Shown: positions 1 to 64,000 of the stretch, piece after piece
Layout of the letters: the number at the start of each line of letters is the position of its first letter
Numbering within the stretch: the first letter of the stretch is position 1
NCBI GenBank assembly: GCA_946411385.1
Contig: CAMKDV010000008.1
Coordinates: 31,492-95,491, forward strand
DNA length: 64,000 nt
Reading direction: 5' to 3'
DNA from: an uncultured Bacteroidales bacterium
Lineage (GTDB): Bacteria > Bacteroidota > Bacteroidia > Bacteroidales > Paludibacteraceae
Program-made: the position numbers and the translations under genes
Notes under the pieces: generated by a model
Seen by the model: the letters and a program-made list of their open reading frames with translations, nothing else
Told to the model about the DNA's origin: nothing
Database searches by the model: none

Positions 1-861
1 CTGATCGTTAAGCATGGAGCCTCCCGCACGAGCAAAGAAAGCGTTGATATAGGCCTTCCAGTCATTGCCCAAATCGCCGTACTCAGGATGATAACCTCCC
101 CATTGTGCAGCATGGTGACATTCGTAGGTAAGATTCACGGGCAACTTTCCGCCAAAACGAAAACCTATATACTTATAGTGCAACATGGCGCCCTTGACAT
201 AACTGTCACCCGTCAGCCACGCGTGGGTCAAGCCGCCTTTCAGTTCAAAGTATCCGTAGCACCCCGGGAAAGCGGTATAGTGGTCGATGCCTATACTGAT
301 GCGCGGCATAGAAGGCGCGTTGGTCGTCAGCAGCAAGCCTCCCATGCTCAATGGTTCGTCTATAATGGAAGAGGAAAGCGGTGCTATACCTGCCGTCAGG
401 TCAAACAGGAATAACCGCACATGTGCATAAGCCTCCGGCAGATAAACGCCTCCGTGTTTCCACGCTCCACCTGCCGGCATTCTGAGCGAGAACGGATCCG
501 CCACGGCATTGTAGCACCGTGCGGCGGCCGTAAGATGGATGTCGTAGTCGTACCATCTGCCCGGCGTGACAGCACCTTTGTGCAGTCCTACAATCATATC
601 CCCGCTATAGGGCGTATGAGCCGTCATGCCTAACGTATTACTATGCAGCAGAAAAGGTGCAACGCTGCCCGTGGAAGCCAATCCTTGTAGCGTACAAGTC
701 GCATTCAGGCTACCTCTCAATTCACAGGTATCTGCCGTGCCGATACCGGTCGGCCACCATTCCCACGACAGACGCCGGCTGTCATTGCCCGGCTCTGCCC
801 ATAAGCACATACACACCAGCAGCAGTACCGCCATAACAATATGTCGGGATTTACTCTGCAT
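1..861 (-). CDS. Wzi-like (capsule-assembly family) outer-membrane protein, N-terminal 287 codons; 3' end lies beyond the window
   Basis: Absent from the ORF track because it has no stop in the window. Checked by hand: the reverse frame with ATG at 861-859 has no TTA/CTA/TCA triplet down to nt 1. The product starts MQSKSRHIVMAVLLLVCMCLWAEP (signal-like). It contains blocks APFLLHSNTLG, PSMPRISIGIDHYTAFPG and GGLTHAWLTGDSY that resemble Bacteroidales Wzi-family proteins as I remember them. It overlaps the stop of the upstream Kelch gene by 11 nt. Confidence 0.55.
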   Translation of the reverse strand, partial: MQSKSRHIVMAVLLLVCMCLWAEPGNDSRRLSWEWWPTGIGTADTCELRGSLNATCTLQGLASTGSVAPFLLHSNTLGMTAHTPYSGDMIVGLHKGAVTPGRWYDYDIHLTAAARCYNAVADPFSLRMPAGGAWKHGGVYLPEAYAHVRLFLFDLTAGIAPLSSSIIDEPLSMGGLLLTTNAPSMPRISIGIDHYTAFPGCYGYFELKGGLTHAWLTGDSYVKGAMLHYKYIGFRFGGKLPVNLTYECHHAAQWGGYHPEYGDLGNDWKAYINAFFARAGGSMLNDQ

Positions 862-1867
862 GCAAGCGGTAGAATTTAGAAGTAAGAATCAGATTGTCGT
901 TGCGCCAGGTTTCGCCTGAGCCGATATACACATCGTTTCCAATTCGGAACATCACATGGTTGCAGAGCGGTTCGGGCAGTGTGGCGACACGCGTCCAACT
1001 GTCGGCATCCGGATGATAGCATAGCACATCCTGTAGCACCTTGCCAGTAGTATTCAGTCCCCCATAGTGCAATCCACCGGCAAGATAGATGGCATCATCA
1101 GTCGCGGCACAGGCGCTCAGCGTGCGTTCGGGTGATGGCACCGCACTACACGACCGCCAATGGGCTTTCCCGCTTCCTTCCGGCACAAGTTCAGCCCACC
1201 AATTAAGGCTAAACCGCCTGTAACCGGTACCACCGAATAGACGGTTGTTCCATACCACACCCGTACCGCCAAAACAACGCGATGGATAGCCCATATAACT
1301 TACCTGCGTATCGATGCTATCCCATCGGTCGGCATCAATATCATAGCGGAAAATATCGCGCGTGTAGTTGCTGCGAAATCCGTATCCGGCATAGATGGTT
1401 GTTTCTCCGTTTTGGTCAAACGCCCAACTGATAACTTTGTCCGTTTCGCCGTTCGGATAGGGAGCAAGAGCAGTAAACGCACCCGTCTCCGGTTCATATC
1501 GATACCAGTCGCGAAGATAGGCAGAATCTTGGTAATAACCATCGCCGGCATAACCCATGCCTAAATATACTGCCCCATCCGCCACACACGCCGTGGCATT
1601 CACGCGCGCCTGAAGAGGCGTTTCGCCTAACGACGTCCATGTGTCGGTGGCAGGGTCGTACCGTAACAGGTCGTTCATGTATATATATTTGCCTTCGGCA
1701 TCCACACCACGTCCGCCAAACACGTACGCCTGACCACCATAAACGAAACATGTAGCGCAAGCCCTAACAGAAGGCATAGCGCTACATGGTGTCATTTGCT
1801 TCGGCTGCTCAGGCACGCTGCACCCTGCCAGCAGAACAATAAGCAGTATACATAGAACAATCGTCAT
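851..1867 (-). CDS. Kelch-repeat beta-propeller lipoprotein
   Basis: 338-aa ORF with the lipobox LLAGC at residues 13-16. Six Kelch-like blade signatures are present: VFGGRG, VYLGMGY, IYAGYGF, LFGGTGY, IYLAGGL, VYIGSGE. Confidence 0.7.
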   Translation of the reverse strand: MTIVLCILLIVLLAGCSVPEQPKQMTPCSAMPSVRACATCFVYGGQAYVFGGRGVDAEGKYIYMNDLLRYDPATDTWTSLGETPLQARVNATACVADGAVYLGMGYAGDGYYQDSAYLRDWYRYEPETGAFTALAPYPNGETDKVISWAFDQNGETTIYAGYGFRSNYTRDIFRYDIDADRWDSIDTQVSYMGYPSRCFGGTGVVWNNRLFGGTGYRRFSLNWWAELVPEGSGKAHWRSCSAVPSPERTLSACAATDDAIYLAGGLHYGGLNTTGKVLQDVLCYHPDADSWTRVATLPEPLCNHVMFRIGNDVYIGSGETWRNDNLILTSKFYRLHAE

Positions 1868-1873
1868 GTGTGA

Positions 1874-2617
1874 TTACTCCGCTTTCGTACGTCGTTTGAG
1901 TTCGAAATCCCTACCCAGGTAGTTCTTTCTTACTATCGGATTGGCAGCCAGCTCTTCCGGTGTACCGTGGAAAAGGATCTTGCCTTCAAACAGCAGATAC
2001 GCTCTATCCGTAATCGAAAGTGTCTCATCCACATTGTGGTCAGTGATGAGGATTCCTATGTTCTTATCCTTTAGTCGCCATACCACATCCTGTATCTCCT
2101 GTACGGCTATGGGGTCCACACCGGCAAACGGCTCGTCCAACATCACAAATTTCGGTTCGATAGCCAGACAACGGGCTATCTCCGTACGACGGCGCTCGCC
2201 ACCGCTAAGGCGGTCACCCAGATTCAAGCGTACATGCTCCAGATTGAACTCTTTGATCAGCTGTTCCAACTTCTCACGCTGGTACTCTTTGGAGAAGGTA
2301 GTCATCTCCAACACCGACAGGATATTATCCTCCACCGTCATTTTCCGGAACACCGACGCCTCTTGCGGCAGATAGCCTATACCCAACTGCGCGCGTTTGT
2401 ACATAGGGTACGAGGTGATATCGGTATCGTCCAGAAAGATCTTCCCGTGATTGGCGGTAATTAGACCGGTAGTCATATAGAACGTAGTGGTTTTACCCGC
2501 ACCGTTAGGTCCGAGCAAGCCGACTATCTCGCCTTGCTCCAGCTGAATACTCACATCGTTGACAACCGTTCGTTTGCCGTATTTTTTGTATAAATGTTCG
2601 GTTCGAAGTATTTGCAT
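1874..2617 (-). CDS. lptB: LPS export ABC transporter ATP-binding protein LptB
   Basis: 247 aa. Walker [10 protein letters not shown], signature LSGGERRR, Walker B FVMLDEP. Length and N-terminus ([15 protein letters not shown]) are typical of LptB. Confidence 0.85.
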
Positions 2618-2647
2618 GGTCAGGATATTATCGGATTCTGTCGAGAA

Positions 2648-3409
2648 CTACTCTAATTCAAGGGATACGGGACAATGGTCACTATGTACTGCTTCGCTAT
2701 GTATACGCGCGTCACGCAGCCTAGGGCGAAGCGACTCGCTTACCCAAAAGTAGTCGATACGCCAACCGGCGTTATGTGCCCTCGCTCCGGCGCGATACGA
2801 CCACCAACTGTACATCTCCGGTGCATCGCAGAACACGCGGAACGTATCTACCAACCCCGTCTCTTGCCAGCGATCCATCCATTCGCGCTCTTCGGGCAGA
2901 AAGCCGCTGACGCCCATCTGCCGTTCCGGATGATTGATATCAATAGGCTTGTGGCATATATTGAAATCGCCGCAGATGATTACATTCGGCCGCTCTTTGC
3001 GCAATTCGTTCAGCCAGCCCAAGAAAGCCTCCAGAAAATCCATCTTGAATTCCTGGCGGATATCTCCAGTCGTTCCGCTCGGAACGTACACACACACCAG
3101 CGTCACATCACCGAAATCTGCTCTGAGCACACGTCCCTCACGGTCATAACGATCCGAGTGCATACCCGCGACCACTTTGTCAGCCGGCTGTTTGCTGAAG
3201 ATACACACGCCGGAGTAACCTTTCTTTTCCGCTGAATGGATATAGGCAGTATAGCCTAATTCTGCGAATGCAGTCGTATCAATCTGCTCGGGTTGAGCCT
3301 TGCTCTCCTGGATGCAGAACACATCGGGATTGGCGCGGCGTACCCAGTCCAACAGCCCTTTACTCAAGGCTGACCGGATACCGTTGACGTTGTAGGAGAC
3401 GAGTTTCAT
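2648..3409 (-). CDS. xth: Exodeoxyribonuclease III (AP endonuclease)
   Basis: 253 aa. [13 protein letters not shown]...FCIQESK N-terminus and C-terminal SDHCPV motif of the ExoIII/APE1 family. Confidence 0.9.
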
Positions 3410-3410
3410 A

Positions 3411-5033
3411 TTATCTGCGATTACCTAAAATATCATAGTACAGACCATCCATCTCAATGAAGATCTGTCCGTTGCGGAATATCTTCTTTGCGGAAACGGC
3501 AGCCTCTTGTTCGGTATCTTCCACCGACAGGACAACCTGCTCACCGCCACCGTTAACGAGGAAAGTAACTATTCCGTCCTCCTCATCAATATGCGTTATT
3601 TGGTATGCATCTACATCCGTGAAGCTGTCGCTCCCTGCCGGATAAGCGTCCGTCAGTTTGCCCAGATAGCCGTTTTTAGGGTTGTTCTGGTTATACGACG
3701 GGGCACTACCGTCTGCCTCGATGATATCCACGCCCATGGATGAGGATGAGTTATTCACCGTATTGCCCGTCCATTTCGATTGGTTGAAATTGACCTTCGT
3801 TATGAGCAATCCGTGTCCGGGCAGGTACTCATCCCAGCCTTTCTTTTGGCGGTTCTCAAGCATATAGAATGTCTTCGGATTAGGATTGGTGCCTTGCATA
3901 TTGTGCGTTCCGGTGGATGTGATGATTCCCGCTACGTTATTCTCGCCCAACGGCCCCATCGTCACATTCGAAGCCTCATTGATCAGCGTAGGCTGCAACC
4001 AGCCCATAAAGAAACGCTCGTAGGCCGAATAGTTGGGAGGAGTGTTACCCTGGTTGTTGTAGGGTCCGTAGTCCAATATATCCCATGATCCCATCGTCTT
4101 ATGCGTGCCATCATTGGTGCAATAGAGGTCCGGCAAGCCGAGTACATGAGAGAATTCATGGCAGAATGTACCTATTCCGTCATGTTCATCGTCGAAGTAG
4201 TCCAACTCATTAGAGCAGGCATAATTGTCCACCGTCTTGCCGTCCACTACACAATTGACGTACGAATAAGTCAAATGATAATTGTGCGGCCAAATATAGT
4301 CATCACCTGCGCCATCCGCCTCTCCGTAGCCGGCATACAGAACGTACACAAAATCAACGTATCCGTCGTTATTATTGTCGTAGATGGTGAAATCCACTTG
4401 ATCTTCCACAGCCTCACATGCCTGCTTGATCATCTTTTCCACGTTCTTGTCGTTACCGTTGCGGTCATTGCCGCCGTAATACGAATAAGTCTGCGAAAGC
4501 GTGACAGGTCCCACTACGTCAAATACCGGATTATATTGCCCCATCGATGTGTCGTGGAAATATTGGCGCGCACTACCCTTGGAAGTAATAGTTATTCGCT
4601 TGCCGCTCTCGTTCGTACTGAAGTAACGGCGCTTGTAATCCAAACCGTTAATCATGGAGTCTATCTCCGCTATATCGGTCTTGAACGCGAGGTCGGCGAA
4701 ATTGACAAGGATCATCAGTCCACGCGGGGCTAGATTCAATTCCACGCCTGCCGCTTTCTGCTTGGCGGCCAACCTCGGATTCTTGGTCCAACGCTCGCGG
4801 CGTTCGTTCTCGGTAGGCAGAGCCGTACGCTCATACATACCGCGCTCATTGAGAGTAAGCTGGTACTGACCGTCAGCGGTCGTATAGTAATGATAGAACG
4901 CATCCCCATGCAGTCTGGCCTCTATGCTCGTGCCGTCAGACTGCTGAAGATGGATGATGCCTTGCCGGGCAGGTTTGGCCTGTGCCGACAAAACAAGCGC
5001 TATTAGCGCGATAAATATGCTTATGCGTTTCAT
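3411..5033 (-). CDS. Secreted M6-like (immune inhibitor A-type) zinc metalloprotease with conserved C-terminal motif
   Basis: 540 aa with a signal peptide. Zinc motif [15 protein letters not shown] (HExxH). N-terminal pro-domain-like block [27 protein letters not shown]-terminus [25 protein letters not shown]. Confidence 0.75.
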
Positions 5034-5045
5034 TGAATATAAACT

Positions 5046-6557
5046 TTAGTCTTCTTGCTTGATGCCATACAGGTTGTATGTTCCTGACGGCGTGTGGATG
5101 ATTACCTCTCCGTCACGGATGGTGCGATATACCTTCAGTTCTATCGGCTCTACGGGCAATCTTGTTCCGATGCTGTCGGTATCTTGGGGTATTGTATCAC
5201 CGCCGCGGTAGGCGAACGAAATCAATCCGTCAACCATCGTGATGTCAGTCAGTTCATGATCGGCTATCCCGCTGTAGAAAGTTGCACCGTGAGGAAACAG
5301 ATCTCCCGCCTTGCCTACGTATCCGTTGTAGGTGTCAGTTTTCGGCTTCAACCCGTCTGCTTCGATTAGATCCACGCCTTGCGCATTCTCCGTATTATTC
5401 ACGGTGTTATTCCCCCATTTGGTTTTGTTGTACGTGATATGCGTCATCAGCATTCCGCTTGCCGGCAAATAGCTGTCCCAGCCCGTCTGCTGGCGATTTT
5501 CCAGCAAGTAGTACGATGCGGGATTCGGATTCTGGCAGTTCATGTTATGCGTATCCGTCTCACTGATGAGGTAAGCGGTATTGGTGGTGGATAGACTACC
5601 CAACGTCAAGTCAGCCGGTTCCGTGATGAGCGTAGGTGTAAGCCAGCCTAAGAAAAAACGCTCGTACGCCGATAGACCTGCCGGAGTACACAAATCGTTG
5701 TTATATAGCCCATAGCACATCAGATCCCACGAACTTAATGTCTTATGCAATGCGCCGTTGGTAGTATATAGGTCCGGCAAACCCAAAGCATGGCAGAACT
5801 CGTGACATGCTACGCCTATACCTGACACCACATATACCGTCTCCGACGACGCCAAACCGTTCAACTCGTTGCTATACTCCATAGCTGAAACCGTCTTGCC
5901 GTCAAACACGCGCGGATTACTGCCGCAGCCCGCACCTTCCACGGTCCAGTATTGCGGCCATATCAAGTCATTGATCTGCGCATCGGTCATCCATATCGGG
6001 ACGTCATTCTCGCCAAAACCTGCATAGAAGACATACACCAGATCAACATATCCGTCGTTATTGGAGTCGTATTGCGTAAAATCCACCTGATCATCTACCA
6101 GCGCGCATGCCTCCGTCACCATGTATCCGGCTTTTGAGCTGCTGATTGATCCGCTGTTGGCGCCATAATAGCCGTAGTTGTGCGACAGCGTTACCGGTCC
6201 CACCACATCAAACTGAGGATTGTATTGCCCCATCGACTGATCGTAGAAATATTGGCGCAAACTACCTGTAGCACCATCCTTGGTCCAATTCTGACCGTTG
6301 AACATCGAGTCGATTTCAGCTATCGTATTGACAAGAGTGAAGTCGGTAAAATTCACGGCAATAACTATTATCCTCGGGATAATATTTCTTTCTCCCACGC
6401 CATTGGTCGCTGCGGGCATCAGCCTTCTGTTCAGTTCAACAGCGTGTTGCGCCTGCCAATCTGCCCATCTTGACGGATCACGCGGAGGAACAATCGCTGC
6501 TGCCATCAGCGACACACACAAACCTATTGCCAATATGCTCAAACGATGCATAACCAT
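5046..6557 (-). CDS. Secreted M6-like zinc metalloprotease, tandem paralogue lacking the N-terminal pro-domain
   Basis: 503 aa. ACHEFCHALGLPDLY motif. Collinear similarity to 3411-5033 ([29 protein letters not shown]). Own hydrophobic signal-like N-terminus. C-terminus RTIRDGEVIIHTPSGTYNLYGIKQED. Confidence 0.75.
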   Translation of the reverse strand: MVMHRLSILAIGLCVSLMAAAIVPPRDPSRWADWQAQHAVELNRRLMPAATNGVGERNIIPRIIVIAVNFTDFTLVNTIAEIDSMFNGQNWTKDGATGSLRQYFYDQSMGQYNPQFDVVGPVTLSHNYGYYGANSGSISSSKAGYMVTEACALVDDQVDFTQYDSNNDGYVDLVYVFYAGFGENDVPIWMTDAQINDLIWPQYWTVEGAGCGSNPRVFDGKTVSAMEYSNELNGLASSETVYVVSGIGVACHEFCHALGLPDLYTTNGALHKTLSSWDLMCYGLYNNDLCTPAGLSAYERFFLGWLTPTLITEPADLTLGSLSTTNTAYLISETDTHNMNCQNPNPASYYLLENRQQTGWDSYLPASGMLMTHITYNKTKWGNNTVNNTENAQGVDLIEADGLKPKTDTYNGYVGKAGDLFPHGATFYSGIADHELTDITMVDGLISFAYRGGDTIPQDTDSIGTRLPVEPIELKVYRTIRDGEVIIHTPSGTYNLYGIKQED

Positions 6558-6572
6558 GTCGTTTTCTTTCGA

Positions 6573-6932
6573 TTAAACTTTGCGTATACCATGACGCTCC
6601 AACCAGCGATTCTCACATTTCGTGCGCTTGTCGGCATCATGGGCTTGCTTTCTTGTCACAACAGGGATGATCTCTTTCTTGCCATCCTTTTTCACCACAC
6701 GACGCTTGCAATAGCAGATCTTTCCTTTGTCGTTCTCACGAATCTGCCAGCCGTCGATGGTCATCATAAAATGCATGTGCTCGTCACCGCGGAGGAAGAC
6801 ATGCAGCGTATCGCCGTCAGGCTGTACGCGCTCGATCTGACCGGGATAGGCGGGAACGCGTGCAGGTTTCTGAGCCTGAGCATTCAGAGTCAACACGATA
6901 AGCGACAATAGGATAAAAAGATATTTTTTCAT
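6573..6932 (-). CDS. Small secreted protein homologous to the N-terminal pro-domain of the neighbouring M6-like protease
   Basis: 119 aa with signal peptide MKKYLFILLSLIVLTLNAQA. The block VQPDGDTLHVFLRGDEHMHFMMTIDG parallels [26 protein letters not shown] of ORF 3411-5033. It is in the same reading frame as ORF 5046-6557, separated by one TAA plus 5 codons. Confidence 0.6.
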   Translation of the reverse strand: MKKYLFILLSLIVLTLNAQAQKPARVPAYPGQIERVQPDGDTLHVFLRGDEHMHFMMTIDGWQIRENDKGKICYCKRRVVKKDGKKEIIPVVTRKQAHDADKRTKCENRWLERHGIRKV

Positions 6933-6947
6933 ATGCTTGCTAACTGT

Positions 6948-7706
6948 TTATTTATGAACTTTCTGTATTTCTTTGTACAACTTAGAGGCAAACACAAACT
7001 GATTAAGTGCCTCGTTGTCTGCATGGAAGATATCGTCTCTCGAACCTTCCCACTCTTTCTTGCCTCCTTTGAGAAACAAGATATGATCACCCACCTCCAT
7101 AATGGAGTTCATATCATGCGTGTTGACTACCGTGCAGATATTATACTCCCGCGTAATATCCTGTATCAGTTTGTCTATCACCAGCGAGGTCTGCGGATCC
7201 AATCCCGAGTTAGGCTCGTCGCAGAACAGATATTTCGGGTTGAGTGCTATCGCCCGCGCTATAGCCACTCGCTTCTGCATTCCTCCTGATATCTCGGACG
7301 GCATCAGCGCCAAAGCATGTTCGGCTATCTGCACGCGTTTCAAGCAGAAGCGTGCTCTATCTTCCATCTCTTCTTTCGGCATATGGGCGAACATCTGCAG
7401 CGGAAACAATACATTCTCCAACACCGTCATCGAGTCGAAGAGCGCAGAACCTTGAAACAGCACCCCTACTTCGCGATGCAGCATCCTTACCTCATATTCT
7501 TTCATCTGCGGCAGGTTGCGGCCGTCGTACTCTATGCGTCCCGAGTCAATGGTGTGGATACCAAGCAGCGACTTGAGCAATACCGTCTTGCCGCTACCCG
7601 ACTGACCGATGATCATGTTTACCTGACCATCGGCAAAGGTGGCATTCACATGGTCGAGCACCTGTATGCCGTCAAACGATTTTACTATGTCTATCGTCTC
7701 TATCAT
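6948..7706 (-). CDS. ABC transporter ATP-binding protein, MlaF-like
   Basis: 252 aa. Walker A GQSGSGKT, signature ISGGMQKR, Walker B LFCDEP. Directly downstream of an MlaE-like permease. Confidence 0.8.
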   Translation of the reverse strand: MIETIDIVKSFDGIQVLDHVNATFADGQVNMIIGQSGSGKTVLLKSLLGIHTIDSGRIEYDGRNLPQMKEYEVRMLHREVGVLFQGSALFDSMTVLENVLFPLQMFAHMPKEEMEDRARFCLKRVQIAEHALALMPSEISGGMQKRVAIARAIALNPKYLFCDEPNSGLDPQTSLVIDKLIQDITREYNICTVVNTHDMNSIMEVGDHILFLKGGKKEWEGSRDDIFHADNEALNQFVFASKLYKEIQKVHK

Positions 7707-7712
7707 TTTCCC

Positions 7713-8450
7713 TTACAGCAACAAGCGGCTCAGCACCAGATCCAACAACAAAATCAAAATATTCGAGTTCACCACCGCATTCGTTGATGCCTTACCTACC
7801 TCCAAGGCTCCGCCTTTGGCGGTATAGCCGTAATAGGCTGACAGCGAGGTGATAACATAAGCAAAGAACAGCGATTTGATGATCCCGTACCACACAAAAT
7901 ACGGATTGAACGCATATTGGATTCCCACCAGATAGTCCGCTACCGTAATAATATCCGTGAACGCGCCTACCGCCCAACCGCCAATCAGACCGATGGTCGT
8001 GGATATAATAACCAGCATCGGCATCATCGTCACAAACGCCATGATCTTGGGCAGAATAAGGTAGTTGGCTGAGTTCACGCCCATAATCTCCATCGCATCG
8101 ATCTGTTCGGTGATACGCATCGTGCCTATCTCCGAAGCAATATTTGATCCTACCTTTCCCGCCAATATCAGACACAAGATCGTTGACGAGAACTCCAGCA
8201 GCAAGGTCTCTCGGGTGAGCAAACCTACTATATACGTCGGAAGGAAAGGATTCTCGGTGTTGATCTTCGCCTGAATAGTCAGGATAGCACCGATGAACAG
8301 CGAGATTACAATCACAATCGGCAACGACTGCAAGCCTTGCTTCTCCAGTTCGCGGCTGTACTGACGCCAGAACATCCGCTGCCTGTCAGGCAGACGGAAA
8401 ACTTTCGCCATCAGCATCCAATATTCGCCTAAGTGTTGTATTATCTTCAT
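7713..8450 (-). CDS. MlaE-family ABC transporter permease
   Basis: 245 aa, multi-TM, with the conserved RITEQIDAMEIMG block typical of MlaE/Ttg2B permeases. Confidence 0.8.
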   Translation of the reverse strand: MKIIQHLGEYWMLMAKVFRLPDRQRMFWRQYSRELEKQGLQSLPIVIVISLFIGAILTIQAKINTENPFLPTYIVGLLTRETLLLEFSSTILCLILAGKVGSNIASEIGTMRITEQIDAMEIMGVNSANYLILPKIMAFVTMMPMLVIISTTIGLIGGWAVGAFTDIITVADYLVGIQYAFNPYFVWYGIIKSLFFAYVITSLSAYYGYTAKGGALEVGKASTNAVVNSNILILLLDLVLSRLLL

Positions 8451-8484
8451 TTTCTGTTCTTTCCTTATCTTCTATCAGCAGTTT

Positions 8485-9834
8485 CTACTGCTTAAACAGC
8501 ATCCGTACGGCATCCGTCACACGGGCCACCTCAATAATCTGAATGCTGCTAACCGGGGCATGTTTCTGCCCGGACGGAATAAGTATCCGTTTGAATCCCA
8601 ATTTGCGTGCTTCGGCTATACGCTGGTCTATACGGTTCACCGGTCGTATCTCACCTGCCAATCCCACCTCACCTGTCATGCAGCAATCCGTAGGCAGAGC
8701 TATATCCATCGATGACGACAGTACAGCCAGCAGCACCGCCAGATCGATAGCCGGATCGTTCACCCGTATACCGCCGGCTATGTTGAGGAACACATCTTTC
8801 TGCAGCAACTTGAATCCTATCCGTTTTTCCAGTACCGCCAGCAGCATATTCAGCCGGCGTGCATCAAAGCCTGTGGACGAACGTTGCGGCGTGCCGTAGG
8901 CTGCCGACGATGCCAAGGCCTGCACCTCAATCAGCAACGGTCTCACACCCTCCACCGCTACGGCGATGGCTATACCCGACAAGCCGTCACGGTTATTGCT
9001 CAGCAGCAGCTCCGAAGGGTTAGTCACCTCGCGCAGACCATCTTGCTGCATCTCAAAGATGCCTATCTCCGAGGTCGAACCGAAGCGGTTCTTTTGTGCC
9101 CGTAGCACGCGGTACATGTAGTGTTGGTCACCCTCGAACTGCAACACGGTATCCACCATGTGTTCCAACACCTTCGGACCGGCCAACGCTCCGTCTTTCG
9201 TGATATGTCCTACGATGACGAAAGGCACATTGTGCTCTTTGGCGTATTGCAGCAGCCGTGCCGCACATTCCCGTACCTGCGTCAGTGAACCGATGGTAGC
9301 CTCCACGGCTTCCGTACCGATGGTCTGTATCGAATCGATCACCACCACCTCCGGCTTCAGGCTCTTGACATGCTCCAGTATCTTCTCCAGTGAAGTCTCC
9401 GACACAATGTACAGGTTCTCCGGCTGACCGCTAATCCTCTCCGAGCGCAGTTTGATCTGCTTGAGCGATTCCTCACCGCTGGCGTAGAGCGTCACGGTCT
9501 GTCCCAGTTGCATCAATACCTGCAAAGCCAGCGTCGATTTGCCTATACCCGGCTCACCGCCAAGCAGCACCAACGAGCCGGGCACCAATCCGCCGCCCAA
9601 CACGCGGTTCAGTTCGCCGCAATGCATGTCGAGCCGCATATCTTCCTGTACGCTCACCTCCTGGATCTTCTGCACCGCCGAACCGCTGCGTTGCCGCACG
9701 CCTTTTGCCGGCGTAGCGGGCTGCGACACCTCCTCTTCCAGCGTTCCCCACGATCCGCACACCGGGCAACGCCCAAGCATCTGCGGCGCATGTGCCCCGC
9801 AGTTCGAACATACATATGTTACGGTCGCTTTCAC
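8485..9834 (-). CDS. radA: DNA repair protein RadA
   Basis: 449 aa. N-terminal zinc ribbon CSNCG...CPVCGSWG, Walker A GEPGIGKST, KNRFG motif, C-terminal Lon-like domain. The first codon at 9834-9832 is GTG on the minus strand, so the ORF track evidently allows alternative starts. Confidence 0.9.
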   Translation of the reverse strand: MKATVTYVCSNCGAHAPQMLGRCPVCGSWGTLEEEVSQPATPAKGVRQRSGSAVQKIQEVSVQEDMRLDMHCGELNRVLGGGLVPGSLVLLGGEPGIGKSTLALQVLMQLGQTVTLYASGEESLKQIKLRSERISGQPENLYIVSETSLEKILEHVKSLKPEVVVIDSIQTIGTEAVEATIGSLTQVRECAARLLQYAKEHNVPFVIVGHITKDGALAGPKVLEHMVDTVLQFEGDQHYMYRVLRAQKNRFGSTSEIGIFEMQQDGLREVTNPSELLLSNNRDGLSGIAIAVAVEGVRPLLIEVQALASSAAYGTPQRSSTGFDARRLNMLLAVLEKRIGFKLLQKDVFLNIAGGIRVNDPAIDLAVLLAVLSSSMDIALPTDCCMTGEVGLAGEIRPVNRIDQRIAEARKLGFKRILIPSGQKHAPVSSIQIIEVARVTDAVRMLFKQ

Positions 9835-9869
9835 CTCTAATCTCTAAACTCTAAACACTAAACTCTCAA
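9835..9869. repeat. 7-nt periodic array (TCTCTAA ACTCTAA ACACTAA ACTCTCA) filling the rnz-radA spacer
   Basis: Read directly. It fills the whole spacer between the rnz stop (9870) and the radA start (9834). Confidence 0.7.
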
Positions 9870-10652
9870 CTAAATACCGTAGGTCTGGCACTCCTCAGCC
9901 ATGACGGTATTCGGGAAAACGGCTTGCGCCTCCTCAAGGAATAGCTTGTGGTTATCCACACGCGCCGAGTAGTGACCAATGATCAGTTGCTCCACATTCG
10001 CCTTCTTGGCTATCGTGGCTGCCTGTGCGGCGGTTGAATGCATCGTGCCTTTGCAGCGGTCGGCGTATTGCTCAATATAAGTGGATTCGTGATATAGCAC
10101 CTTAACGCCCTCAATGATAGGTACGATCTTCTCCGTGTACTGCGTATCCGAGCAATAAGCATAGCGCTTCACCGGCTCCTGGTCGCGATGATGTTCCGTG
10201 AACAGGAATCCGCAGGTCGGCACTTTGTGCTTCAATGGGATTGTAGTCACCGTCACCGTCCTGTCCTCAAAGATCACTTCCGACTTGCGCGGGTCTATCG
10301 GGTGGAAAATCACCTCGTACGACATTCCCTCGCAATGGTAGTTCAGCCAAGGCATCATCAGTTGCTCCATATCCTTGTGCGCATAGATATGCAGCGGCTG
10401 CGTACGCCCCATCATCGAGAAGGTCGAGATCAGTCCTACCAACCCGAAACAATGGTCGCCATGCAGGTGAGAGATGAAGATGCTGTACAGTCGAGCCGTC
10501 TTCAGCGCCATCCGCCGGAACCATATCTGGCTTCCCTCGCCGCAATCAATCATAAACGACTTGTCACAAATCTCCAGCACCTGACAGGCAGGCGAGTTCT
10601 GAAATGTGGGTAGCGCACTACCACAGCCTAATATGTGCAGTTCGTTGTTCAC
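9870..10652 (-). CDS. rnz: Ribonuclease Z (MBL-fold tRNA 3' endonuclease)
   Basis: 260 aa. LHILGCGSALPT...MIDCGEGSQ...FISHLHGDHCFGL motifs of RNase Z. Shorter than the roughly 300-aa form I remember. Confidence 0.75.
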   Translation of the reverse strand: MNNELHILGCGSALPTFQNSPACQVLEICDKSFMIDCGEGSQIWFRRMALKTARLYSIFISHLHGDHCFGLVGLISTFSMMGRTQPLHIYAHKDMEQLMMPWLNYHCEGMSYEVIFHPIDPRKSEVIFEDRTVTVTTIPLKHKVPTCGFLFTEHHRDQEPVKRYAYCSDTQYTEKIVPIIEGVKVLYHESTYIEQYADRCKGTMHSTAAQAATIAKKANVEQLIIGHYSARVDNHKLFLEEAQAVFPNTVMAEECQTYGI

Positions 10653-11480
10653 TTATTGATTGGCTTTTTTATTGTTGCGTCTCTCTATATCACGCTCCAG
10701 CTTGATGCGCGAGATGACGTTCTTGGTGTATTGCGGAAAATCGCCGTTCATGATCCATCCGTAATAGCCGGGATCTTTCTCCAGTATATCCTTGATGGTT
10801 ACGTCCTTGTACTTGCCGAAAGTCAGCACCACTTCACCCTGTGCGTTGTAAGCCAGCTTACCCGCAAGATCCGCCAACTTCTGCTGAGGAGCCGAATATT
10901 GTGCCAGGCCATCCACCGTCACGGGCAGGTCGTTGTAGCGCTCCGTCTGCGCCAGCAGCACTTCGTACGTAGCCAGCGTATCCGCGTTAGCCGAATGAGC
11001 GCCTTCCAAATCTTTGTCGCAATAGAACTTGTACGCTGCCGACAAAGTCCGCTGCTCTTTGCGCGTGAAGATGGTGAAAACATCAATCATCTTCCTACGC
11101 GCAATATCGAAATCCAGCTTTGCGCGAAGCATCTCTTCTGCCAGCAAAGGCACGTCGAAATGATTGGAGTTGTACCCGGCAATATCCGCGCCTTCAAATA
11201 CTTTCGCTACCTCCGCTGCTATCTCGCTGAACGTCGGACAATCTTTCACGTCATCGTCATAGATGCCGTGAACCGCACTTGCCTCTTCGGGTATATGCAT
11301 CGTAGTCTCCAGGCCCATCGCATCTACGATGGTCGGACGCACACGATAGGTCTTGCTCTCCGTACTGCCGTTCGGGTACAGCTTGTGGTACGACAGTTCG
11401 ACTATCCTGTCTTTGGCTACATTCACGCCCGTCGTCTCCAGATCAAAGAAGACGAGCGGGCGGCTTAATTGAAGTCTCAT
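10653..11480 (-). CDS. DnaQ-like 3'-5' exonuclease
   Basis: 275 aa. ExoI FFDLETTG, ExoII NSNHFDVPLL, ExoIII HSANADTLATYEV. Abuts rnz with no gap and lies downstream of dnaN. Confidence 0.8.
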   Translation of the reverse strand: MRLQLSRPLVFFDLETTGVNVAKDRIVELSYHKLYPNGSTESKTYRVRPTIVDAMGLETTMHIPEEASAVHGIYDDDVKDCPTFSEIAAEVAKVFEGADIAGYNSNHFDVPLLAEEMLRAKLDFDIARRKMIDVFTIFTRKEQRTLSAAYKFYCDKDLEGAHSANADTLATYEVLLAQTERYNDLPVTVDGLAQYSAPQQKLADLAGKLAYNAQGEVVLTFGKYKDVTIKDILEKDPGYYGWIMNGDFPQYTKNVISRIKLERDIERRNNKKANQ

Positions 11481-11492
11481 GAGAGTCAGTTA

Positions 11493-12620
11493 TTAGTCAC
11501 TCAGTAACATCGGCATGAGCAGCATCAGCAGCTCTTCGCCTTCCTCGTTCTCTGCCGGCAGCAGCAAGCCTGCACGGGCAGGATCAGCCAGCTCCAGCTG
11601 TACCTCGTCCGACTCGATCGTGGCCAGTATCTCGCAAAGGAACGGAGCCTTGAAACCGATAGCCATCGGCATGCCCGAGTACGAGCACGGCAACTTCTCC
11701 TCAGCTGCAGTCGAGAAGTCGATATCCTGTGCCGAGATCGTCACGCTGTTGTCAGCCAGTGCCAGACGGATCAGAGCCGTGCTGTTGTTGGCAAACACAG
11801 CCACACGCTTGCAGGCTGCCAGGAACGTCAGACGGTCAATCGTCATGATGTTCGAGTTGTTCTGCGGGATAACGGCGTTGTAGTTAGGATAGCGACCGTC
11901 AATCAGGCGGCAAACGATCATCGTCGAACCGAACGTGAACAGCACGTTGCGGCTGCCGAAGCGAACTTCCACGTCGCTCTCGTCCTTTTGCAGAACGTTC
12001 TTGAGCAGCATAGCGGGTTTCTTGGGCAGAATGAAGCTGGCAGGTTCGTTCAGGTGAACGTTCTTGTTCGTGTAGCGAACCAATCGGTGAGCATCCGTAG
12101 CTACCAGCGTAGCCTGCTCCGGAGTCAGGTCAAAATAAATACCGTTCATTACCGGACGAAGCTCGTCCTCTGCCGTGCAGAAGATGGTCTTCATAATCGA
12201 GTCCAACAGCACTTCCGACGAAAGCGTGAATACGTGGCTGTCGGCCTCCGACTCAAAAGCAATCTCCGGGTACTCGGCGCCGTTAACGCCTACTACCGAG
12301 TATTCGCCATTAGGCGAAGCAATCGTCATGCCGAAGTTCTGCTCGTCAATCGAGAACTGCAACGGAACCTCGGGGAACTGTTTGAAGGTCTCCAACAGGA
12401 TCTTGGCACCAAAAGCTACCGTACCCTGACCTTCGGCGTTCTCCACCTCCATCTTAGTGCGGATAGTGGTCTCACCGTCGGATGCGGTCAATGAGAGCTG
12501 GTTGCCCTCCAAACTGAACAATACATCATCCAATATAGGCAGGGAATTCTTGCTGCCTATCACGCGGCTGACAGCTTGCAACTGGTTCGAAAGCCGTGTG
12601 CTTGATACTTGAAATTTCAT
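11493..12620 (-). CDS. dnaN: DNA polymerase III beta sliding clamp
   Basis: 375 aa. MKFQVSSTRLSNQLQAVSRVIGSKNSLPILDDVLF N-terminus and overall three-domain length typical of DnaN. Confidence 0.9.
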   Translation of the reverse strand: MKFQVSSTRLSNQLQAVSRVIGSKNSLPILDDVLFSLEGNQLSLTASDGETTIRTKMEVENAEGQGTVAFGAKILLETFKQFPEVPLQFSIDEQNFGMTIASPNGEYSVVGVNGAEYPEIAFESEADSHVFTLSSEVLLDSIMKTIFCTAEDELRPVMNGIYFDLTPEQATLVATDAHRLVRYTNKNVHLNEPASFILPKKPAMLLKNVLQKDESDVEVRFGSRNVLFTFGSTMIVCRLIDGRYPNYNAVIPQNNSNIMTIDRLTFLAACKRVAVFANNSTALIRLALADNSVTISAQDIDFSTAAEEKLPCSYSGMPMAIGFKAPFLCEILATIESDEVQLELADPARAGLLLPAENEEGEELLMLLMPMLLSD

Positions 12621-12694
12621 ATTCGTGTTGATTTATGTGTTTGCTTTTTCTGTTTTTTTTGCCCAAAATCGATGCATATTGCACCTATCGCGTG

Positions 12695-12726
12695 CAAAGT
12701 TACAAAAAATTTTGCAAATTTGCAAA
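12695..12726 (-). promoter_or_regulatory. Bacteroidota-type promoter for dnaN (-33 TTTG, 20-nt spacer, -7 TAACTTTG)
   Basis: The minus strand reads TTTG-caaatttgcaaaattttttg-TAACTTTG, about 70 nt upstream of the dnaN ATG. Confidence 0.5.
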
Positions 12727-12741
12727 AAATATTGCCAAAAA

Positions 12742-12773
12742 GTTGCATTTATCGCATCTTTTTTGTATTTTTG
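12742..12773 (+). promoter_or_regulatory. Bacteroidota-type promoter for murI (-33 GTTG, 20-nt spacer, -7 TATTTTTG)
   Basis: GTTG-catttatcgcatcttttttg-TATTTTTG ends 9 nt before the murI ATG (12783). This implies a very short or absent leader. Confidence 0.4.
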
Positions 12774-12782
12774 CACCAAATT

Positions 12783-13670
12783 ATGGAACAAACAGTACAA
12801 CAATCGTGCCAATTCGCAGAGAGAAATGCTCGAATAGGCGTTTTTGACAGCGGCTTCGGTGGGCTGACTATTTTGCATGCCTTACGCGCTGCCTTGCCCC
12901 AATACGATTACCTCTATCTTGGCGATAACGCGCGTGCGCCTTATGGCACACGTTCGTTCGATTGTGTGTACCGCTATACCCTCGAAGCCGTTCGCTTTCT
13001 TTTCACCCAAGGCTGCAATCTGGTCATCCTGGCGTGCAACACCGCTTCCGCCAAAGCACTTCGCACCATCCAGCAGCAAGACTTGCCATTAATAAATGAA
13101 AAAATGGCAAATGCCCAAATGGTAAATGTCTTGGGTGTCATCCGTCCTACGGTGGAGATTGTTCCGTCTCTCACCCGCACGCATCATGTGGGCGTGCTCG
13201 CTACGCCCGGTACCGTCGCATCCGACAGCTATCGTATAGAACTTCTCAAACAGGACGACCGGCTCATCGTCAACCAGCAAGCTTGTCCTATGTGGGTGCC
13301 GCTCATCGAGAATGGCGAACATCTCTCTGACGGAGCTTCCTATTTCGTCCGCAAATATGTGGAGCAAATCATGGCGCGTGACCCGCTGATTGATACGCTC
13401 TTACTCGGTTGCACCCATTATCCGCTCATCCGGTCGCAGATCACCTCCGTGCTGCGTGAGATCGGTGCTCCCTCGTGCCGCGTACTCGCGCAAGGCGACA
13501 TCGTCGCACGAAGTCTTGCCGACTATTTACGCCGACACCCCGAGTACGAGAATCATCTCTCACTCGGGGCATCATGCCAATTCCTCACCACCGACGATGC
13601 GGAACGTTTCGCCTCAGCTGCCGCGCTGTTCATCCGTTCAGCCGTCACAGCCACCCACGTCGAATATTAA
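12783..13670 (+). CDS. murI: Glutamate racemase
   Basis: Track ORF 12609-13670 trimmed to ATG 12783 (MEQTVQQ...). The upstream extension is low-complexity promoter DNA. Motifs IGVFDSGFGGLT, YLGDNARAPYG, ACNTASA, LGCTHYP. Confidence 0.85.
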   Translation: MEQTVQQSCQFAERNARIGVFDSGFGGLTILHALRAALPQYDYLYLGDNARAPYGTRSFDCVYRYTLEAVRFLFTQGCNLVILACNTASAKALRTIQQQDLPLINEKMANAQMVNVLGVIRPTVEIVPSLTRTHHVGVLATPGTVASDSYRIELLKQDDRLIVNQQACPMWVPLIENGEHLSDGASYFVRKYVEQIMARDPLIDTLLLGCTHYPLIRSQITSVLREIGAPSCRVLAQGDIVARSLADYLRRHPEYENHLSLGASCQFLTTDDAERFASAAALFIRSAVTATHVEY

Positions 13671-13704
13671 ATTCCGCCACTTTTAACGAGGTTTTATCAC
13701 ACTT

Positions 13705-15186
13705 TTATCGTACTTGTACGCCCATTACCGTATAGGTCTTTCCTCCCTTGCGAATCAGCAGCTCATGGTTACGCAGCATCTTGCTTGCCGTATTTTCCGC
13801 CGTTGTCTGCTCAATGCCTGCAACCGGCAAATACATCCTGTATTCAGTTTGTATAGTCGAACCGAAGTGCGTCGTGGCTTCCAGACGAATCAGGTATTGT
13901 ACCGGCTGACCGCCTTCAGTCATATCCATATACAGCGTACCCGATGCCAGATAGTACGCCGTGTTGTAGTACCATTCACCACTCTCCGGATCTTGCTCAA
14001 AATCGGTAATCACGTACGACGGATAGTCGTAGTACTCATCTCCGCCCGGCGAAGCCTGAACGGTATTTTCTGCATAGGTCGTGTCGATAGGATAAGCGCC
14101 TAACGGCAGCAAACCGAACTCATCCAACGAGGCAAACACTGTAATCTCCGCCTCATATTCCTCGCTCATGAAGTACAGATCCGTGCAAGCATAACCCAGA
14201 TTCTCCGTCAGGTCTTGCATTTGCAGACTGTCAAAAGTAATAGTCATCTGCGTAGGCGTGGTCGGCTCCCATTCAAAGGAATAGACGTCATCATCGTCGT
14301 CATCGCCCGGCTCGATATCCACCTCCGGATTCTCTTCAAAATAGATGCTTACGCTGTAGCAGCGCATCTGCTTGACGCACGAGATCGTCACGCTCGTAGC
14401 GTTTATATCCGTGATGGCCAGCACCTCTTCGGCTGTCACATCTTCCTCATCCGAACTCTCATATACGATAGTTCCGGCATTCGTCGTAGCCTCAAAGCCT
14501 TTCTTTACAAATCCGTTCACTACCAGTCCTTTCATCGGCCTCGTAGTCGTAAAGGTCATCGTGTTGTCCGCATTCGCGCTGAAATATGTACCCGTACGCG
14601 CACCTTTGCTCGCTGTCACCTTCACGTTGTTCGAAATGAACGAATACGCAATATTGCTGCCTATCGAGTCGCTATTCGTCACTACCGTCGGCTCTGCGTA
14701 TACGTAAGCCGTATCCAGTTCGCTCTCTCCCGGTGTGACCGTACCGGTCGTATCGGTCGGCACAGAGGATTCACCGTCAATAGTTATGGTCTTGATCCAT
14801 ACCGACTTTTTCGTGGCGCGGGTAACGATAATAGTCAGGTCACCGCTCGTGGCTGTTCCGCTAAAAGTCCATGTCTGGTTTTTCTCATTGGGCAAAGTCT
14901 TCGTTCCAAACGAGGTCGTTCCTACTTTCACCTCCATCGTGTAGTTGTCGATGTTCGACGAACCATTGATCACCACCGATCCTACATTCTGCACGTTCGG
15001 CAGCGTCAGCGTCGTCGTTGCAGCCATCTGCATTCCGCGCGCCAAATCTGTCGTTTCAAAGCCTTGAGGTGCCGGATTAACCGTCCATCCCTCAGCAATA
15101 GCCGACGAGAAGTCAAAGGTTGTCGTTCCGAAGGCTACGCTCATGCTTGCCGCCATGGCAAGCACAAATGTATACATTTTTTTCAT
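13705..15186 (-). CDS. Exported hypothetical protein with conserved C-terminal motif
   Basis: Track ORF 13705-15264 trimmed to ATG 15186 (MKKMYTFVLAMAASMSVAFG signal peptide). The 26-codon extension is translated tandem-repeat DNA. C-terminus KMLRNHELLIRKGGKTYTVMGVQVR. No recognisable catalytic motif. Confidence 0.65.
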   Translation of the reverse strand: MKKMYTFVLAMAASMSVAFGTTTFDFSSAIAEGWTVNPAPQGFETTDLARGMQMAATTTLTLPNVQNVGSVVINGSSNIDNYTMEVKVGTTSFGTKTLPNEKNQTWTFSGTATSGDLTIIVTRATKKSVWIKTITIDGESSVPTDTTGTVTPGESELDTAYVYAEPTVVTNSDSIGSNIAYSFISNNVKVTASKGARTGTYFSANADNTMTFTTTRPMKGLVVNGFVKKGFEATTNAGTIVYESSDEEDVTAEEVLAITDINATSVTISCVKQMRCYSVSIYFEENPEVDIEPGDDDDDDVYSFEWEPTTPTQMTITFDSLQMQDLTENLGYACTDLYFMSEEYEAEITVFASLDEFGLLPLGAYPIDTTYAENTVQASPGGDEYYDYPSYVITDFEQDPESGEWYYNTAYYLASGTLYMDMTEGGQPVQYLIRLEATTHFGSTIQTEYRMYLPVAGIEQTTAENTASKMLRNHELLIRKGGKTYTVMGVQVR

Positions 15187-15207
15187 ATCGTTGTTGTATG
15201 TGTTGTT

Positions 15208-15261
15208 AATTGTTTCCTCTTCCAAAAGAATCCCAATTGTTTCCTCTTCCAAAAGAATCCC
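15208..15261. repeat. Perfect 27-bp tandem duplication (AATTGTTTCCTCTTCCAAAAGAATCCC x2)
   Basis: Copies at 15208-15234 and 15235-15261 are identical. The second copy overlaps the 3' arm and T-tract of the adjacent terminator (minus-strand sense). Confidence 0.9.
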
Positions 15262-15283
15262 CACCGTTTGGTTAGGTGGGGAT
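15257..15283 (-). terminator. Rho-independent-type terminator after the wHTH gene
   Basis: The minus strand reads ATCCCCACC-taaccaaac-GGTGGGGAT followed by TCTTTTGG. 9-bp stem, located 9 nt after the stop at 15292. Confidence 0.6.
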
Positions 15284-15291
15284 CGTTTTGG

Positions 15292-15489
15292 TTAAGCCAG
15301 TGCAATGATGGTCTCAGCCTCAGCCTCGTTGAAGGTCAGTTTGCCTTCGCGTGCGAGCCAACCGAGTGCGAGATTCAAATCAGCGTCCTTAAGTTTGGTG
15401 GCTTTTTTCAGAGCCTTGACTCCGAGAGCGCCTTCCTGTAATGCATTCCAAATTTTACCGGCATTTGCGCCGATCAGTTCTACGTTCAT
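15292..15489 (-). CDS. Small winged-helix DNA-binding-fold protein (DUF2582-like)
   Basis: 65 aa. IWNALQE...LKKATKLKDADLNLALGWLAREGKL matches my memory of the short wHTH family common in Bacteroidota and archaea. Confidence 0.6.
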   Translation of the reverse strand: MNVELIGANAGKIWNALQEGALGVKALKKATKLKDADLNLALGWLAREGKLTFNEAEAETIIALA

Positions 15490-15564
15490 AATTGTTTTTG
15501 TTTTAGTTAAGTTTGTTATAGTTGTCCGGATTGTCCGGATAATTTGTTTCTACCGGCTTGCCGG

Positions 15565-16827
15565 TCATTGTTTCACCGCCTTGAATAGCAGGGCGGAGTT
15601 GTGTCCGCCGAAGCCGAATGCGTTACTTATCGCGTAACGCAACGGTCGGACTTGTGGTTGGTTGAATGTAAAATTCAACCGGGGATCGATATTGGGGTCG
15701 TCATCACCTTCGGCATGATTGATTGTCGGCGGCACTACCTGATGGTACAATGCCAGCGTCGTTATCATTGCTTCCAATGCTCCGGCAGCACCCAGCAGGT
15801 GTCCGGTCATCGATTTTGTCGACGATAGGTTCATCTCGTACGCATGATCGCCGAAAGCTTTCACTACGGCTTTGGCCTCAGCTATGTCGCCCAACGGCGT
15901 CGATGTGCCGTGCGTATTGATGTAATCAACATCTTCCGGCTGAATGCCTGCATCTTTTACGGCTTCCAGCATTACCCTTACTGCGCCCTCCCCTTCAGGA
16001 TCGGGGGCGGTAAGGTGGAACGCGTCGGCCGTCGAGCCATATCCCACCAGTTCTGCATAGATATGCGCACCGCGAGCCACTGCGTAGTCGAAGTCTTCCA
16101 GCATCAGGCACGCTGCACCTTCGCCCGGTACAAACCCGTCACGCGATGCCGAGAACGGACGCGAAGCCGTCTGGTACTCGTCGTTCTTGGTCGATAGCGC
16201 ACGCAAAGCATTGAATCCGCCGATACTTATCGGACATATCTCTGCCTCGCTGCCGCCTACCAGAATGGCATCCGCCTTACCAAGCCTTATATGATTCATT
16301 GCCGACATCACCGCTACTGCCGACGAAGCGCAAGCTGCCGTCGTGCAGAAGTTCGGACCTTTCAGCCCAAGACGGATAGCAATGTATCCGGCTGCAATAT
16401 CGGTAATAATGCTCGGTATCAGGAACGGCGAATAATGTGGCACACCGTCACCTTGATGCTCATGCTCAGTCACTTGACGCTCAAACGTGCTTACTCCGCC
16501 CATGCCTGAACCTACAATCACGCCTACGCGATTGCGGTCAAACGCTTCAGGAAAAGCAGCATCATTGTACGCCTCAAGCGCAGCTGCATAAGCCAACATC
16601 GTAAAACGATCCAACTTACGCTGCTCCTTGAAGTCAAAATAGGTATTGGCGTCAAATCCCTTTACCTCACAAGCAAACTTGGTTCGATGCAGCGATGTAT
16701 CGAACTGAGTAATAGGAGCAGCACCGCTCGCACCCGACATTAATGCCGACCACGTCGATGCCACATCATTTCCTAAAGGATTGACCGTCCCTAAGCCGGT
16801 AATTACTACCCTTTTTAGCATCCCCAT
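15565..16827 (-). CDS. fabF: Beta-ketoacyl-ACP synthase II
   Basis: 420 aa. RVVITGLGTVNPLG N-terminus, active-site context TACASS, HGTSTPLGD and GHLLGAAG motifs. An alternative ATG lies two codons in (16821). Confidence 0.9.
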   Translation of the reverse strand: MGMLKRVVITGLGTVNPLGNDVASTWSALMSGASGAAPITQFDTSLHRTKFACEVKGFDANTYFDFKEQRKLDRFTMLAYAAALEAYNDAAFPEAFDRNRVGVIVGSGMGGVSTFERQVTEHEHQGDGVPHYSPFLIPSIITDIAAGYIAIRLGLKGPNFCTTAACASSAVAVMSAMNHIRLGKADAILVGGSEAEICPISIGGFNALRALSTKNDEYQTASRPFSASRDGFVPGEGAACLMLEDFDYAVARGAHIYAELVGYGSTADAFHLTAPDPEGEGAVRVMLEAVKDAGIQPEDVDYINTHGTSTPLGDIAEAKAVVKAFGDHAYEMNLSSTKSMTGHLLGAAGALEAMITTLALYHQVVPPTINHAEGDDDPNIDPRLNFTFNQPQVRPLRYAISNAFGFGGHNSALLFKAVKQ

Positions 16828-16877
16828 AAAAAAAACTAATACCTGATTTCCCGGATAACATCCGAAAAACTCAAGTA

Positions 16878-17117
16878 TTATTTATTCAATGCTTCTGTGA
16901 TGTAAGCTACGGTGTCACCTACGGTGCTGATCTTCTGCGTTGCGTCGTCCGAGATCTGGATGTTGAACTCCTTCTCAAACTCCATTACCAACTCTACTAC
17001 GTCCAGCGAGTCTGCGTTCAGGTCAGCTGTGTACGATGCGTCCATCGTTACTTGCGATTTATCCACACCAAGTTTCTCAACAATGATGTCAACAACTTTC
17101 GATTCAATTTCAGTCAT
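16878..17117 (-). CDS. acpP: Acyl carrier protein
   Basis: 79 aa with phosphopantetheine site [16 protein letters not shown], immediately upstream of fabF. Confidence 0.9.
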
Positions 17118-17849
17118 TTTTGTTGTATATTTTATACGGTTAATACTTCATTTTCTTGCGGACTTTTGTGCCTGACTATTCGCGGGCAGTTGTCCGTTTT
17201 TCCCGTTTCGGCTGTTTGCACAGCCAAAAGCAATGCAAAATAACTCTTTTTTTTTCAAATTTCCAAATTTCTTGCCCTCACGCGTGCATTTTACCGCGCA
17301 TAAAATTTGTTTTGCAACCTTCACGCTGCATTTTTCCGCATTCCACCCCTCATCCGCCTTAATCTCCCCACAATGTTTTAGTACCTTTTTTTCGGGGTCC
17401 CCGACGCAAAATAGCCACAGGCTGTTTTGTGGTGGGGAAAGCGGAGGCACGCGTCGCCTTTATTGCGCCAAGCGCAATCCGATGCGACCGCGTTGCCGAA
17501 CGCGCAACGAGGTCAACACGAGGTTTTAACAGACTTTTAACGAGGTTTGCATCCTCCGCTCTCTTCTTACGCTCATTAAGTCCATCTTCTCACCAGCTTT
17601 TTATCGCCTCTCACCTATCCCACCTGCCCAATTGACAAATATATGTTGCAAAACATGCGTATTTTATGCTTAAAAACATGTTTTTTTGATGAAAAATTTG
17701 CATATATGGAAAAAAAGCAGTACTTTTGCATCGTGTTTTTCATGGTATTAGATTTAAGGTTAATGAAGATTGGGTTGTCGGGAGACAATCCTTCTTTTTT
17801 TTTTATTCCTTTGAATCTTTCGTACAAATCGCACTTACTTGCAAAAATA

Positions 17850-17881
17850 TTTGCAAATCTCATTTTTTTTTCGTATCTTTG
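17850..17881 (+). promoter_or_regulatory. Bacteroidota-type promoter for gdhA (-33 TTTG within ATTTGCAAAT, 20-nt spacer, -7 TATCTTTG)
   Basis: TTTG-caaatctcatttttttttcg-TATCTTTG, 46 nt upstream of ATG 17927. Confidence 0.55.
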
Positions 17882-17926
17882 CATGTTTTTTTATTTGTGT
17901 TCATCCGAAAACAATTCGTATCAACT

Positions 17927-19303
17927 ATGGATAAACAATCGCAAGCTTTTGTTGACGCCTTTATGGCGGAACTGATCCGTAAGAACCCGGGCGAGAAAGA
18001 GTTTCACCAAGCCGTCCGTGAAGTGGTGGAGAGTGTAGCGCCTATGGTCATGGCGTACCCGTACCTGCGCGAGCAGAAGATCCTCGAACGCATCGTCGAA
18101 CCCGAACGCGTCATTATGTTCCGCGTGCCGTGGATGGACGACGAGGGCGAAGTGCAGATCAACCGCGGCTTCCGTGTCCAGATGAACAGCGCCATCGGTC
18201 CCTACAAAGGCGGTATACGTTTTCATGAGTCTGTCAACCTCAGCATCATGAAGTTCCTCGCCTTTGAGCAGACCTTCAAGAATGCCCTTACTACGCTGCC
18301 TATGGGTGGTGCGAAGGGCGGCTCTGATTTCTCCCCAAGGGGCAAGTCGGATGCCGAAGTGATGCGTTTCTGCCAGTCGTTCATGACCGAACTCCAGCGC
18401 CACATCGGTGCTGATACTGATGTACCTGCCGGCGATATAGGCGTAGGCGGACGGGAGATAGGTTTCCTCTTTGGTCAGTACAAACGCCTGCGCGATGAGT
18501 TCACTGGCACGCTCACGGGCAAAGGACAGCTCTGGGGTGGCTCTCTTATGCGCCCTGAAGCTACCGGCTACGGAGCATGTTACTTTGCCGAAGCAATGCT
18601 CGCCACACGCGGTGAGTCTTTCTCCGGCAAACGCGTTTGTATCTCCGGCGCAGGCAACGTAGCGCAATATGCCGCACAGAAAGCGATGCGTCTGGGTGCC
18701 AAAGTACTCACCCTAAGCGATTCCGATGGCTTCATCTACGATCCCGAAGGACTGACTGAAGAGAAAATGAACTATGTCTTCCAGCTCAAGAACATCCGTC
18801 GCGGACGCATCAAGGAATATGCACAACAATTCCCCGAGGCACAATATTTCCCCGGCGAGCGTCCTTGGCGTATCCCTTGCGACATCGCTATGCCTTGCGC
18901 CACGCAAAACGAAATTGAGAAAGCCGACGCCGAGAACCTCATCCATAACGGTTGTTTCTGCGTCACCGAAGGTGCCAATATGCCTTCTACTCCCGAAGCT
19001 ATCGAAATCTTCCAGAACGCCCGCATCCTCTATAGTCCGGGCAAAGCCAGCAATGCCGGTGGCGTGGCTACCTCCGGTTTGGAAATGACGCAAAACTCCA
19101 TGCGCCTCCGCTGGACTGCCGAAGAGGTTGATCAGCGTCTCCGCACCATCATGGCGGATATCCACGCCGCATGCCTCAAGTACGGCACAGAGCCCGACAA
19201 TCTCAATCCCGACGGCAAACCCTACATCAATTACGTCCGTGGCGCCAACATCGCCGCCTTCATGCACGTCGCCAACGCCATGGTCGAACAAGGTCTGGTA
19301 TAA
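17927..19303 (+). CDS. gdhA: NAD(P)-dependent glutamate dehydrogenase
   Basis: Track ORF 17726-19303 trimmed to ATG 17927 (MDKQSQAFVDAFMAELIRKNPGEKEFHQA). Motifs GPYKGGIRFH and KNALTTLPMGGAKGGSDF. The upstream extension lies in promoter DNA. Confidence 0.9.
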   Translation: MDKQSQAFVDAFMAELIRKNPGEKEFHQAVREVVESVAPMVMAYPYLREQKILERIVEPERVIMFRVPWMDDEGEVQINRGFRVQMNSAIGPYKGGIRFHESVNLSIMKFLAFEQTFKNALTTLPMGGAKGGSDFSPRGKSDAEVMRFCQSFMTELQRHIGADTDVPAGDIGVGGREIGFLFGQYKRLRDEFTGTLTGKGQLWGGSLMRPEATGYGACYFAEAMLATRGESFSGKRVCISGAGNVAQYAAQKAMRLGAKVLTLSDSDGFIYDPEGLTEEKMNYVFQLKNIRRGRIKEYAQQFPEAQYFPGERPWRIPCDIAMPCATQNEIEKADAENLIHNGCFCVTEGANMPSTPEAIEIFQNARILYSPGKASNAGGVATSGLEMTQNSMRLRWTAEEVDQRLRTIMADIHAACLKYGTEPDNLNPDGKPYINYVRGANIAAFMHVANAMVEQGLV

Positions 19304-19314
19304 GTTACTAGTGC

Positions 19315-19421
19315 ATCCGCCATGCATGGCGGATCTACAAAATAATGTATCCGCCAATCTTGGCGGATCTACAGAATAACATATCTACCCCTGAAGAATG
19401 CATCCGCCAATCTTGGCGGAT
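19315..19421 (+). repeat. Three REP-like 20-nt hairpins 5' of the RAYT gene
   Basis: ATCCGCCATGCATGGCGGAT (19315-19334). ATCCGCCAATCTTGGCGGAT (19349-19368 and 19402-19421). All have a G[CT] 5' flank and a C plus A-rich 3' tail. Confidence 0.85.
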
Positions 19422-20624
19422 CAAAAAAAAGTGCCAACCGATTGGTATACATATTGGAAAGAACGCGGAGGCCTATTGAGTAACGCTCATCGTCCATGCA
19501 ACACCTGGAAGGATTACAAATCCCCCGGGGTATACCTTATTACAATTGTCACGCACGCCCGCAAGCGCGCGTTCGGCGAACTGAACAATAGTCTCTCCGC
19601 ACCCGCTGTTGTATTGACCAATCTTGGTCAATATATTGAGAAAGCCTGGCTACAGACCTTTGAGAAACAATCCGCCCGTGGGCGTCATATCCACTCGCTT
19701 GGCTATCAAGTCATGCCGGACCATTTCCATGGTATCCTACAAGTAGAGCGCCCTATGGATGTACTCATCGGCACTATCATTCGCGATTTCAAAGCCGTTT
19801 GCACGAAAGAGTACCGCATCCTGTATCCGCCAATTTTGGCGGATGATATCGATAGAGCGTATCTCGCCCGCTCTTCCCGCAAGCAGCGCGAGGATTATTA
19901 CGCCGCTCATGGTATAGAACCGCTCTTTGATGACAACTACGATGATTCCATCTGTTACCGCAAAGGGCAGTTAGAAAATATCATCAACTACGTACAGGAC
20001 AATCCGCGTCGTGCCATTATGCGTGCGCTCTATCCGGATCTCTTCCAACGCCGCCAACATATCACCATCGACGGACAGGATTTTGCCGCTTACGGAAATC
20101 TCTTCTTGTTAAAGCGCCCGTGGAAAGAACAAGTCTTCTGTCACCGATGGCTAATGCGAGATGGTCAGCGCGACTACAACACTCGCTATGAAACCACCGA
20201 CGCTTTTCATCAAGAACGCGCTACATGGATCCAAGCCGCTAAAGATGGCGCTGTTCTGGTCACGCCGGGCATCTCTAAAGGCGAGCAACAACTGGTCAAG
20301 GATTGTATCGAACAAGCCCTCCCGCTTATCCATCTGCAGAAAGAGCCCATCCGCGAGGGCTGGAATCCGGAAAAGCGGCGTCATCAACTCTGCGAGATGG
20401 GACAGCTTCTCATCCTGTCGCCGTGGCAACTGACCGAAATGGACAACGTCAACGGCATTCCCGCAGATACCGACTACAGCCAATTCCATAACATGAACAC
20501 CCTTGCCGCCCAAATATGCAAGAACAGTCTCTGCCCTACAATTAGTAGTATCCGCCATGCAATTAGTAATATCCGCCATGCAATGCATGAGTATCCGCCA
20601 ATCTTGGCGGATCAAAAGGAATAA
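19398..20624 (+). CDS. REP-associated tyrosine (HUH/Y1) transposase-like protein with a roughly 190-aa C-terminal extension
   Basis: 408 aa. YKSPGVYLITIVTHARKRAF, HUH motif MPDHFHGIL, catalytic-Tyr helix ENIINYVQDNPRRA. The annotated ATG (19398) and the last 10 codons lie inside REP copies. An in-frame GTG at 19431 is an alternative start. Confidence 0.75.
   Translation: MHPPILADQKKVPTDWYTYWKERGGLLSNAHRPCNTWKDYKSPGVYLITIVTHARKRAFGELNNSLSAPAVVLTNLGQYIEKAWLQTFEKQSARGRHIHSLGYQVMPDHFHGILQVERPMDVLIGTIIRDFKAVCTKEYRILYPPILADDIDRAYLARSSRKQREDYYAAHGIEPLFDDNYDDSICYRKGQLENIINYVQDNPRRAIMRALYPDLFQRRQHITIDGQDFAAYGNLFLLKRPWKEQVFCHRWLMRDGQRDYNTRYETTDAFHQERATWIQAAKDGAVLVTPGISKGEQQLVKDCIEQALPLIHLQKEPIREGWNPEKRRHQLCEMGQLLILSPWQLTEMDNVNGIPADTDYSQFHNMNTLAAQICKNSLCPTISSIRHAISNIRHAMHEYPPILADQKE
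19613..19632 (+). repeat. REP-like perfect hairpin inside the RAYT CDS (ATTGACCAATCTTGGTCAAT)
   Basis: Shares the invariant core CCAATCTTGG and the GT 5' flank with the flanking REPs. Three substitutions per arm are all mutually complementary. Confidence 0.7.
19825..19844 (+). repeat. REP copy inside the RAYT CDS (ATCCGCCAATTTTGGCGGAT), in frame as YPPILAD
   Basis: 9-bp perfect stem with arms identical to the flanking REPs. Lies between the HUH motif and the catalytic Tyr. Confidence 0.85.
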
Positions 20625-20647
20625 TGCATCCACCATGCATGGTGGAT
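20550..20647 (+). repeat. REP cluster 3' of or overlapping the RAYT stop: two half-sites plus two full hairpins
   Basis: ATCCGCCATGCA at 20550-20561 and 20571-20582. ATCCGCCAATCTTGGCGGAT at 20593-20612. ATCCACCATGCATGGTGGAT at 20628-20647 (compensated G>A / C>T). Confidence 0.85.
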
Positions 20648-20762
20648 CAAAACAACACCCTGCTTGAGGGTGAAAACAAATAGCAAACAATTAAATTATA
20701 CAATAATGAAACAAAGCATATTTACAGCAATAAGCATTTGCATAATAAAACTACAAAATAAT

Positions 20763-21176
20763 ATGAAAAAATTAACATTATTAATCTGCTTGTTTAGCGC
20801 GCTCGCGTTTACAGGCTGCAAAAACGACAAAGTAGGTGACGAGGCGTTGATTATTGGCAAATGGCAGGTGATGAAATCCGATGTCTACTCCAAAGACAAG
20901 GATGGGAAAGAAACCAAAGATACGCCACTCTGCTTTTGGGAATTTACAGAAACGAAGGCCATATTCCGCTCATCGTCAACCGGAAACTTGGATACACCTT
21001 ACGAGTTAGAACTCGAATACAAGTTAACTCGCAATGAGAACAACACACTCTTTTTCCTTTTCAACGGCCAGGTTTATACCATCCACAAGCTCAACCAAAA
21101 TGAGATGGAATGGGAACATCTGGATTTCTGGGGTAGCGGAAGCTCTTATTACGACTACTTGAAAAAGGTAAAATAA
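20763..21176 (+). CDS. Small lipoprotein, lipocalin-like
   Basis: Track ORF trimmed to ATG 20763: MKKLTLLICLFSALAFTGC lipobox, IGKWQV motif, 137 aa. Ends 7 nt before the next gene. Confidence 0.6.
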   Translation: MKKLTLLICLFSALAFTGCKNDKVGDEALIIGKWQVMKSDVYSKDKDGKETKDTPLCFWEFTETKAIFRSSSTGNLDTPYELELEYKLTRNENNTLFFLFNGQVYTIHKLNQNEMEWEHLDFWGSGSSYYDYLKKVK

Positions 21177-21183
21177 CCCAACA

Positions 21184-24123
21184 ATGGAGAACAGCAACTA
21201 CACATCCCTCATGGCGAAGCGCGTTCGCCGTATTCTGCTCGTGTGCAACAACTACGACAGCTTTGCTCTGGAGGAAGACGGACGCATCGACGTGCAGATA
21301 GCACAGGAGTACGCCGAACTCAACCTGAGCAACCCGCCGGCTATCGTACGGGCTGAAACCACGCACGAAGCGCTCATGAAAGTGCATCTCGGCGAACGCT
21401 TCGACCTCATAGCCATCGTCTACAGCGCCGGCGGCAACGAGGTCTGGGAGTTTGCCGAGGAGGCCAAACGCCTGCAATCCAACTGCCCTATCGTACTCCT
21501 CTCTGCTTTCAGCAAGGAGATGCACAACCGCATCGAGCAGCACAACAGCAGCGCCATCGACCTCTATTTCAACTGGAACAACTCCACCGACCTCATCATC
21601 GCCATCATCAAGCTCATCGAGGACAAGATGAACGCCCCGCACGACATCCTCGAGGAAGGTGTACGCGTCATCCTCCTCGTCGAGGACAGCGTCCGGTACT
21701 ACTCCACCTACCTGCCCCTGCTCTACAAACTCGTACTCCAGCAGAACAGTATAGCCATCCGCGACGCGCTCAACGAGAAGCAGCAGCTCCTCCGCAAACG
21801 CTCCCGCCCAAAACTGCTTATGGCTACCTGCTACGACGAGGCGGTCGAGCTCTACGAGCGCTACAAGAACAATATCATCGGCGTCATCTCCGACATCGGT
21901 TTTGTCATTCACAAGGGCGATCCCTCATCCTCAGAGAAACTTGATGCCGGCATCGACCTATGCAAGCTTATCCGCAAGGATAACCCCACGATGCCTTTCC
22001 TCATGCAATCGTCGCAAGAGTCGATGCGCCAGACGGCTAACAAACTCAAAGCAGGTTTCATCCTCAAGCAGTCGAAAGCACTCAATCAGGAGGTAAGCGA
22101 TTATATCGAGCGCGAGTTCGGCTTCGGCGATTTCATTGCCCGTGACCCGCGTACCGGCAGGGAGATTGACCGCGCCAGCGATCTGGAAGGCTTCGAACGC
22201 ATCATCTCCACTATCTCACCCGCTGCTTTCCGCCGCCTCAGCGACAACAATTACCTCAGCAAATGGCTCTTTGCACGCGGTCTGTTCGCCATCGGACGAC
22301 CCGTCAGCGCCCTGAAGATCCAGGACGAAGCCGACATCGAGAATGTCCGCCAGATGAACATCCGCCTCATCCACGACTACCGCATCAACCAGGCGCTCGG
22401 CGTCGTAGCCAAATATGCCAACGACACCTACAACGATACCATCTGGTTCGCCCGATGCGGCGACGGACAGATGGGCGGCAAAGGACGAGGACTGGCATTT
22501 CTCAACCATGTTTTGCAGAAATATGACCTCTACGACCACTGGTCCGATATACGCGTCCTCGTGCCGCGAACGATGATTATTACCACCGAGTATTTCGACC
22601 GCTTCATCCACGACAACGGTCTGCAATATGTCATCAACGCCGAACTGACTGACGAGGAGATCCTCTCCGAGTTCGTTGCTGCCATGCTCCCGCTCGAACT
22701 GCGTGACGCCCTGCGCCATTTCATCCGCGTCACCCACCGGCCCTTGGCGGTACGCTCGTCCAGCAAACTGGAGGACTCCTACTACCAGCCTTTTGCCGGA
22801 GTCTACAGCACCTACATGATTCCCAACACCGAGAACGAAGACCAGCAGCTCCGAATGCTCAGCAAAGCCGTCAAATCCGTCTATGCCAGCGTTTATTTTG
22901 CTGCTTCGCGCGGATACATCGTCAGCACGGGTAATGTGCCCAGCGAGGAGAAGATGGCCATCGTGCTCCAGGAGGTCTGCGGCGAACCGGAAGGCAACTA
23001 CTATTTCCCCGTCATCTCAGGCGTTGCCCGAAGCATCAATTTCTACCCCGTCGGCAAGGAGAAACCCGAAGACGGCATCGTCAAGATCGCCTATGGCTTG
23101 GGCAAAGCCGTTGTAGATGGCGAACAAGTGCTGCGCTTTTCGCCCAAGTACCCAAAGAACGTCATGCAGACCTCCACTGTCGACCTCGCTACGCGCGAGA
23201 CGCAGCAGTCGATGTTGGCGCTCTCGCTCAGTCCCGAGAAGTTCAAAACCTCCGTCGACGAGGCCGTCAATCTGGAGCGTATCCCTATTCACGACTGCGG
23301 ACAGTTTGAGTCGCTCAAGCTCATCGCCTCCACCTACGACATGGAGAATATGCGCATCGTCGACTCGTGCTATCCCGACGGCCCGCGTATCATTACCTTC
23401 GCGCCACAGCTCAAGTTCAACACTTTCCCGCTTTCTGCCATCATCAAGGAGCTGCTCGATATCGCCCAACGCGAGATAAAAACGCCCGTCGAGATTGAGT
23501 TTGCTGTCAATCTGGAGCACGCTCCGCAGATCTTCAATGTGCTGCAGATCCGTCCTATCTCCGCTGACTCCCTTACCGCCAAAGTCGACTGGGTGAACAT
23601 CGACGAGACAGGCGCTCTGCTGCGTTCAAGCAGTGCGCTGGGCGTTGGCAAAATTGAAGATATCTCCGATATCATCTACCTCCGCCGTGACGCTTTCGAC
23701 AAACTGCGCACACGCGAGATGGCAGACACTATCCGCCAATGGAACACCCAAATGCGCGAACAGGGACGCCAGTATCTGCTCATCGGCTACGGACGATGGG
23801 GCTCGCAGATTCCTACCCTCGGCGTACCCGTGCAATGGGGCGACATCAGCGAAGCAAAAGCCATCGCCGAATGTTGCCTGGAGGACTTCCGCGTCGAGCC
23901 TTCGCAAGGAAGCCACTTCTTCCAGAACATGACCTCGTTCAACGTAGGCTACATGAACATCGATCCTTGGGCAAGACCCGACGACTGCTACGACAGCGAC
24001 TCACTCAACGCCATGCCCGCCATCGAAGAGACCGACCTCGTTCGCCACCTTCGCCTCAATCAGCCTCTGTCCATCTACATCGATGGCTTCGGCAACAAAG
24101 CCTGCATCAAACTGCCTGAATAA
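21184..24123 (+). CDS. Two receiver-like domains fused to a PEP/pyruvate-binding (PPDK/PpsA N-terminal-type) domain protein
   Basis: 979 aa. CheY-like blocks RILLVCNNYDSF... and RVILLVEDSVRYYS...VISDIGF. Then GDGQMGGKGRGLAFLN and RPLAVRSSSKLEDS, typical of the ATP-grasp PEP-utilising N-domain. No obvious phosphohistidine swivel or PEP C-terminal domain. Confidence 0.6.
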   Translation: MENSNYTSLMAKRVRRILLVCNNYDSFALEEDGRIDVQIAQEYAELNLSNPPAIVRAETTHEALMKVHLGERFDLIAIVYSAGGNEVWEFAEEAKRLQSNCPIVLLSAFSKEMHNRIEQHNSSAIDLYFNWNNSTDLIIAIIKLIEDKMNAPHDILEEGVRVILLVEDSVRYYSTYLPLLYKLVLQQNSIAIRDALNEKQQLLRKRSRPKLLMATCYDEAVELYERYKNNIIGVISDIGFVIHKGDPSSSEKLDAGIDLCKLIRKDNPTMPFLMQSSQESMRQTANKLKAGFILKQSKALNQEVSDYIEREFGFGDFIARDPRTGREIDRASDLEGFERIISTISPAAFRRLSDNNYLSKWLFARGLFAIGRPVSALKIQDEADIENVRQMNIRLIHDYRINQALGVVAKYANDTYNDTIWFARCGDGQMGGKGRGLAFLNHVLQKYDLYDHWSDIRVLVPRTMIITTEYFDRFIHDNGLQYVINAELTDEEILSEFVAAMLPLELRDALRHFIRVTHRPLAVRSSSKLEDSYYQPFAGVYSTYMIPNTENEDQQLRMLSKAVKSVYASVYFAASRGYIVSTGNVPSEEKMAIVLQEVCGEPEGNYYFPVISGVARSINFYPVGKEKPEDGIVKIAYGLGKAVVDGEQVLRFSPKYPKNVMQTSTVDLATRETQQSMLALSLSPEKFKTSVDEAVNLERIPIHDCGQFESLKLIASTYDMENMRIVDSCYPDGPRIITFAPQLKFNTFPLSAIIKELLDIAQREIKTPVEIEFAVNLEHAPQIFNVLQIRPISADSLTAKVDWVNIDETGALLRSSSALGVGKIEDISDIIYLRRDAFDKLRTREMADTIRQWNTQMREQGRQYLLIGYGRWGSQIPTLGVPVQWGDISEAKAIAECCLEDFRVEPSQGSHFFQNMTSFNVGYMNIDPWARPDDCYDSDSLNAMPAIEETDLVRHLRLNQPLSIYIDGFGNKACIKLPE

Positions 24124-24204
24124 CTCCAAAGCACTCATTCCCACAAGAGGATGTGAAAAGACCCATTCAAAGATTTTTTAGATAATTTTGGGTAATTTTT
24201 GACT

Positions 24205-24243
24205 AAAAAAAAGCGGTGCGTCTATTTGACACACCGCCTTTTT
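24205..24243. terminator. Bidirectional terminator between convergent genes
   Basis: A8-GCGGTGCGTC-tattt-GACACACCGC-CTTTTT. 10-bp stem with one C.A mismatch (G.U on the minus-strand RNA). Lies between stops at 24123 (+) and 24293 (-). Confidence 0.7.
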
Positions 24244-24292
24244 GTCAGCTCAGCTGCCCGATGAAGCGCGAACGCTTCACCGGGAGCATGTA

Positions 24293-27200
24293 TTAGCGTA
24301 CCGTAGTACCGATGATCGAGTAGATCTTGCCGTCACGAACGATATAAACCTGTCCGTCGCGGATGAACTTCTCAACCTGGATTGCATCGTTGTCGGTATT
24401 GATCAGATTAGACGGAATGATGCTTGCGCCCAAGTTCTCAATCGATACGTTCTTGACGCCTAACGGATGCTGAGTACCGGAGCTGGTATCATTTCTCCAT
24501 GTGAAGAGCAGACGATACGTACCGGCATTGCCAAGTTTGATTGTCTTATCCAGCGGAGTCCAAACACTTACGTTAGCAAGCGCGTACTCATCATCGTCAA
24601 GACAGTAAACACCATTGATCTGAGGATCGGAAGTACCAATCGTTCTTTCGCCGATCTTCAATGTGCTACCGCTTACAGAGAGTGCTGCACTTTCCGCTAC
24701 AATCAGCGCACGACCGTAGTCGTAGTAGTACGATGTATACTCACCGTAAGCTTGCCAATCGAACTGAACGCGAACCTCCGTGCTATCGTCAGCTACGCTG
24801 AACTGGCGGTAAATCATCGAACCGGAAGCAGCATTGAGCGTATACTCCCAAGCACTGTTGTTGTTCGAGATATACATTGCAGGCGTCTCTTCCAACGCAC
24901 CGAAGATGAAGTGGTTCGTCTCCGATTCGCCAAGGATAATCCACTTAGCTTGCTCGGAAGCATCGCCCAAGTTCGGGGTGAATGTATTCTCCGGAGCAAT
25001 AGCCTCGGTCATATCCGGCGAGAGAGCTGTACGGAACGAGAAATCTTTGCTTACAGCTTCGGAAACCTCGTTCTCACCGCAGTTAGCAGCAACGCTTACA
25101 CGGAAGTTGTATGCCGTGTTAGCCGTCAGGTTGTTAACACTGACTGTGCGGCTGTTAACCGTAGCGTTGACAAGCTCGGCGTTCTCGTTAGCCAGATCGG
25201 TTACGATTACGTTCCAAGCCTCCTCATCACCATTGCTCTCCCATGTGAAGACAGCCTCGTAAGCCGTTACACTGGCTTTCTCGATGTTCTTAACCTTCTT
25301 GCAGTTAGGAGCAAGCGAAACGTTGATGTCGTCCACATACATCGATGTGCTATAATTACCACCTTCGATGCAGAATGCAATATAGTGGTAGTTAGCCGGA
25401 GCAGAAAGAACAATCTCAGCTTGTGTATACGTGTTGACCTTTTCCAGACTCTGGATAGCTACGAACGTCGACGTATCCGACGGATCAGACATCACACCTA
25501 CCGTGAGGTATCCATAATCGTCTGTTATGGAGCCTTGCTTGTACCAGAATGCAAGTTGCAGGCTGGACAACGGAGCTTCCATACCCGGCAGAACAGCGAA
25601 GCGGCGAGTAGTTGATGAACCACCATACAAGTACAGGCACTTGCTGCCGGCATGTGAACTCGACGAGCTGTTGTATACATACGGATAATCACCACCCAGC
25701 GGGTTAGTCCAGCAATCAGGCAGGTTGCCCGAACCGGCTACCGCACTCTCGAAGTTCTCTGCATAAGGCAGTTCGCTTGCAGGCAACAAGTTGCACGGAG
25801 TCTTAACCGACAGGATTGTGCTTCGCACCTCCGAGTTGCCGTCTTCTGCACCGCACATACCCATCACTTCGAAGCGGAACGCATAAGAGGTGTTCGGGCT
25901 CAGCGTGTCGATTACGAACGGCAGGGCATCAGCTGCTACTACTACCGAGTCAAGCTTGGTCAGACCATTGTAAACCACTACGGAGTAGTTGTCTGCATTG
26001 CCCGTCCAGCTGAACGCAGCGGATGTGGAAGTTACCTCACCTACAGTCACGTCTGAAGGCTTCCGGCAAGAGGGCTGAGCCTTCACAACGATGTCGTCTA
26101 TACCGAGGTAGTAGAACGAACTGCTGGCAGGAGAAGCGCCATAGCGGAATGCTACGCGTGCGCCGGCTGGCACGGTGTTCAGATAAGCTGTAGCCTCATC
26201 AACCCATGTCGTCGAACGCTCGAACGATGCCAGTGAAACGAAGGTCGTCTCATCGGTAATGTCGGTCAGATAACCTACCTCCAGCGGACCGCTATAGTTG
26301 ACGTTTTCATCCTTGTAAGAGAAGGTAATCATTGCATTCGACAGATCCTCAAACTCGGGCAGAATAGCATAACCTGCTTGCTCGTAGTTGTTGCTGAAGA
26401 ACAAGCATTTGCTACCTGTGCGCACATAAGTACTATTGGTACTTACGTAAATGTACGGATATGTGCCGTTGTTGGCATTCAGCAGGTTCCAGCAAAGCGG
26501 AGCTTCAGACGAACTCGAACCGGCAGGCATTCCCTCGAAACTCTCGCTCCACGGCAATGTGCTGATTGCCTCACAGAGCGTCATCAACGACAGATTGCCT
26601 TCCAGAGCTTCAGCCTCGATGTCACCGCACTCAACATAAACCTCTACGTGTAATGTATATGCCGTCGAAGATGTTAGACCGGTAACGGTGTAAACGGTAT
26701 CGCTTACAACCTCATTTTTCAGTTCGGTCTCACCGTTCTTTACTACAACACGCCAGCTGGTTTCGTCGCTGTTAGGCGACCAACCGAAGCTTACGCTTGA
26801 AGTAGTAGACAGGCTGTCAATAGCGTGGAGATTCTTTGCAGGGAAACAGGTCGGAATCTCGCGAACTTTGACATCGTCAATGTACATATATGCATCTCCA
26901 TCACCATAGTTGCTGGTCGCATTGAAGAAGAATTGTACACTCTGTCCGGCATAAGACGTAAGATCAACTATCTCCTCTGTCCAATCACTAATGCTGGTCA
27001 GAGTCGGGATAATTACTTCGCGCTCAGCACCGTTAGCAGAAATTGATACCGAGAAGGCTCCGCCTGTAGCGTTCTTGCACCAGAATACGAATTCAGCAGG
27101 TTCTTGGGGAAGGCTTATGATAGGCGTACTAAGCACATTGGTATTACCACTTGAGTTAGTATATGAGTTGAAGCGCAAGCACTTGCCGGTACGGCCGGTT

Positions 27201-30200
27201 GCATAAACGCTCCACTTCTTCGCGTCGTCCGTAGTTGTTCCCTCATCGTTATTCCAGCAACCAGGAATACCTGAAGTCAATTCATCAAATTTCTCGTTCC
27301 AAGGAAGCGAACTGATCGTCTCGCACAGCGTTGCAGCATTCAATGTAGCTATCAACGTATCGGCTGCCTCATCAGTTGCAGAGCAAAGAGCCAATACCTT
27401 CAAGTTATAATTGTACGACGAGCTGTTTGTCAAACCGCTGATGGTGATCTTCGGCTCGTTAACAACAGCCTCTGTAAAGGTCGCTTCGTCAGCAAGCTTA
27501 TACAGAACCTTGAACGATGCAGCATCTGAAGTCCAACCGAAGCTTACGCTGTTCAGCGTTGCCTCATTCTCCAATACTACGAGATTCGTTGCGCCAAGGC
27601 AAGAAGGAATTTCGTCAACAACAACATTATCGATTACTGCATAACCGTACGACGTACCACCGGCAAACTTGATAGCTACATAGTGATATCCGTCGCCAAC
27701 TGTATTGAGCAACTTCTCGTAGGCTGTATACGTAGATACTTGATCCAATGTATCCAAAGCAAGGAATGTCGTAGCATCAGCCGGATCAGTCATTACACCT
27801 ACAATAAATGAAGGATAACTTGCTCCGGTATAACTCGAGCCGGTCGCTTTGTACTGGAAGCGGATACGCAAATCGCTCAACGGGTCAGCTATTTCCGGTA
27901 AAGCTACAATACGTACAGATTCACTTGTACCGCCGGAGAAATACAACGATCTAGCTCCCTCGTAAGCATTCGTAGTAGAGTTGGAAATGTACGGATAACT
28001 ATCACCACCTTCTACATACGACCAGCATATAGGCAGAGTACCTGTTCCGTAATCCATATCCTCAAAGCCCATGCTATATGGAGCATGCGCTGCTACGCAC
28101 TCCGTGGCAACATAGCCGCCTACCTTCAGCGTGTCACTCGTGATGCCCTCACCGCAGATTCCTACGAGCTCCAAATAGATCTCATACTCGGTCGACGGAG
28201 TCAGGTTCGGTATAGTGAAGAGCGTATCGGCAAGCGAGGTATTGGAAGCAAGCTCAACCATCGAATCGGTGGCAAGCACGTTCATTACCTTCACACTATA
28301 TGTTTCATGAGTCGGAGCCCATCTGAGTACGATGCTATCCGGACCAACAGAATGAATGTAAATATCCGATGAAACATTATTGCACAATCGCTTCGTAATC
28401 GACAGATTATCCACAACAGCAGATAGTGAATCCGCACCGGTAGAACTGTCATTCATCCATCCGAAGCAGAGCTTGTACGTACCTGCCTGCTCCAGAGCCA
28501 CATTCAAGTTGGCACTTTGCCATTCTTTTGACAAATAGAAGAAAATGCTATTTTTCAGTTCGTTTTCGAACAGAATATATCCGTTTCCGGCTGCTTCCGC
28601 AACTGTTGTCGATCTCGTAACAGTCATGGTACCGACAGCACTGCTATTCGTATTCGCTGATTTCGGGGTAACATTGTCAGGAACAAGCATTACAATCATA
28701 CCGTCATACGAACTTTCGCCAGCGCCTCTCCAGTCAAATGCAATCTTGTATTCAGCATCAGCATCGTCGAAGATAAACGAGCGATAAACCCATGAGAACT
28801 GAGCAGTTCCCTTGTCATACTGATACGTCGTTCCTTCATCCTTACTGATGTACAGACCTTTCGTGCTACCCTCGCCATGATGCCCGGCAGCGCCGATTAC
28901 CCACTCGTTGGTGCTTGCGTTGGCAAATGACCACTTAGCGTTGTCATCTTCAACCTCAAAGCCGGTCGCATACGGAAGTTCTGTCGGCTCTTTAGGAGTA
29001 ACGAATGCGAACGAAGCTTCGAAAATCTCGTCACTCTCATTGCCTTCACCACATACGGCGGTAATAGCTACATCTACGGTATCTACCCAGTTCTCCTCAA
29101 AACCTTCAATCAGGTATTCAGGTACACCTTCTATCTCGATTTCGCTCTCGCCGAAATCACCGGAAGTTGTAGCAAAGTCAAGTTTCCACTTCGTTTCCTC
29201 ACCGCCGGCTGCCCAAGCAATCTTGATTGCGTGACTGCCTACGCTGTCCAGACGGGCTGACGAAACAGGCACACAACTCGGAGCGGGACGAAGAGTAATG
29301 TCGTCCACGTAAATGGAGTTAGGACCATAGGCCGCAACAAGGATATAAATCTCATCACGGAAACCGGCAAGCTTCTTGCGGAACTCAAGCCAATCGGTGC
29401 TTAAGCTCTTTGCAACACCAAGCAAGGTGGCACCTTCAAGCGAAGGAAGCGTGTTAATATAGAACTCTACAGAATCTGCATTACTATGGCTGGAGGCCTC
29501 GCGAACAAATGCAGAAATCTCATAATCCTCCGGCAAAATGATTTGCGGAGAAACAAGTACCGTAGCTTTGCCTGTTGCAGCGGAAGCATAGATAGCCATA
29601 TTGCCGTTATGCTTGTACGTCGAGCTGGTTGTCCAACCGCTCACTGCACCGTTCGGGCAAATCGTATCCCAGCAAGGCAACGTATGCAGCTTCAGACCAC
29701 TGGTATATTCCTCGAAGTCACAATGCAATGTGTCATTCGGGAAGTTGGCAATTGCCTCGCAAGCGGTATTGAACGAGAATTTACCTGTGAAAGGCTCACT
29801 GCTGTCTGTCTCGCTGCATACCTTTGTAATGGTAACATCCAGATTCCAATAAGCGGTAGCTTGTGTCAAACCGCTGATAAGCAAAGTCGTGTCACCTTCT
29901 ACCAGTTCATTGGCCAATACCGTCTCACCGTTCTTTATAAGCACTTGGTAGTCGGCTACAGCAGCCGTATCGTTCCAAGCAATAAGAGCAGATGTCGTGG
30001 TCGTTTCTTTTGCATATACGCTCAACGGAGGCCAGCATGTGGGAATCCGGCGGATGCGGATATCATCAAAGTAAGTGGCTGAACCATAGTAGCTCTCACC
30101 TACCATCCAGATGTAAACCGTTCCGGACAGCGAAATCGGGAAACGGTATTCATACCAACCGCTTGACGTCTCAGCTCCCATCAAAGTGCTTGATACACCG

Positions 30201-31489
30201 TAATGACGTGCAGCCAAACCGATTTCTGTAGCGGTCGAGGCATCAAAAGTAGCGGAGTTGCTGATATAGAAGCGTGCTCCTTCACCATTTGTACCTGATC
30301 CGTTACGATAAATCCAGAATACTACTTCATACGCATTGGCTTCAGGAATTACCACAGCAGGGAATCCTAACAACGTCTTACATACGGAAGTGGAACTACC
30401 CTTATCCGGTAAGCAAAGCGAAGCCGAGCCGGTATGATAATATGTGGTATTTGCCGACCACAAACGAGTAGAATTCGAACCGGCTGAAAGGATAACTTCG
30501 TTTACCCAGCACGTAGGCAACGTGTTGGTTGTGGGATTAGATGCAGCCGTAAATCCTTCGCTTGTCTCAAATCCATAGACTACAGGAAAGGTAGTAATAG
30601 CATCACAAGATGTGGCAAAGTTTAATGTACCTATACGGGTGGTAGATTCGCCACCATCACAAACGTGCGTTACCTCAACTGATAGCGAATATACAGTAGC
30701 CGTAGTAAGTCCGGTTAGGGTATAGGACGGCATGTTTACCGTCTCGTTGTTAACGAGTACTTCGTCACCGTTCTTTACGAGTAGCGTCCAGGAAGTCTCG
30801 TTGTCTGCACTTGCCGTCCACGAGAAAGAAGCGGTAGTATTTGCTACATCACCGAGCGTGATATTGCCCGGCCTGCCACAACTTAACACAGCGGGCGCAT
30901 ACGTAAACGTAACCTTAGGAACGAACGTCGCTGTTGTACCGCTCGCTGCTGTTTGGAATGTGGTGTGATCGTCTCTTGAGCCGTTCTTGTATACACTTGC
31001 TCCGGAAGTTCCGTACCAAGATAAAGACGGGCAGTTTCCTACTGCAATTTCCAAAAACTCTATCATCAAGTTACCGCCTTGATAACTGAACGGACTCGCA
31101 AACGTTATGTTCCATTCAGAATTAGCAACAGTGATCGAACCGGTATAAACCACCGTCGCACCATCGCGGCTGATAAAATTTGAGGAAGCTGCTGTTTCCG
31201 TTACTTCTTTCAAATATACCTCCCACGTTCCCGTAAGGCTCTGACTGGAGGAACTTGAATAGAATTTCATAGCAGAAATCGTACCACCTGCCATGTCCTC
31301 CAAATCGGAAGCAGGCACTACGAACTGACTACGAGTGCCATAATCGCCATAGAAGGCATAAGCCGGCACATACGAATTTGTCGTTGTTCCATCATTCACT
31401 GTGAGCTCATCTGCATTCACCGACATCGGCAAAGCCGTCAGCAAAGCAAACAGGCAACACGTGAACCATGTGTAAAAATGTTTACTCAT
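24293..31489 (-). CDS. Giant modular exported surface protein (8 Cys-bracketed Fn3-like modules alternating with roughly 180-aa jelly-roll-like modules) with conserved C-terminal motif
   Basis: 2398 aa with a signal peptide. Eight occurrences of the pattern C-x-x-P/V...TS(A/V)xF(S/G)W...(T)GLT..T.Y...V...CG....S......T.C. C-terminus KFIRDGQVYIVRDGKIYSIIGTTVR. Domain family names are tentative. Confidence 0.7.
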   Translation of the reverse strand: MSKHFYTWFTCCLFALLTALPMSVNADELTVNDGTTTNSYVPAYAFYGDYGTRSQFVVPASDLEDMAGGTISAMKFYSSSSSQSLTGTWEVYLKEVTETAASSNFISRDGATVVYTGSITVANSEWNITFASPFSYQGGNLMIEFLEIAVGNCPSLSWYGTSGASVYKNGSRDDHTTFQTAASGTTATFVPKVTFTYAPAVLSCGRPGNITLGDVANTTASFSWTASADNETSWTLLVKNGDEVLVNNETVNMPSYTLTGLTTATVYSLSVEVTHVCDGGESTTRIGTLNFATSCDAITTFPVVYGFETSEGFTAASNPTTNTLPTCWVNEVILSAGSNSTRLWSANTTYYHTGSASLCLPDKGSSTSVCKTLLGFPAVVIPEANAYEVVFWIYRNGSGTNGEGARFYISNSATFDASTATEIGLAARHYGVSSTLMGAETSSGWYEYRFPISLSGTVYIWMVGESYYGSATYFDDIRIRRIPTCWPPLSVYAKETTTTSALIAWNDTAAVADYQVLIKNGETVLANELVEGDTTLLISGLTQATAYWNLDVTITKVCSETDSSEPFTGKFSFNTACEAIANFPNDTLHCDFEEYTSGLKLHTLPCWDTICPNGAVSGWTTSSTYKHNGNMAIYASAATGKATVLVSPQIILPEDYEISAFVREASSHSNADSVEFYINTLPSLEGATLLGVAKSLSTDWLEFRKKLAGFRDEIYILVAAYGPNSIYVDDITLRPAPSCVPVSSARLDSVGSHAIKIAWAAGGEETKWKLDFATTSGDFGESEIEIEGVPEYLIEGFEENWVDTVDVAITAVCGEGNESDEIFEASFAFVTPKEPTELPYATGFEVEDDNAKWSFANASTNEWVIGAAGHHGEGSTKGLYISKDEGTTYQYDKGTAQFSWVYRSFIFDDADAEYKIAFDWRGAGESSYDGMIVMLVPDNVTPKSANTNSSAVGTMTVTRSTTVAEAAGNGYILFENELKNSIFFYLSKEWQSANLNVALEQAGTYKLCFGWMNDSSTGADSLSAVVDNLSITKRLCNNVSSDIYIHSVGPDSIVLRWAPTHETYSVKVMNVLATDSMVELASNTSLADTLFTIPNLTPSTEYEIYLELVGICGEGITSDTLKVGGYVATECVAAHAPYSMGFEDMDYGTGTLPICWSYVEGGDSYPYISNSTTNAYEGARSLYFSGGTSESVRIVALPEIADPLSDLRIRFQYKATGSSYTGASYPSFIVGVMTDPADATTFLALDTLDQVSTYTAYEKLLNTVGDGYHYVAIKFAGGTSYGYAVIDNVVVDEIPSCLGATNLVVLENEATLNSVSFGWTSDAASFKVLYKLADEATFTEAVVNEPKITISGLTNSSSYNYNLKVLALCSATDEAADTLIATLNAATLCETISSLPWNEKFDELTSGIPGCWNNDEGTTTDDAKKWSVYATGRTGKCLRFNSYTNSSGNTNVLSTPIISLPQEPAEFVFWCKNATGGAFSVSISANGAEREVIIPTLTSISDWTEEIVDLTSYAGQSVQFFFNATSNYGDGDAYMYIDDVKVREIPTCFPAKNLHAIDSLSTTSSVSFGWSPNSDETSWRVVVKNGETELKNEVVSDTVYTVTGLTSSTAYTLHVEVYVECGDIEAEALEGNLSLMTLCEAISTLPWSESFEGMPAGSSSSEAPLCWNLLNANNGTYPYIYVSTNSTYVRTGSKCLFFSNNYEQAGYAILPEFEDLSNAMITFSYKDENVNYSGPLEVGYLTDITDETTFVSLASFERSTTWVDEATAYLNTVPAGARVAFRYGASPASSSFYYLGIDDIVVKAQPSCRKPSDVTVGEVTSTSAAFSWTGNADNYSVVVYNGLTKLDSVVVAADALPFVIDTLSPNTSYAFRFEVMGMCGAEDGNSEVRSTILSVKTPCNLLPASELPYAENFESAVAGSGNLPDCWTNPLGGDYPYVYNSSSSSHAGSKCLYLYGGSSTTRRFAVLPGMEAPLSSLQLAFWYKQGSITDDYGYLTVGVMSDPSDTSTFVAIQSLEKVNTYTQAEIVLSAPANYHYIAFCIEGGNYSTSMYVDDINVSLAPNCKKVKNIEKASVTAYEAVFTWESNGDEEAWNVIVTDLANENAELVNATVNSRTVSVNNLTANTAYNFRVSVAANCGENEVSEAVSKDFSFRTALSPDMTEAIAPENTFTPNLGDASEQAKWIILGESETNHFIFGALEETPAMYISNNNSAWEYTLNAASGSMIYRQFSVADDSTEVRVQFDWQAYGEYTSYYYDYGRALIVAESAALSVSGSTLKIGERTIGTSDPQINGVYCLDDDEYALANVSVWTPLDKTIKLGNAGTYRLLFTWRNDTSSGTQHPLGVKNVSIENLGASIIPSNLINTDNDAIQVEKFIRDGQVYIVRDGKIYSIIGTTVR

Positions 31490-31607
31490 ACAATATAAAA
31501 TTTTGTAGTTAATAAAGTCTTTTCAGGCTCCACAAGGCCTTATCTTACTGTTCGTTACATCTACTCTTCATACCACCCGTAAGACCTTGTCGCTTTTAAC
31601 GCCCACA

Positions 31608-31633
31608 TGCGTACAGGCAAAAATACCTGTACG
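31608..31633 (-). terminator. Hairpin downstream of the 486-aa gene (weak terminator candidate)
   Basis: GCGTACAGG-caaaaata-CCTGTACGC, 9-bp stem. No clear U-tract on the minus strand, so readthrough into the giant gene is plausible. Confidence 0.3.
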
Positions 31634-31662
31634 CGTGTGCGTTTCGAACATAGTAATCCGAA

Positions 31663-33123
31663 TTACTTGCGGATACCCTGAACGTTGAACATCTCACCGT
31701 TGCGCTCAATCATCAGCTCACCGTTCACGAGACGTTTAACGGCCTTGATCTCTGCCTCTACGTTGTCTACGGCATCGCCTACATTGTAGGTGAACAGAGC
31801 ATATACGCCGGCGGTCGTCATGTCGCCATCGTCGGTCATACCTGCTGCCAAAGCCACATAGTCACCTGCCTCGGGAGCGCTGCTGAACAGGTCAACAAAC
31901 GTAAATGACTGATTACCACTGTAGGTAACGTAAGCCAGATAGCCGTAGTAAGCATAAGTAGCAATCCAACCGGAAATCTCGTCATCAACAGAAGCCTGGG
32001 TCAGATCCGACTGATATTTGTCATAATCCTCTTTCGACTCTACCGTAAAGAAGTAGTTGTCGCTGTTCGTCGTGCTCACGCTTACAATACCGTTGGCATA
32101 TGCCAGCGTAATCTGGTTATCCGACTGAGGAACAACCTTCGGTGCACCACCCAGATCCAGGATATATACAACACCGTCCTTGCCGATCAGCGTACCCGTG
32201 ATGTGCGGGTTACCGTCGTTGTCAAGAGTCAGCGTGAACTCAAGCTCTTTGATCTTAACTTGAGCAAGAGTAGCATACGAAGTACCTACATAGAACATGG
32301 TGTAGTCCTCGTCCATCATTTCCAGTGTGTACGTACCGGCTGCTTCCGTTACTTCGTCATAGTTCGACAGCGTAATGTAAACAGTGCTATCGGCATTCAT
32401 GCCGTAGAGCTGCCACCAGCCTTGGTCTGCTACATGGTCAAGCCAGATCAAATCGTTGATTACCACGTTGATCGTCTCACCCGTCAGCTCAAACGGAGCA
32501 TCCTCAAGATCAACCACATAGTCGCAGTCGAAGTAAGTTCCGCAGTACTCCGAATGCACTACAGAGTGGTAGTACTTCTCATAGTCGTAAGCAAGCACTA
32601 CAGGGAACTCAGCGTTGATCTCCATAGCTTCCTCCTCCGAGTTCATGTCCTCGGAAACGATGGAATAGTACGGAATACCGGCTACCTGCTGCGTGTAAGC
32701 TACAGTGAACGCACCGCTGATTGCCTCCAGCGTGTCAGTACCGTTGATCAAAATTGCCACGTTCGTCGTGTCAATCTCCATGTTGGCTGCTACCAGGTGA
32801 GTCTCGTCACCACCCGCATACACTACATAACCCAGGAGAGTCGTATCTGCACTATACAGGTCAATCTCCCACGTACCGTCGAGGTAGCAAGCTGTTGCCA
32901 TAGCTACGCTCGTTACCGATACGTCTTGCTTCGCGGCAACCACCTTGTGAGATGCCGACAGCAACGGCATACGGTGTGTTTGGCTTGCAATCTCTGCACG
33001 TACAGCGGCCATACGGGCTGCACGCTCAGCTGCTTGACTCTTGTCTGCCTTAACCAACGAAGGCACAGCATTTGCACTCATTACAAGCGCGCATGCCATA
33101 ATCAAAGTAAAAAACTTTTTCAT
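31663..33123 (-). CDS. Exported hypothetical protein with conserved C-terminal motif, upstream partner of the giant protein
   Basis: Start taken at ATG 33123 (MKKFFTLIMACALVMSANA); the track start 33135 adds 4 codons. C-terminus KRLVNGELMIERNGEMFNVQGIRK. No recognisable enzymatic motif. Confidence 0.65.
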   Translation of the reverse strand: MKKFFTLIMACALVMSANAVPSLVKADKSQAAERAARMAAVRAEIASQTHRMPLLSASHKVVAAKQDVSVTSVAMATACYLDGTWEIDLYSADTTLLGYVVYAGGDETHLVAANMEIDTTNVAILINGTDTLEAISGAFTVAYTQQVAGIPYYSIVSEDMNSEEEAMEINAEFPVVLAYDYEKYYHSVVHSEYCGTYFDCDYVVDLEDAPFELTGETINVVINDLIWLDHVADQGWWQLYGMNADSTVYITLSNYDEVTEAAGTYTLEMMDEDYTMFYVGTSYATLAQVKIKELEFTLTLDNDGNPHITGTLIGKDGVVYILDLGGAPKVVPQSDNQITLAYANGIVSVSTTNSDNYFFTVESKEDYDKYQSDLTQASVDDEISGWIATYAYYGYLAYVTYSGNQSFTFVDLFSSAPEAGDYVALAAGMTDDGDMTTAGVYALFTYNVGDAVDNVEAEIKAVKRLVNGELMIERNGEMFNVQGIRK

Positions 33124-33346
33124 ACAATAAATCATTAATTTGTTTGTTTGTATTATTGTAGGTTCGGCTTAAGCCCTTTCACGGCAAAAACCATTGTTTG
33201 TTTTTCCTTATAAATGTTTTTTATGTTTTTTGTTCTAACCACTATCCCCATTCCATTCTTATATATAACATGCCACCGGCACAAATGACCTCCATCATTC
33301 GTGCCTTTCCTGGTGAGGATTTAAGCCTTGCTGACGCAAAGTGGCG

Positions 33347-33378
33347 CAAAGTTACGACTTTTTTTTCACATTTGCAAA
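33347..33378 (-). promoter_or_regulatory. Bacteroidota-type promoter for the 486-aa / giant-protein operon
   Basis: The minus strand reads TTTG-caaatgtgaaaaaaaagtcg-TAACTTTG. The -33 box lies within ATTTGCAAAT. Confidence 0.5.
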
Positions 33379-33482
33379 TCTTTTTCACAATTTGCTAACA
33401 AAATGTTACATTTTACCCGACTTTTGCTTACACTGAGAAACATTTTGCCACATCCACATATCAATCCAGGTTTCATCGACCA

Positions 33483-33571
33483 TTGTCGAGTCACTATCGA
33501 GTCATTATCGAGTCATATACAGGTCATCTACAGTCCATCTACGGGTCATCTACGGTCCAACTACGAGTCTA
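33483..33571. repeat. Eight-unit 11-bp phased degenerate array (TCGAGTCAyTA x3 then TCTACrGkyCA x4-5)
   Basis: GTCA/GTCC cores at 33490, 33501, 33512, 33523, 33533, 33545, 33555 and 33567 (spacing 10-12, mean 11). Confidence 0.75.
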
Positions 33572-33610
33572 AACCCGATTTTTTAAACATTTTTAATATT
33601 TTCGACGCTT

Positions 33611-33644
33611 GTTTTTTGGGTTATTTTGGGTAATTTTGGACTAA
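33611..33644 (+). repeat. Phased TTTTGGR decamer element (TTTTGGGtta TTTTGGGtaa TTTTGGActaa)
   Basis: Three T4-G2-3 units at 10-bp spacing. Related copies at 24174-24206 and (reverse) 56321-56351. Confidence 0.6.
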
Positions 33645-33735
33645 TCCTAATCCTCCGCGCGACCTTATTGCCGAACGCGAATTTGCTACCTCAACGCAAA
33701 AAAATCAACAAAATTTCAAAAAAACGCGCCCACAA

Positions 33736-33767
33736 CTTGCAAATGTCATTTTTTTTTTGTATCTTTG
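33736..33767 (+). promoter_or_regulatory. Bacteroidota-type promoter for the OmpA-family gene
   Basis: CTTG-caaatgtcattttttttttg-TATCTTTG. 36 nt (33737-33772) are 35/36 identical to the M16 peptidase promoter at 52342-52377 (reverse). Confidence 0.55.
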
Positions 33768-33859
33768 TAGGCTTTTTGAGATAAACTCAAAAGTACAGAC
33801 CCGCAACGGGACACACATTGCTTAAAAAACCGCATAACTATCGGGACAAATTATCGTAT

Positions 33860-35692
33860 ATGCAAACATCAAAGATACTTTTAGCCGTCTTCACGGCAAT
33901 AGCCATCGGCAATACCGCCATGGCGCAGACAGCAGACGCAGATCAGTACCGCCAGCAGCAAGCTGCAGCACGCAAAGATGCTCAACGCGCACGACAAGCC
34001 GAGCGTGCCGATTATGCCAAGCACTCCAATGCCAACTCCGAAGTGGCACAAGAGACTGCCGCCTATCTCGCGGAGATGGCACGCGTGCAGAAACACAACA
34101 ACGAAGTCGCCGACTACATGACCCGCGACATCGCACACCGCCTCGCCGTATGGCTGGACCTCGGAGCGTGCTCACGCATGGATCACATAGGCGTGAGGGG
34201 AAGCGAAGGCTTCAATATCGGCGGAGGAGGAGCACTCGGCATTGGCTACCAGCTGCGCCGAAGCAAGTTCCTCTTCACCACAGGACTGGAGTTCCGCAGC
34301 ATCAACTACAACAGCGTTTCCTTGATTGATCCTTCCCAACCGCTAAAAAGGGTAGACTATTACCTCGGCTATCTCCAACTGCCGCTCATGTTCGGTATGG
34401 AGTTGCCGAACTGGTACTGGCAGCTTGGCGGCAAGGTAGGCTACAAAGTCATGGATGTCAAGAGCAGCCTTAGTTCGGCTTTGCGCGTTGCGCCGGCATT
34501 CGAGATAGGTATGAACTTCGACCGTTGGTCGCGTCCGCAACTGCCTGCCGGTCAACAGATGACTCCTGCACAGCGCCGCCAATTCCGTATGCACTACAAG
34601 CTTGCCTTGTTCGGCGAGTGCGGTCTGATTGACAAGCCCAATCCTGCCGCCGGTACCACACGGTTCAAAGAGGATCTGACGGTCGGCTTCAAGTTCACCG
34701 CTGCCTATCAGTTCCGCCGTCAGCAGAAAAAGATGGAACCGCTCCCCACGCGCCCGCGGCCCGCTATGACCGTCCTTGTTAAGGATGCCAACGGACGACC
34801 GGCTGAAGGTGTCATGGTCGTTGCGCACGACCGCGTGTCCAACGGCAAGTCCTACGGCACTACCCTGCCCGATGGCAAGGCCGTCATCAATCTTGCACGA
34901 GGCGAATATGACCTCCGAGCCTATCGCAACGGCAAGATGGCTGAACCGCTACATATCGAGCATCTCGACCTCAACGGCGATGCTTACGAACTTATCCTCA
35001 ATCAAGAGGACGACACCCCGGCTGAGGTACGCATCGTTGATTATGAGGAGGTCACCCTCGATCCTAATCTCCCGCGCCTCGTAGGCCGCGTCTGTGATGC
35101 CGAGACAGGCGCTCCGCTTAACGCAGGCGTACGCGTTGGCAACTGGATTGATACCACCGCTCTCTATCATGGCACAGCCAACAGCCGTGGCATCTATGTT
35201 ACACGCCTCTACCGAGGCGATTATAGCGTACATGTGCGCAAAGCAGGCTATATGCCGCTCATCGATGCGATCCACTTCGAGCAAGACTCTGTCATCCTCA
35301 AGCTCAAACCCATCCGAGTCGGCACAGCTGCCAAAGTGAAAGACCTGTTCTTTGTCAAAGACAAAGCTACCCTGCTGCCCGAATCGGAAACGGCACTGGC
35401 TAACCTTGCCATGTTCCTCCGCCAGAACCCGGATGTGTGCATCAAGCTCACCGCACATACCGACAACCAGGGCGACGAGGATCGCCTCATCCGCATGTCC
35501 ATGGCGCGCGCCCGAATGATTCGCCGTAACCTCGTCAACCGAGGTATTGATATCAACCGCATCGAGATCGACGGCATGGGCGGCACACAACCCGTCGCTG
35601 ACAACGAATCCGAATACGGTCGCGCCCTCAACCAGCGCATCGTCATGGAAATAACCTCCCTCACCGGTCCCGCACCCGCCACGGAGGAATAA
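33860..35692 (+). CDS. OmpA-family outer-membrane protein (beta-barrel + two carboxypeptidase-regulatory-like domains + OmpA C-terminal domain)
   Basis: Start taken at ATG 33860 (MQTSKILLAVFTAIAIGNTAMAQ); the track start 33818 is TTG. C-terminal peptidoglycan-binding block LTAHTDNQGDEDRLIRMSMARARMIRRNLVNRGI...NQRIVMEI. Confidence 0.8.
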   Translation: MQTSKILLAVFTAIAIGNTAMAQTADADQYRQQQAAARKDAQRARQAERADYAKHSNANSEVAQETAAYLAEMARVQKHNNEVADYMTRDIAHRLAVWLDLGACSRMDHIGVRGSEGFNIGGGGALGIGYQLRRSKFLFTTGLEFRSINYNSVSLIDPSQPLKRVDYYLGYLQLPLMFGMELPNWYWQLGGKVGYKVMDVKSSLSSALRVAPAFEIGMNFDRWSRPQLPAGQQMTPAQRRQFRMHYKLALFGECGLIDKPNPAAGTTRFKEDLTVGFKFTAAYQFRRQQKKMEPLPTRPRPAMTVLVKDANGRPAEGVMVVAHDRVSNGKSYGTTLPDGKAVINLARGEYDLRAYRNGKMAEPLHIEHLDLNGDAYELILNQEDDTPAEVRIVDYEEVTLDPNLPRLVGRVCDAETGAPLNAGVRVGNWIDTTALYHGTANSRGIYVTRLYRGDYSVHVRKAGYMPLIDAIHFEQDSVILKLKPIRVGTAAKVKDLFFVKDKATLLPESETALANLAMFLRQNPDVCIKLTAHTDNQGDEDRLIRMSMARARMIRRNLVNRGIDINRIEIDGMGGTQPVADNESEYGRALNQRIVMEITSLTGPAPATEE

Positions 35693-35696
35693 CCGC

Positions 35697-35898
35697 ATCG
35701 ACCAATCTTGGGCGATAAAAAAAAGCATCGACCAATCTTGGGCGATTAAAAAAAGCATCGACCAATCTTGGGCGATAAAAAAAGCATCGACCAATCTTGG
35801 GCGATAAAAAAAAGCATCGACCAATCTTGGGCGATAAAAAAGGATCGACCAATCTTGGGCGATAAAAAGGGATCGACCAATCTTGGGCGATAAAAAAA
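35697..35898 (+). repeat. Seven-copy tandem array of a REP-related hairpin plus A-tract (unit GCATCGACCAATCTTGGGCGAT-A7-8, period 28-30 bp)
   Basis: Hairpins at 35697, 35727, 35757, 35786, 35816, 35844 and 35872 (each 20 nt). Core CCAATCTTGG is identical to the RAYT-flanking REPs. The array starts 5 nt after the OmpA-family stop and ends 38 nt before the pckA ATG. Confidence 0.9.
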
Positions 35899-35935
35899 CA
35901 CCAGAATTAAAACAAACAACAAAAATACAAACAAA

Positions 35936-37540
35936 ATGAAAGCATTAGATCTTACTCAGTACGGCATCACGGGCGCTACCGTGAAAGCGTACAATCCCTC
36001 CTACGAGGAACTCTTCAAAGAGGAGATGAACCCTGCACTCACCGGCTATGAGAAAGGACAACTCACCGAACTCGGCGCAGTCAACGTAATGACGGGTATC
36101 TACACCGGCCGTTCACCTAAGGACAAATACATCGTCATGGACGAGAACTCCAAGAACACCGTTTGGTGGACCACCGACGAGTACAAGAACGACAACCACC
36201 CCATGTCGGAAGAGGTTTGGGCAAAGATTAAAGACCTCGCTGTGAAAGAACTCTGCAACAAAGAGTTGTACGTAGTGGACGCTTTCTGCGGCGCTAACAA
36301 AGACACCCGCATGAACGTTCGTTTCATCATGGAGGTAGCTTGGCAGGCACACTTCGTTAAGAACATGTTCATCCAGCCCAGCGAGGAAGAGCTCAAAGAT
36401 TTCAAGCCCGACTTCGTTATCTACAATGCTTCCCTCGCAAAGGTTGAGAACTACAGAGAGCTCGGACTCAACAGCGAGACATGCGTTGCTTTCAACACCA
36501 CCAGCCGTGAGCAGGTTATCCTCAACACCTGGTATGGAGGCGAGATGAAAAAAGGTATGTTCTCCATGATGAACTACTATCTGCCGCTCAAGGGTATCGC
36601 TTCGATGCACTGCTCCGCTAACACCGATATGCAAGGCAAGAACACCGCTATCTTCTTTGGTCTCTCCGGTACCGGCAAGACCACCCTTTCTACCGACCCG
36701 AAACGTCTCCTCATCGGTGACGACGAGCACGGATGGGATGACAATGGCGTCTTCAACTTCGAAGGTGGCTGCTATGCCAAGGTTATCAAGCTCGACAAAG
36801 AGTCGGAGCCTGACATCTACAACGCTATCCGCCGCAACGCCCTTCTCGAGAACGTTACCGTGGACGCTGAAGGCAAGATCGACTTCAACGACAAGTCCGT
36901 TACCGAGAACACCCGCGTCAGCTATCCTATCAACCACATCGAGAAGATCGTTCGCCCCGTTTCCGCTGGTCCGGCTGCTGAGAACGTTATCTTCCTCTCC
37001 GCTGACGCCTTCGGCGTTTTGCCTCCTGTATCTATCCTTACTCCCGAGCAGACGAAGTACTACTTCCTCTCCGGCTTTACCGCTAAGCTCGCAGGTACAG
37101 AGCGTGGTATCACCGAGCCTACGCCTACCTTCTCCGCTTGCTTCGGACAGGCTTTCCTGGAGCTCCACCCCACCAAATATGCTGAGGAACTCGTTAAACG
37201 AATGGAGAAATCCGGCGCTAAGGCTTATCTCGTGAACACCGGCTGGAATGGTACGGGCAAACGTATCTCTATCCGCGACACACGTGGTATCATCGACGCT
37301 ATCCTTGGTGGTGCTATCAAGACCGCTCCTACCAAGCATATCCCGTTCTTTGACTTCGAGGTTCCGACCGAACTGCCGGGCGTTGATCCTAACATCCTCG
37401 ATCCGCGCGACACCTACGCTACCCCGGCTGAGTGGGAAGTTAAGGCTAAAGACCTCGCCGGTCGCTTCATCAAGAACTTCGTTAAGTACGAAGGCAATGC
37501 CGCTGGTAAAGCTCTCGTTGCCGCTGGCCCGAAGCTCTAA
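35936..37540 (+). CDS. pckA: Phosphoenolpyruvate carboxykinase (ATP)
   Basis: 534 aa. [13 protein letters not shown] kinase-1a motif, [14 protein letters not shown]. Typical ATP-PEPCK length. Confidence 0.92.
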
Positions 37541-37560
37541 TGTAAGAATCGACTTTTTTC

Positions 37561-37629
37561 ATTTGTCAATTGTAAACCAATCGTCAATCAATTGTCAATT
37601 GTAAATCGTCAATCGTAAATTGTAAATGA
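37561..37629. repeat. 7-nt periodic array (ATTGTCA ATTGTAA ATCGTCA ATCGTAA ATTGTAA) in the pckA-aspS spacer
   Basis: Read directly. Ends 4 nt before the aspS ATG. Confidence 0.7.
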
Positions 37630-37633
37630 CTTT

Positions 37634-39004
37634 ATGATTTCATTACATGAAATAACCACAACAGACACGCTCGCCGGTGCAAAAGCCGGCGACGTGGTTG
37701 CTGTGAATGGCATGATCCACAACGTCCGCGTTACCAAGTGGGGCGGTTTCATCATTCTGCGCAAGGCTAACGGCCTCTTGCAGACGGTGGTGGACAATAG
37801 CGAATCCAAGTTCTTTGACGAAGTTGGCAACGCCATCGCTTTGGCTGACCTCTGCCGCGAGATGGCTGTCACCATCACCGGTAAGGTAGGCGACGCCAAG
37901 ATCAAAGACCCCGCTGTCTATTACAACACCATCGAGCTTGCTGTACAGGAGGTTCACGTTCTCTCACGTCCTACCACCGCTGAGGTAGTCGACATGAATG
38001 CCCTGAAGTTCGGCGACGAAGAGACCCTTCTCCGTTTCAAGTTCGACAACCGACAGGTTACCCTCCGCAACCCGCGCGACATGGGCATCCTCAAGGTGCA
38101 GTCCACCATCGCCAAGGCGTTTGCAGATTTCCTCACGGATAACGGCTTCACGCAGATCTACACCCCGAAGATTGTCTCCGAAGGCGCCGAAGGTGGTGCT
38201 AACGTCTTCAAGATGGATTACTTCGGCAAACAAGTCTACCTCGCTCAGTCGCCGCAGTTCTACAAGCAGATTGGTGTAGGCGTCTACGAGCGCGTCTTCG
38301 AGATCGCTCCCGCCTATCGCGCTGAGAAGCATAACACCAGCCGACACCTCAACGAGTACATCTCACTCGACGTCGAGATGGGCTTTATCCGTGGTCAGGA
38401 AGATGTTATGCAACTCGAAGCACGTCTGCTGCAACACATCATCAAGACCGTCAGCGAGAAATGCGCTCACGAGCTTAACCTCCTTGGCGCTACTCTGCCC
38501 GTCCTACCGCACGAAGTGCCGGCATGGAAACTCTCGGAAGTGCACGAGATTCTCTTCAATAACCACCTCTGCGAAACCGACCACCGCGGCGAGGATGACC
38601 TCGCTCCGGAAGAGGAACGCGCTATATGCAAGTACGCATTGGAGACCTACGGCTCGGATTTCGTCTTCGTGACCCATTTCCCGAGCGAGCACCGTGCTTT
38701 CTATGCAATGGACGATCCGGAAGATCCTACTCTGACATTGAGCTTCGACCTCCTGATGCGCGGATTGGAGATTACCTCCGGAGGTCAGCGTATACACAAG
38801 GAGCAAGACTACCGCGACAAGATGATCAAGCGTGGCATGAATCCTGATAATTTCCGCTTCTACCTCGATACCTTCAAAAACGGCATGCCGCCGCACGGAG
38901 GTTTCGCTATCGGTCTGGAGCGCATCACGGCTTGCTTCCTCGGCATCAACAACGTCAAGGAATGCTCCATGTTCCCGCGTGACATCAACCGCGTCGCTCC
39001 CTAA
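37634..39004 (+). CDS. aspS: Aspartate--tRNA ligase, archaeal/eukaryotic type (class IIb, possibly non-discriminating)
   Basis: 456 aa. N-terminal OB fold, motif 2 FRAEKHNTSRHLNEY, motif 3 and C-terminus PPHGGFAIGLERI...MFPRDINRVAP. The size is far below the roughly 590-aa bacterial type. Confidence 0.75.
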   Translation: MISLHEITTTDTLAGAKAGDVVAVNGMIHNVRVTKWGGFIILRKANGLLQTVVDNSESKFFDEVGNAIALADLCREMAVTITGKVGDAKIKDPAVYYNTIELAVQEVHVLSRPTTAEVVDMNALKFGDEETLLRFKFDNRQVTLRNPRDMGILKVQSTIAKAFADFLTDNGFTQIYTPKIVSEGAEGGANVFKMDYFGKQVYLAQSPQFYKQIGVGVYERVFEIAPAYRAEKHNTSRHLNEYISLDVEMGFIRGQEDVMQLEARLLQHIIKTVSEKCAHELNLLGATLPVLPHEVPAWKLSEVHEILFNNHLCETDHRGEDDLAPEEERAICKYALETYGSDFVFVTHFPSEHRAFYAMDDPEDPTLTLSFDLLMRGLEITSGGQRIHKEQDYRDKMIKRGMNPDNFRFYLDTFKNGMPPHGGFAIGLERITACFLGINNVKECSMFPRDINRVAP

Positions 39005-39007
39005 AAA

Positions 39008-39075
39008 AATGACAAATGACAAATGACAAATGACAAATATCAATTGTAAATTGTAAATTGTTAAATTGTCAATAA
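39008..39075. repeat. 7-nt periodic array (AATGACA x4, ATTGTAA x2-3, variants) 3' of aspS
   Basis: Read directly. Lies between the aspS stop and the terminator hairpin. Confidence 0.75.
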
Positions 39076-39076
39076 T

Positions 39077-39100
39077 AAAGCCGCTCTCCCGAGCGGCTTT
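39077..39100. terminator. Bidirectional terminator between convergent aspS and the 408-aa gene
   Basis: AAAGCCGCTC-tccc-GAGCGGCTTT, perfect 10-bp stem with A/T-rich flanks. Confidence 0.7.
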
Positions 39101-39105
39101 ATTGT

Positions 39106-40332
39106 TTACTTACCTGAAGAATTGTAGTTCGATCCTACGGCACCTGCAGCGGCTTTGTTCAGCACACTGGCCGGGCCTTTCAGCGTCGTGGCTACCCATT
39201 GCTTAGCCTGCTTGTCCCACTGCTGGTTGGTGAAGATCTGCAGAATTTCCTGTTCTGCCTTCGACATCTTGCCGGTCATCTTCTTACGTTTCTTGAAGTC
39301 CTTCCTCCAGTTCTTTTTGAACTCGTCGGATACACCGCACACCTCTACAATCTCCACTTCCATCTTGTATTGGCCTGTACCCCAACTCTCCATGTACTTG
39401 CCATCCTCATCACGCAACGGCATGTACGAACGCGGTACAATAAAGCTCTCGCCTATCAGACCGTACTTCGGAGCCTCACCTTCCTTGCGGATATAACGGA
39501 ACATGTTGTTCTCGTCCAGCGAAGCGGAGTCAACAGGTACGTTCAGCATGAACTCACCCAGTATCTGATCCTTGTGCAGGTCAGGCAACTGGTCCATCCA
39601 TGACGAGATCATTCGCATCTTCATCGTGAAGTCAAACGACTTACGGTCAGCATAAGTAAACAGTAACGGCAGGTCCGTGTTAGGCAGACCGGCTTTGTAA
39701 GGGTTGATCATGAACGTATCCATGACCAACTCAAACTTCGAGTGGCGAACAATACGGTCGATCTTCTTGCGGTTGATGTGGCAGCTGATGTAGAACGTGG
39801 TGTCCTCACCTTCCATAGCCAAGCAACCGATACCATTGAATCGCATTCCTTTCGGGTCCATCGGACCGTATTGCGACATACAGTTGTAGAAGTCGTTCAG
39901 GTCGGCTATCGTACCCATCGTGATGATGAGCTCGCTCTCCTCTTTCACCATCTCTTGCCATTCCTTGCGGTTCTGGGCATCCAGCTGGATAAGTTTGGTG
40001 ATAGCGGTAATACCCAACTCAATCAAGGTGGATATATAACCCGTAGCGGCACCTGTAGCGGCACTCAGACCTGCGCTCAGCAGATCGGCACCCAGACCAC
40101 GGCTCAACGCCTCGCGGTCTGCAGACACTTGACGCTCGATCTCGTCCGAGAGATCTTCGCTCGTGTAGACGAAAGTTTGGTACTTCGCCAGTTTGTTACT
40201 TTTTCTCTTCGGGCTGTGGTCTACTTTCTTTTCGGAGTCACCATTGCCTCCACCGCCACCCCGCGGAGATTGACCCATCGTGGGCATCAGCACTGCCAGC
40301 AAAAGGCATAGAATTGTGAATGTCTTTTTCAT
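39106..40332 (-). CDS. Exported hypothetical protein (Gly-rich, Lys-rich termini), downstream of TPR-CHAT
   Basis: 408 aa. Signal peptide MKKTFTILCLLLAVLMPTMGQ, then GGGGGNGDSEKK. Hydrophobic/Gly-rich stretch LLSAGLSAATGAATGYISTLIELGITAIT. Basic C-terminal region. No family recognised. Confidence 0.6.
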   Translation of the reverse strand: MKKTFTILCLLLAVLMPTMGQSPRGGGGGNGDSEKKVDHSPKRKSNKLAKYQTFVYTSEDLSDEIERQVSADREALSRGLGADLLSAGLSAATGAATGYISTLIELGITAITKLIQLDAQNRKEWQEMVKEESELIITMGTIADLNDFYNCMSQYGPMDPKGMRFNGIGCLAMEGEDTTFYISCHINRKKIDRIVRHSKFELVMDTFMINPYKAGLPNTDLPLLFTYADRKSFDFTMKMRMISSWMDQLPDLHKDQILGEFMLNVPVDSASLDENNMFRYIRKEGEAPKYGLIGESFIVPRSYMPLRDEDGKYMESWGTGQYKMEVEIVEVCGVSDEFKKNWRKDFKKRKKMTGKMSKAEQEILQIFTNQQWDKQAKQWVATTLKGPASVLNKAAAGAVGSNYNSSGK

Positions 40333-40480
40333 ATTCGTTACGTTTTTGTGTTAATAATATCTTCTATATTTGCCTTCGGAATTTATTTTGAACAGATTGG
40401 TGATTTCTCGTGAGGGAGTTATGTGGGTCATAATGACCGAACGAAAATCGCCAAGATGCCAAAATAAATCCGAAGGAGCG

Positions 40481-43400
40481 TTATTCCAATGCATCAAGCA
40501 GGATAAATGCTGCCCAGTACCGCGGTGCCGCATAGGGCATCTTAGGCGTATTGTCCTGAGTCATGTTCGTCGAATTTTGGCCTCCGTTTTGACGGAGGAA
40601 CTTCAGCGGTCTGGCTGAACGGTCCAGACTCTCCACCTCGGTCATATATGCTTCCTCTTCGGCTATGGCGCGTTGCGCTTGCTCCGTACGTCCCGTGAAC
40701 GTGCGTACCTGCTGCTGCGCGTCACGTAGCGCCTGTTGTTTCGTCTTGCCTGCCAGCAGTCCCGAGTAGAACGAAGTCATCAGTATACGTGTTGCCTCGT
40801 CGTTCACATCCCACAAACTCATCATCATTGTTTGTACGCCGGCTTTCTTTAGTCCGCGCTGCAGACCAGCCACGCCGTCTGCCTCTATATCGCCCATACC
40901 TGTCTGGCAAGCTGATAGCACGGCTATTTCTGTTGTATGCAGGTCAGTCAGCATAATCTCACGGGCTGTCAATACGCCATCGGCGTGTTGACCTACAGCC
41001 TTGCCTGTCCACGCGTTCTCCGCGCCGCACATCAGCAGACCTGTCCTACTGAGCGAATTGTCCGCCACCTCGCTGTTCGCTCCTATCTGTATGAATCCGG
41101 CACTACGGCTCTGGCTCTGTACCAGTTCCTGTGCCCGCTCGCCTTGGATGTAGAAGCCGTGAGTGGCTATATGTAAGTGCCTCGGCGAGTGACCCGACAA
41201 GGCATAGAACGCCTCTTCCGTACCCTGCTCGCCGATATACGTCTGCGCATTGGGGTACAACGCCGCTATGTCCTGTACCTCACGCAGCGTAGCCGGCAGG
41301 TATTGGAACATCTCGCCTTTCGTATTGTTCAATCCGTACAGCAGTCCTCCGAATAGGGTTATATCCGACCCTTGAGGCTTGCTCTTCGGCTGGCAAAGCA
41401 ATCGAGTGGATGACAAACGGTACATCTTGTAGGTATCGTTCATCAGGTGTCCGTCAGCGGTAAGGTACTCTATACCCATCTGGTACATGAATCCGTCCGG
41501 CGAGAAATAGATCCTCTCACCTTCCGTAGCATTGGCTGTCAGCAGCACATTATGCCAGATGGCATTGCCTAACTCCTCATATTCGTAAGCCCTATAGCGC
41601 TTGTCTATATATTCCTGGAAGTCTTGTTGCTTTCCTATCAGCACACCCTTTGGCATCGCCCATCCTTTGCGCAGCACCAGTGCCACATAGCGTGCATCGG
41701 CGCCCTTGCCCTCTTTGGCAAACTCCACGGCTATATCGTGCTCACCCAGTTGTTTCTGTACGTCACGCCAATGGTAAGTCAAGCTACGCGTCAGGTCGCC
41801 GTAAGCCTGTGAGCGCGATAGCAAGTTCTGTTCCAAAGCCTCAGCCTGACGGTTCAATTCCTCTATCTGCGGTCGGTCTTGTTCGCCGGCAGGCTGTGCA
41901 TATAGTTCGTCCAGCGCCAGGCGTATCGTACGCAGGTCGGCAAAGCATTGTTGTATCTGCGGATCTTTCGCCTCATGCATGATGCGTTCCAACTCCACGG
42001 CAGACGACAGCAGCAGTCCTTTCGTCAGCAGCTGCTTGTCATATTGCATATCTTCGGGGCAACCCGATGCTATTATTCCTTCCAGTAGCGAAGCCCTCTG
42101 CTGTACGTACATCTGCCGCTGCTGCTCGGTCAGCCAAGTGAAATTAGCCTTCACGTCGCGCAACATCCAGTTCAAGCACTGCTGCTTCGTGGCCACATAG
42201 TGTGCCCGGTCGCCCATTGCAGCGTAGCAGGTAGCTATATTGTTGATCGTTAGGATGTAGTCAGGATGTTTCTCCCCGAGCACGCTCTTGCGTATCTGTG
42301 CTGCCTGCTGCAATGAATTCAAAGCCTCCTCAAAATCCAGACGGCGGTAGTGGCAGTCGGCTATATTGTTCAGCGTGGTGGCAAGTGCAATATGGTTGTT
42401 GCCCAGCACGGCACGCTGTATGGCCAGCGCCTGCTCATTTGCCTGCAAGGCTTCATCCGTACGGTTCATCACCGCATAGCACGCAGCCTCGTTCACCAGA
42501 GCCGCAGCGTAGGCCTCACTCTGTTCCCCGTCGCGCTCGCGCACACGTGCAGCCGCGCGCTCGCTCATTTTTAATGCTTGCGCATAGTTGCCCTGACGGA
42601 AATAGGTCGTGGCTATGTTCGCCATCACCTTGGTGTTGTCTGGCTGCGCACGCAGCACTTTCTCTTGCAATGCCAGCGAACGCGCATAGTCGCCTATGCG
42701 GGCGTAGCAGACCGACAGGTTGTTCAGCACCGCTGCATTCTCGGGCTCGGTCAGCAGAATGTTGCTGTACAGTCGGATAGCCTGCTCATAGTTGCCGCTC
42801 ATGCTGTGGCAACTTGCCATCTCGGCTTCTATCTGTGTGCGCGGAGCATCCTCGCCAAACTGCGTTTGTATCTGTTGCAGCATCTTCAAGGCATCGCCGT
42901 ACTCACCCTGACGCTTCAGCGTGCGCGCCTCTTCCAGCCGGCATGCGGCAATGTTGTGGAATGCTGTATGTCTATCCTCAGCATATATCAGTCCCAGTGT
43001 ATCGGCCTTGATGGCTTGTTTGGCTATCATCAGCGCACTATCGCATTGCCCGCGATGGTAAGCGCTTGTGGCTGCAGTGAACAGGTCTTGTGCCATCGTG
43101 GCGCTGGCCTCGCGCACAATGGTGTGTTTCGTTATTTCTACGCGTTCCTCTACCGGCATGTTGATCTTGCTCTCGAGGTACGTGCGGTTATTCTTTAGTT
43201 GAGCTATCTTCGCCTCTTCCGTTGGCAGCGTTGCAGCCAGCGCAAGGGCGTTATCGGTAGTGGTTAAGGCTTCCTCGTACTGTCCGGCTCCGGACTGTGC
43301 GGTGGCTAAGGTCATGTATAGCGCGAGCAGTTCGTCATTCTCCGCTATCTGTTTCTGGAGGTCTACAGCTTGCTTTAATGCCTCGGCAGAACTGTCGAAC

Positions 43401-43555
43401 AGACCTCCGTTATATGCCTGCATGGCTGCTTCGTATAGCGAGTCTATACGGCCATACAGTGCATCTTCCTGTTCCGGAGTAAGAGCACACAGCGGTGCCG
43501 CCCACATTACTGCGAGCAGCACCGTTGTCAGTATGTTCAGAATCCGTTTTGGCAT
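40481..43555 (-). CDS. Signal-peptide-bearing TPR-repeat CHAT-domain (caspase-fold) protease
   Basis: 1024 aa. N-terminal MPKRILNILTTVLLAVMWAAPLCA. About 450 aa of TPR-like repeats (repeated A..Y/C....G.Y..A). C-terminal CHAT domain with His in LHIATHGF (codon 41159-41161) and Cys in VLSACQTG (codon 40907-40909), ending PRYWAAFILLDA. Confidence 0.8.
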   Translation of the reverse strand: MPKRILNILTTVLLAVMWAAPLCALTPEQEDALYGRIDSLYEAAMQAYNGGLFDSSAEALKQAVDLQKQIAENDELLALYMTLATAQSGAGQYEEALTTTDNALALAATLPTEEAKIAQLKNNRTYLESKINMPVEERVEITKHTIVREASATMAQDLFTAATSAYHRGQCDSALMIAKQAIKADTLGLIYAEDRHTAFHNIAACRLEEARTLKRQGEYGDALKMLQQIQTQFGEDAPRTQIEAEMASCHSMSGNYEQAIRLYSNILLTEPENAAVLNNLSVCYARIGDYARSLALQEKVLRAQPDNTKVMANIATTYFRQGNYAQALKMSERAAARVRERDGEQSEAYAAALVNEAACYAVMNRTDEALQANEQALAIQRAVLGNNHIALATTLNNIADCHYRRLDFEEALNSLQQAAQIRKSVLGEKHPDYILTINNIATCYAAMGDRAHYVATKQQCLNWMLRDVKANFTWLTEQQRQMYVQQRASLLEGIIASGCPEDMQYDKQLLTKGLLLSSAVELERIMHEAKDPQIQQCFADLRTIRLALDELYAQPAGEQDRPQIEELNRQAEALEQNLLSRSQAYGDLTRSLTYHWRDVQKQLGEHDIAVEFAKEGKGADARYVALVLRKGWAMPKGVLIGKQQDFQEYIDKRYRAYEYEELGNAIWHNVLLTANATEGERIYFSPDGFMYQMGIEYLTADGHLMNDTYKMYRLSSTRLLCQPKSKPQGSDITLFGGLLYGLNNTKGEMFQYLPATLREVQDIAALYPNAQTYIGEQGTEEAFYALSGHSPRHLHIATHGFYIQGERAQELVQSQSRSAGFIQIGANSEVADNSLSRTGLLMCGAENAWTGKAVGQHADGVLTAREIMLTDLHTTEIAVLSACQTGMGDIEADGVAGLQRGLKKAGVQTMMMSLWDVNDEATRILMTSFYSGLLAGKTKQQALRDAQQQVRTFTGRTEQAQRAIAEEEAYMTEVESLDRSARPLKFLRQNGGQNSTNMTQDNTPKMPYAAPRYWAAFILLDALE

Positions 43556-43571
43556 CAGTATAAGTTATTCG

Positions 43572-43626
43572 ACTTTCAACATTTAACTATCGAACTTCTT
43601 TCACCTTTCAACTTTCACCTTTCAAC
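43572..43626. repeat. 7-nt periodic purine-rich array in minus-strand sense (AAGTTGA AAGGTGA AAGTTGA AAGGTGA AAGAAGT ...) upstream of TPR-CHAT
   Basis: Read directly. Fills the spacer between the CoA-transferase stop (43627) and the CHAT gene start (43555). Confidence 0.75.
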
Positions 43627-45123
43627 TTATCTGAGGTAATTCTCCCACTTCGTGTTACGCATATCGCCGCTCTTCATGAACTCCTCATGCATAGCGAACG
43701 CCAGCGACAGGTTATGCTGCGTCTGACCGTGTTTTGCAAATTTGAGGTAGTCACGCAGCATCTCTCTGTACTCCGGAGCAACGCAGTTGTTGATGATCTC
43801 CTCGGCACGCTGACGCGGACTCTTGCCACGCAAGTCGGCTACACCCTGTTCGGTTACAATCACTTTTACCGAGTGCTCCGAGTGATCCATGTGCGTTACC
43901 ATCGGCACGATCGACGATATAGCGCCGTTCTTGGCCGTCGAGGCGGTAGTGAAGATGCTCAGATATGCGTTTCGTGCAAAGTCGCCCGAACCGCCTATAC
44001 CGTTCATCATCTTTACGCCCGTCACGTGCGTCGAGTTCACGTTGCCGTAGATATCTGCCTCCAGCGCCGTGTTGATAGCTATCAGACCAAGTCGGCGGAT
44101 GATCTCCGGATTATTCGACGTCTCTTGCGGACGGAGCAGCAGCTTGTCGCGATAGAAATCCAGGTCAGCCAGCACTTCCGCCATCTTGCTCTCCACCAGT
44201 CGCAGCGAGCAGCCCGAAGCGAACTTGCAATGACCGGCCTTTATCAGGTCTATCACGCTGTCCTGAACAACTTCCGAGTACATTTCAAACGGCGGGATAT
44301 GCGGGTTCTTGCCCAACTCGCCCAATACTGCGTTCGCCACGTTACCTACACCCGACTGAATAGGCAAGAACGATGCAGGTATCCTACCGGCTTTCAGTTC
44401 AGCCTCCAGGAACGCCGCTACGTTGGCGCCGATCTTGGCAGTCGTCTCATCCACCGGCGTGAAGGCGGGAATCTCGTTCGGACGGTTCGTCTTCACTACT
44501 GCGGCAATCTTCTTGGGATCTACCTTCAGATGGTCGCTTCCGCAACGGTCGGAGGGTTTGTAGATAGGTATCTCTTTGCGGTAAGGAGGATCAAGCGGTT
44601 CGTACAAGTCGTGCATGCCGCGCATCGATGCGGGGAACATCTCGTTGAGCTCGATGATGATCTTGTCTGCCATGTTACAGATTGTAGGCATGATGCCTAT
44701 ACCTGCGGCAGGCACGATCGTACCGTCCTCGCCTACATACGATGCCTCGATAACCGCCCATTTGGGTTTCGGTAGGAATCCGTAACGCAAGTCTTGAGCC
44801 ATGTGGCTGAGGTGCATGTCAAAGTAGTGTGTACCTTCGGCATTGATCTCCTCGCGCATCGACTTGTTCGACTGGTACGGCGTACGGAACTCCACGGCAT
44901 GGGCTCGTGCCAACGCACCGTCACAGCTGTCACCCATCGACGCACCGGTCTCCAAACCTACGCGGAAAGGTTTGCCCTCTGCGTGCAGCTTCTCAGCCCG
45001 TTGCGCCAAGGCGAACGGCACCGACTTGGGCACACCGGTGGCGGTAAAACCACCCATACCCAAGACGTCACCATTCTGTATCAATTCAGCAGCCTGTTCG
45101 GCTGTCATGAAAGGAAGTGCCAT
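43627..45123 (-). CDS. Acetyl-CoA hydrolase/transferase-family enzyme (succinyl-CoA:acetate / propionyl-CoA:succinate CoA-transferase type)
   Basis: 498 aa. MTAEQAAELIQNGDVLGMGGFT N-terminus and MMNGIGGSGDFARNA block typical of the family. Confidence 0.8.
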   Translation of the reverse strand: MALPFMTAEQAAELIQNGDVLGMGGFTATGVPKSVPFALAQRAEKLHAEGKPFRVGLETGASMGDSCDGALARAHAVEFRTPYQSNKSMREEINAEGTHYFDMHLSHMAQDLRYGFLPKPKWAVIEASYVGEDGTIVPAAGIGIMPTICNMADKIIIELNEMFPASMRGMHDLYEPLDPPYRKEIPIYKPSDRCGSDHLKVDPKKIAAVVKTNRPNEIPAFTPVDETTAKIGANVAAFLEAELKAGRIPASFLPIQSGVGNVANAVLGELGKNPHIPPFEMYSEVVQDSVIDLIKAGHCKFASGCSLRLVESKMAEVLADLDFYRDKLLLRPQETSNNPEIIRRLGLIAINTALEADIYGNVNSTHVTGVKMMNGIGGSGDFARNAYLSIFTTASTAKNGAISSIVPMVTHMDHSEHSVKVIVTEQGVADLRGKSPRQRAEEIINNCVAPEYREMLRDYLKFAKHGQTQHNLSLAFAMHEEFMKSGDMRNTKWENYLR

Positions 45124-45155
45124 TTAATTCGTAATTTTTAATTTTTAATTTCGAA
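45124..45155. repeat. 7-nt periodic A/T array (TAATTCG TAATTTT TAATTTT TAATTTC) in the fba / CoA-transferase spacer
   Basis: Read directly. Its ends also form a 7-bp inverted repeat: TAATTCG inside the array and CGAATTA at 45152-45158, which extends 3 nt past this feature into the fba stop codon. Confidence 0.65.
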
Positions 45156-46157
45156 TTACTCTGCTTTTCCGTCACTGCCCAGCACGTTGATGATTTTGTG
45201 CTTGTACAGTTCCTCCATCAGGTCACGGGCAGGACCGCAGTACTTACGCGGATCGAACTCACCCGGTTTCTCTGCAAATACCTTGCGCACTGCAGCGGTA
45301 AAGGCCAGACGGCTGTCGCTATCGATATTGATCTTGCAAACAGCGCTCTTGGCAGCCTTGCGCAACTGCTCCTCGGGTATACCTACTGCATCAGGCAGCT
45401 TGCCGCCGTATTGGTTGATCATATCTACATACTCCTGCGGAACGCTCGACGATCCGTGCAATACGATGGGGAAGCCGGGCAGTTTCTCCATGATGGCGTC
45501 CAGTACGTCGAATGCCAATGGAGGAGGAACGAGCTTGCCGGTCTTCGGGTCACGCGTGCACTGCTCCGGAGTGAACTTGTATGCACCATGGCTCGTACCG
45601 ATCGAGATAGCCAGGCTGTCGCAACCCGTACGGGTAGCGAAGTCAACAACCTCTTCAGGCTTCGTGTAGTGGCTAACTGCTGACGATACCTCGTCCTCTA
45701 CACCTGCCAGCACACCCAGCTCAGCCTCAACGGTTACGTCATACTTGTGAGCATACTCTACTACTTTCTTGGTCAGAGCAATGTTCTCCTCGTAAGGCAG
45801 CGACGATGCGTCGATCATCACGCTCGAGAAACCGAAGTCCACGCAGCTCTTGCAAAGCTCAAAGCTGTCACCGTGATCCAGGTGCAGACAGATCTGCGGA
45901 TGCTCCCAGCCAAGTTCCTTTGCGTACTCTACTGCGCCTTGAGCCATGTAACGCAACAGCGTCTGGTTAGCGTAGTTACGAGCACCTTTTGATACTTGGA
46001 GGATAACCGGCGATTTGGTCTCAGCGCAAGCCTTAACGATAGCCTGAAGTTGCTCCATGTTGTTGAAGTTGAATGCAGGGATAGCATAGCCGCCCTTGAT
46101 TGCTTTGGCAAACATCTCACGGGTGTTAACCAAGCCTAATTCTTTGAAACTTACCAT
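45156..46157 (-). CDS. fba: Class II fructose-1,6-bisphosphate aldolase
   Basis: 333 aa. IPAFNFNN, LHLDHG and HGSSSVP motifs. Confidence 0.9.
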   Translation of the reverse strand: MVSFKELGLVNTREMFAKAIKGGYAIPAFNFNNMEQLQAIVKACAETKSPVILQVSKGARNYANQTLLRYMAQGAVEYAKELGWEHPQICLHLDHGDSFELCKSCVDFGFSSVMIDASSLPYEENIALTKKVVEYAHKYDVTVEAELGVLAGVEDEVSSAVSHYTKPEEVVDFATRTGCDSLAISIGTSHGAYKFTPEQCTRDPKTGKLVPPPLAFDVLDAIMEKLPGFPIVLHGSSSVPQEYVDMINQYGGKLPDAVGIPEEQLRKAAKSAVCKINIDSDSRLAFTAAVRKVFAEKPGEFDPRKYCGPARDLMEELYKHKIINVLGSDGKAE

Positions 46158-46223
46158 AATTGATTTTGTTTTGTATTTTTGTTGTTTTTCTTTTTTGTCC
46201 TTATATGGGTTGCCCGCTTTACA

Positions 46224-48593
46224 TTAGCGCACGCGGTTTCCCATCATGTCGTACACTTGTCCGTTGGTCTCGATGTAGAGGTGTCCGTCCTCAAAGAACC
46301 GACGGGTATTGTTCTGCATCACAACGTTCTCCTCCAGAGTTGTCTGCGTGCAGTCGTCCAGTTTCTTGGGCGAACCGTTCCATGTGTAGCATACATCCTC
46401 ATCCGTCCACAGGTTGCCCGTTTTGATGCTGCCACCGTCGCCAAAGAGGAAGTTCGTCTCTTTCACACTCTCCGGTAGGATGAAGTAGTACATGCCGTTC
46501 TCGTCAATCTCCGTGAGGGCGCTGCCCGGATAACGGCCGTTGTACATGCCGTCGTCATTCCATACATACAGACACACTTTCTGCCACGATGCCGGTTTCA
46601 GTATCGCAATCTTGATAGGTGTGGTCTGCGGAGCCTTGTAGGTGTACGTATTGACATATACCGCCGACTGCTGACCGCTGGTGGTCTCAGAGCAAGCCTT
46701 GATCGTAGTGGTCTGCGTCACGGTAATGCCTGCTGAATACTGCTTCCTGGTGGCAGAGCTACGCGGGTCGGAACCATCGGTAGTGTAATAAATTTTGGCG
46801 TTCTCCGATCCGCCGAAGGCATCGATCGTTACGTCCAAGCTTGCGGTCTTGAACGACGTGCCGATAGGCGATACTGCCAATCGCGGAGCCACAGCCTTGG
46901 TCAGTTTCACCCAGATAGCATAACCGTTGCCCGAAGCAGCTTTCGTATAGCCGCTCTGCGAAGCCGACACGCGGTTGCCCAGCTCCAGGATGAGTGAACC
47001 GTTCTTGCCTTGTACCGTAGCGCGGTAGCCGCTGTTGTCGCCCTCGTCCGATACCGACGACTCGCTGTGTACGCCCGCATTATGGCGAGCAGCCACCATT
47101 GGGGCTATCTGGGCTTTGTACTCTTTCCAGTGCGGATAGAATACGCAGGGCACACCCGGCATCGACAGCATAAAGGCGTTGCTCTGCAGCAAGCGGTCTT
47201 TCATTTCGGCTGTCATCGAGTTGCCCTGGCCGCCAAACTCGTTGCCGTCACGCTGATACGAGTCGTGCGAGTCAACGAAGGTCACGGCATATTTGGCTTT
47301 GCCTGCCCCCAGCAATCCGCTACCCATACAACCGCTGTAGTTGAAGCCTGCTATGCCGTTGTTGAACGCCTGATATTTCGTACCGAAGTCAAACGTCAGT
47401 GTGTTCCAGCCCGCATCATTCAGGTGAGCCTGAAGTACGTCAGGATTGCCGTCCCAGTACTCCATGACGGAGAAATAAGTCTTCGCATTGGCGTTGTAGT
47501 CGTTGATATGGCTGTTGTGGAATCCTTTGCAATAGTCATAGCGGAAGCCGTCGTAGAGCATTTCGTTTTTCATCCATTTCAGATATGCTTTGCACATGTC
47601 ACGCACCGTGGCGCTATTATGGTCCCAATCACGACCGGCGCTATAGTTGGCTTCATCGCCATAGCCGTCATCATTGGCGCCGGTAGCCGTGCCCTTGCAC
47701 GAACCTGCTCCGTCGTCATAGTTCATCTCGTCGGTCTGGCATATCCACGAAGCTTCCGGCTGGAACTGACCATACTGACCGAAATCCAGGTCATAGAAGT
47801 TGCACCACGATGACTTGCCTGCCACGTGGTTAATCACGATATCTGCCACTACTTTGCTACCGCCGCTATGTAGCGTCTTGATTAGTTCATTCAGCTTTTC
47901 TACCTTGCCCCAGTCAGAAGTCTGATTGCTGTACTGTATAGGCAGATAGCCTACGCCACCGGTAGCCTTTGCCGAAGGCGGAAGCCATACCAGGTCAAAA
48001 TAGGCGGCTATCTCGCCGGCTACACCGGTCAGCGTTGCCCATTTCGTATCGCCGTGCGTACCTCCCCTATACGAATCCCAGTAGAATGCCTGCAGCATCA
48101 CGTCCGCACACTGTGATGGTACAGCCGAGTTGTAGTCAGCCGGCTTGTATGCAGCACCGTCGATGATATCCGACGGTGTGGGAGTCGGTCCGGGGCCGGG
48201 ACCTGCGGATACATCCACGCCCGTGATGCCCGTGCATGCTGCATCACCGCCTACGTACAACTGGTCCTCGCCGTACTTGAGTTTGATATAGAAATCGTAG
48301 CACGCAGCCTTGCCTATCCGGTAGGTGTTGCCGCTCTCGGTGATGTCCGAAGTGCTATACGTGTCCAAAGGCACTACCCAGGCGGCACTATTGTCGTAGT
48401 CGTACAACTGACATTTGTCGCCGGCCTTAAGGCTCACGCCCAGCACCATATATTCCTGAAACGAGGGATCGCCCGGATTAGGATTGGAGGTGCCGGCATA
48501 ATACATCTTGCTGTTGACCAGTATGCCATAAGAAGCAGCCTGTACAAGCAATGCCGCGGTCAGAGCAAAGAATAACAAACACGTTTTTTTCAT
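46224..48593 (-). CDS. Exported GH13 alpha-amylase with accessory N- and C-terminal domains and conserved C-terminal motif
   Basis: 789 aa. GH13 regions VMLQAFYWDS, DIVINHVAG, GFRYDYCKG, MEYWD, FVDSHD. C-terminus RRFFEDGHLYIETNGQVYDMMGNRVR. Confidence 0.85.
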   Translation of the reverse strand: MKKTCLLFFALTAALLVQAASYGILVNSKMYYAGTSNPNPGDPSFQEYMVLGVSLKAGDKCQLYDYDNSAAWVVPLDTYSTSDITESGNTYRIGKAACYDFYIKLKYGEDQLYVGGDAACTGITGVDVSAGPGPGPTPTPSDIIDGAAYKPADYNSAVPSQCADVMLQAFYWDSYRGGTHGDTKWATLTGVAGEIAAYFDLVWLPPSAKATGGVGYLPIQYSNQTSDWGKVEKLNELIKTLHSGGSKVVADIVINHVAGKSSWCNFYDLDFGQYGQFQPEASWICQTDEMNYDDGAGSCKGTATGANDDGYGDEANYSAGRDWDHNSATVRDMCKAYLKWMKNEMLYDGFRYDYCKGFHNSHINDYNANAKTYFSVMEYWDGNPDVLQAHLNDAGWNTLTFDFGTKYQAFNNGIAGFNYSGCMGSGLLGAGKAKYAVTFVDSHDSYQRDGNEFGGQGNSMTAEMKDRLLQSNAFMLSMPGVPCVFYPHWKEYKAQIAPMVAARHNAGVHSESSVSDEGDNSGYRATVQGKNGSLILELGNRVSASQSGYTKAASGNGYAIWVKLTKAVAPRLAVSPIGTSFKTASLDVTIDAFGGSENAKIYYTTDGSDPRSSATRKQYSAGITVTQTTTIKACSETTSGQQSAVYVNTYTYKAPQTTPIKIAILKPASWQKVCLYVWNDDGMYNGRYPGSALTEIDENGMYYFILPESVKETNFLFGDGGSIKTGNLWTDEDVCYTWNGSPKKLDDCTQTTLEENVVMQNNTRRFFEDGHLYIETNGQVYDMMGNRVR

Positions 48594-48684
48594 CGTATAT
48601 TCGATTATTATTTTTTGATTAATGAATGATCGGTTTTTCGGCTTGCAAACCTGTCCTGTTTTTGAATAAAATTCAAATTCCCTA

Positions 48685-48716
48685 CAAAGTTAACAAAACT
48701 TTCTCGAATTTGCAAA
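48685..48716 (-). promoter_or_regulatory. Bacteroidota-type promoter for the amylase gene
   Basis: The minus strand reads TTTG-caaattcgagaaagttttgt-TAACTTTG. The -33 box lies within ATTTGCAAAT. It abuts the trmO stop. Confidence 0.5.
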
Positions 48717-49436
48717 TTATTTTTCACTTTTCGGTGCAGTTTTTTTCATTTTGTTCGCAGATAGCACTTCTGCGACGTTTTTGCGCACCCTAAACTGCAC
48801 GTTCCACCCGCCATAATCCATCCCGTACACTCTGCCGGCATCTTGCTGGTAGGCGGGTCGCGGATCGCCGCGGAGTATTTCCTCTATCTCGTCTTTCGGG
48901 CAGTCTACCGGCACGCTCTGTTGCCATTCCACGCGCAGCATCGTCCGTGGCGTCTGATCCACAAAGCCGTCTTGTGCCTCGGGATGGCTGTCGCAGTAGG
49001 CGAGGTAGGGCTTGATGTCGTATATCGGCGTGCCGTCCAGCATGTCTGCTCCCTCTACGATCAGCACCGTCCCTTCTTTGTCCGTCCTTTCCATCCCCAC
49101 CAGCCTGACGGATGTCAGTCCTACGGGATTGGGGCGGAAAGGCGATCGCGTGGCAAACACGCCCATTCTTGTATTGCCTCCCAGCCGTGGCGGACGAACG
49201 GTCAGCGGTGGTGTAGTGCCTGCCTCACGCTCCGGCACTATGTGAAATCCCCACAGCAGCCACAGGTGCGTGAATCCGTCCAAGCCCCGTAAGGCTTCGT
49301 CCGAACGGCACTCCGGCACGAATACGATCCGTGTACGGAGAACCGTCTCTTTTTCTACCTGCCGCGGTATGCCGAACTTGTCGGTAAACCCGTTCCGAGC
49401 ATACGCCACGGGGTGCAATAGCAGCTCTTCCGCCAT
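48717..49436 (-). CDS. trmO: tRNA (t6A37) methyltransferase TrmO/TsaA-like
   Basis: 239 aa. FTDKFGIPRQ, FTHLWLLWGFH and RSPFRPNPVGLT blocks. The ATG shares one nt with the TAA of the upstream M16 gene (TAATG). Confidence 0.75.
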   Translation of the reverse strand: MAEELLLHPVAYARNGFTDKFGIPRQVEKETVLRTRIVFVPECRSDEALRGLDGFTHLWLLWGFHIVPEREAGTTPPLTVRPPRLGGNTRMGVFATRSPFRPNPVGLTSVRLVGMERTDKEGTVLIVEGADMLDGTPIYDIKPYLAYCDSHPEAQDGFVDQTPRTMLRVEWQQSVPVDCPKDEIEEILRGDPRPAYQQDAGRVYGMDYGGWNVQFRVRKNVAEVLSANKMKKTAPKSEK

Positions 49437-52240
49437 TATTCAGGTAGCATCACTACTTCGATACGGTTGTTCGGCTTAACCAACTCCTCCAGCGCCTGTT
49501 TTACGCTCTCTTGCGTGATGGCTTCCACCAGCGGCACGTAGTTCTCCACCACGTTCTCGCCATAGCGGTAGTAGCGGTACAATGCGCCTTGCCACCAGTC
49601 GTTGTCCCTCATGTTCTCCTCAAAGTCTTTCAGCATCGAGGCTTTCTCTTTGTCCACATCGTTGGCGAGCGGGCCGTCCCTCAGGATCGTCTCTATCTCT
49701 TCGTATATTACGCCCAGCAGACGCTCTTGCTTCTCGGGATCGGTATCAAACTGGATGATGAGGTACTCTTCGCTGGTCGGCACCGAGCGCATACCTCCGC
49801 CTACACCTACGCCGTACGATCCGCCTTCACGCTCGCGTACCGACTCCAGGTAGCGCGTATCCAGCACTCTGCCTACCATCTGCAAGTTCAGTCGTTTGCT
49901 CATCGTGTAGGGCTTGTCGTACAGGGCATATTCGATGCGGTTGGTAGCCGTACGGGTGGTCATCTCGCGGGTGAAATACAGTTTGTTCTCACCTGCCGGC
50001 TGACGTACGTGCCAGTCTACAAAATGCTCTTTCTTTTTCTTGGTCTTCATGCCGCCCAACCATTGCAAGATCAGCTCTTTGGTAGCAGCATCGTCAGGAT
50101 TGATCTCGCCTACAAAAGTGAAGATGAAGTCCGAGGGGTCGGCAAAACGCTCACGGAACACTTTCATCGCCTTCTCGTGATCCACCTTGCTCATCATATC
50201 TTCGTTCAGTACGAGCGAGCGCTCTGAATGGTTCGTCGAGAACAGCGTGAGCGAGTCGCGGAAGATAGCTTTCGGATTCTTTTCCTTGTTAGCCAGCTGC
50301 GTGCGCAACATCGACATCAGCGTCTCGTAAGCCTCTTTATCGGTACGCGGAGCCGTGAAACCGAGGTAGGTCAGCTGCAGCATCGTCTCCAGATCGCGTA
50401 CGGTGCTCGAGCCTTCGATGCTCTCGTCATAATCGTCTATCGACGGATTGACGTATACTTGCTTGCCTGCCAGCACTTTCTGCAGGTCGGTGTAGCTGAA
50501 TGTGCCTAAACCCGAGAACTGCACTACTGCCGTGGCCAGGTAAGCTGACGGCAGGTCGGCTGTCGGCACGAGGCTGTAACCGCCTTCCGAGAAAGCTTCC
50601 ATCAATATCTGGTCATGACGGAAATCCGTCGGTTTGAATACCACTTTCACGCCGTTGCTCAATAGCCATTCGGTCGTGCCCAGCGAGGCGTTCTTGGTCT
50701 CTTTCTTGATCTTGCCTTTCTTGGGCACCTTGGCTACCAGCGGACGATCCACTTTCTCCGATACGGGCGCTTCTATCTCCATCTCCGGCATCGCTTTCAG
50801 CATCGCTACGGCTTGCTCCTCATTCGGGATATTTACGCCTTCCTTGTCCACACCCGTGATGCAGATGATGATGTTCTCGTCACCCATCAGCTGCTTTTGC
50901 GCGATGTTATTGATGATCTCCACCGTTACTTGCGGCAGCAGTTCTTTCACGAATTCATATTCAAACTCAATGCCGGGCATCGGTTCGTTGTCTTCAAAGT
51001 GGCGGATATATTCCTGTGCATACAGGATGTTTTTCGTCGTCTTGCGGCTGTTGTACATCTTCTCGTAGCGTGATAGCATGTTGGCTTTCGCTACCTCCAG
51101 TTCGCTCTCGGTAAAGCCGTAACGGCGCATCTTCTCCAACTCGTAGAGTAGCGACTGATAAGCCTCGGTCTCTTTGCCCTCTTTGGCTACGGTGATAGCC
51201 GTGAATGCGTCACGCAGCTTCACCAGCTCAAAGTATCCGGCTCCCGCTCCTACGAACGGTGCATCGGGTTTCATCGATGCTTCCTCAAAGCGCGTGTCAA
51301 GCATCGCACCGATCAGGTCGCGCATCCGCTCTATCATGTACGACATGTTCGTGCCCTGCATGTACAGCGGCGTCTGCGGATGTTTCCAATATATCTGTAT
51401 ATTCGTCTGCTGCGCCTCTTTGTCGGTCACGATGGCTACTATCGGCTCTTTGTTGTCGTCCACGCTGTAGAGAGGACGCTCGCCTCTGTTGGCGCGCTCC
51501 GGCACGTTAGCCCACAGAGCTTTTATCTTCGCCTCTATCGCATCCACGTCTATGTCGCCTACTACGATGATAGCTTGGTTGTCAGGGCCGTACCATTTGT
51601 GGTAATAGTCGCGCAAGGCTTGGTAGTCGAAGTTGTTGATCACCGCCGTATCGCCTATCACGTCGCGCTTGCCGTATTGGCTGTTCGGGAACATCTTCGC
51701 CCGGCTCTCTTTCCACAACCGGCGGTTAGCCGTTGCGCCCGTGCGCCACTCTTCGCGTATCACGCCGCGCTCTGCATCAATCTCTTCGCCCAGCAGCAAT
51801 AGGCCGCAGCTCCAGTCGTGCATCACCAGCAGAGCCGAGTCGATGATACCTTCGCGTATCGTCGGCACGTCCGACAGACGATATACCGTCTCGTCTATCG
51901 ACGTGTAAGCATTGATGTTGCCGCCGAAGTTCACGCCTATCGACTCAAAATAGTTGATGATCCCCTTGCCCGGAAAATGTTGCGTTCCGTTGAACGCCAT
52001 ATGCTCCAGGAAGTGTGCCAGACCATTCTGGTGATCTTCTTCCAGCACGGCTCCCACGCGCTGTGCTATATGGTACTCGCAACGCTGTTTGGGTTCCTCG
52101 TTATGGCGTATATAGTACGTCAATCCGTTAGGTAACTGCCCGTACCGCACCTCACCGTCCATTGGCAGGGGCACAGGCTGCTGTGCTGTCACACTCACCG
52201 CTGCCACCAGCAGCGAAAAGAAAAGAATACTCCGTTTCAT
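49436..52240 (-). CDS. Exported M16-family (insulinase/pitrilysin-like) zinc peptidase, double-length
   Basis: 934 aa with a signal peptide and the inverted zinc motif GLAHFLEHMAFNGT (HxxEH). Confidence 0.85.
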   Translation of the reverse strand: MKRSILFFSLLVAAVSVTAQQPVPLPMDGEVRYGQLPNGLTYYIRHNEEPKQRCEYHIAQRVGAVLEEDHQNGLAHFLEHMAFNGTQHFPGKGIINYFESIGVNFGGNINAYTSIDETVYRLSDVPTIREGIIDSALLVMHDWSCGLLLLGEEIDAERGVIREEWRTGATANRRLWKESRAKMFPNSQYGKRDVIGDTAVINNFDYQALRDYYHKWYGPDNQAIIVVGDIDVDAIEAKIKALWANVPERANRGERPLYSVDDNKEPIVAIVTDKEAQQTNIQIYWKHPQTPLYMQGTNMSYMIERMRDLIGAMLDTRFEEASMKPDAPFVGAGAGYFELVKLRDAFTAITVAKEGKETEAYQSLLYELEKMRRYGFTESELEVAKANMLSRYEKMYNSRKTTKNILYAQEYIRHFEDNEPMPGIEFEYEFVKELLPQVTVEIINNIAQKQLMGDENIIICITGVDKEGVNIPNEEQAVAMLKAMPEMEIEAPVSEKVDRPLVAKVPKKGKIKKETKNASLGTTEWLLSNGVKVVFKPTDFRHDQILMEAFSEGGYSLVPTADLPSAYLATAVVQFSGLGTFSYTDLQKVLAGKQVYVNPSIDDYDESIEGSSTVRDLETMLQLTYLGFTAPRTDKEAYETLMSMLRTQLANKEKNPKAIFRDSLTLFSTNHSERSLVLNEDMMSKVDHEKAMKVFRERFADPSDFIFTFVGEINPDDAATKELILQWLGGMKTKKKKEHFVDWHVRQPAGENKLYFTREMTTRTATNRIEYALYDKPYTMSKRLNLQMVGRVLDTRYLESVREREGGSYGVGVGGGMRSVPTSEEYLIIQFDTDPEKQERLLGVIYEEIETILRDGPLANDVDKEKASMLKDFEENMRDNDWWQGALYRYYRYGENVVENYVPLVEAITQESVKQALEELVKPNNRIEVVMLPE

Positions 52241-52346
52241 ATCTTGATGGTTTTATTGTTCGTTTTATTGTTTCGTTTTGTTGCTTCGTTTTGTTGCTTC
52301 GAACTTTTAGCGTCATCCCATTGCGCCCTATTTCGCAATTTGCCTA

Positions 52347-52378
52347 CAAAGATACAAAAAAAAAACGACATTTGCAAA
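52347..52378 (-). promoter_or_regulatory. Bacteroidota-type promoter for the M16 peptidase / trmO unit
   Basis: The minus strand reads TTTG-caaatgtcgttttttttttg-TATCTTTG. It is 35/36 identical to the promoter at 33737-33772. Confidence 0.55.
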
Positions 52379-52483
52379 TATTCTCTCAAAAAAATTCAAT
52401 ATTCAAATGATTTTTGCGAGCAAATCCGCCACTCATCCTCTCGGAACCCCTATAAATAGGGACTTGCAACAGACTTATATTGG

Positions 52484-52525
52484 GTGATTATTGCGTGATT
52501 ATTGTGTGGTTATTGCGTGATTGCC
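52484..52525. repeat. 11-bp tandem array (GTGATTATTGC GTGATTATTGT GTGGTTATTGC GTGATTGCC)
   Basis: Read directly in the 590-bp M16/rpiB divergent intergenic region. Confidence 0.75.
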
Positions 52526-52643
52526 TTTATAGGGAGCATAGCCCTGATCCTGAACTATCGTAAATAATGCGACACTCGGAGGGACAAATAATGCAAGTAG
52601 AGTTGGCAAATGATGAGAAAAACGGAGAAAAATAGGTGCAAGG

Positions 52644-52675
52644 TTTGCACAATTAAAAAAAAAACAGTAATTTTG
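52644..52675 (+). promoter_or_regulatory. Bacteroidota-type promoter for rpiB / DASS transporter
   Basis: TTTG-cacaattaaaaaaaaaacag-TAATTTTG. Gives a roughly 150-nt purine-rich leader. Confidence 0.5.
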
Positions 52676-52729
52676 CATCCCTTTTTGATAAAATTGCGCG
52701 TTTCGCTGCAATTGCGAGCAAGATTTTTG

Positions 52730-52810
52730 GGAAAATGAAAAGTTAAAAATGAAAGGGGAAAGGAAAGTTAAAAATGAAAGGGGAAAGGAATTTCAAAAAC
52801 GAAAGAAATA
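52730..52810 (+). repeat. Purine-rich GAAAG/GAAAA leader repeats including a perfect 24-nt duplication
   Basis: AGTTAAAAATGAAAGGGGAAAGGA at 52741-52764 and 52766-52789. The surrounding sequence has 7-nt AAAnnnn phasing. Confidence 0.75.
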
Positions 52811-52830
52811 ACATAAAGCACAATAAGACA

Positions 52831-53292
52831 ATGAAACCATTAAACGAATTAACAATTGCATTGGCAAGTGACCACGCCGGATTTGGACTGAAGTCGATGA
52901 TTCAACTCTACCTGGAGCGTGAGGGCGCTACGGTGAAAGATTTCGGTTGCTACTCGATGGAGAACTGCGACTTTCCTGATTTTGCCCATCCCATGGCTAC
53001 CGCGGTTGAGAAAGGTGAATGTGAATTAGGTATCGGCTTCTGCTACACCGGCAACGGTATGGCAATGGCCACGAACACGCATCCTCATGTACGCGCCACG
53101 GTTTGTTGGGAGACGCACATGGCAGAGAACGCTCGCCGTTTCTTTGATGCAAACATCCTTTGTTTGCCGTCAGGCTATGTAGCACCGGATAAGGCGCTGG
53201 AGATCATCCAGGCGTTTGTTACTACCGCTTATCAGGGCGGAGAACGTTATGATCGTCGTATCAATCATTTGGCTAATCCTAATGTATATTAA
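52831..53292 (+). CDS. rpiB: RpiB/LacA/LacB-family sugar-phosphate isomerase (ribose-5-phosphate isomerase B-like)
   Basis: Track ORF trimmed to ATG 52831 (MKPLNELTIALASDHAGFGLK), 153 aa. Motifs SDHAG and CYTGNGMAMATN. Confidence 0.75.
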   Translation: MKPLNELTIALASDHAGFGLKSMIQLYLEREGATVKDFGCYSMENCDFPDFAHPMATAVEKGECELGIGFCYTGNGMAMATNTHPHVRATVCWETHMAENARRFFDANILCLPSGYVAPDKALEIIQAFVTTAYQGGERYDRRINHLANPNVY

Positions 53293-53297
53293 ATAAT

Positions 53298-54707
53298 ATG
53301 GAAAAACTTAACGTGAAATTGCATATCTTAGCTCCGTTGACAGCCCTTGTGGTGCTGCTGATGTGGTTTGTGCCGACATCCTTTTTCGGCATTGACGGTC
53401 TGACGGTGGTACAACAGCGTACTATCGCCATCTTCTGCTATGCAGCCCTGATGTGGATGTTCGAGATCATCCCCGCCTGGGCTACCTCGGTTACCACTAT
53501 CGTCTTCTTGTTGCTGGCGGTTTCCAACAAAGGTCTGACCAACCCCGACATGGGTACTTTGGTTAACTTCAAGGAACTGATGGCAGCTTTTGCCGACCCG
53601 ATCATCATGCTCTTCTTGGGCGGTTTTGTACTGGCTATTGCAGCAAGCAAAGTAGGTCTGGACATAGTACTGGCGCGCGTGATGCTCAAGCCTTTCGGCA
53701 CGAACCCAAAATGGGTGCTGCTGGGCTTTTTGACGCTGATCAGCGTGATGTCGATGTTCATGAGTAATACGGCTACGGCAGCCATGATGCTGGCGTTCCT
53801 GGCTCCTGTGTTGCGTACGTTGCCTGCAGATGGCGGCGGTCGTGTCAGCCTGGCTATGGCTATACCTATCGCAGCCAACATCGGCGGTCTGGGTACGCCT
53901 ATCGGAACGCCTCCGAACGCTATCGCCATCGGTCAGCTGGCTTCGCTGGACATCAACATCGGCTTCGGTGCGTGGATGATCCGTATGGTGCCCGTAGTCA
54001 TCATCATGATTCTGTTCTCATGGTGGCTGCTCATGTTCCTCTTCCCCTTCAAGGCAAAGGATGTGAAGATCGTCATCGAGCCGGATGAAGAACACAAGAT
54101 CGACTGGCAGTTCTGGGTAGTGACCATCACGTTCATCGCTACCATTCTGCTGTGGATGACTGGTGAGCTGACTCACCTGAACTCGAACGTGGTTGCCCTC
54201 ATCCCGTTTGCCGTGTTTGCTCTGGTTGGCATCTTCAAGCGCGAAGATTTTGCCAAGATTGACTGGCATGTACTGTGGATGGTAGCCGGTGGTTTTGCCA
54301 TCGGAACGGCTCTGAACAAGACCGGTCTTGCCGCAGCACTGGTTGAGGCTATTCCTTTCGGAAACTGGTCGGCATTGGTTGTACTGATCACAGCCGGTCT
54401 GCTGGGCTGGTTGCTCAGTAACTTCATCGCCAACTCGTCGGCAGCCAACTTGCTCGTGCCCATCCTGGCGGTAGTAGGTACGGCTATGAGCGAGCAGCTC
54501 ACAGCCTTCGGCGGCGTAACAACGCTGCTGGTATGTGTAGCCGCTTCCACCTCGTTTGCCATGCTGCTGCCTATCTCCACCCCGCCGAACGCTATCGCTT
54601 GCTCTACCGGTCTGATCAAAACCAACGACATGACCAAGGTTGGACTGATTGTAGGCTTGCTGGGTATAGCCATCTCGTACGCCGTTATCCTTTTATTCCC
54701 GTTCTAA
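53298..54707 (+). CDS. DASS/SLC13-family anion:sodium symporter
   Basis: 469 aa, polytopic. Two SNT-type hairpin motifs (FMSNTATAAMM and SNFIANSSAANLLVP). PPNAIA is repeated twice. Confidence 0.8.
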   Translation: MEKLNVKLHILAPLTALVVLLMWFVPTSFFGIDGLTVVQQRTIAIFCYAALMWMFEIIPAWATSVTTIVFLLLAVSNKGLTNPDMGTLVNFKELMAAFADPIIMLFLGGFVLAIAASKVGLDIVLARVMLKPFGTNPKWVLLGFLTLISVMSMFMSNTATAAMMLAFLAPVLRTLPADGGGRVSLAMAIPIAANIGGLGTPIGTPPNAIAIGQLASLDINIGFGAWMIRMVPVVIIMILFSWWLLMFLFPFKAKDVKIVIEPDEEHKIDWQFWVVTITFIATILLWMTGELTHLNSNVVALIPFAVFALVGIFKREDFAKIDWHVLWMVAGGFAIGTALNKTGLAAALVEAIPFGNWSALVVLITAGLLGWLLSNFIANSSAANLLVPILAVVGTAMSEQLTAFGGVTTLLVCVAASTSFAMLLPISTPPNAIACSTGLIKTNDMTKVGLIVGLLGIAISYAVILLFPF

Positions 54708-54795
54708 GGTGAAAGGTGAAAAGTGAAAGGTGAAAGGTGAAAGGTGAAAGGACGCTACGCTACAGGAAAAGTGAAAAGTGAAAGGAATTTGACAA
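54706..54795 (+). repeat. 7-nt periodic purine-rich array (AAGGTGA x6 with variants, then AAAGTGA x2) filling the DASS-porin spacer
   Basis: Read directly. Begins in the DASS stop codon and runs to the porin ATG (54796). Confidence 0.85.
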
Positions 54796-56238
54796 ATGAA
54801 AACTGAAAGGATAATACTGATCGCTCTTTGTACGTTGCTGCTTGTTCCGGCATCGGCACAGGAAGTGACCAAACAGCAGAAAAAAGAGGCAGCAAAATCG
54901 TATCTGAAGCAACACTTCAAGCCGTACGGCTTTATACGTAACTATTTTACGTACGACAGCCGCGAGTGTATAGCCGGAACGGGTGATATGTATTTCTACA
55001 TGCCGAAAGACGAGAACTGGAACAAGACGGACGATGCTTCGTTGCGCGAAGATCTGAATGCGCAGAGCAGCTTTCGCTTTCTGTCGCTCACTACCCGCGT
55101 GGGTCTGAACATCGTGGATTACAAATGGCGTAACACCGAGTTCAGCGGTAAGATCGAGGCGGACTTCTACGCCGGCATCAGCACTGCGTCGGGTCAGACG
55201 CACGCCGTGACCGGTACTGCCCAATTCCGTCTGCGCCAGGCTTATGTAGCGCTGGGCTGGGACAGCCTGCCCATAGCCGGTGGCAAAGATTTGGCTCGTG
55301 TTGATCTGACCGTTGGTCAGACGTGGCACCCGATGGCAGCCGACCTATGCGACGTGATTGCCCTGAACAGCGGCGCACCGTTCGGACCGTTCAACCGTTC
55401 ACCACAAGTACGCATGGATGCCCGTCTGGGCAAACTGTTCACGCTCACGGCTGCCGGACTATGGCAAATGCAGTACAACTCCACCGGACCGCAAGGGCAG
55501 TCGGCAGAATATATACTGTACAGCAAAACGCCGGAAGCTTATCTGGGCCTGTCTATCCATGACAAAGGCTGGCTGTTCCGCGTCGGTGCAGATGTGCTGA
55601 GTATTAGTCCGCGTCACATCGGTGAGGCACTGGATGCGAGTGGCAACACCATTATGGGCACCGACGGCAAGCCCTTGCAGATCAAAGTAAAGGAGAGGAT
55701 CACTACCGCTTCGCCGTTCCTGTACCTGCAATACAAGAAAGGTGAGTTCTCGTTCAAAGCCAAGACCATTCTTGCCCAAGCGGGCGAGCACATGAATATG
55801 AACGGCGGTTATGGCGTGAAAGCCATTAACCCCGATGGTTCCTATTCATATACCCCGACGCGCACTTCATCCTCATGGATCAGCCTGGTGTATGGCGGCA
55901 AGATAGGTGCTCAGGAAGAGAAACATCCGCAAAAGCTGCAAGGCATTCTGTTCGCCGGTTACGTGGAGAACCTCGGCACGAAAGATGCCCTGGCTACCAA
56001 TACTGACGGCAGCCTGGTGGGATTCTACTATCCGCGCGTAAAGAACATGAACCGCATGTGGCGCTTGACTCCTACCCTGCTTTACACAGTTGGTAAGTTC
56101 CAAGTGGGACTGGAGTACGACATCACTTCCGTACATTACAGCGACGGCAAGTTGAACGCTGCAAACGGCCTTTCGCAAAACGGCTTGCATTGGGTAACCA
56201 ACCATCGCGTGCAACTGATGACGAAGTACAACTTCTAA
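54796..56238 (+). CDS. Outer-membrane beta-barrel porin-like protein
   Basis: 480 aa with a signal peptide. Alternating-hydrophobicity strands throughout and C-terminal LMTKYNF (terminal aromatic). Family not identified. Confidence 0.55.
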   Translation: MKTERIILIALCTLLLVPASAQEVTKQQKKEAAKSYLKQHFKPYGFIRNYFTYDSRECIAGTGDMYFYMPKDENWNKTDDASLREDLNAQSSFRFLSLTTRVGLNIVDYKWRNTEFSGKIEADFYAGISTASGQTHAVTGTAQFRLRQAYVALGWDSLPIAGGKDLARVDLTVGQTWHPMAADLCDVIALNSGAPFGPFNRSPQVRMDARLGKLFTLTAAGLWQMQYNSTGPQGQSAEYILYSKTPEAYLGLSIHDKGWLFRVGADVLSISPRHIGEALDASGNTIMGTDGKPLQIKVKERITTASPFLYLQYKKGEFSFKAKTILAQAGEHMNMNGGYGVKAINPDGSYSYTPTRTSSSWISLVYGGKIGAQEEKHPQKLQGILFAGYVENLGTKDALATNTDGSLVGFYYPRVKNMNRMWRLTPTLLYTVGKFQVGLEYDITSVHYSDGKLNAANGLSQNGLHWVTNHRVQLMTKYNF

Positions 56239-56258
56239 TCATTTCATGCCAAAGAATA

Positions 56259-56292
56259 GGCGGTGCGTCACTCGACACACCGCCTGTTTTTT
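56259..56292. terminator. Bidirectional terminator between convergent genes; stem sequence matches the one at 24213-24237
   Basis: GGCGGTGCGTC-actc-GACACACCGCC-TGTTTTTT. Same arms and the same C.A mismatch as the 24.2-kb terminator. Confidence 0.7.
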
Positions 56293-56353
56293 GGAGTCAA
56301 AAATTAGGAACAGGATCTTTCAGTCCAAAATTCCCAAAAACAATCCCAAAAGC

Positions 56354-58375
56354 TTAACGGCTGATTTGGATATATTTCTTTCCGCCACGGATGACTATGC
56401 CGTTATAGCCGGCATCTACGGGTCGGCCGAGCAAGTCGAATGCCTGACCGGACAAGTCATTCTCGTTCGTCAGGCGTATATCCTCGGGATCGGTAGGCAG
56501 AATGCCGTCGTAATCCAGTGTGAGGCTTTGCAGTTTGGGCTGTCCCCACTCCATGACGTTATGTACACGCAAGATATAGTTGCCTGTGGGCACGTTGGTC
56601 AGATCCCAATGCTCCTCGTAAGCAATGCTGCCTTCGTTCCATGTAGCGGCTGTGGTATACTCATCAACGGTCGTGCGGTTGGCATCAAGCAGTTCGAGTT
56701 GCCACGAGTGTCCCGTGCCACCGCCCGTAGCCATGTTCTCGGTTATGATATATTCGCCCGGGTAACGCAGCGTCACTTCCCACTCTGCCCAGCGCGAAGT
56801 GTTCGTGCCGTCCTCAGGGCCGAAATCGAAGTACGAGGTGTTGTACCACGTCATATCCTCGCTATAGGCAGTCACGTTCTCCTTGTTGAGCGTAGCCGGC
56901 AATACAATGCCTTCCTCGGGCTCGGGAGGCGTCTGACCACCGCTGACCGTGACGGAAGCACCGAGATTGTTCATACCGGTCGTAGCATCCCACACGCCCG
57001 TATTGGCAAAGCGTATAGCATAGCGCGCATCGGAAGCCAGTGAGGCATAAGCGTCAGGCATGTACAGGTACAGTTCGTACGTGCCGGAAGGAATAGTAGC
57101 CGGTATGGTGATTTGCTCGTTGATGGTAGTCAGCGCTCCGTTGGGCAACCATCGGCGCGGATCGGAACTGAGGCGTACGGAGTATTTCTTATTGCCATTC
57201 TTGAGTACGATATATGCGTGGCGCTCGTTATATAGCGGAGCATAACCTACGTTGCGCAGACTGATGTTGACCGATAGTTTGCCACCTGCTGCCACCTGAT
57301 CGCCAAAAGTAGCGCTCTGCAGTTGGTAGCGATAGCCCATCCGGCGGTTGAGTTCGTCGAACGTACCGTTGCGGCGCCACATGTCGGTCGTTTGCGTAGC
57401 ATAACCGCTCTGGATGAACGTCCAATGCAGACGACTCATCTCGGCTGTCGTCTTTTCGTAGGTAGCCCAGCGTTTGGCTTTGGTGGTATCGGTGATGTCG
57501 GTTTCGCCGCCTATGGGCACGTATAGCGTCTCCTGTGCCAGCCAGGGTTTCTCGGTAGCTGTATCGGAATAAGTACCCATATTGTCGTAGTCGTAGAGGA
57601 AAGCATCGTTATGCTGTCCCAGACGTGCACGGGCTGTACCGGTGAACGCCTCGGTAGCGGTAAGCGGATTGCTGTCACCTACGTAGCCTTTCTTGAAGAG
57701 CGGCGTACGCAACTGGATCATTCTGTTCTGCGGCACAGCTGCCAAAAGCGCATCCACCACGGCACGACGGCTGCTGTTCATCGTGCTCTGACGGTTGCCG
57801 TAATTATCCGTATAGTACCATTCACCCCACGCTCCTACGATGCCCGCCTGGAAGACGAAGATCACATCCGTATTGGCTGCCCAGTGCGAACTGTACTGGC
57901 TGATATGGCTTTGCGCTATCTCAAGCGGAGCATCTTTGGCAGACTCCACACCGCTCTTCTCGTACGTAGTATTTGTGTAGGAGAAGCGCAGAATGGCTTT
58001 CAGACCTTTGTTGCGCAGTACTTGCATATCCTCGTCAAAGGCATTGAGGATAGCGTCAGGCAGTGTGGCCGTGTTGCGGAAATTATCCAGATAGTAATGG
58101 ACGAGCACGATAGATATGCCATCCCTGCTGATATGCGCATCCAGTGTGCTCTCTTGCCCCTTGACGCAATACGGGCTGCTCGTGCTCAACTTCTTTTCGA
58201 GCATCGTGATAAATCCCCGTTCTGGATTGGAGAAGATGGTGTTGTCGTCAGCGGTGTAGGTGACCGTGGTTGCCGACATGACGGCACTCATGCATAAGGC
58301 TGTCGTTATGCACGCAACGTGAGCCATAAGGCTGTGAATAAACGATTTCATATTATTTGTTGTTTTGTTTTGCAT
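56354..58375 (-). CDS. Exported glycoside-hydrolase-like protein (DUF4874/DUF4832-type TIM-barrel region plus C-terminal beta-sandwich domains)
   Basis: 673 aa. NPERGF near the N-terminus and GAWGEWYYTDNYG. C-terminal end LLGRPVDAGYNGIVIRGGKKYIQISR resembles a classical T9SS-type tail. Alternative ATG at 58351 (MKSFIHSL...) lies 1 nt after the upstream stop. DUF names are from memory. Confidence 0.6.
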   Translation of the reverse strand: MQNKTTNNMKSFIHSLMAHVACITTALCMSAVMSATTVTYTADDNTIFSNPERGFITMLEKKLSTSSPYCVKGQESTLDAHISRDGISIVLVHYYLDNFRNTATLPDAILNAFDEDMQVLRNKGLKAILRFSYTNTTYEKSGVESAKDAPLEIAQSHISQYSSHWAANTDVIFVFQAGIVGAWGEWYYTDNYGNRQSTMNSSRRAVVDALLAAVPQNRMIQLRTPLFKKGYVGDSNPLTATEAFTGTARARLGQHNDAFLYDYDNMGTYSDTATEKPWLAQETLYVPIGGETDITDTTKAKRWATYEKTTAEMSRLHWTFIQSGYATQTTDMWRRNGTFDELNRRMGYRYQLQSATFGDQVAAGGKLSVNISLRNVGYAPLYNERHAYIVLKNGNKKYSVRLSSDPRRWLPNGALTTINEQITIPATIPSGTYELYLYMPDAYASLASDARYAIRFANTGVWDATTGMNNLGASVTVSGGQTPPEPEEGIVLPATLNKENVTAYSEDMTWYNTSYFDFGPEDGTNTSRWAEWEVTLRYPGEYIITENMATGGGTGHSWQLELLDANRTTVDEYTTAATWNEGSIAYEEHWDLTNVPTGNYILRVHNVMEWGQPKLQSLTLDYDGILPTDPEDIRLTNENDLSGQAFDLLGRPVDAGYNGIVIRGGKKYIQISR

Positions 58376-59705
58376 CCAGTTGTATTTCCTGTGTAGATAG
58401 GATATGTTTGCATTCTACGCGTACGTTGTCCGGCTTGGCGGCAGCTTTTATCACGAATGTTTTCTCTTCGCCCGGTAGTAGTCCGCGCAGCGATTCGTTG
58501 GCTTGTACGTCGCCTACGGTAATATATGCGTCTCTGTACAACGGCGCTACGCCGGTGTTGGTAACGGTGATACGGGTGGTTGTGCCGCTCGTCTCGCACG
58601 AGATGACCTCAAACTTGTATCCTGAAGCCAAACCTGCTTCCGTCACACGATTAGGCGTGAAATAATTGCCGTCAGGCGCGTCGTTGCAGATAATGAATGA
58701 CATGTGGTATTTGGCAGCAGCCTGTTCCCACGTTACGCCGTACATGCCGGCGGGATTGAGGAAATTGCGCTGGTCGAAACTGCTGTAATAACTGATCTCT
58801 CCACCGCAAACACCTTTTTTCCATTTGTCCAACCCGCTCCACTGCCAGCATTGTTCGTTCCATCCGTCGCCCTGCGAGATGTCGTGTTGTTTGTGCATGA
58901 ACGAGTCGTCAAACAATCCGCAACTCCAGCGCTTCAATACTTCCTCTCCGCCATACACATCATCTCCGGCATCTATGCTTACCAGCCATGGTATAGCCAT
59001 CCCGTCCTCCAATGCCTTAAACAACGATCGCTGGTACTCTTTGGTCGGGAAATTCTTGCCGAAAACGACCGATGTTCCGTAGGTGTGGTATTCTCCCCAA
59101 TGACCGAATCCTACCTCTACGAAGGCTATCCGTGCATCGTTGTTGTAGCGCTCTGCAACATCGGCATAGAACTGCTTGACAAACCATTGCAGTTCGCTAT
59201 GGCTCCAATCGGGATACCATGTAGGTCCGTCACCGCCCGGGTTGGCAGCGTAGGTCTCGTTGTAATCAGCCATCGCCCGTATATAGTCCGGCACGTAGGT
59301 TGCACCTCGCTCGCTGATACAATTCTCGCGGTTCGACGGATAGCACAGCGGAAAACGCACTACCATCTGATGTCCGCGCGATGAAGCAGCCTGTAGTTTG
59401 TTTTCGAGGTAGGTCCAGTCGTATTGCAACTTGCCGTTGGCCTTACCCGTCACCAGTTTGCACGGCGGGATATATGCGAACTCCAGCGAGATACATTGGC
59501 CGTGCGTGTTGTTCATTGCTGCCGCCTGGTCGTTCCAGAGCACCATGCCCGTCATCGGTTGCAGGTGAGTAATGCGGTTCGTCAGGGTTACTTTTTCGTA
59601 GTTTTCGTCATCACTGTTCTTGCATGAGGCAAAAAGCATCATGCCGCTCACCGAGAGGGCTATCATCAGCCCGAGACTGAGCCATTTTCTCTTGTTTTGT
59701 TTCAT
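58353..59705 (-). CDS. Lipoprotein, glycoside-hydrolase-like (DUF4832-type)
   Basis: 450 aa. Lipobox LFASC, GFGHWGEYH block, C-terminal GYKFEV...VTNTGVAPLYRDAY. Paralogous in layout to 56354-58375. Confidence 0.6.
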   Translation of the reverse strand: MKQNKRKWLSLGLMIALSVSGMMLFASCKNSDDENYEKVTLTNRITHLQPMTGMVLWNDQAAAMNNTHGQCISLEFAYIPPCKLVTGKANGKLQYDWTYLENKLQAASSRGHQMVVRFPLCYPSNRENCISERGATYVPDYIRAMADYNETYAANPGGDGPTWYPDWSHSELQWFVKQFYADVAERYNNDARIAFVEVGFGHWGEYHTYGTSVVFGKNFPTKEYQRSLFKALEDGMAIPWLVSIDAGDDVYGGEEVLKRWSCGLFDDSFMHKQHDISQGDGWNEQCWQWSGLDKWKKGVCGGEISYYSSFDQRNFLNPAGMYGVTWEQAAAKYHMSFIICNDAPDGNYFTPNRVTEAGLASGYKFEVISCETSGTTTRITVTNTGVAPLYRDAYITVGDVQANESLRGLLPGEEKTFVIKAAAKPDNVRVECKHILSTQEIQLDAKQNNK

Positions 59706-59771
59706 AGTGGTATGTTTTTTCTTTGTTTTGTAATATCTGTTATTCGTTTCGTTGTCTGATTGACTTTAATG

Positions 59772-60233
59772 CTAAAAAACAATCTCCATGCCTGTTTTTT
59801 GGGGCTGCATGCCCATGGTTTGGTAGAAGCGCAAGGCTGCTTCGTTGCCTTCCCACACATTCAGGGTGATGTTGTGGCAACCGATAGAGCGGGCATAGTT
59901 GCGAACGTGCTCAAACAAGGCTTTGCCTACATGTTTGCCGCGAGCCGATTCATCTACGCAGATATCGTCGATATACAGCGTTTTGCCGTCTTGCAGCAGC
60001 CTGTCGCCGGTTGTCTCGGTTATCTGGCAGAAAGCGTAACCTTGTACCGTGCCGCTATCGTATACAAAGATAGGCTTGGAGGCATTGTGCAGCAGTTGTA
60101 CCAGATCGTCGGCGCTGTACTTAGTGGTATTGGGTTTGAACAAATCCGGGCGCAAATGGTGATGCACCATATTCACTTGGTGCAACAGATCAATGATGCG
60201 AGGTATATCCTCAATGGCAGCTTGGCGAATCAT
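59772..60233 (-). CDS. GNAT-family N-acetyltransferase
   Basis: 153 aa. Acetyl-CoA binding block ICVDESARGKHVGKALFE. Confidence 0.8.
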   Translation of the reverse strand: MIRQAAIEDIPRIIDLLHQVNMVHHHLRPDLFKPNTTKYSADDLVQLLHNASKPIFVYDSGTVQGYAFCQITETTGDRLLQDGKTLYIDDICVDESARGKHVGKALFEHVRNYARSIGCHNITLNVWEGNEAALRFYQTMGMQPQKTGMEIVF

Positions 60234-60264
60234 AACTTATGCGTTGGTTAATAGTTGTCTATAT

Positions 60265-60741
60265 TTATGGGTTGGTTAACAGTTGTACTATTTGTTCCAG
60301 ATAAAGCCGGTCAGTCTCGTCGAAGGCGGCAAAGTCGGTGCTGTCGATGTCCAATACGGCAATGATGTTACCGCCGGAGAAGACCGGCACAACTATCTCG
60401 CTGTTCGAGGCAGAGGAGCAGGCTATATGTCCGGCAAACTCATGGACGTTCGGCACGATGACTGTCTCTGCACGTTGCCACGCCGTACCGCACACCCCGC
60501 GTCCGAAAGGAATATGCATGCAGGCTACCGGTCCCTGAAACGGACCAAGTACCAATTCCTTTCCGGCAGGTTGGGCATCAGGACTGTCTATTACGCGGTA
60601 GAAGCCTGTCCACCAGAAGCCGAAAGCCTCGTGTAGCGCAGCACAGATGTTCGCCATCTTGGCAATCATGTCCTTTTCTCCCGCCATCAGCGCCTCTATC
60701 TGCGGTAGCAGGGTTTGGTATGTCTCGGATTTGCTTGACAT
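60265..60741 (-). CDS. GAF-domain protein (free-Met-R-sulfoxide reductase / YebR-like)
   Basis: 158 aa. WTGFYRV...LVLGPFQG..AC..I..GRGVCG...VPNVHEFAGHIACS pattern of the small GAF family. Confidence 0.7.
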   Translation of the reverse strand: MSSKSETYQTLLPQIEALMAGEKDMIAKMANICAALHEAFGFWWTGFYRVIDSPDAQPAGKELVLGPFQGPVACMHIPFGRGVCGTAWQRAETVIVPNVHEFAGHIACSSASNSEIVVPVFSGGNIIAVLDIDSTDFAAFDETDRLYLEQIVQLLTNP

Positions 60742-60747
60742 CAGATT

Positions 60748-60785
60748 ATGTGGGTTATAAATTGCAATATCATTTCACTTTTGCG
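60748..60785. repeat. 38-bp direct repeat, copy A (ATGTGGGTTATAAATTGCAATATCATTTCACTTTTGCG)
   Basis: Identical to 62800-62837. In minus-strand sense it is a relic abiEii 3' end (...SEMILQFITHII-TGA) whose stop shares one nt with the GAF gene ATG. Confidence 0.95.
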
Positions 60786-60796
60786 GGGTTTGGTAA

Positions 60797-61903
60797 CTAA
60801 TGGTGATATTTCATGTCTTTGTTATATGTGAAGTGAAACGATGATTTGTCTTTGGAGAACATTTGTCGTTCTAATGCCAAAACAAGTTGAATGTCGAAAT
60901 AGACATATGTCTTTCTGCCATTCTTTGTAATAACGTCAAACATATCATGACCGGAAGTTAGTAATGTTTGCATTCCTACCTGCAAATCCATCACATAATT
61001 CATCAGAGCATATTCATCGGCTACATTTACCACATGAATGGCTGTTTCTTTAGAATCACCATCACCTGTCGCGAATAAAGCTTGGCATAGCTGATGGTAC
61101 ATCCAAATATATCTATTAAATGTAATAGTATCATTTGTTTCGTGAGCAGCAGACATTCTAAAGAGGATGGCGTTAATATCTACGGGTGCTGAAGACAAAT
61201 AATCATCAAGATAAGATGCCAAGCCTTGGTGTCCCTTCTTGTAATAGATGCCATTCAATTCGGTCATATTCAAAGCGCCTGCCAGATAGCCGTAGAATGC
61301 TGAACCATAATAAACGGCTTGTATGTCTTGCATAGATAATGTGGAGTCTGCCACACGGAAACGTTGTAATAGCGCTTCATAGCTTTCCTTACCTATCGTT
61401 TGTATGGATTCGTAATCGGGAATCTGAAATTCACGTTTAGGATACTTGATTTTTCTGACAGGCAAAGCCATACATTTGATGAAACTCATCGTAGTCCACA
61501 CTTTTTCTTTGGAGAAATATAGTCCCCATGCCTCCAATTTGTCATACATCTCTGCCGACCAATAATAGCCGATAGGCTTTTCTTCCCAATTGCCTTGACA
61601 ATCTTTGAATGCTGCAGCCGGAAGAGTAATAGAGTCTCCATTCACACCAATGATGGTATAACCGCTACCATTCCATTTCCATGTGCAGTTATCCACCAAT
61701 TCCTGAAAATGATGCATCCCCGGCATTTCTCTACCGGAGAATTTGTCCACTGTTTCGTTAAAAGTATAAACTCCCGGTTCGTTTTGGTCAGCCCAAAGAG
61801 TGCCACTTGGTAATCCGAGATCAACGTAATGCGTTTCGTCTGCAATAGATGTTGAACAGCACAACAGGAATGCAGCCACAAACAAAAGACTTCTCATTTT
61901 CAT
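60797..61903 (-). CDS. Exported two-domain hypothetical protein (DUF1566/FISUMP-like N-domain, DUF4919-like C-domain), low-GC cassette gene 2
   Basis: 368 aa with a signal peptide. YVDLGLPSGTLWADQN motif. Visibly AT-richer than the flanks. Domain names are from memory. Confidence 0.55.
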   Translation of the reverse strand: MKMRSLLFVAAFLLCCSTSIADETHYVDLGLPSGTLWADQNEPGVYTFNETVDKFSGREMPGMHHFQELVDNCTWKWNGSGYTIIGVNGDSITLPAAAFKDCQGNWEEKPIGYYWSAEMYDKLEAWGLYFSKEKVWTTMSFIKCMALPVRKIKYPKREFQIPDYESIQTIGKESYEALLQRFRVADSTLSMQDIQAVYYGSAFYGYLAGALNMTELNGIYYKKGHQGLASYLDDYLSSAPVDINAILFRMSAAHETNDTITFNRYIWMYHQLCQALFATGDGDSKETAIHVVNVADEYALMNYVMDLQVGMQTLLTSGHDMFDVITKNGRKTYVYFDIQLVLALERQMFSKDKSSFHFTYNKDMKYHH

Positions 61904-61959
61904 AATTTTACACTTTTATAGGTTAGTTCCTTATTTTTTTATCAAAACCATCCACAATT

Positions 61960-62793
61960 TTATTTCCACCAGTTGATGTCGGCTTCGTAGATAGAGTCGT
62001 AATATGCGCATTCCGGATCACCTATCCAACCATGACGATCCCTATCAATATATGTCTTCCAACCATTATCGTAGAACTCATCATAAGGGGAGAAGTCTCC
62101 GCATCCGCCATCTAACCCATTGGATTCGGGGATACGAAAGTCGCCCCAGTTGCAAGTAAGTGTGTCACTGGTATCAAGATAAATCCACTTGCCGGTGTAT
62201 TGGTTGTTGCAATAAGCATCACCGGCATAACTGATGGCGTCGTAAAAAATGCTATCGTTGTGAACAAGGTAATCAAAATACGCCTTTCCTACTATATCAG
62301 CGACATGCTTGTCGTTATGCTTCGCTTGCAGAGTATAATGGGCATAGAGCGTGCCGGAACCGCTAATCTTTATATAGCTATCGTCACTAAATAATGAATC
62401 ACTAAGCGGAACGACCGAATCGACTACCAGATTGCCATTGATGGTACATATCTCGTCTTGGCAGCGCGTTCTACCTTCTATTCGATAAGTATAATCATTC
62501 ACTTTATACACGGTGTCATAATGGATATAGAAGCGTTGAAAATCCGCACCTCTATAGCCTAACGGTTCGGGAAGACAAAACCACCCGTCTTCCATCGGTT
62601 CATTTCCGTAATCTTCTGTCCAACTTTTCTTGAACGAATCACTCCACCACGAATAGACGTCATCCGTAGGAACAGAGTCCGGGAGAATGAGCGAATAGGA
62701 CAGGTCATTGGAAAGGATTCCACGTGGCGTAGAGGTTTTATGGCAAGCCGTCAGGCAAAGACCGACGAGGAGGATGAGGATGAGACGGTTCAT
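61960..62793 (-). CDS. Hypothetical lipoprotein, low-GC cassette gene 1
   Basis: 277 aa. Lipobox LCLTAC. Trp/Tyr/Asp-rich. No family recognised. Confidence 0.55.
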   Translation of the reverse strand: MNRLILILLVGLCLTACHKTSTPRGILSNDLSYSLILPDSVPTDDVYSWWSDSFKKSWTEDYGNEPMEDGWFCLPEPLGYRGADFQRFYIHYDTVYKVNDYTYRIEGRTRCQDEICTINGNLVVDSVVPLSDSLFSDDSYIKISGSGTLYAHYTLQAKHNDKHVADIVGKAYFDYLVHNDSIFYDAISYAGDAYCNNQYTGKWIYLDTSDTLTCNWGDFRIPESNGLDGGCGDFSPYDEFYDNGWKTYIDRDRHGWIGDPECAYYDSIYEADINWWK

Positions 62794-63569
62794 AGGGCGA
62801 TGTGGGTTATAAATTGCAATATCATTTCACTTTTGCGTGTGTCGAAGAGTAGATGCTCAAAGTCGCGCTGTTTAAGTTGCATATTCGTCTTTGCGACAAT
62901 CTCGGTTAGGGCTGCAGTTAGTTGCTCTTTGTCGGCGATACCTTTTTGCTGTTGGAGGAAAGTATAGTCAGGTTCCGTGCGCTGCATAAGGAAGAGCACA
63001 TCGTAGAAATCACGACCTTTCTGACGCGTAAGTAGAGCACAGAGTTTCATGGACAGAAGTACGCTGAGCGGAGGAACAGGAACAGGAAACGAGAATCCGT
63101 TTCGCTGAACAACAGCCATCTCCCGCGGATAGTCGATACCTTGATCTTGCGCCTCGATCTTCATCAGGAAACGTTCCTCGCGATGGCCTGTCAGTTGGAG
63201 GTCGAACAGCAGTTCCGGAAAATATACGTTGCTGCGGAAAGCGGTAAGACGGGCATTCTCTTTATTGCGCAATTCTGCGTTGAGGCCTTGAAGTTGCAGG
63301 TACTTGACTAACTCGTCCGACATTTGCCGGAACTCATCTTCGCTCAATCCTTTGCAATCGAAATCCAAATCTTCAGAGAAACGGTCGATGCCTTGAATAA
63401 GTCGCAAGTTGGTGCCACCGATGAAGATCAATTTCGCAGCATAAGGCGAACGGGCAATCCATTCCAAAGCCAACAACTCCACATATTCTTTGACGATATG
63501 CTTTTGGAAGTTGGCATTCTGCGCTATGTATGGCGGGTAGAAGCCGCGTATATATTCGAGGTCTATCAT
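62790..63569 (-). CDS. AbiEii/AbiGii-family nucleotidyltransferase toxin (type IV TA, DUF1814-like)
   Basis: 259 aa. GGTNLRLIQGIDRFSEDLDFD nucleotidyltransferase motif. Overlaps the upstream antitoxin gene by 4 nt. Confidence 0.8.
   Translation of the reverse strand: MIDLEYIRGFYPPYIAQNANFQKHIVKEYVELLALEWIARSPYAAKLIFIGGTNLRLIQGIDRFSEDLDFDCKGLSEDEFRQMSDELVKYLQLQGLNAELRNKENARLTAFRSNVYFPELLFDLQLTGHREERFLMKIEAQDQGIDYPREMAVVQRNGFSFPVPVPPLSVLLSMKLCALLTRQKGRDFYDVLFLMQRTEPDYTFLQQQKGIADKEQLTAALTEIVAKTNMQLKQRDFEHLLFDTRKSEMILQFITHIAL
62800..62837. repeat. 38-bp direct repeat, copy B (inside the 3' end of abiEii)
   Basis: Identical to 60748-60785. Encodes ...SEMILQFITHI of the intact AbiEii ORF. Confidence 0.95.
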
Positions 63570-64000
63570 AAGTCGTAGGCTTTGAGTAATAACTGTATTC
63601 GCTTGGTTAGTATCGGACTATTAATCCGTTCCGTGTACTCTATCAGTCGTTCTTTGTTCAACTCGTCGCGCATCCAATCTTCGTCGAAGCGCAGTTCACG
63701 CATCTCGTCAATCGTCGAATATTGCGGATAGAGGTAGAGCAGGTCGATGATGGCCTTTTCGGGAGTAGCCATCATATATTGCTTGCCGTCGCGCATTGTT
63801 TTTGGCTCGAAGCCCCAGAAGAGTCGCGGACGAATGGTCTGGTAACTGAACTGACCGAAGGCATTTTCATAACGGCAAGTCTTTTGTGTCGTTACACTCG
63901 TCATTTCGATGACAGATTCCGGAATGATGCCATAGAACGATAGCGTGGTGTGCAGACTAATGTACGAGGGTGCACACATCTTCCCGGCTACATATCGCGC
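63566..64000 (-). CDS. AbiEi-family antitoxin (C-terminal part; N-terminus beyond the window)
   Basis: The frame stays open upstream of the track ATG (63979) to the window edge. PSYISLHTTLSFYGIIPESVIEMTSVTT...FSYQTIRPRLFWGF is typical of the AbiEi C-terminal domain. Confidence 0.75.
   Translation of the reverse strand, partial: ARYVAGKMCAPSYISLHTTLSFYGIIPESVIEMTSVTTQKTCRYENAFGQFSYQTIRPRLFWGFEPKTMRDGKQYMMATPEKAIIDLLYLYPQYSTIDEMRELRFDEDWMRDELNKERLIEYTERINSPILTKRIQLLLKAYDL

Follow-up and report, generated by a model that had tools for sequence, protein, structure and literature searches.

The partnership of a RAYT enzyme with REP hairpins is the textbook example of a domesticated transposase that maintains a population of non-autonomous hairpins, although to our knowledge the cellular role of RAYT enzymes is still unclear. 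A locus of similar appearance, found in a 64-kb stretch of DNA from an uncultured Bacteroidales bacterium (the window), raises the question of what kind of system connects its enzyme to its hairpins. The first-pass annotation had described a RAYT-type transposase nested in an array of its own hairpins, inserted between gdhA and a lipoprotein gene. The 5' neighbour is indeed gdhA (Pfam ELFV_dehydrog), whereas the 3' neighbour encodes a small protein that has a lipobox but no Pfam match. The ORF with the three quoted motifs is present and the listed hairpins (19315, 19349, 19402, 20593 and the variant at 20628) and half sites (20550 and 20571) were placed exactly. However, the list of hairpins was not complete, as a sixth copy (19825-19844) and a related palindrome (19613-19632) had been missed. 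Also overlooked were a DprA-like C-terminal domain and the key feature of the locus: the ancient, covarying hairpin inside the gene. The features are the following.

19315..19334, + strand: upstream hairpin 1, ATCCGCCATGCATGGCGGAT, 12 nt past the gdhA stop, -8.5 kcal/mol as ssDNA
19349..19368, + strand: upstream hairpin 2, ATCCGCCAATCTTGGCGGAT, 34 nt after hairpin 1
19398-20624, + strand: longest form of the ORF, 408 aa, opening with ATG at 19398
19402..19421, + strand: upstream hairpin 3, about 10 nt 5' of the GTG start
19431..20624, + strand: CDS with the probable GTG start, 397 aa
19431..20048, + strand: HUH-Y1 (RAYT-like) nuclease domain, by profile, Foldseek and conserved motifs
19613..19632, + strand: second intragenic palindrome, ATTGACCAATCTTGGTCAAT (LTNLGQ), present in 21 related loci at the matching codon position
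19722-19730, + strand: HFH (HUH motif), aa 109-111
19825..19844, + strand: hairpin inside the gene and in frame, ATCCGCCAATTTTGGCGGAT (YPPILAD), located after the HUH and before the Tyr motif
19986-20006, + strand: NYVQDNP, with the codon of the catalytic-type Tyr (Y198) at 19989-19991
20049..20528, + strand: DprA-like C-terminal domain, 160 aa, by fold match
20268-20288, + strand: GISKGEQ, inside the C-terminal domain
20550..20582, + strand: two shortened units, ATCCGCCATGCA (5' arm plus loop), at 20550 and 20571, 21 nt apart
20593..20612, + strand: 3' hairpin, ATCCGCCAATCTTGGCGGAT, overlapping the ORF end
20628..20647, + strand: downstream variant, ATCCACCATGCATGGTGGAT, with a compensated G>A / C>T pair

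The N-termini of homologues and a related locus, L132, indicate that the true start is probably the GTG at 19431, which would put the hairpin at 19402 about 10 nt 5' of the CDS and not within it. At the other end, comparison with homologues showed that the conserved protein stops near 20528; the final ~30 codons (20529-20621) are not conserved and represent hairpin-derived sequence that is read through to the stop codon. The gene is chromosomal, occurs once per locus and is kept in synteny within lineages.

The N-terminal half of the protein has the HUH-Y1 fold. A Foldseek comparison with the full-length model (pLDDT 83, pTM 0.80) gave as best structural matches the TnpA proteins of IS608 and ISDra2 and the E. 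coli RAYT, all of the Y1 fold (2xma, 2.9e-5; 4er8, 1.4e-4; 2vjv and 2f4f, 1e-4). A PDB sequence search with the whole protein gave no match; the domains were identified through fold comparison alone. A profile search aligned the ORF with the HUH and Tyr motifs of Y1 transposases, in line with the first-pass annotation, and the RAYT profiles were the nearest. The NCBIfam model REP_Tyr_transpos (NF047646) matched the window protein at E 2.5e-9, spanning the HUH-to-Tyr region, and 89 of the 91 family members at E<=1e-3 (best E 5e-12), whereas the IS200 model NF033573 matched 1/91. Nevertheless, the family cut-offs are far from reached, with 37.2 bits against a curated cut-off of 80 for NF047646 and 14.1 bits against 23 for Pfam Y1_Tnp (PF01797). 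The RAYT identity that had been proposed is therefore upheld by the fold and by the family-wide profile matches, but not by the curated cut-offs or by the size, the protein being twice as large as a RAYT because of its C-terminal domain. The motifs themselves are strongly conserved: P107, D108, H109 and G112 are invariant and F110 and H111 at least 90% conserved in an alignment of 24 sequences, and among 91 sequences the first His of the HUH motif is invariant and the second at least 90% conserved. The Tyr of NYVQDNPRRA is invariant in both alignments, and Y198, located in a helix of the type Y-[IV]-x-x-N-P, is the putative catalytic residue.

DprA is a RecA-loader-type domain. The link with the C-terminal domain of the window protein (model pLDDT 94) comes from Foldseek, where the 13 best PDB matches were all DprA or ShosA (prob 1.0, TM 0.52-0.56) and the next matches followed only at E>0.3; the profile of the domain found no match in Pfam (including DprA, PF02481), in NCBIfam or in a PDB sequence search. 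Besides the fold of these 160 aa, a GxxxGE/D-type motif (PGISKGEQ) after a beta-strand is shared with DprA and ShosA. Unlike DprA, the domain lacks SAM or winged-helix extensions as well as a sequence-profile match, and it is fused to a Y1 nuclease. Judging from the model, it may constitute the ssDNA-binding (DprA-like) part of the enzyme. The domain is carried by 968 representative clusters, always in C-terminal position, and the proteins of the family are 375-397 aa long.

The hairpins around the gene form a single family. The pattern ATCCRCCA-N4-TGGYGGAT has six matches in the 64 kb, all at the ORF, against 0.00 expected on basis of 100 dinucleotide shuffles. All six are 20 nt long, with perfect 8-bp stems and a 4-nt loop, and fold as ssDNA with -7.4 to -9.5 kcal/mol, whereas the half units at 20550 and 20571 fold no better than chance. 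The rest of the window (~62 kb) contains no further hairpin, with up to three mismatches allowed. The window has nine further ATCCGCCA half sites (2.5 expected for the whole window), which were rejected as decayed hairpins and represent ordinary coding sequence. The hairpins share a flank signature (G-Y on the 5' side, N-A-A on the 3' side), every copy is on the coding strand, and upstream hairpins 1 and 2 form a direct tandem in which the unit is a hairpin with its A-rich tail. A reading as intrinsic terminators was rejected because the coding-strand tails are A-rich and neither strand has a T-tract after the stem. In the window the three upstream copies are spaced 34 and 53 nt apart; locus L132 has three copies plus four more 5' of gdhA, and locus L135 has four, in similar direct units of 34-40 nt. 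The arrays are thus direct and of one polarity, not inverted doublets, as the first-pass annotation had stated for the window, and related loci show the same arrangement.

Relatives of at least 57% identity have copies before the start and at the stop, which are offset by about -421 nt and +704 to +768 nt relative to the internal copy and share its lineage-specific stem type. The stem types ATCCGCC/GGCGGAT, ATCAGCC/GGCTGAT and GTCAGCC/GGCTGAC differ by lineage; internal and flanking copies change together and often have identical loops. These in-step stem changes across lineages tie the hairpins to the gene. At 41-47% identity the internal hairpin is still present in relatives, but flanking copies are absent within +/-5 kb, so that the conserved role of the hairpin need not be REP proliferation.

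The intragenic hairpin, which sits in a low-confidence surface loop of the predicted structure, is conserved in relatives down to 41% identity. When 65 distinct sequences are aligned in protein register, pairing is seen in 86.7% of the cells versus 68.8% in shuffles, and the covariation score is 0.460 versus 0.169 +/- 0.016 for shuffled alignments (0/500 reach the score) and 0.04-0.10 when the hairpin is slid. Double-sided, compensatory changes occur at 9/9 pairs. Some of them force amino-acid changes; position three of an Arg codon is paired with position two of a V/A/G/D codon. Among the 103 non-Watson-Crick cells, 25 are G-U, which is no enrichment. On these patterns, the intragenic hairpin would be the oldest part of the system, probably kept by selection on base pairing. 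The second palindrome, at 19613-19632, agrees with the main hairpin in the outer and inner pairs and in the loop, and differs by three central pairs that are swapped and fully compensated; this type does not occur off its codon position in 1.6 Mb of related DNA.

A genome scan yielded at least 120 hairpin blocks. Among the matches listed, 55 came from 32 rumen Bacteroidales MAGs, the richest MAG among them having at least five, and the gene is present in only two of the listed blocks; 43 of the 64 hairpins among the matches listed lie outside long ORFs. The gene-bearing MAG JAFTCD01 (P0050) was not among the MAGs of the matches listed. MAG RGIG3560 contains the gene, a cognate copy within ArgRS at 7.6 kb distance and orphans on two other contigs, and on this single MAG bin is based the co-occurrence of gene and orphan hairpins in one genome. 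The flanks of relatives contain about one additional hairpin cluster per ~100-160 kb; at such a density a genome would seem to contain some tens of copies at most rather than hundreds, which is not REP-like. The expectation that the hairpins would recur elsewhere was therefore borne out in related genomes but not in the remainder of the window, and the copy number looks low.

Within housekeeping genes copies occur in all three frames. Rumen Paludibacteraceae MAGs have in-frame copies in CysRS, IspD, Lpd and ArgRS besides intergenic ones; several species share the CysRS, IspD and Lpd copies, with perfect stems, at orthologous positions. The Lpd copy replaced a ~39-nt patch while the length remained unchanged with respect to a 92%-identical orthologue, so that simple insertion fails as an explanation. 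At this lpd site the hairpin is present in some and absent in other orthologues of at least 80% identity, and the 'empty' allele, which was used to define the insertion site, holds tandem 7-mers that resemble the hairpin arm. These observations bear on two readings other than the one we favour. In the first, the intragenic hairpin would be a self-encoded template, written elsewhere by a conversion-like reaction of the Y1 and DprA-like domains and not by cut-and-paste. Such writing would explain that internal, flanking and dispersed copies have lineage-specific stems in common, that the Lpd and IspD copies are length-neutral replacements and that no flanking array is as old as the intragenic copy, yet we hold this reading to be quite improbable. 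In the second, the protein would be a fully domesticated ssDNA-processing enzyme, active in recombination, repair or fork processing via its DprA-like domain, with hairpins that are fixed and immobile and copies elsewhere that are kept by selection or gene conversion and not by transposition. The apparently vertical, syntenic inheritance of the gene, the orthologous positions and perfect stems of the in-gene copies and the Lpd allele without net length change agree with such a role; the same holds for the large conserved C-terminal domain, as the subclasses with such domains in the literature lack REPs (PMC6006769). Fixed hairpins should, however, not differ in array length and loop type between close relatives (window, L132, L135), nor come and go at the lpd site, and the shortened 21-nt units (20550, 20571) give the impression of recent turnover; we consider this reading unlikely.

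The position of the hairpins could also be taken to mean that they act in the transcript, as cis-regulatory or stabilising stem-loops (control of translation near the start, protection of the 3' end, an internal pause or RNase site), while the substrate of the enzyme is something else. The offsets are conserved, one hairpin lies ~10 nt 5' of the start with an A-rich leader and another at the stop, the coding strand carries all copies, distant relatives retain only the intragenic one, and REPs elsewhere are thought to work as RNA elements (PMC3733652). That hairpins are also found in unrelated intergenic regions and, irrespective of frame, in housekeeping genes is difficult to understand on the RNA level, as are the missing T-tracts and the lack of G-U enrichment; moreover, the class to which the enzyme belongs recognises exactly such hairpins in DNA. 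This makes an RNA role very doubtful. Rfam gave no family match (speF at E=0.2 is noise) and PADLOC and PHROGs gave no match for the locus, which leaves readings as a known RNA, a defence system or a phage unsupported.

The comparison of synteny on the gdhA side that the first-pass annotation had suggested revealed at least two genomic contexts: the gene adjoins gdhA in the window and in L132, and dsbD in many other species (aroA-dsbD). Between the window and relatives in the dsbD context, nucleotide homology extends from the start codon to the conserved C-terminus and no further, and many metagenome contigs end exactly at the gene boundaries. Together with the direct hairpins on the same strand at both ends, as in IS608, this is what an autonomous IS200/IS605-type element would predict, in which hairpin, CDS and hairpin (about 19400-20650) travel together by single-strand 'peel and paste' and the 5' and 3' hairpins are the left and right subterminal ends. 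The TnpA proteins of IS608 and ISDra2 are also among the best fold matches, and by analogy a single-strand mechanism would be expected here. However, the adjacency to dsbD is kept across species with DsbD proteins of only 56-59% identity, no second copy of the gene is found in the 64-kb window or at any related locus, and there is no adjacent tnpB. With Y-x-x-x-N-P, the Tyr motif belongs to class 2 (RAYT type) and lacks the Y-x-x-x-Q form of IS200 (PMC6006769). A single one of the 91 family members matches the IS200 model. Furthermore, the same hairpin is found at both ends and also alone, far from any gene copy, and relatives of the protein are absent from the IMG/VR viral contigs and the PLSDB plasmids. 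Mobility of this kind thus seems a distant prospect.

A RAYT is typically a small single-domain protein of about 150-240 aa, and REPs, which have an imperfect stem and a GT[AG]G foot on the 5' side, typically exceed 100 copies per genome. The locus resembles the REPtrons (RAYT/TnpAREP; PMC2817692, PMC3333891; 4er8) in the HUH-Y1 fold, the HUH and Y-x-x-x-N-P motifs, the chromosomal gene that is single at its locus, the one hairpin family on both sides and elsewhere in related genomes, the RAYT model as best profile and the hairpin sequence that follows the lineage of the gene. It differs from them in the length of 375-397 aa with a DprA-like domain (and 37 against the 80-bit cut-off), in its short perfect palindromes without GTAG foot or stem mismatch, in direct tandem arrays instead of BIME/REPIN inverted doublets, in the apparently low copy number and in the family-wide conservation of an intragenic copy. 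The E. coli TnpAREP requires GTAG and the stem mismatch, and a perfect palindrome is not cut (PMC3333891). The novelty for Bacteroidota that the first-pass annotation had suggested has to be qualified, since Bacteroidetes Y1/REP subclasses, and REPs in frame within tnpA genes, have already been described (PMC6006769). The closest is TnpAY1 subclass 2.4 (Bertels group 4) of Cyanobacteria and Bacteroidetes, in which REPs lie in frame within tnpAREP between HuH and Y (PMC6006769); it shares with our locus the frame-preserving hairpin between HUH and Tyr, the Bacteroidetes host and the flanking REPs. By the described motifs the two are distinct (NH[IFV]H, WQ and YIxNNP there, DHFH, F-D and YVQDNP here). 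The subclass has a median length of 194 aa and no large C-terminal domain (397 aa here), its REPs are long and GT[AG]G-footed or 'double foot', and its insertions are described as varying in length and sequence, whereas here the site is fixed and covaries family-wide. Intragenic REPs and Rickettsia palindromic elements (PMC3733652) are likewise short palindromes in frame in housekeeping genes, tolerated in surface loops; in contrast to both, the units here encode only ~7 aa, occupy orthologous sites in several species and, in Lpd and IspD, add no length.

Taken together, we favour with moderate confidence a REPtron-like locus: a chromosomal, apparently domesticated Y1 nuclease/ligase of the RAYT lineage, from a Bacteroidales family whose members combine the Y1 with a DprA-like domain, and cognate hairpins in direct tandem arrays. 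The enzyme would bind the hairpin in single-stranded DNA, for instance at the replication fork, cut beside it by means of the Tyr of YVQDNP and a HUH-bound metal, and rejoin the ends. Duplication of the 34-40-nt 'hairpin plus tail' units would give rise to the direct tandem arrays beside the gene, and copies would occasionally be seeded elsewhere, either between genes or, in frame, within permissive loops of coding sequences. The intragenic hairpin is most likely a cis site on the enzyme's own gene, which may serve as a protected master copy that couples the hairpin sequence to the specificity of the enzyme, as an autoregulatory site, or as both. With a perfect 20-nt hairpin as putative substrate and a confident protein model, binding and cleavage can be tested directly.

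The system resides in rumen Bacteroidales, which are abundant and whose metagenome assemblies are also broken by such repeats, and very short hairpins are evidently tolerated in frame in essential genes such as those for CysRS, ArgRS, IspD and Lpd. The natural fusion of a Y1 and a DprA-like domain suggests that hairpin cleavage may be connected with processing of the recombination type. Moreover, a hairpin in the gene of the enzyme itself appears to have been held by compensatory evolution over ~1000 clusters at 50% identity, strongly enough to dictate amino-acid changes.

The open reading frame at 19398-20624 (forward strand, 408 aa), read in the first-pass annotation as a REP-associated tyrosine transposase (RAYT) nested in its own hairpins, was confirmed, and the motifs quoted for it are present:

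19722-19730, forward strand: HFH motif, within the frame 19398-20624
19986-20006, forward strand: NYVQDNP motif, within the frame 19398-20624

Judging by the N-termini of homologues (M-TTDWYTYWKERGG) and by the related locus L132, translation truly begins at the GTG at 19431, which puts the hairpin at 19402 some 10 nt upstream of the coding sequence. Searching the 64 kb with ATCCRCCA-N4-TGGYGGAT gave six matches, where 100 dinucleotide-preserving shuffles gave 0.00, and all of them fall within 19315-20647. Five of these had been reported before (19315, 19349, 19402, 20593 and 20628); the sixth, at 19825-19844, lies within the reading frame and had been overlooked. The two half sites described at 20550 and 20571 are real as well; each is a 21-nt repeat unit made up of the 5' flank, the 5' arm and the loop. 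Folded as single-stranded DNA, every full copy forms an 8-bp stem with a 4-nt loop (-7.4 to -9.5 kcal/mol). No further credible copy was found in the window with up to three mismatches allowed, and the isolated ATCCGCCA octamers elsewhere in it are ordinary coding sequence. The coding sequence also holds a second perfect palindrome at 19613-19632, ATTGACCAATCTTGGTCAAT, which encodes LTNLGQ; it has the loop and the outer and inner pairs of the main hairpin, with the three central pairs swapped with compensation. In the 1.6 Mb of DNA fetched, TTGACC-N6-GGTCAA is confined to this codon position, where 21 related loci have it; synonymous codons disrupt it in some relatives.

For the internal hairpin we took the 24 nt around its codons (YPPILAD) from 65 distinct relatives of 41-100% identity, in a register set by the protein alignment and not by structure, and scored them against a 9-bp stem with a 4-nt loop:

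Cells paired: observed 86.7%, shuffled 68.8 +/- 1.2%
Covariation score: observed 0.460, shuffled 0.169 +/- 0.016, reached by 0 of 500 shuffles
Covariation score with partners slid 1-3 columns (control): 0.04-0.10
Pairs with double-sided changes: 9 of 9

The form found in the distant clade is AATCG-N-CCGATATCGG-N'-CGATT, in which an Arg codon supplies N as its synonymous third base and a V/A/G/D codon supplies N' as its second base. All four Watson-Crick combinations are present at this pair (with mismatches in 13 of the 65 sequences), so base pairing dictates the amino acid; the residues encoded by the hairpin form a low-confidence loop (135-137) in the structural model. A structured hairpin inside the gene is under selection, in its DNA or RNA form, and no enrichment of G-U pairs was seen in it. 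Relatives at 41-47% identity retain the internal hairpin, but none has a copy of it in its flanks out to 5 kb on either side. This suggests that the intragenic copy is ancestral and that the flanking arrays arose later, in the Paludibacteraceae clade. The intragenic copy, for which any role is hypothetical, is the oldest and best-supported element of the system.

In all relatives of at least 57% identity with sequenced flanks, the internal copy is present; a second usually precedes the start by about 30 nt (-421 nt or so relative to the internal one), and a third lies at the stop or shortly after it (+704 to +768 nt). The stems are lineage-specific, and internal and flanking copies evolve in concert, changing together:

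ATCCGCC/GGCGGAT: relatives of about 70-89% identity
ATCAGCC/GGCTGAT: loci L007, L145, L160 and L213
GTCAGCC/GGCTGAC: loci L148 and L151

Loops are often identical within one locus (L130-L140, for instance, have AAGATT in every copy). Further copies are arranged as direct tandem arrays, with periods of 34-40 nt, and these arrays differ in size between close relatives: in L132 four units lie upstream of gdhA, three precede the gene and three follow it, and L135 has an array of four. The earlier claim of a single polarity and direct arrays holds, and does so beyond the window, since the flanks of 42 external copies are polar relative to the gene strand (position -2 is G in 31 of them, -1 a pyrimidine in 32 and +3 A in 32). 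AATCTT, the reverse complement of AAGATT, occurs as well, so it is the flanks and not the loops that define polarity. These opposite loop orientations are found between identical stems (L129 and L130-L140 versus the window and L132), and different copies within L129 also differ in this respect, as if loops flip. Many metagenome contigs with relatives (loci L129, L134-L136, L139 and L140) are only 1.4-2.3 kb long and end in or beside flanking arrays, which therefore seem to break short-read assemblies.

The protein matches the Pfam Y1_Tnp profile below threshold (E 0.052, 14 bits against a cut-off of 23), and the NCBIfam REP_Tyr_transpos model over residues 85-206, the HUH-to-Tyr region (2.5e-9, 37 bits against a cut-off of 80). 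The family comprises 1,551 clusters at 90% identity (E<=1e-3), the named ones all being 'hypothetical protein' from Paludibacteraceae or Bacteroidales MAGs. Across 24 aligned members, and again across 91, the Tyr never varies, nor does the first HUH-motif His, and the second His is at least 90% conserved. The assignment to RAYTs rather than IS200 transposases is favoured by the profiles (89 of the 91 members match the RAYT model and one the IS200 model), although the window protein itself falls under the curated cut-offs. In an AlphaFold model built from the family alignment (pLDDT 83, pTM 0.80) the N-terminal half resembles the TnpA of ISDra2, IS608 and IS200 and also the RAYT of E. coli in complex with REP (4er8), with E values of 3e-5 to 1e-4. 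Both the fold and the catalytic-type motifs are present.

The C-terminal 160 residues, modelled separately (pLDDT 94, pTM 0.89), have as their top 13 matches DprA from three species and the DprA-like ShosA (probability 1.0, TM 0.52-0.56), the next structural match having E>0.3; no sequence profile detected this relationship. A profile of this domain retrieved 968 representative clusters at 50% identity, in which it is invariably C-terminal in proteins of 300-500 aa, and the N-terminal regions of five of the ten distant members sampled touch Y1_Tnp, one above the cut-off. The combined architecture is therefore a family trait, and a local fusion of the two domains was dismissed. A literature search gave no report of a DprA-Y1 fusion, and the role of the domain is hypothetical. 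Hairpins are also read in the C-terminal part of relatives: P0092 has an extra in-frame copy (QPSLAD) inside the DprA-like domain, at residue 335, and the C-terminal tails of P0024 and P0055 are up to four tandem hairpins read through (IRQSWRI, SAKFGG x3).

Of the neighbours named earlier, gdhA stands (Pfam ELFV_dehydrog, 6.5e-90); the other is a small lipobox protein without a Pfam match, followed by a PPDK_N-domain protein. The gdhA position is shared with L132 (83.7% nucleotide identity over 17960-20615). In most close relatives the gene has a dsbD-like gene on one side and aroA, or genes near it, on the other, an arrangement common to species whose DsbD is only 56-59% identical. More distant members lie in polysaccharide loci. 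There is one gene per locus, no tnpB at these loci and no relative in IMG/VR or PLSDB. Such a pattern fits a domesticated RAYT that has rarely relocated and argues against an active IS.

When 185,579 species genomes were scanned for ATCCGCCA-N4-TGGCGGAT, at least 120 blocks were found. Among the matches listed, 55 blocks with 64 hairpins came from 32 rumen or gut Bacteroidales MAGs, with up to five per MAG, these per-MAG numbers being lower bounds; the gene was present in only two blocks, 43 of the 64 hairpins lay outside ORFs of at least 120 aa, and the remaining blocks were singletons in unrelated phyla and two unrelated repeat families. The latter, in Treponema sp. Cf509_bin23 (L052, L059, L112) and Halomonas caseinilytica (L070, L109), are multi-copy extended palindromes that happen to contain the core (e.g. 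ccccacATCCGCCA...TGGCGGATgtgggg) and are probably separate REP-like families. The flank signature of gene-associated copies is commoner in the orphans, away from any gene copy, than in the other-phyla matches. In the MAG RGIG3560 the gene (P0068) is accompanied by internal and 3' copies of the ATCAGCC type, by a third such copy in frame (DQPDLAD) in ArgRS 7.6 kb away (L213 18758-18777, contig JAFSXJ010000115.1) and, on contigs 9 and 21, by orphans of the ATCCGCC type; two hairpin types, or two enzymes, may thus coexist in this MAG. Dispersal at an apparently low copy number occurs within the same clade, and for this MAG within the same genome bin. From the flanks fetched we infer that an additional cluster occurs roughly every 100-160 kb, which would amount to tens per genome and not hundreds. 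The expected recurrence of the hairpins was borne out in related genomes, but at an apparently low copy number, and the window has no extra cluster.

Some hairpins flank single housekeeping genes (e.g. L045, L128). Others lie in frame within real genes, in all three frames (SAxxGG, IRQxWRI, PPxxAD), with orthologues from different MAGs sharing the codon position:

CysRS, in-frame hairpin: L014, L021
IspD, in-frame hairpin: L011, L072
Lpd, in-frame hairpin: L043, L106, L115

Compared with solved structures, the CysRS copy coincides with a 4-aa gap; those in Lpd and IspD leave the length unchanged. In a set of 120 orthologue clusters of Lpd with at least 80% identity (P0121-P0240, e.g. L043 3491-4900), which range from 445 to 492 aa, the first hot spot carries IRQxWRI in 28, a YQPSAIS-type sequence in 26 and a different palindrome (TLPCGEGQGGV) in 14. 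One hairpin allele and a 92%-identical 'empty' allele, which itself contains tandem ATCAGCC-like heptamers, differ by an equal-length patch of about 39 nt between flanks that are about 95% identical. The lpd site is a hot spot, and one not obviously explained by simple cut-and-paste. The length spread of Lpd comes from two or three hot spots that carry variable cassettes (columns 129-169 and 285-329 of the alignment). The palindrome encoding TLPCGEGQGGV belongs to a second family of short palindromes, CCCTCCC...GGGAGGG, found at L212 ~1340-1400, L085 437-480, L117 4846-4893 and L122 6495-6507, and downstream of the gene in L142 and L143; its copies are often directly adjacent to ATCCGCC hairpins, suggesting that two repeat families make up mosaic arrays of a BIME-like kind.

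The closest known system is the REPtron, a RAYT gene flanked by its own REPs. The present family differs from it in the fused DprA-like domain, in missing the curated family thresholds, in its direct and not inverted arrays, in its apparently low copy number and in its perfect, GTAG-less hairpins, whereas E. coli TnpAREP requires GTAG and a stem mismatch (PMC3333891). In-frame REPs between HuH and Y have been described for subclass 2.4, atypical structures in Bacteroidetes for subclass 2.6, and large C-domains only for subclasses without REPs (PMC6006769); the motifs DHFH, F-D and YVQDNP match none of the published subclass signatures. Intragenic REPs as such are already known (PMC3733652). 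The RAYT/REP reading of the first-pass annotation was largely right but incomplete, as it lacked the internal copy and the DprA-like domain. By analogy with the chemistry of IS200/IS605 TnpA and E. coli TnpAREP (PMC3333891, PMC6006769), the protein would recognize the hairpin as single-stranded DNA and cleave and rejoin it through its Tyr, and arrays and new copies might arise in this way. This reading does not account for one aspect, the combination of equal-length in-gene copies with an ancient, self-encoded hairpin. The family unites features that have not been reported together, and it offers an unusually clean and testable substrate.

Follow-up and report, generated by a model that had tools for sequence, protein, structure and literature searches.

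A seven-unit repeat array upstream of pckA in an uncultured Paludibacteraceae genome is probably a strain-variable cluster of a Bacteroidales REP/RAYT family

In Proteobacteria, REPs are reiterated in tandem together with flanking DNA, and super-families of them have been defined by a GTAG or a CGTC tag (Di Nocera et al., 2013, PMC3733652). The array considered here, found in a window of 64,000 nucleotides (the whole stretch of DNA that was analysed) from an uncultured rumen bacterium of the Paludibacteraceae, resembles the GTAG-1 families of Pseudomonas and Thauera, which are RAYT-linked short imperfect palindromes, and above all their HT (head-tail) clusters, in which one unit and its flanking DNA are repeated in direct orientation, the arrays directly flank gene clusters, and amplification and clustering appear to be linked (PMC3733652). 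It also recalls the REPs and BIMEs of E. coli, extragenic hairpins placed at gene ends and between cistrons, with a conserved imperfection in the stem and a cognate Y1-HUH enzyme; REPs located less than 15 nt from a stop codon stall ribosomes, and the gene upstream is translated less (Liang et al., 2015, as related in PMC12306157). In TnpA-REP subclasses 2.4 and 2.6, of which Bacteroidetes are a main host, a RAYT-type gene is flanked by its own REPs, as in the window, and REPs inside genes are the hallmark of subclass 2.4 (Quentin et al., 2018, PMC6006769). Finally, the REPINs of Pseudomonas are, like the units described below, RAYT-associated REP units that multiply within genomes.

The array lies between an OmpA-family gene and pckA, in the following arrangement:

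33860..35692, + strand: OmpA-family gene (CarboxypepD_reg + OmpA; Pfam OmpA 3.8e-15, CarboxypepD_reg 1.3e-12), the upstream cistron
35695..35898, + strand: seven-unit head-to-tail REP array, each unit a tag (GC, GG or GGG), a 20-nt hairpin and A5-8
35697..35716, + strand: hairpin 1, ATCGACCAATCTTGGGCGAT, its stem beginning 4 nt past the OmpA-family stop codon
35727..35746, + strand: hairpin 2, same 20-mer
35757..35776, + strand: hairpin 3, same 20-mer
35786..35805, + strand: hairpin 4, same 20-mer
35816..35835, + strand: hairpin 5, same 20-mer
35844..35863, + strand: hairpin 6, same 20-mer, with tag GG
35872..35891, + strand: hairpin 7, same 20-mer, with tag GGG, followed by A7 and the pckA leader
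35899..35935, + strand: pckA leader, A-rich and unstructured (unpaired in the minimum-free-energy fold)
35936..37540, + strand: pckA, ATP-dependent PEP carboxykinase (Pfam PEPCK_ATP 1.3e-203), the downstream cistron

The unit, GC/GG + ATCGACCAATCTTGGGCGAT + A5-8, occurs in seven direct copies which, joined end to end, match 35695-35898 exactly. Tandem Repeats Finder delimits the same interval as 7.0 copies of period 30 with 94% matches (score 346) and offers an alternative reading as a 59-nt double unit (score 350). All seven copies of the 20-mer, at the starts listed above (start-to-start periods of 30, 30, 29, 30, 28 and 28), are free of mismatches; about 0.01 matches were expected by chance, and 0 of 100 shuffles reached the observed count. 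The original prediction of a seven-copy array with these periods is therefore borne out by the repeat finder, by the 20-mer matches and by the exact reconstruction, and its account of the flanks was likewise accurate: the OmpA-family stop TAA occupies 35690-35692, the first stem opens with the 5th nucleotide past it, and 37 nt separate the array from the pckA ATG at 35936. The units differ among themselves in the length of the A-run, in one T and in their GG or GGG tags.

From a structural perspective, the 20-mer folds as ((((.(((....))).)))), with -5.5 kcal/mol as DNA and -6.0 kcal/mol as RNA, that is, a stem of 4 + 3 bp around an A.G mismatch; at 20 nt it has the properties of a REP, a short imperfect palindrome forming a stem-loop of 20-40 nt. 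As RNA the hairpin is weak (z = -1.7), and its antisense counterpart reaches -6.9 kcal/mol. The A.G mismatch is present in 57 of the copies counted over the fetched loci and the window. Within the array, substitutions affect 0 of 140 hairpin positions versus 4 of 64 tag and spacer positions (Fisher p = 0.009), and this higher conservation of the hairpins could also reflect selection for function. On the sense strand the hairpins are followed by an A-run and not by a U-tract, and a terminator scan reported them on neither strand, so that they do not qualify as intrinsic (Rho-independent) terminators. An Rfam scan of 33000-38000 on both strands gave no match at E <= 1, and a sigma-70 promoter scan of the array returned nothing, the sigma-70 model being unsuited to Bacteroidetes. 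With CRISPR arrays the locus has in common evenly spaced, partly palindromic direct repeats of comparable length, but this assignment was rejected, since the spacers consist of an A-run (5-8 nt) plus a 2-3-nt tag instead of unique sequence, and cas genes are lacking in the neighbourhood. Planar DNA curvature by phased A-tracts was also discarded, the period of 28-30 bp being off three helical turns.

A REPtron, in which a RAYT-like gene is accompanied by a sister hairpin type (ATCCGCC...GGCGGAT), is located about 15 kb from the array, as had been proposed from the first inspection of the window:

19315..19421, + strand: left cluster of the REPtron, three direct hairpins (ATCCGCC-ATGCAT/AATCTT-GGCGGAT)
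19398..20624, + strand: RAYT-like gene (Y1 HUH nuclease domain + DprA-like C-terminal domain)
20593..20647, + strand: right cluster of the REPtron, two direct hairpins

The true coding sequence of the RAYT-like gene is probably about 19437-20540, and two REP copies (19613-19632 and 19825-19844) are found in frame within the gene. The array hairpins and the RAYT-flanking hairpins ATCCGCCAATCTTGGCGGAT have the core CCAATCTTGG in common; where the latter have a C-G pair at stem position 4, the array hairpin has the compensatory G-C, and its position 5 is the A.G mismatch. These three features had been recognized correctly at the outset. The RAYT-like protein, of about 376 aa with a DprA-like C-terminal domain of about 190 aa, has the motifs MPDHFHG and YVxDNPRRA, invariant in 12 homologues. 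Its AlphaFold model (pLDDT 80) was matched by Foldseek to IS200/IS605 transposases (2xm3, 3e-5) and to the E. coli RAYT 4er8 (2.4e-4), in keeping with HUH and catalytic Tyr motifs on an IS200-like fold. Searches of PDB sequences with the protein and with its profile gave no matches, and only this structure-based search worked. The family models stayed below their cut-offs (NCBIfam REP_Tyr_transpos, E = 2.5e-9, 37.2 bits against a cut-off of 80; Pfam Y1_Tnp, E = 0.052, 14.1 bits against 23). The flanking hairpins of 9 close homologue loci of the window RAYT are exclusively of the ATCCGCC type, so that the enzyme acting on the array variant may lie outside this clade. The array-type hairpin (ATCGACC...GGGCGAT) flanks none of 80 fetched metagenomic RAYT loci; its stem appears near RAYTs only as an intragenic copy in a clade of 40-47%-identical RAYTs, and a generic hairpin search in the flanks of 14 loci of this clade gave nothing consistent.

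The exact 20-mer, including the A.G mismatch, was found at 53 loci in 25 species-level genomes of rumen Bacteroidales/Paludibacteraceae, with up to 7 loci per genome in relatives, while outside the Bacteroidales its 9 matches correspond to the 8.7 expected by chance. Its distribution makes the 20-mer the canonical member of a separate subfamily that is widely dispersed. The original prediction that the unit is REP-related stands; the mismatch and the swapped pair are not a local decay of the REPtron hairpin, the 20-mer being canonical in 25 genomes. The dispersed copies are mostly intergenic, lie in both orientations with respect to genes and are often 3-16 nt from a stop codon, as judged with a crude gene caller; by our own count roughly 12 non-redundant loci are sense and 9 antisense, and an orientation bias relative to transcription was looked for and not found. 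Within the 64-kb window, no dispersed copy occurs outside the array and the REPtron. Clusters of the family number 24 in 0.96 Mb (n = 2-5, periods of 33-100 nt) and include arrays adjoining RAYT genes and, in one relative, four units lying between a stop codon and the ATG of gdhA. Since all 24 are direct, a head-to-tail array is normal for this REP family, contrary to the initial view that uniform, direct units set the array apart from scattered REPs; with 7 copies and a period of 28-30 nt, it is nonetheless the largest and tightest cluster of the family and an outlier in this respect. Inverted pairs, as in BIMEs or REPINs, were not seen among the 24 clusters. Among the listed 5' flanks the commonest tags, in our reading, are TGT, TGC, AGC and AGT, with TCT/TCC among the others, and a terminal GT[AG]G or CGTC tag is absent. 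The idea that the A-run is an intrinsic part of the REP unit was abandoned, as in our reading most of the 3' flanks listed for dispersed copies do not begin with an A-run.

The adjacency of the OmpA-family gene and pckA is kept in relatives with and without REP, which rules against the array as the scar of a synteny breakpoint, and the spacer between the two genes is hypervariable. It amounts to 28 nt and is hairpin-free in L074-L077 (OmpA-family protein 68-70% identical), consists of 110 nt of other short repeats in L070 (84%) and of a hairpin-free 9-mer repeat in L158 (same 90%-identity cluster). L071 (98%) has exactly one REP unit, joined to an identical leader, and L073 (81%) has at least two units, the end of its contig falling inside the array. 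In L072 the contig breaks after unit 1 and A8, so that one unit is visible and an array would fit. The whole leader (35899-35935) is identical in L071, and only its last ~30 nt are common to L158. Long pckA matches (611-696 aa) that seemed to be N-terminal extensions through arrays were set aside as mis-assembled internal duplications. Because close relatives have one copy or none, the array appears to be an ordinary strain-variable repeat, dispensable and varying in copy number between strains, and not a dedicated pckA control element; for the same reason, namely a spacer containing no hairpin, other repeats, one unit or at least two, the dedicated role in pckA expression that had been envisaged is unlikely.

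Bacteroidetes normally have A-rich leaders without a Shine-Dalgarno sequence and promoters with the -7 consensus TAnnTTTG, with or without a -33 TTTG (PMC7366714). Two further features of the locus are relevant to its transcription:

33760..33767, + strand: Bacteroidetes -7 box TATCTTTG, 100 nt upstream of the OmpA-family ATG, the putative operon promoter
37634..39004, + strand: class II aminoacyl-tRNA synthetase-like gene (tRNA-synt_2)

The 610-aa homologues of the OmpA-family protein begin at the 33860 ATG. L070 and L071 have the same -7 box at -100 and L074 has it at -60, a canonical box being situated upstream of the OmpA-family gene in the alleles scanned. In the window, the + strand contains no TAnnTTTG from 33768 to the pckA ATG, in agreement with the earlier statement that no such promoter separates array and pckA; from the OmpA-family start to the pckA ATG the motif is absent in 4 of 5 alleles scanned, and in the fifth (L077) the only one lies inside a called 661-aa ORF, taken to be an N-terminally over-extended call. 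The gaps in L074 (28 nt and 15 nt) are typical of operons, and the tRNA-synt_2 gene is downstream of pckA in every relative examined. In another relative, L069, pckA has its own canonical promoter. Since a -7 box is missing between the genes and present ahead of the OmpA-family gene, transcription most likely reaches pckA by crossing the array. Among the alternatives first put forward, this is the one best supported by promoter motifs and spacing; a non-canonical or ECF-sigma promoter within or after the array is possible.

Taken together, these data make it likely that the array represents clustered REP units from a Bacteroidales REP/RAYT family and not a control region purpose-built for pckA. 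One unit (5' tag, 20-nt imperfect hairpin and A-run) would have entered the intercistronic spacer 4 nt past the OmpA-family stop, and a segment of 28-30 nt would then have been reiterated head-to-tail to seven copies, either by slippage during replication or unequal exchange among the units, or by cutting and rejoining of single strands in the RAYT manner. The OmpA-family gene, pckA and the aaRS-like gene would form one transcription unit starting from the TATCTTTG box at 33760; pckA, as the second gene of this operon, would thus have no promoter of its own there, and the array would be present as intercistronic RNA, adding seven weak hairpins (about -6 kcal/mol each) spaced by A-runs. The weakest step concerns the consequences: by analogy, the release of ribosomes at the OmpA-family stop could be slightly hindered and the 3'-to-5' decay of the upstream cistron could be slowed, as with the REPs of E. 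coli, which Higgins and Newbury reportedly found to affect upstream mRNA stability. An effect of the array on expression would be at most secondary.

A different explanation, which we consider fairly unlikely, is that the array is a selected intercistronic regulator of the OmpA-family:pckA ratio, through mRNA stability, processing or ribosome stalling, with copy number as a strain rheostat. The position of the first stem, 4 nt past the stop codon, speaks for it, as do the stalling described for E. coli REPs less than 15 nt from a stop (in the account of PMC12306157), the many other family copies 3-16 nt from stop codons, the invariant hairpins beside variable spacers, the copy number differences between strains, and the similar array right before gdhA, another central metabolic gene, in a relative. 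However, most relatives with the same gene pair do without the array and unrelated repeats occupy the same spacer, the individual RNA hairpins have little stability (-6.0 kcal/mol, z = -1.7), and the family hairpins point both ways with respect to transcription (roughly 12 sense and 9 antisense loci), which a purely RNA-level function does not predict. A further proposal, in our view very improbable, is that the array or the DNA just downstream acts as the pckA promoter or as an upstream activating, curved-DNA element. Although high expression is expected of pckA, DNA bending by A-tracts at intervals of 28-30 bp is conceivable, and L069 possesses a dedicated canonical pckA promoter, no + strand TAnnTTTG is present in array or leader, and the alleles with a hairpin-free 28-nt spacer leave no room for a promoter and yet must express pckA; moreover, three turns of a 10.5-bp helix exceed the period by about 1.5-3.5 bp, which would keep successive bends from reinforcing each other in a single plane.

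On the opposite strand, the unit reads as a hairpin followed by T5-8 (antisense RNA hairpin, -6.9 kcal/mol), and a TATTTTTG box on the minus strand at 35927 is directed into the array, so that a battery of minus-strand intrinsic terminators, each a hairpin with U7-8 behind it, could be imagined, protecting the OmpA-family gene against antisense transcripts that start in the T-rich complement of the leader. This is highly improbable: the stems of 4 + 3 bp around a mismatch do not pass the terminator scan, the box is a chance expectation in the complement of an A-rich leader, the leader exists also in relatives lacking the array (whole in the one-unit L071, its last ~30 nt in L158), and no minus-strand gene requires termination here. 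That the seven copies were produced by the assembly, through over-expansion or mis-joining of a repeat, would fit short-read assemblies of the locus that break at the array (L072, L073) and the sample giving a single unit (L071), but hardly any weight can be given to it. The junction between units 1 and 2 was recovered independently in L073, the differences in A-run length, one T and GG/GGG tags provide an assembler with unique anchors, and direct arrays of the family are common in independent assemblies; furthermore, a 31-mer in the one-unit contig of L071 spans both unique flanks, which makes it a true one-unit allele and not a collapse.

The reading of the array as a REP cluster would explain the odd region upstream of pckA by the combination of the second gene of an operon with a strain-variable repeat. 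It also documents, in uncultured rumen Paludibacteraceae, a REP family whose mismatched stem is conserved, whose clusters are strictly direct and whose RAYT is unusual in having a DprA-like domain; this is of use in annotation and helps to explain why assemblies built from short reads break at REP arrays in such genomes. A more far-reaching idea, which we regard as quite unlikely, is that rumen Bacteroidales possess a distinct REP system, hitherto undescribed, whose hairpins multiply head-to-tail only. A RAYT carrying a DprA-like ssDNA-binding domain would drive it by excising 'hairpin + spacer' units and re-inserting them beside an existing hairpin, and its intercistronic arrays (at pckA and at the gdhA of a relative) would serve as copy-number-tunable modulators of operon polarity in genes of central metabolism. 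If arrays did tune operon polarity, they would hypothetically offer a simple, naturally variable handle on the expression of central-carbon genes.

Compared with the known systems, the TnpA-REP subclasses are close in several traits: as in subclass 2.4, REP copies are in frame inside the RAYT-like gene of the window, and, as in subclass 2.6, the REPs are without GT[AG]G and of weak structure (PMC6006769). The window RAYT differs from both in its motifs, DHFH and YVQDNP instead of NH[IFV]H / YIxNNP (2.4) or NH[LIV]H / YIH[QN]NP (2.6), and in its ~376 aa with a DprA-like domain of ~190 aa, scoring below the Pfam and NCBIfam cut-offs. REPINs are REP doublets that form hairpins, their two REPs being inverted, a configuration not seen in the array-type family, and the BIMEs of E. 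coli alternate Y and Z REP orientations, whereas the units of the array are all direct; the E. coli REPs are also longer (about 35-40 nt) and stronger than the array hairpins. With respect to the GTAG-1 families, the phylum is another one (rumen Bacteroidales), the GTAG/CGTC tag is replaced by a 5' tag of roughly (T/A)G(T/C), the array-type family is head-to-tail only, and at this locus the spacer is an A-run and the period, at 28-30 nt, the shortest.

The repeat upstream of pckA is a strain-variable, head-to-tail cluster of a REP family, located between the two cistrons of a probable OmpA-family-pckA operon; that it is a dedicated regulatory device is very unlikely. The repeat itself is real, and its layout was well described by the original prediction. 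Tandem Repeats Finder places the array at 35695-35898 (period 30, 7.0 copies, 94% matches, score 346), in which the 20-mer ATCGACCAATCTTGGGCGAT, with a chance expectation of about 0.01 matches, is present in seven perfect copies. Each unit consists of a short 5' tag, a 20-nt imperfect hairpin with an A.G mismatch and an A-run, and the seven units joined end to end give the exact sequence of the array.

Array units and flanking genes (window positions; for units, start of the 20-mer)
35690-35692: stop codon of the OmpA-family ORF (Pfam OmpA and CarboxypepD_reg)
35697: unit 1, tag GC, tail A8
35727: unit 2, tag GC, tail TA7
35757: unit 3, tag GC, tail A7
35786: unit 4, tag GC, tail A8
35816: unit 5, tag GC, tail A6
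35844: unit 6, tag GG, tail A5
35872: unit 7, tag GGG, tail A7
35936: start of pckA (PEPCK_ATP, E = 1.3e-203)

A gap of 4 nt separates the OmpA-family stop codon from the first hairpin. Substitutions affect 0 of 140 hairpin positions vs 4 of 64 tag/spacer positions (p = 0.009); this invariance could reflect recognition by a RAYT, homogenisation between units, or a function. As predicted, the core CCAATCTTGG is common to the array and to the hairpins of the RAYT-like gene at 19.4 kb; the two differ by the compensatory swap of one pair and by an A.G mismatch.

In the relatives examined, pckA is always followed by a tRNA-synt_2 gene, while the gene upstream is variable (SecDF_P1_head-like, fn3 or OmpA-family).

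The pckA 5' side in loci fetched from relatives and rumen metagenomes
L063-L068: SecDF_P1_head-like gene 21 nt upstream of pckA
L069: fn3 gene, then 348 nt with a canonical promoter TAATTTTG, before pckA
L074-L077: OmpA-family identity 68-70%, spacer 28 nt, no hairpin
L070: OmpA-family identity 84%, spacer 110 nt with ATGACGA-type repeats, no hairpin
L158 (SRR33917146): same 90% cluster, 9-mer repeat (CATCTAGCA-like), no hairpin
L071 (SRR17418359): OmpA-family identity 98%, exactly one unit, same leader and pckA
L072: OmpA-family protein same as L071, contig end after unit 1 and A8
L073: OmpA-family identity 81%, contig end inside unit 2, unit 1 loop inverted

Since the upstream gene differs in L063-L069 (compared with window 33136-35935) even though pckA is 93-94% identical, the 5' side of pckA is a recurrent rearrangement point, the 3' side being fixed. 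The spacer is hypervariable among members of the OmpA-family-pckA lineage, which argues that the array is polymorphic and that pckA does not depend on it; copy number, proposed for comparison across strains, does vary (0, 1, at least 2, or 7 units). The possibility that the array is an assembly artefact, raised at the outset, is unlikely: the unit-unit junction was recovered independently in the L073 contig, and the one-unit contig L071 has a 31-mer spanning both unique flanks, so that the one-unit version is a true allele. The first unit of L073 (5847-5866) carries AAGATT where the asymmetric stem otherwise encloses AATCTT, and looks like a loop-inversion event; three more loop-flipped A.G-stem copies occur elsewhere.

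The primary sigma factor of Bacteroidetes reads TAnnTTTG as its -7 box; a -33 TTTG may accompany it (PMC7366714). The only + strand boxes in 33000-36000 are at 33631 and 33760, so the predicted absence of TAnnTTTG between the array and pckA holds. The 33760 box precedes the OmpA-family ATG by 100 nt and has the typical surroundings TTGCAAAT...T-run; the same box recurs in L070 and L071 (at -100) and in L074 (at -60). Four of the five alleles scanned lack a -7 box from the OmpA-family start to the pckA ATG; in the fifth, L077, the sole box falls inside a called 661-aa ORF, taken to be an N-terminally over-extended call. Moreover, the spacers in L074 are operon-like (28 nt OmpA-family/pckA, 15 nt pckA/aaRS-like). 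From box positions and short spacers we infer that the OmpA-family, pckA and aaRS-like genes would form one transcription unit, with the array as intercistronic RNA. Of the two routes proposed for pckA, transcription through the array is thus favoured, while no box was found for transcription from it. A minus-strand box TATTTTTG at 35920-35927, in the pckA leader and pointing into the array, most likely arose by chance, the leader being A-rich and its complement T-rich.

A role in termination, also proposed, finds no support in intrinsic terminators: on the sense strand an A-run, not a U-run, follows each hairpin, and the intrinsic terminator scan did not call the array hairpins. An Rfam search of the array region gave no match. 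As RNA, each array hairpin is weak (-6.0 kcal/mol, z = -1.7), compared with -13.9 kcal/mol for the hairpin of the REPtron, i.e., the RAYT-like gene with its flanking hairpins. The minimum-free-energy structure of the whole region reaches -57.8 kcal/mol (z = -4.35) with an almost empty centroid, and many alternative inter-unit pairings compete. REPs protect the upstream mRNA segment. In addition, a REP less than 15 nt from a stop codon leads to ribosome stalling (Liang et al. 2015, as reported in PMC12306157). Among published REP functions, these two alone would suit the array geometry. Because the stems are weak and the array is not conserved, its effect is expected to be modest and secondary at most; given the variable spacer, a dedicated role in pckA expression is unlikely. 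The 37-nt pckA leader, A-rich and unpaired in the fold, fits the Bacteroidetes initiation regions, which are A-rich and without Shine-Dalgarno (PMC7366714).

The array hairpin belongs to a dispersed family. A search for ATCGNCCAATCTTGGNCGAT in one genome per prokaryotic species gave 62 loci, 53 of them in 25 rumen Bacteroidales/Paludibacteraceae metagenome-assembled genomes (MAGs); the other nine are single matches in unrelated phyla (8.7 expected by chance). Among the Bacteroidales loci, A and G strongly predominate at the two free positions, which argues for the A.G mismatch as the canonical state of the family rather than decay of the neighbouring REP. The copies are mostly intergenic, in either orientation relative to flanking genes (about 12 sense vs 9 antisense non-redundant loci in our own count on crude gene calls, by which many also lie 3-16 nt from a stop codon). 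In the listed 5' flanks most are preceded by a loose tag (T/A)G(T/C), and the GTAG or CGTC tag (defined in PMC3733652) is absent. A second conserved small hairpin (GGCTCC-NCA-GAGCC) precedes a REP copy in L010 (3380-3426, 5185-5231) and L024 (630-678); in L010 a 438-aa ORF of unknown function lies between the two composite copies.

The RAYT-like gene and its in-frame hairpins (window positions)
19398-20624 (+): ORF; Pfam Y1_Tnp E = 0.052, under cut-off; NCBIfam REP_Tyr_transpos 37 bits vs cut-off 80, E = 2.5e-9
19613-19632: in-frame REP hairpin
19825-19844: in-frame REP hairpin, encoding the conserved PPILAD/QPxLAD motif

Despite these sub-cut-off scores, the ORF belongs to the RAYT family on motifs, homologues and predicted fold. 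The protein has 1551 homologues, mostly of about 376 aa, those with names being annotated 'hypothetical' and coming from Paludibacteraceae or Bacteroidales MAGs; MPDHFHG (HUH motif) and YVxDNPRRA (Tyr motif) are invariant across 12 aligned homologues. In the AlphaFold model (pLDDT 80), the N-terminal half resembles IS200/IS605 transposases (2xm3, E = 3e-5) and the E. coli RAYT-REP complex (4er8, E = 2.4e-4), while the conserved C-terminal half (about 190 aa) matches DprA (3uqz, 4ljl) and the DprA-like ShosA (8zva), both at E of about 1e-3. The model points to the fusion of a Y1-HUH nuclease with a Rossmann-like domain that would bind single-stranded DNA. Direct hairpins ATCCGCC-(AATCTT/ATGCAT)-GGCGGAT lie on either side of the gene. 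REP copies inside the gene are a peculiarity of tnpA-REP subclass 2.4, frequent in Bacteroidetes, and subclass 2.6 (Bacteroidetes) has atypical REPs without tag (PMC6006769). Eighty homologous loci were fetched from rumen metagenomes and hairpins tabulated for the first 43. Nine close homologues (77-89% identical) have only ATCCGCC-type hairpins beside the gene, on both sides in seven, several as direct arrays. The 40-47%-identical clade, in which consistent flanking hairpins were looked for and none found, carries an intragenic copy with the array-type stem (ATCGACC...GGGCGAT); the copy reads ATCGACC-GATATC-GGGCGAT, A.G-stemmed and antisense (in-frame hairpin loci L023, L078-L086). By sequence, the array unit can be assigned to the same REP superfamily as the RAYT-flanking hairpins.

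Head-to-tail clustering is the rule in this family: all 24 hairpin clusters in 0.96 Mb of fetched loci are direct, with 2-5 copies each and locus-specific periods of 33-100 nt, and the claim that the uniform, direct units differ from scattered REPs is not borne out.

Examples of clusters in fetched loci
L052: period 33, five matched units and one degenerate copy
L081: four units, period 36, directly upstream of a RAYT gene
L080: three units upstream of a RAYT gene
L080 844-983: four units, period 40, between a stop codon (4 nt away) and the gdhA ATG (about 25 nt away)

The window array is the largest cluster seen; with nothing but an A-run as spacer, it also has the shortest period. In the window, gdhA (ATG 17927) has no array and a canonical promoter TATCTTTG instead. 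Array ends (L009, L011, L036, L052, L055, L056; window 19315, 20628) often carry a companion hairpin with the same stem and a palindromic loop (ATATAT, ATTTAT or ATGCAT) in place of AATCTT. The pattern is a hint that there may be two kinds of hairpin with separate roles, a loose parallel to the Y and Z REPs of E. coli.

Two routes of growth fit the data. Slippage or unequal exchange between units is in line with the locus-specific short tandem repeats that fill the intercistronic spacers of this lineage, including other repeats in the OmpA-family-pckA spacer of relatives. RAYT-type single-strand excision and re-insertion beside an existing hairpin, a model discussed in PMC3733652, would account for the constant spacer proper to each array and for the all-direct clusters.

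Tandem-repeat spacers
37566-37627
39007-39073
54706-54751
9835-9871
43598-43628
45123-45151
33481-33569
52250-52301
52478-52522
52732-52805
L070 2191-2300
L158 1888-1996

These locus-specific repeats of 7-13 nt (e.g., AAATGAC x4.6, AATTGTA x4-5, AAGGTGA x6.6, CTCTAAA x5.3) lie between same-strand genes and in 3' spacers, and often begin a few nt past a stop codon. The residual interest resides in a REP family whose mismatched stem is conserved and whose clusters are all direct, in a RAYT with a DprA-like domain, and in the abundance of short tandem repeats in the intercistronic spacers of this organism. In Proteobacteria, REP units are reiterated in tandem with flanking DNA, and the arrays of Thauera flank gene clusters (PMC3733652); the window array is alike in being a unit tandemly reiterated with its adjoining DNA.

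Follow-up and report, generated by a model that had tools for sequence, protein, structure and literature searches.

How a two-gene cassette came to lie between abiEii and a GAF-domain gene, bracketed by a perfect 38-bp direct repeat, is the question raised by one end of the window, the 64,000-nt stretch of DNA analysed here. The 38-mer, ATGTGGGTTATAAATTGCAATATCATTTCACTTTTGCG, occurs at 60748–60785 (copy A) and 62800–62837 (copy B), as the first-pass annotation had reported, and nowhere else in the window at up to three mismatches. Two matches were found in 0 of 100 dinucleotide shuffles, and self-BLAST returned the 38-mer as the sole dispersed repeat of the 64 kb. Identity ends sharply, with not one further base matching on either side and no homology beyond. 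The reading frames confirmed what had been claimed for each copy. Copy B (minus strand, termed Ew) covers the final 13 codons of abiEii except for the closing AL* (...RKSEMILQFITHIAL*), and the TGA of abiEii overlaps the ATG of the lipoprotein gene as ATGA. It is the functional 3′ end of abiEii and the leader of the first cassette gene. Copy A (minus strand) is a non-coding relic of the abiEii 3′ end directly upstream of the GAF start region (AATCTG-ATG). In the abiEii frame it reads ...THII-TGA, with one A common to the TGA and the GAF ATG at 60741.

abiEii (62790–63569, minus strand; 259 aa) matches Pfam PF08843 (7.7e-21) and PADLOC AbiEii (1e-96), and its product is 98% identical to P0001 of locus L001. 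The antitoxin gene abiEi (63566–64000, minus strand) is cut by the window end and was delimited by tblastn with the 205-aa L001 AbiEi; the listed ORF from 63979 begins at an internal ATG, and the PADLOC match (1.8e-71) was scored on the full-length L001 orthologue. These adjacent antitoxin and nucleotidyltransferase toxin genes overlap by 4 nt and, judged by their profile matches, constitute a predicted AbiE type IV toxin–antitoxin/abortive-infection pair. The GAF-domain gene (60265–60741, minus strand; 158 aa; Pfam GAF_2, 4e-12) is the resident that the cassette displaced from abiEii, and it keeps the abiEii relic as its putative leader.

The inserted segment (60786–62799, minus strand; 2,014 bp) is missing from L001. 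It consists of CGCCCT, the lipoprotein gene, a 56-nt spacer, the DUF4919 gene, the remnant of a third gene and a 10-nt filler. The cassette genes are tightly packed and co-directional with abiEi–abiEii, and no Bacteroidetes-type promoter (TAnnTTTG) was found in the abiEii 3′ end or in the 56-nt spacer. The first gene (61960–62793, minus strand) encodes a 277-aa lipoprotein with a signal peptide and the lipobox LTAC, belonging to no Pfam family and predicted to form a β-barrel with helices (AlphaFold pLDDT 89.9). Other species have relatives of at least 90% amino acid identity, placed behind an abiEii relic and adjoining a short DUF4919 gene. The second gene (60797–61903, minus strand) encodes a 368-aa exported protein of two domains (pLDDT 91.0), with an N-terminal signal peptide, an N-terminal domain related to PF26707/PF07603 carriers and a C-terminal DUF4919 domain (Pfam 1.7e-20). 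Neither model matched a PDB fold at E≤1e-3. PADLOC and NCBIfam gave no match to the cassette proteins and Pfam gave only DUF4919, so that across these searches and the confident models no toxin or immunity signature was detectable in the cargo. The last three codons of the DUF4919 gene (YHH) result from the loss of 1 nt, which joined it to the tail of the lost third gene; L031 and L003 carry the unfused 365-aa form (...KDMK*). The window has lost 217 nt of the third-gene remnant in addition to this 1-nt frameshift, both being later deletions. The earlier impression that the cassette genes are AT-richer than their flanks was borne out by measurement. Windowed GC is 0.36–0.43 inside the cassette versus about 0.52 on the GAF side and 0.46–0.49 on the abiEii side. 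GC3 of the DUF4919 gene (0.393, z = −2.67) is the lowest of 44 ORFs, and that of the lipoprotein gene is 0.486 (z = −1.49; window mean 0.603, sd 0.078). The cassette is compositionally foreign.

An empty site, which the first-pass annotation had predicted and proposed to seek in relatives, is present in L001, a contig from a related strain. There abiEii (258 aa, ...ITHII) directly abuts GAF, and a single 38-bp stretch (5705–5742) can be aligned with either window copy; the flanks are 97.9% and 96.4% identical. At the position of copy A, L001 has a genuine abiEii end. The structure demands that an abiEii 3′ end once abutted GAF, since copy A joins an abiEii relic to the GAF leader. The proposed reconstruction, with abiEii directly before GAF and a later insertion of about 2 kb, stands in this respect. 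It does not stand as one clean event, because strains that differ in left side and content (L003, L030, L029 and L031) have the right junction in common. At the same site, conspecific strains have arrays of three and of at least five genes, as well as a head that has been replaced and an abiEii allele of foreign origin. L030 combines the foreign allele (78% nucleotide identity) with an extra lipoprotein gene inserted at the head; L003 has a replaced head, joined within the first 14 nt of a signal-peptide gene; L029 has at least five genes and a relic of only 12 nt; and L031 and L002 are of the window type. Copy A is identical in L003, L026–L028, L030 and L031 and has two mismatches in L002. 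It is thus unchanged in six strains whose neighbouring genes show dS of about 0.03–0.25, an invariance tighter than a neutral relic predicts, which needs purifying selection (a leader function), gene conversion or a sequence-specific process. In L030 the two "repeats" match at only 28 of 38 positions. The "direct repeat" is an anchor plus a relic, not the target-site duplication of a mobile element.

The nature of the anchor emerges from comparison with other species. We refer to the abiEii 3′ end as E and to its 63-nt version as Ec, to which copy B is homologous. Ec is near-invariant in other rumen Paludibacteraceae, with 0–1 differences between species, whereas the 314 nt of abiEii just before it differ by 11–20% (P about 1e-6 to 7e-4). 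This invariance at the nucleotide level exceeds the coding need for 17 residues. At least six unrelated genes for signal-peptide proteins come after Ec, every one with the ATGA stop/start overlap. abiEi–abiEii precedes different downstream genes in L018, L019/L024, L020/L021, L022/L007, L017, L030 and the window, and the variable genes begin at exactly the same base after E in all species. The 38-mer, previously taken for a duplicated site, is part of this element heading variable secreted-gene arrays. In the window, the left junction E-CGCCCT-ATG is the family-wide one: up to and including the stop/start, every base agrees with the outgroups. The L001 junction departs from them. The assumption that abiEii–GAF was the original arrangement needs revision: abiEii–lipoprotein (...IAL*/ATGA) is the old family-wide junction and abiEii–GAF (...II*) the derived one. 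The RCCCT-ATGAAAC start context is found behind ordinary promoters as well, and is therefore a feature of the gene family. Four bases separate the window E from that of L001, which has the ancestral base at all four. The derived four-base patch is present in both window copies, which calls for one more step, a substitution that preceded the insertion or a conversion. The L001 E looks hybrid, its first 30 nt having the cross-species form and its last 8 nt the GAF-adjacent form. Under RNA parameters, the folding of E and of the two junction contexts does not exceed that of shuffles (z = −1.01, +1.01 and +0.21), and an Rfam search gave no match.

Relics of the abiEii end stand ahead of displaced genes elsewhere, measuring 81 nt in L020 and L022, 38 nt in the window type and 12 nt in L029 (twice). 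One of about 47 nt lies behind a Bacteroidetes-type promoter in L007–L017 and L025, and E tails of 15–17 nt also occur inside arrays. Two different blocks are bounded on both sides by the E tail AACCCACAT: the lipoprotein–DUF4919 block of the window, and g4 plus an A2M-like gene in L029. That the same tail surrounds both has a site-specific flavour and is a point against an anchor-based explanation.

At the right (distal) junction, a 10-nt filler, TACCAAACCC (60786–60795, minus strand), abuts copy A. It is identical to GAF codons 10–13, 75 nt downstream (60711–60720, minus strand), which on this identity is the presumed template, and the match is 12/13 when the next 3 nt are included. TACCAAACCC has exactly two occurrences in the window, and two or more occurred in 0 of 100 shuffles. 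Both copies are present in all filled strains; L001 and L029 have the GAF copy only. The right junction is illegitimate, since templated filler indicates illegitimate joining and not att-type or integron-type recombination. The att-like or integron-like capture considered in the first-pass annotation is disfavoured by this filler and by the lack of hairpin potential in the repeat. A donor was found neither for the remnant of the third gene nor for the sequence on the left of the filler. Had a donor naturally carried ...TCACCATTAGTTACCAAACCC followed by the abiEii 3′ end, both filler and illegitimate join would be illusory.

Taken together, the locus is best explained as the head of a hypervariable secreted-protein gene array behind abiEi–abiEii in rumen Paludibacteraceae, with abiEii as the homologous anchor. 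Cassette turnover anchored by homology in abiEi/abiEii and completed by an illegitimate distal join, as in T6SS/Rhs/CDI orphan arrays, has in our estimation about an even chance of being the correct account; we infer the recombination pathway and the entry route of the DNA from the structures described. The left side would recombine homologously within abiEi/abiEii, including the conserved 3′-terminal E that holds the stop/start overlap with the first array gene, and the right side would be closed by a join based on microhomology or template switching. abiEii would have abutted GAF directly in the window strain's ancestor. Incoming abiEii–E–lipoprotein–DUF4919–gene 3 DNA may then have crossed over in abiEii/E, its far end being joined at a point 38 nt before the stop codon of the resident abiEii and acquiring the 10-nt filler copied from GAF. 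abiEii would come out intact, joined normally through E to the lipoprotein gene (copy B); the cassette would follow, and then a 38-nt resident relic (copy A) that may still serve as an unstructured leader of GAF. Gene 3 would later have been trimmed, by the 217-nt deletion at a TAA microhomology and then by the 1-nt deletion. The two copies could also drive precise loss of the cassette, through ordinary recombination or slippage, to give an L001-like allele. This evidence points to a recombination hotspot anchored on a toxin gene tail and not to a novel type of mobile element. We count against the anchor model that the two copies are 100% identical, that copy A is so little changed among strains, that Ec is invariant beyond coding, that the derived four-base patch exists and that no donor was found.

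Searches for mobile-element machinery agreed with the earlier annotation that none is encoded in cis. Pfam detected no integrase, transposase or recombinase domain in the eight genes from 56354 to 63979 (about 8 kb around the locus) and no recombinase beside abiEii-headed arrays in L001, L005, L007–L016, L029, L030 and 10 further neighbours (about 15 loci). Nor did the ORFs examined in seven related loci include an integrase or transposase. The 5 kb upstream in L001 hold a PDC-S01-type ATPase, hipBA and DUF218, and no recombinase. No inverted repeats flank the cassette, and Pfam revealed no Cas1-like gene or transposase domain within it. An IntI-type tyrosine recombinase adjacent to the site was not found by Pfam in the window or the relatives' loci, nor was an attC-type hairpin at the cassette 3′ ends by inverted-repeat search and RNA-parameter folding against shuffles. 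IMG/VR and PLSDB returned nothing, and the circular or alternative cassette contexts that had been suggested as a check were absent from genome, metagenome, viral and plasmid collections.

These results bear on several other explanations. The filled state could be the older one in the sampled population, with L001 a revertant through B–A recombination or slippage and its empty site a scar. By right-flank distances (75, 76 and 62 differences over about 2,516 nt) there are three lineages, the longest branch being that of the window, and midpoint rooting places L001 as sister to the filled cluster L026/27/28/30. The root depends on a modest difference in branch length, without an outgroup and in a population that recombines. 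Synonymous divergence between strains is similar for the lipoprotein gene (0.08–0.12) and GAF (0.11–0.13), so the cassette would be about as old as the strains, whereas the DUF4919 gene (dS 0.03) is less diverged than the flanks. Filled alleles outnumber empty ones about 8 to 1 among the samples found, and the hybrid look of the L001 E also fits reversion, but its four ancestral bases are equally expected of a surviving ancestral allele. Moreover, with copy A itself joining an abiEii end to the GAF leader, an L001-like state existed earlier anyway. We regard reversion as unlikely. Somewhat less probable is site-specific capture, in which E, or the tail AACCCACAT/GAAACAAT plus the RCCCT-ATG start, is the attachment site for a recombinase whose gene lies at another place in the genome. 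Cassettes would then move as units behind abiEii and be expressed from the toxin–antitoxin operon, integron-like without cis integrase or attC hairpins. Such capture would account for a near-invariant Ec whose neighbours both vary, the identical start base after E, the two blocks flanked by the same tail (38-nt repeat in the window, 12-nt in L029), the co-directional cassette genes with no Bacteroidetes-type promoter directly upstream and the perfect identity of the copies. The roughly 15 loci without a nearby recombinase, an E devoid of inverted-repeat or hairpin structure and the templated filler at the distal junction argue against it. So do relic lengths of 81, about 47, 38 and 12 nt, which imply that distal breakpoints are not fixed, the L003 and L030 junctions, which lie inside signal-peptide coding sequence and not at E, and the start context, which is also found behind ordinary promoters. 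The narrower claim that the 63-nt abiEii end is a dedicated recombination site, at which a trans-acting recombinase inserts and excises secreted-gene cassettes behind the AbiE toxin gene, is slightly more doubtful again. If it were true, the toxin–antitoxin pair would be the stabilising, promoter-providing platform of an integron-like system without cis integrase or attC hairpins, and the 38-bp repeat would be the attL/attR of one cassette block.

A Campbell-type integration, in which a circle carrying E and the cassette entered by a single RecA-mediated crossover at the resident E, would duplicate exactly the circle's homology. It would leave a direct repeat of that length around the insert and both flanking genes intact, and the repeats, once made, could release circles again. 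However, it presupposes the circle closure joint TACCAAACCC|CGCAAAAG, the same illegitimate joint that needs explaining, and no circular or alternative context turned up in the collections searched. A length of 38 bp is also close to the lower limit for efficient RecA-dependent recombination, and we consider this route improbable, more so than a dedicated site. Scarcely credible is a transposon-like or casposon/CRISPR-like insertion with a 38-bp target-site duplication from wide staggered cuts, or an assembly artefact, for all that a perfect direct repeat immediately flanks the insert. Terminal inverted repeats, a transposase and a Cas1-like gene were not found, the left junction pre-exists in other species, and the repeat measures 38 bp in the window, 12 bp in L029 and 28/38 identical positions in L030. 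A length of 38 bp is far outside the range known for transposon target duplications. An artefact was rejected because the right junction is present in at least six independent assemblies from different samples and L030 spans the whole structure; the distinct 38-mer of L001 cannot come from collapsing the window repeats.

The anchor model has a precedent in homology-facilitated illegitimate recombination, which Kirchberger et al. (2017, PMC5361080) and the Rhs/CDI work cited there proposed as the origin of orphan arrays: immunity genes at Vibrio T6SS loci, and modules at Rhs/CDI loci. As in those arrays, a conserved upstream coding anchor precedes unrelated downstream genes, new modules sit at the head with older genes pushed downstream, and there is no dedicated recombinase. 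In Rhs/CDI orphan modules, displaced genes retain a fragment of the anchor 3′ end, and displaced genes here do likewise (copy A and the relics of 81, about 47, 12 and 15–17 nt). The distal junction is likewise illegitimate, with the TACCAAACCC filler and no homology beyond the 38-mer, and retained repeats can later mediate deletion or fusion. Here, however, the anchor is the AbiEii toxin gene 3′ end and not a polymorphic toxin whose C-terminal domain can be swapped, its last 63 nt are near-invariant across species, and the cargo consists of exported proteins. The locus works like the orphan arrays without belonging to the T6SS/Rhs/CDI systems themselves, because no polymorphic toxin domains or cognate immunity genes were detected in its cargo.

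Other systems share fewer features. Like integron cassettes, those here appear to insert head-first behind a fixed platform, co-directional with its promoter and with no Bacteroidetes-type promoter directly upstream; older cassettes are distal and content varies between strains. Unlike in integrons, there is no cis IntI-type recombinase, attC hairpin or RYYYAAC/GTTRRRY core, and the distal boundaries are irregular, one with filler. As with integrative elements that use the 3′ ends of tRNA or protein genes (attL/attR), the direct repeat is the target 3′ end and the target gene stays intact. In contrast to such elements, the insert is only 2 kb, with no integrase or excisionase detected by Pfam; its strains have common right and different left boundaries; the gene-end copy is the old family-wide junction, not an element-borne attP; and the repeats are non-identical in L030. 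The rAID clusters of gut Bacteroidales are reportedly defined by an adjacent tyrosine recombinase and immunity genes, neither of which is detectable at the window locus. They are said to resemble it as low-GC, strain-variable Bacteroidales arrays of small genes with many exported products in defence-type neighbourhoods. Beyond GAF, next to a GNAT gene identified by Pfam, the GAF/GNAT junction carries a 28-bp tandem duplication, and three independent microhomology deletions lie nearby; this lineage is prone to junction slippage.

The 38-bp direct repeat reported in the first-pass annotation was recovered as two exact copies, copy A at 60748-60785 in front of the GAF gene and copy B at 62800-62837 at the 3' end of abiEii. 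The match stops dead on both sides, with not one base of extension, and none of 100 dinucleotide/sequence shuffles reached two matches. No further near-copies were found in the window with up to three mismatches tolerated, and self-BLAST of the 64 kb gave no other dispersed repeat, its one further find being a local tandem repeat at 35695-35898 (two copies at a spacing of about 89 nt, 95% identity over 118 nt). The genes of the locus all lie on the minus strand: abiEi (63566 to beyond 64000), abiEii (62790-63569), a lipoprotein gene (277 aa, 61960-62793), a DUF4919 gene (368 aa, 60797-61903), GAF (60265-60741), GNAT (59772-60233) and two DUF4832 genes. As had been claimed, copy B is the true end of abiEii, encoding the AbiEii C-terminus ...RKSEMILQFITHIAL followed by an ATGA in which the stop overlaps the start of the lipoprotein gene, and copy A in the same frame gives ...THII-TGA, with one A common to the stop and the GAF ATG. 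Look-ups returned no exact record for the window's own GAF, AbiEii or lipoprotein (P0241) proteins. Elsewhere in the window, four ORFs share a length of exactly 408 aa and were considered as IS copies, but their sequences are unrelated. The GAF/GNAT junction (60237-60292) carries another small junction duplication of the same operon: the GAF 3' end is duplicated in tandem over 28 bp (60237-60258 and 60265-60286, 91% identical). It is missing in L001 and L002, two related strains in which GNAT starts 3-4 nt past GAF.

Among relatives, the empty site was found in L001, where abiEii directly abuts GAF. The closest AbiEii in the protein collection, P0001 of this strain (98% identity, 258 aa), has the C-terminus ...ITHII, exactly as predicted for an empty site. 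The gene order in L001 is PDC-S01-type ATPase, hipBA, DUF218, abiEi, abiEii, then GAF, GNAT and DUF4832. L001 derives from sample SRR17889462, and filled alleles, with the cassette present, from SRR16020796, SRR28378877, SRR16020810 and SRR32473518. By BLASTN, L001 4542-5742 aligns with window 64000-62800 (97.9%) and L001 5705-6225 with window 60785-60265 (96.4%), and the overlap of the two alignments on L001 is exactly the 38 bp. The L001 38-mer differs from that of the window at four positions (ACA/ATG and AGA/CAA), so L001 cannot be an assembly collapse of the window repeats. These data support the view that about 2 kb of foreign DNA has split an abiEii–GAF junction, and they document an insertion/deletion polymorphism at the locus, its empty site included. 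Within abiEi-abiEii, 11 of the 21 differences between the window and L001 are packed into 57 nt (L001 5233-5289, window 63237-63293), most of them derived in L001; the cluster has the look of a short patch of recombination within the toxin gene.

The AT-richness of the cassette, an impression that had not been computed, was borne out: GC is 0.36-0.43 inside, whereas the flanks reach about 0.52 towards GAF and 0.46-0.49 towards abiEii. The DUF4919 gene has the lowest GC3 of 44 ORFs (0.393, z = -2.67) and the lipoprotein gene a GC3 of 0.486 (z = -1.49), compared with a window mean of 0.603. Relatives of the cassette proteins are consistently AT-richer than host core genes in every species examined; they are often fused to TonB_C domains and lie in arrays adjoining PDC-S01-type ATPases. 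The lipoprotein is predicted to be a beta-barrel with flanking helices (pLDDT 89.9), and the DUF4919 protein to have a beta-rich N-terminal and a helical, TPR-like C-terminal domain (pLDDT 91.0). A PDB fold search with both confident models (E <= 1e-3) gave no match and hence indicated no function, PADLOC and NCBIfam searches with both proteins gave no match, and nothing relevant was found in the literature on DUF4919 or on AbiEii with Bacteroidetes arrays. Elsewhere in the window, a very large minus-strand ORF (24293-31489, 2,398 aa) also has a below-average GC3 of 0.506.

The distal junction carries a short filler. The right end of the cassette reads ...TCACCATTAGT, then TACCAAACCC (60786-60795) directly left of copy A. 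The sole other copy of TACCAAACCC in the window is at GAF codons 10-13 (60711-60720), 75 nt downstream; two copies arose in none of 100 shuffles, and extension by the next three bases gives a match of 12/13. Both copies are present in every filled strain; L001 and L029 have the GAF copy only. Short filler templated from nearby sequence is a mark of microhomology or template-switch joining, and recombinase-mediated strand exchange is not known to leave such filler. We infer a microhomology or template-switch mechanism at this junction.

Conspecific strains form a mosaic. Five of them (L002, L026, L027, L028 and L031) share the window's right junction, consisting of the DUF4919 end, TTACCAAACCC, the 38-mer and GAF. 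L030 covers the whole region, with a foreign abiEii allele (78% nt identity) ending in the cross-species form of the repeat described below, an extra 273-aa lipoprotein gene, and then lipoprotein, DUF4919, the 38-mer and GAF; its two 'repeats' are identical at only 28 of 38 positions. In L003, the hipA 3' end leads into that extra lipoprotein gene, the joint lying in the first 14 nt of a signal-peptide gene; a DUF4919 gene of 90% identity follows, then a truncated third gene, of which 216 nt remain, and a window-type right junction. Among the loci retrieved, L003 2151-2400 used as a query turned up no donor of this third-gene remnant. Compared with L003 and L031, the window has lost the remnant through a deletion (217 nt, with TAA microhomology) and then one further A, which extended the DUF4919 ORF by YHH. 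L029 has lipoprotein and DUF4919 genes followed by three more (446 aa, 257 aa, and an A2M-like one of 1,332 aa), and only TCTAACCCACAT in front of GAF, the same 12-mer preceding the 257-aa gene. This mosaic and the later changes in the window indicate that the structure arose in several steps and not by one clean cassette insertion.

Three strains carry three different deletions from within GAF to mid-GNAT (window about 60700-59895), of about 700 bp in L003 (2473-2502), 427 bp in L027 (405-413) and 521 bp in L028 (490-497), with a 7-9 nt overlap at each joint. This suggests recurrent GAF-GNAT loss, or an unstable region, in cassette-bearing strains. In L029 (8389-8621), unrelated DNA interrupts GAF after about codon 41 and runs to the contig end; this DNA holds an opposite-strand small ORF with weak HTH_17/HTH_36 matches (E about 2.5e-3, below cut-off) and may mark the border of an integrative element.

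The repeat belongs to an abiEii 3'-terminal element, E, that is found across species. An earlier genome scan with a codon-degenerate 38-mer, in which the window-specific Met and Gln codons were fixed, gave no match; a tolerant pattern, run on a single genome of each species, gave nine loci, of which eight lay in rumen Paludibacteraceae or Bacteroidales MAGs and one was spurious. Intact abiEi-abiEii pairs in L018, L019, L021, L024 and L030 end in a 63-nt form, E_c (CTCTTCGACACCCGCAAAAGTGAAACAATATTGAGATTTATAGAAACAATAGCCCTATGAAAC), with 0-1 differences between loci, whereas abiEii diverges by 11-20% over the 314 nt before it (P 6e-7 to 7e-4). This nucleotide invariance exceeds coding needs. Past a shared ATGAAAC, the genes behind E_c are unrelated and include at least six different signal-peptide genes. 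The 38-mer of the window, E_w, is the form to which E has diverged in this species. The abiEii–lipoprotein junction at copy B agrees with the outgroups through the stop/start and the abiEii–GAF junction of L001 is unique; therefore the ...IAL end is native and ...II is a fusion product.

Truncated relics of the abiEii end are also retained (L007-L017, L020, L022 and L025). L020 (3677-3757) and L022 (880-966), from two species, have abiEii deleted but for its last 27 codons, keeping abiEi and the array behind it; the toxin is lost and the junction retained. In other rumen MAG species, lipoprotein relatives with at least 90% aa identity sit in a stable chromosomal context without abiEii (mdh ... 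lipoprotein, short DUF4919, a 288-aa gene, ATPase, gyrB), and the roughly 50 nt upstream of their ATG is an abiEii 3'-end relic (...RKSETILRFIETIAL and stop) with the same ATGA overlap, behind a Bacteroidetes-type promoter. Internal array genes are preceded by short E tails of 15-17 nt. Two candidate recombination sequences were rejected: AACCCACAT as a core is confined to this species' E copies and two L029 junctions and is no general motif, and the YCCCT-ATGAAAC start context also occurs behind ordinary promoters, making it a gene-family feature.

The best-supported account is cassette turnover with a homology anchor in abiEi/abiEii/E on one side and an illegitimate join on the other. A donor abiEii-E-lipoprotein-DUF4919-gene3 would have recombined into an abiEii-GAF chromosome, its distal end landing 38 nt ahead of the resident abiEii stop codon, and the 38-nt leftover of the resident abiEii end would have stayed in front of GAF as copy A. 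Such joining would make the left junction the family-wide one, let relic lengths vary between events, give strains a common right junction with differing left sides, permit the non-identical 'repeats' of L030 and explain why no recombinase was found. The A-rich, unstructured E is a putative translation-initiation leader, and relics may be retained because it serves whatever gene follows. Att- or integron-like capture with duplication of a 38-bp site, as first suggested, is unsupported, E being the abiEii 3' end and the junction showing templated filler with neither recombinase nor hairpin. Integrase, transposase and Cas1-like domains were absent from the cassette, the scanned flanks, the 5 kb upstream in L001 and the surroundings of related loci, and no inverted repeats flank the cassette. 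E showed no hairpin or significant RNA fold (z = -1.0 to +1.0), an Rfam search found no family, E or the 56-nt intergenic spacer held no Bacteroidetes-type promoter motif, and sigma-70 promoter and terminator scans were negative. E had no match in IMG/VR, nor the cassette in PLSDB. The identity of copies A and B, the invariance of copy A in six strains despite neighbouring dS of 0.03-0.25, the constancy of E_c past coding needs, and the fact that one E tail bounds two different gene blocks in this species sit less easily with this account and leave some room for a trans-acting, site-specific mechanism; we consider it improbable, and its strong version, an integron-like platform, slightly more so. 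A hypothetical excised circle would have the joint TTACCAAACCC + 38-mer + CGCCCTATGAAC.

For the orphan immunity arrays of Vibrio T6SS clusters, and for Rhs/CDI orphans, an anchor-type recombination model has been put forward (PMC5361080). The anchored turnover with an illegitimate join parallels that model, but here the platform is an AbiE toxin-antitoxin and the cargo is not toxin/immunity; the locus is best filed as a variant of such displacement arrays, built on the AbiE toxin gene. The comparison shows that, in rumen Paludibacteraceae that are still uncultured, a fast-turning exported-protein array has its fixed anchor in an abortive-infection toxin gene, whose last bases probably double as the array's leader. 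If the reading of anchored turnover with an illegitimate join is right, 'orphan array' evolution extends to a toxin-antitoxin platform and non-toxin/immunity cargo. Were the 63-nt element a true recombination site, it would define a new cassette-capture system. Under either mechanism, the cross-species invariance of E_c is a concrete, testable anomaly and the most interesting unexplained element, and E_c offers metagenome searches a practical marker of such arrays.

Copy A is the abiEii end fused to the GAF leader, hence an L001-like state must once have existed. Present-day L001 may be a survivor of that state, as its E is ancestral at each of the four variable sites, or a revertant by deletion between the repeats, to which midpoint rooting of flank distances (grouping L001 with the filled cluster), a lipoprotein gene dS equal to that of GAF, and the resemblance of its E to a B-by-A hybrid point. 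Because the comparison of flank distances and dS had no outgroup locus, it shows neither the empty nor the filled state to be older.

An AAA_14/DUF4143 ATPase (PADLOC candidate defence family PDC-S01, 3.3e-90) recurs beside the arrays in several species, at L001 162-1427, L005 2174-3457 and L007 9573-11006, and also in L020, L021 and L024. Together with the hipBA and Fic genes, it looks like a defence/TA island setting.
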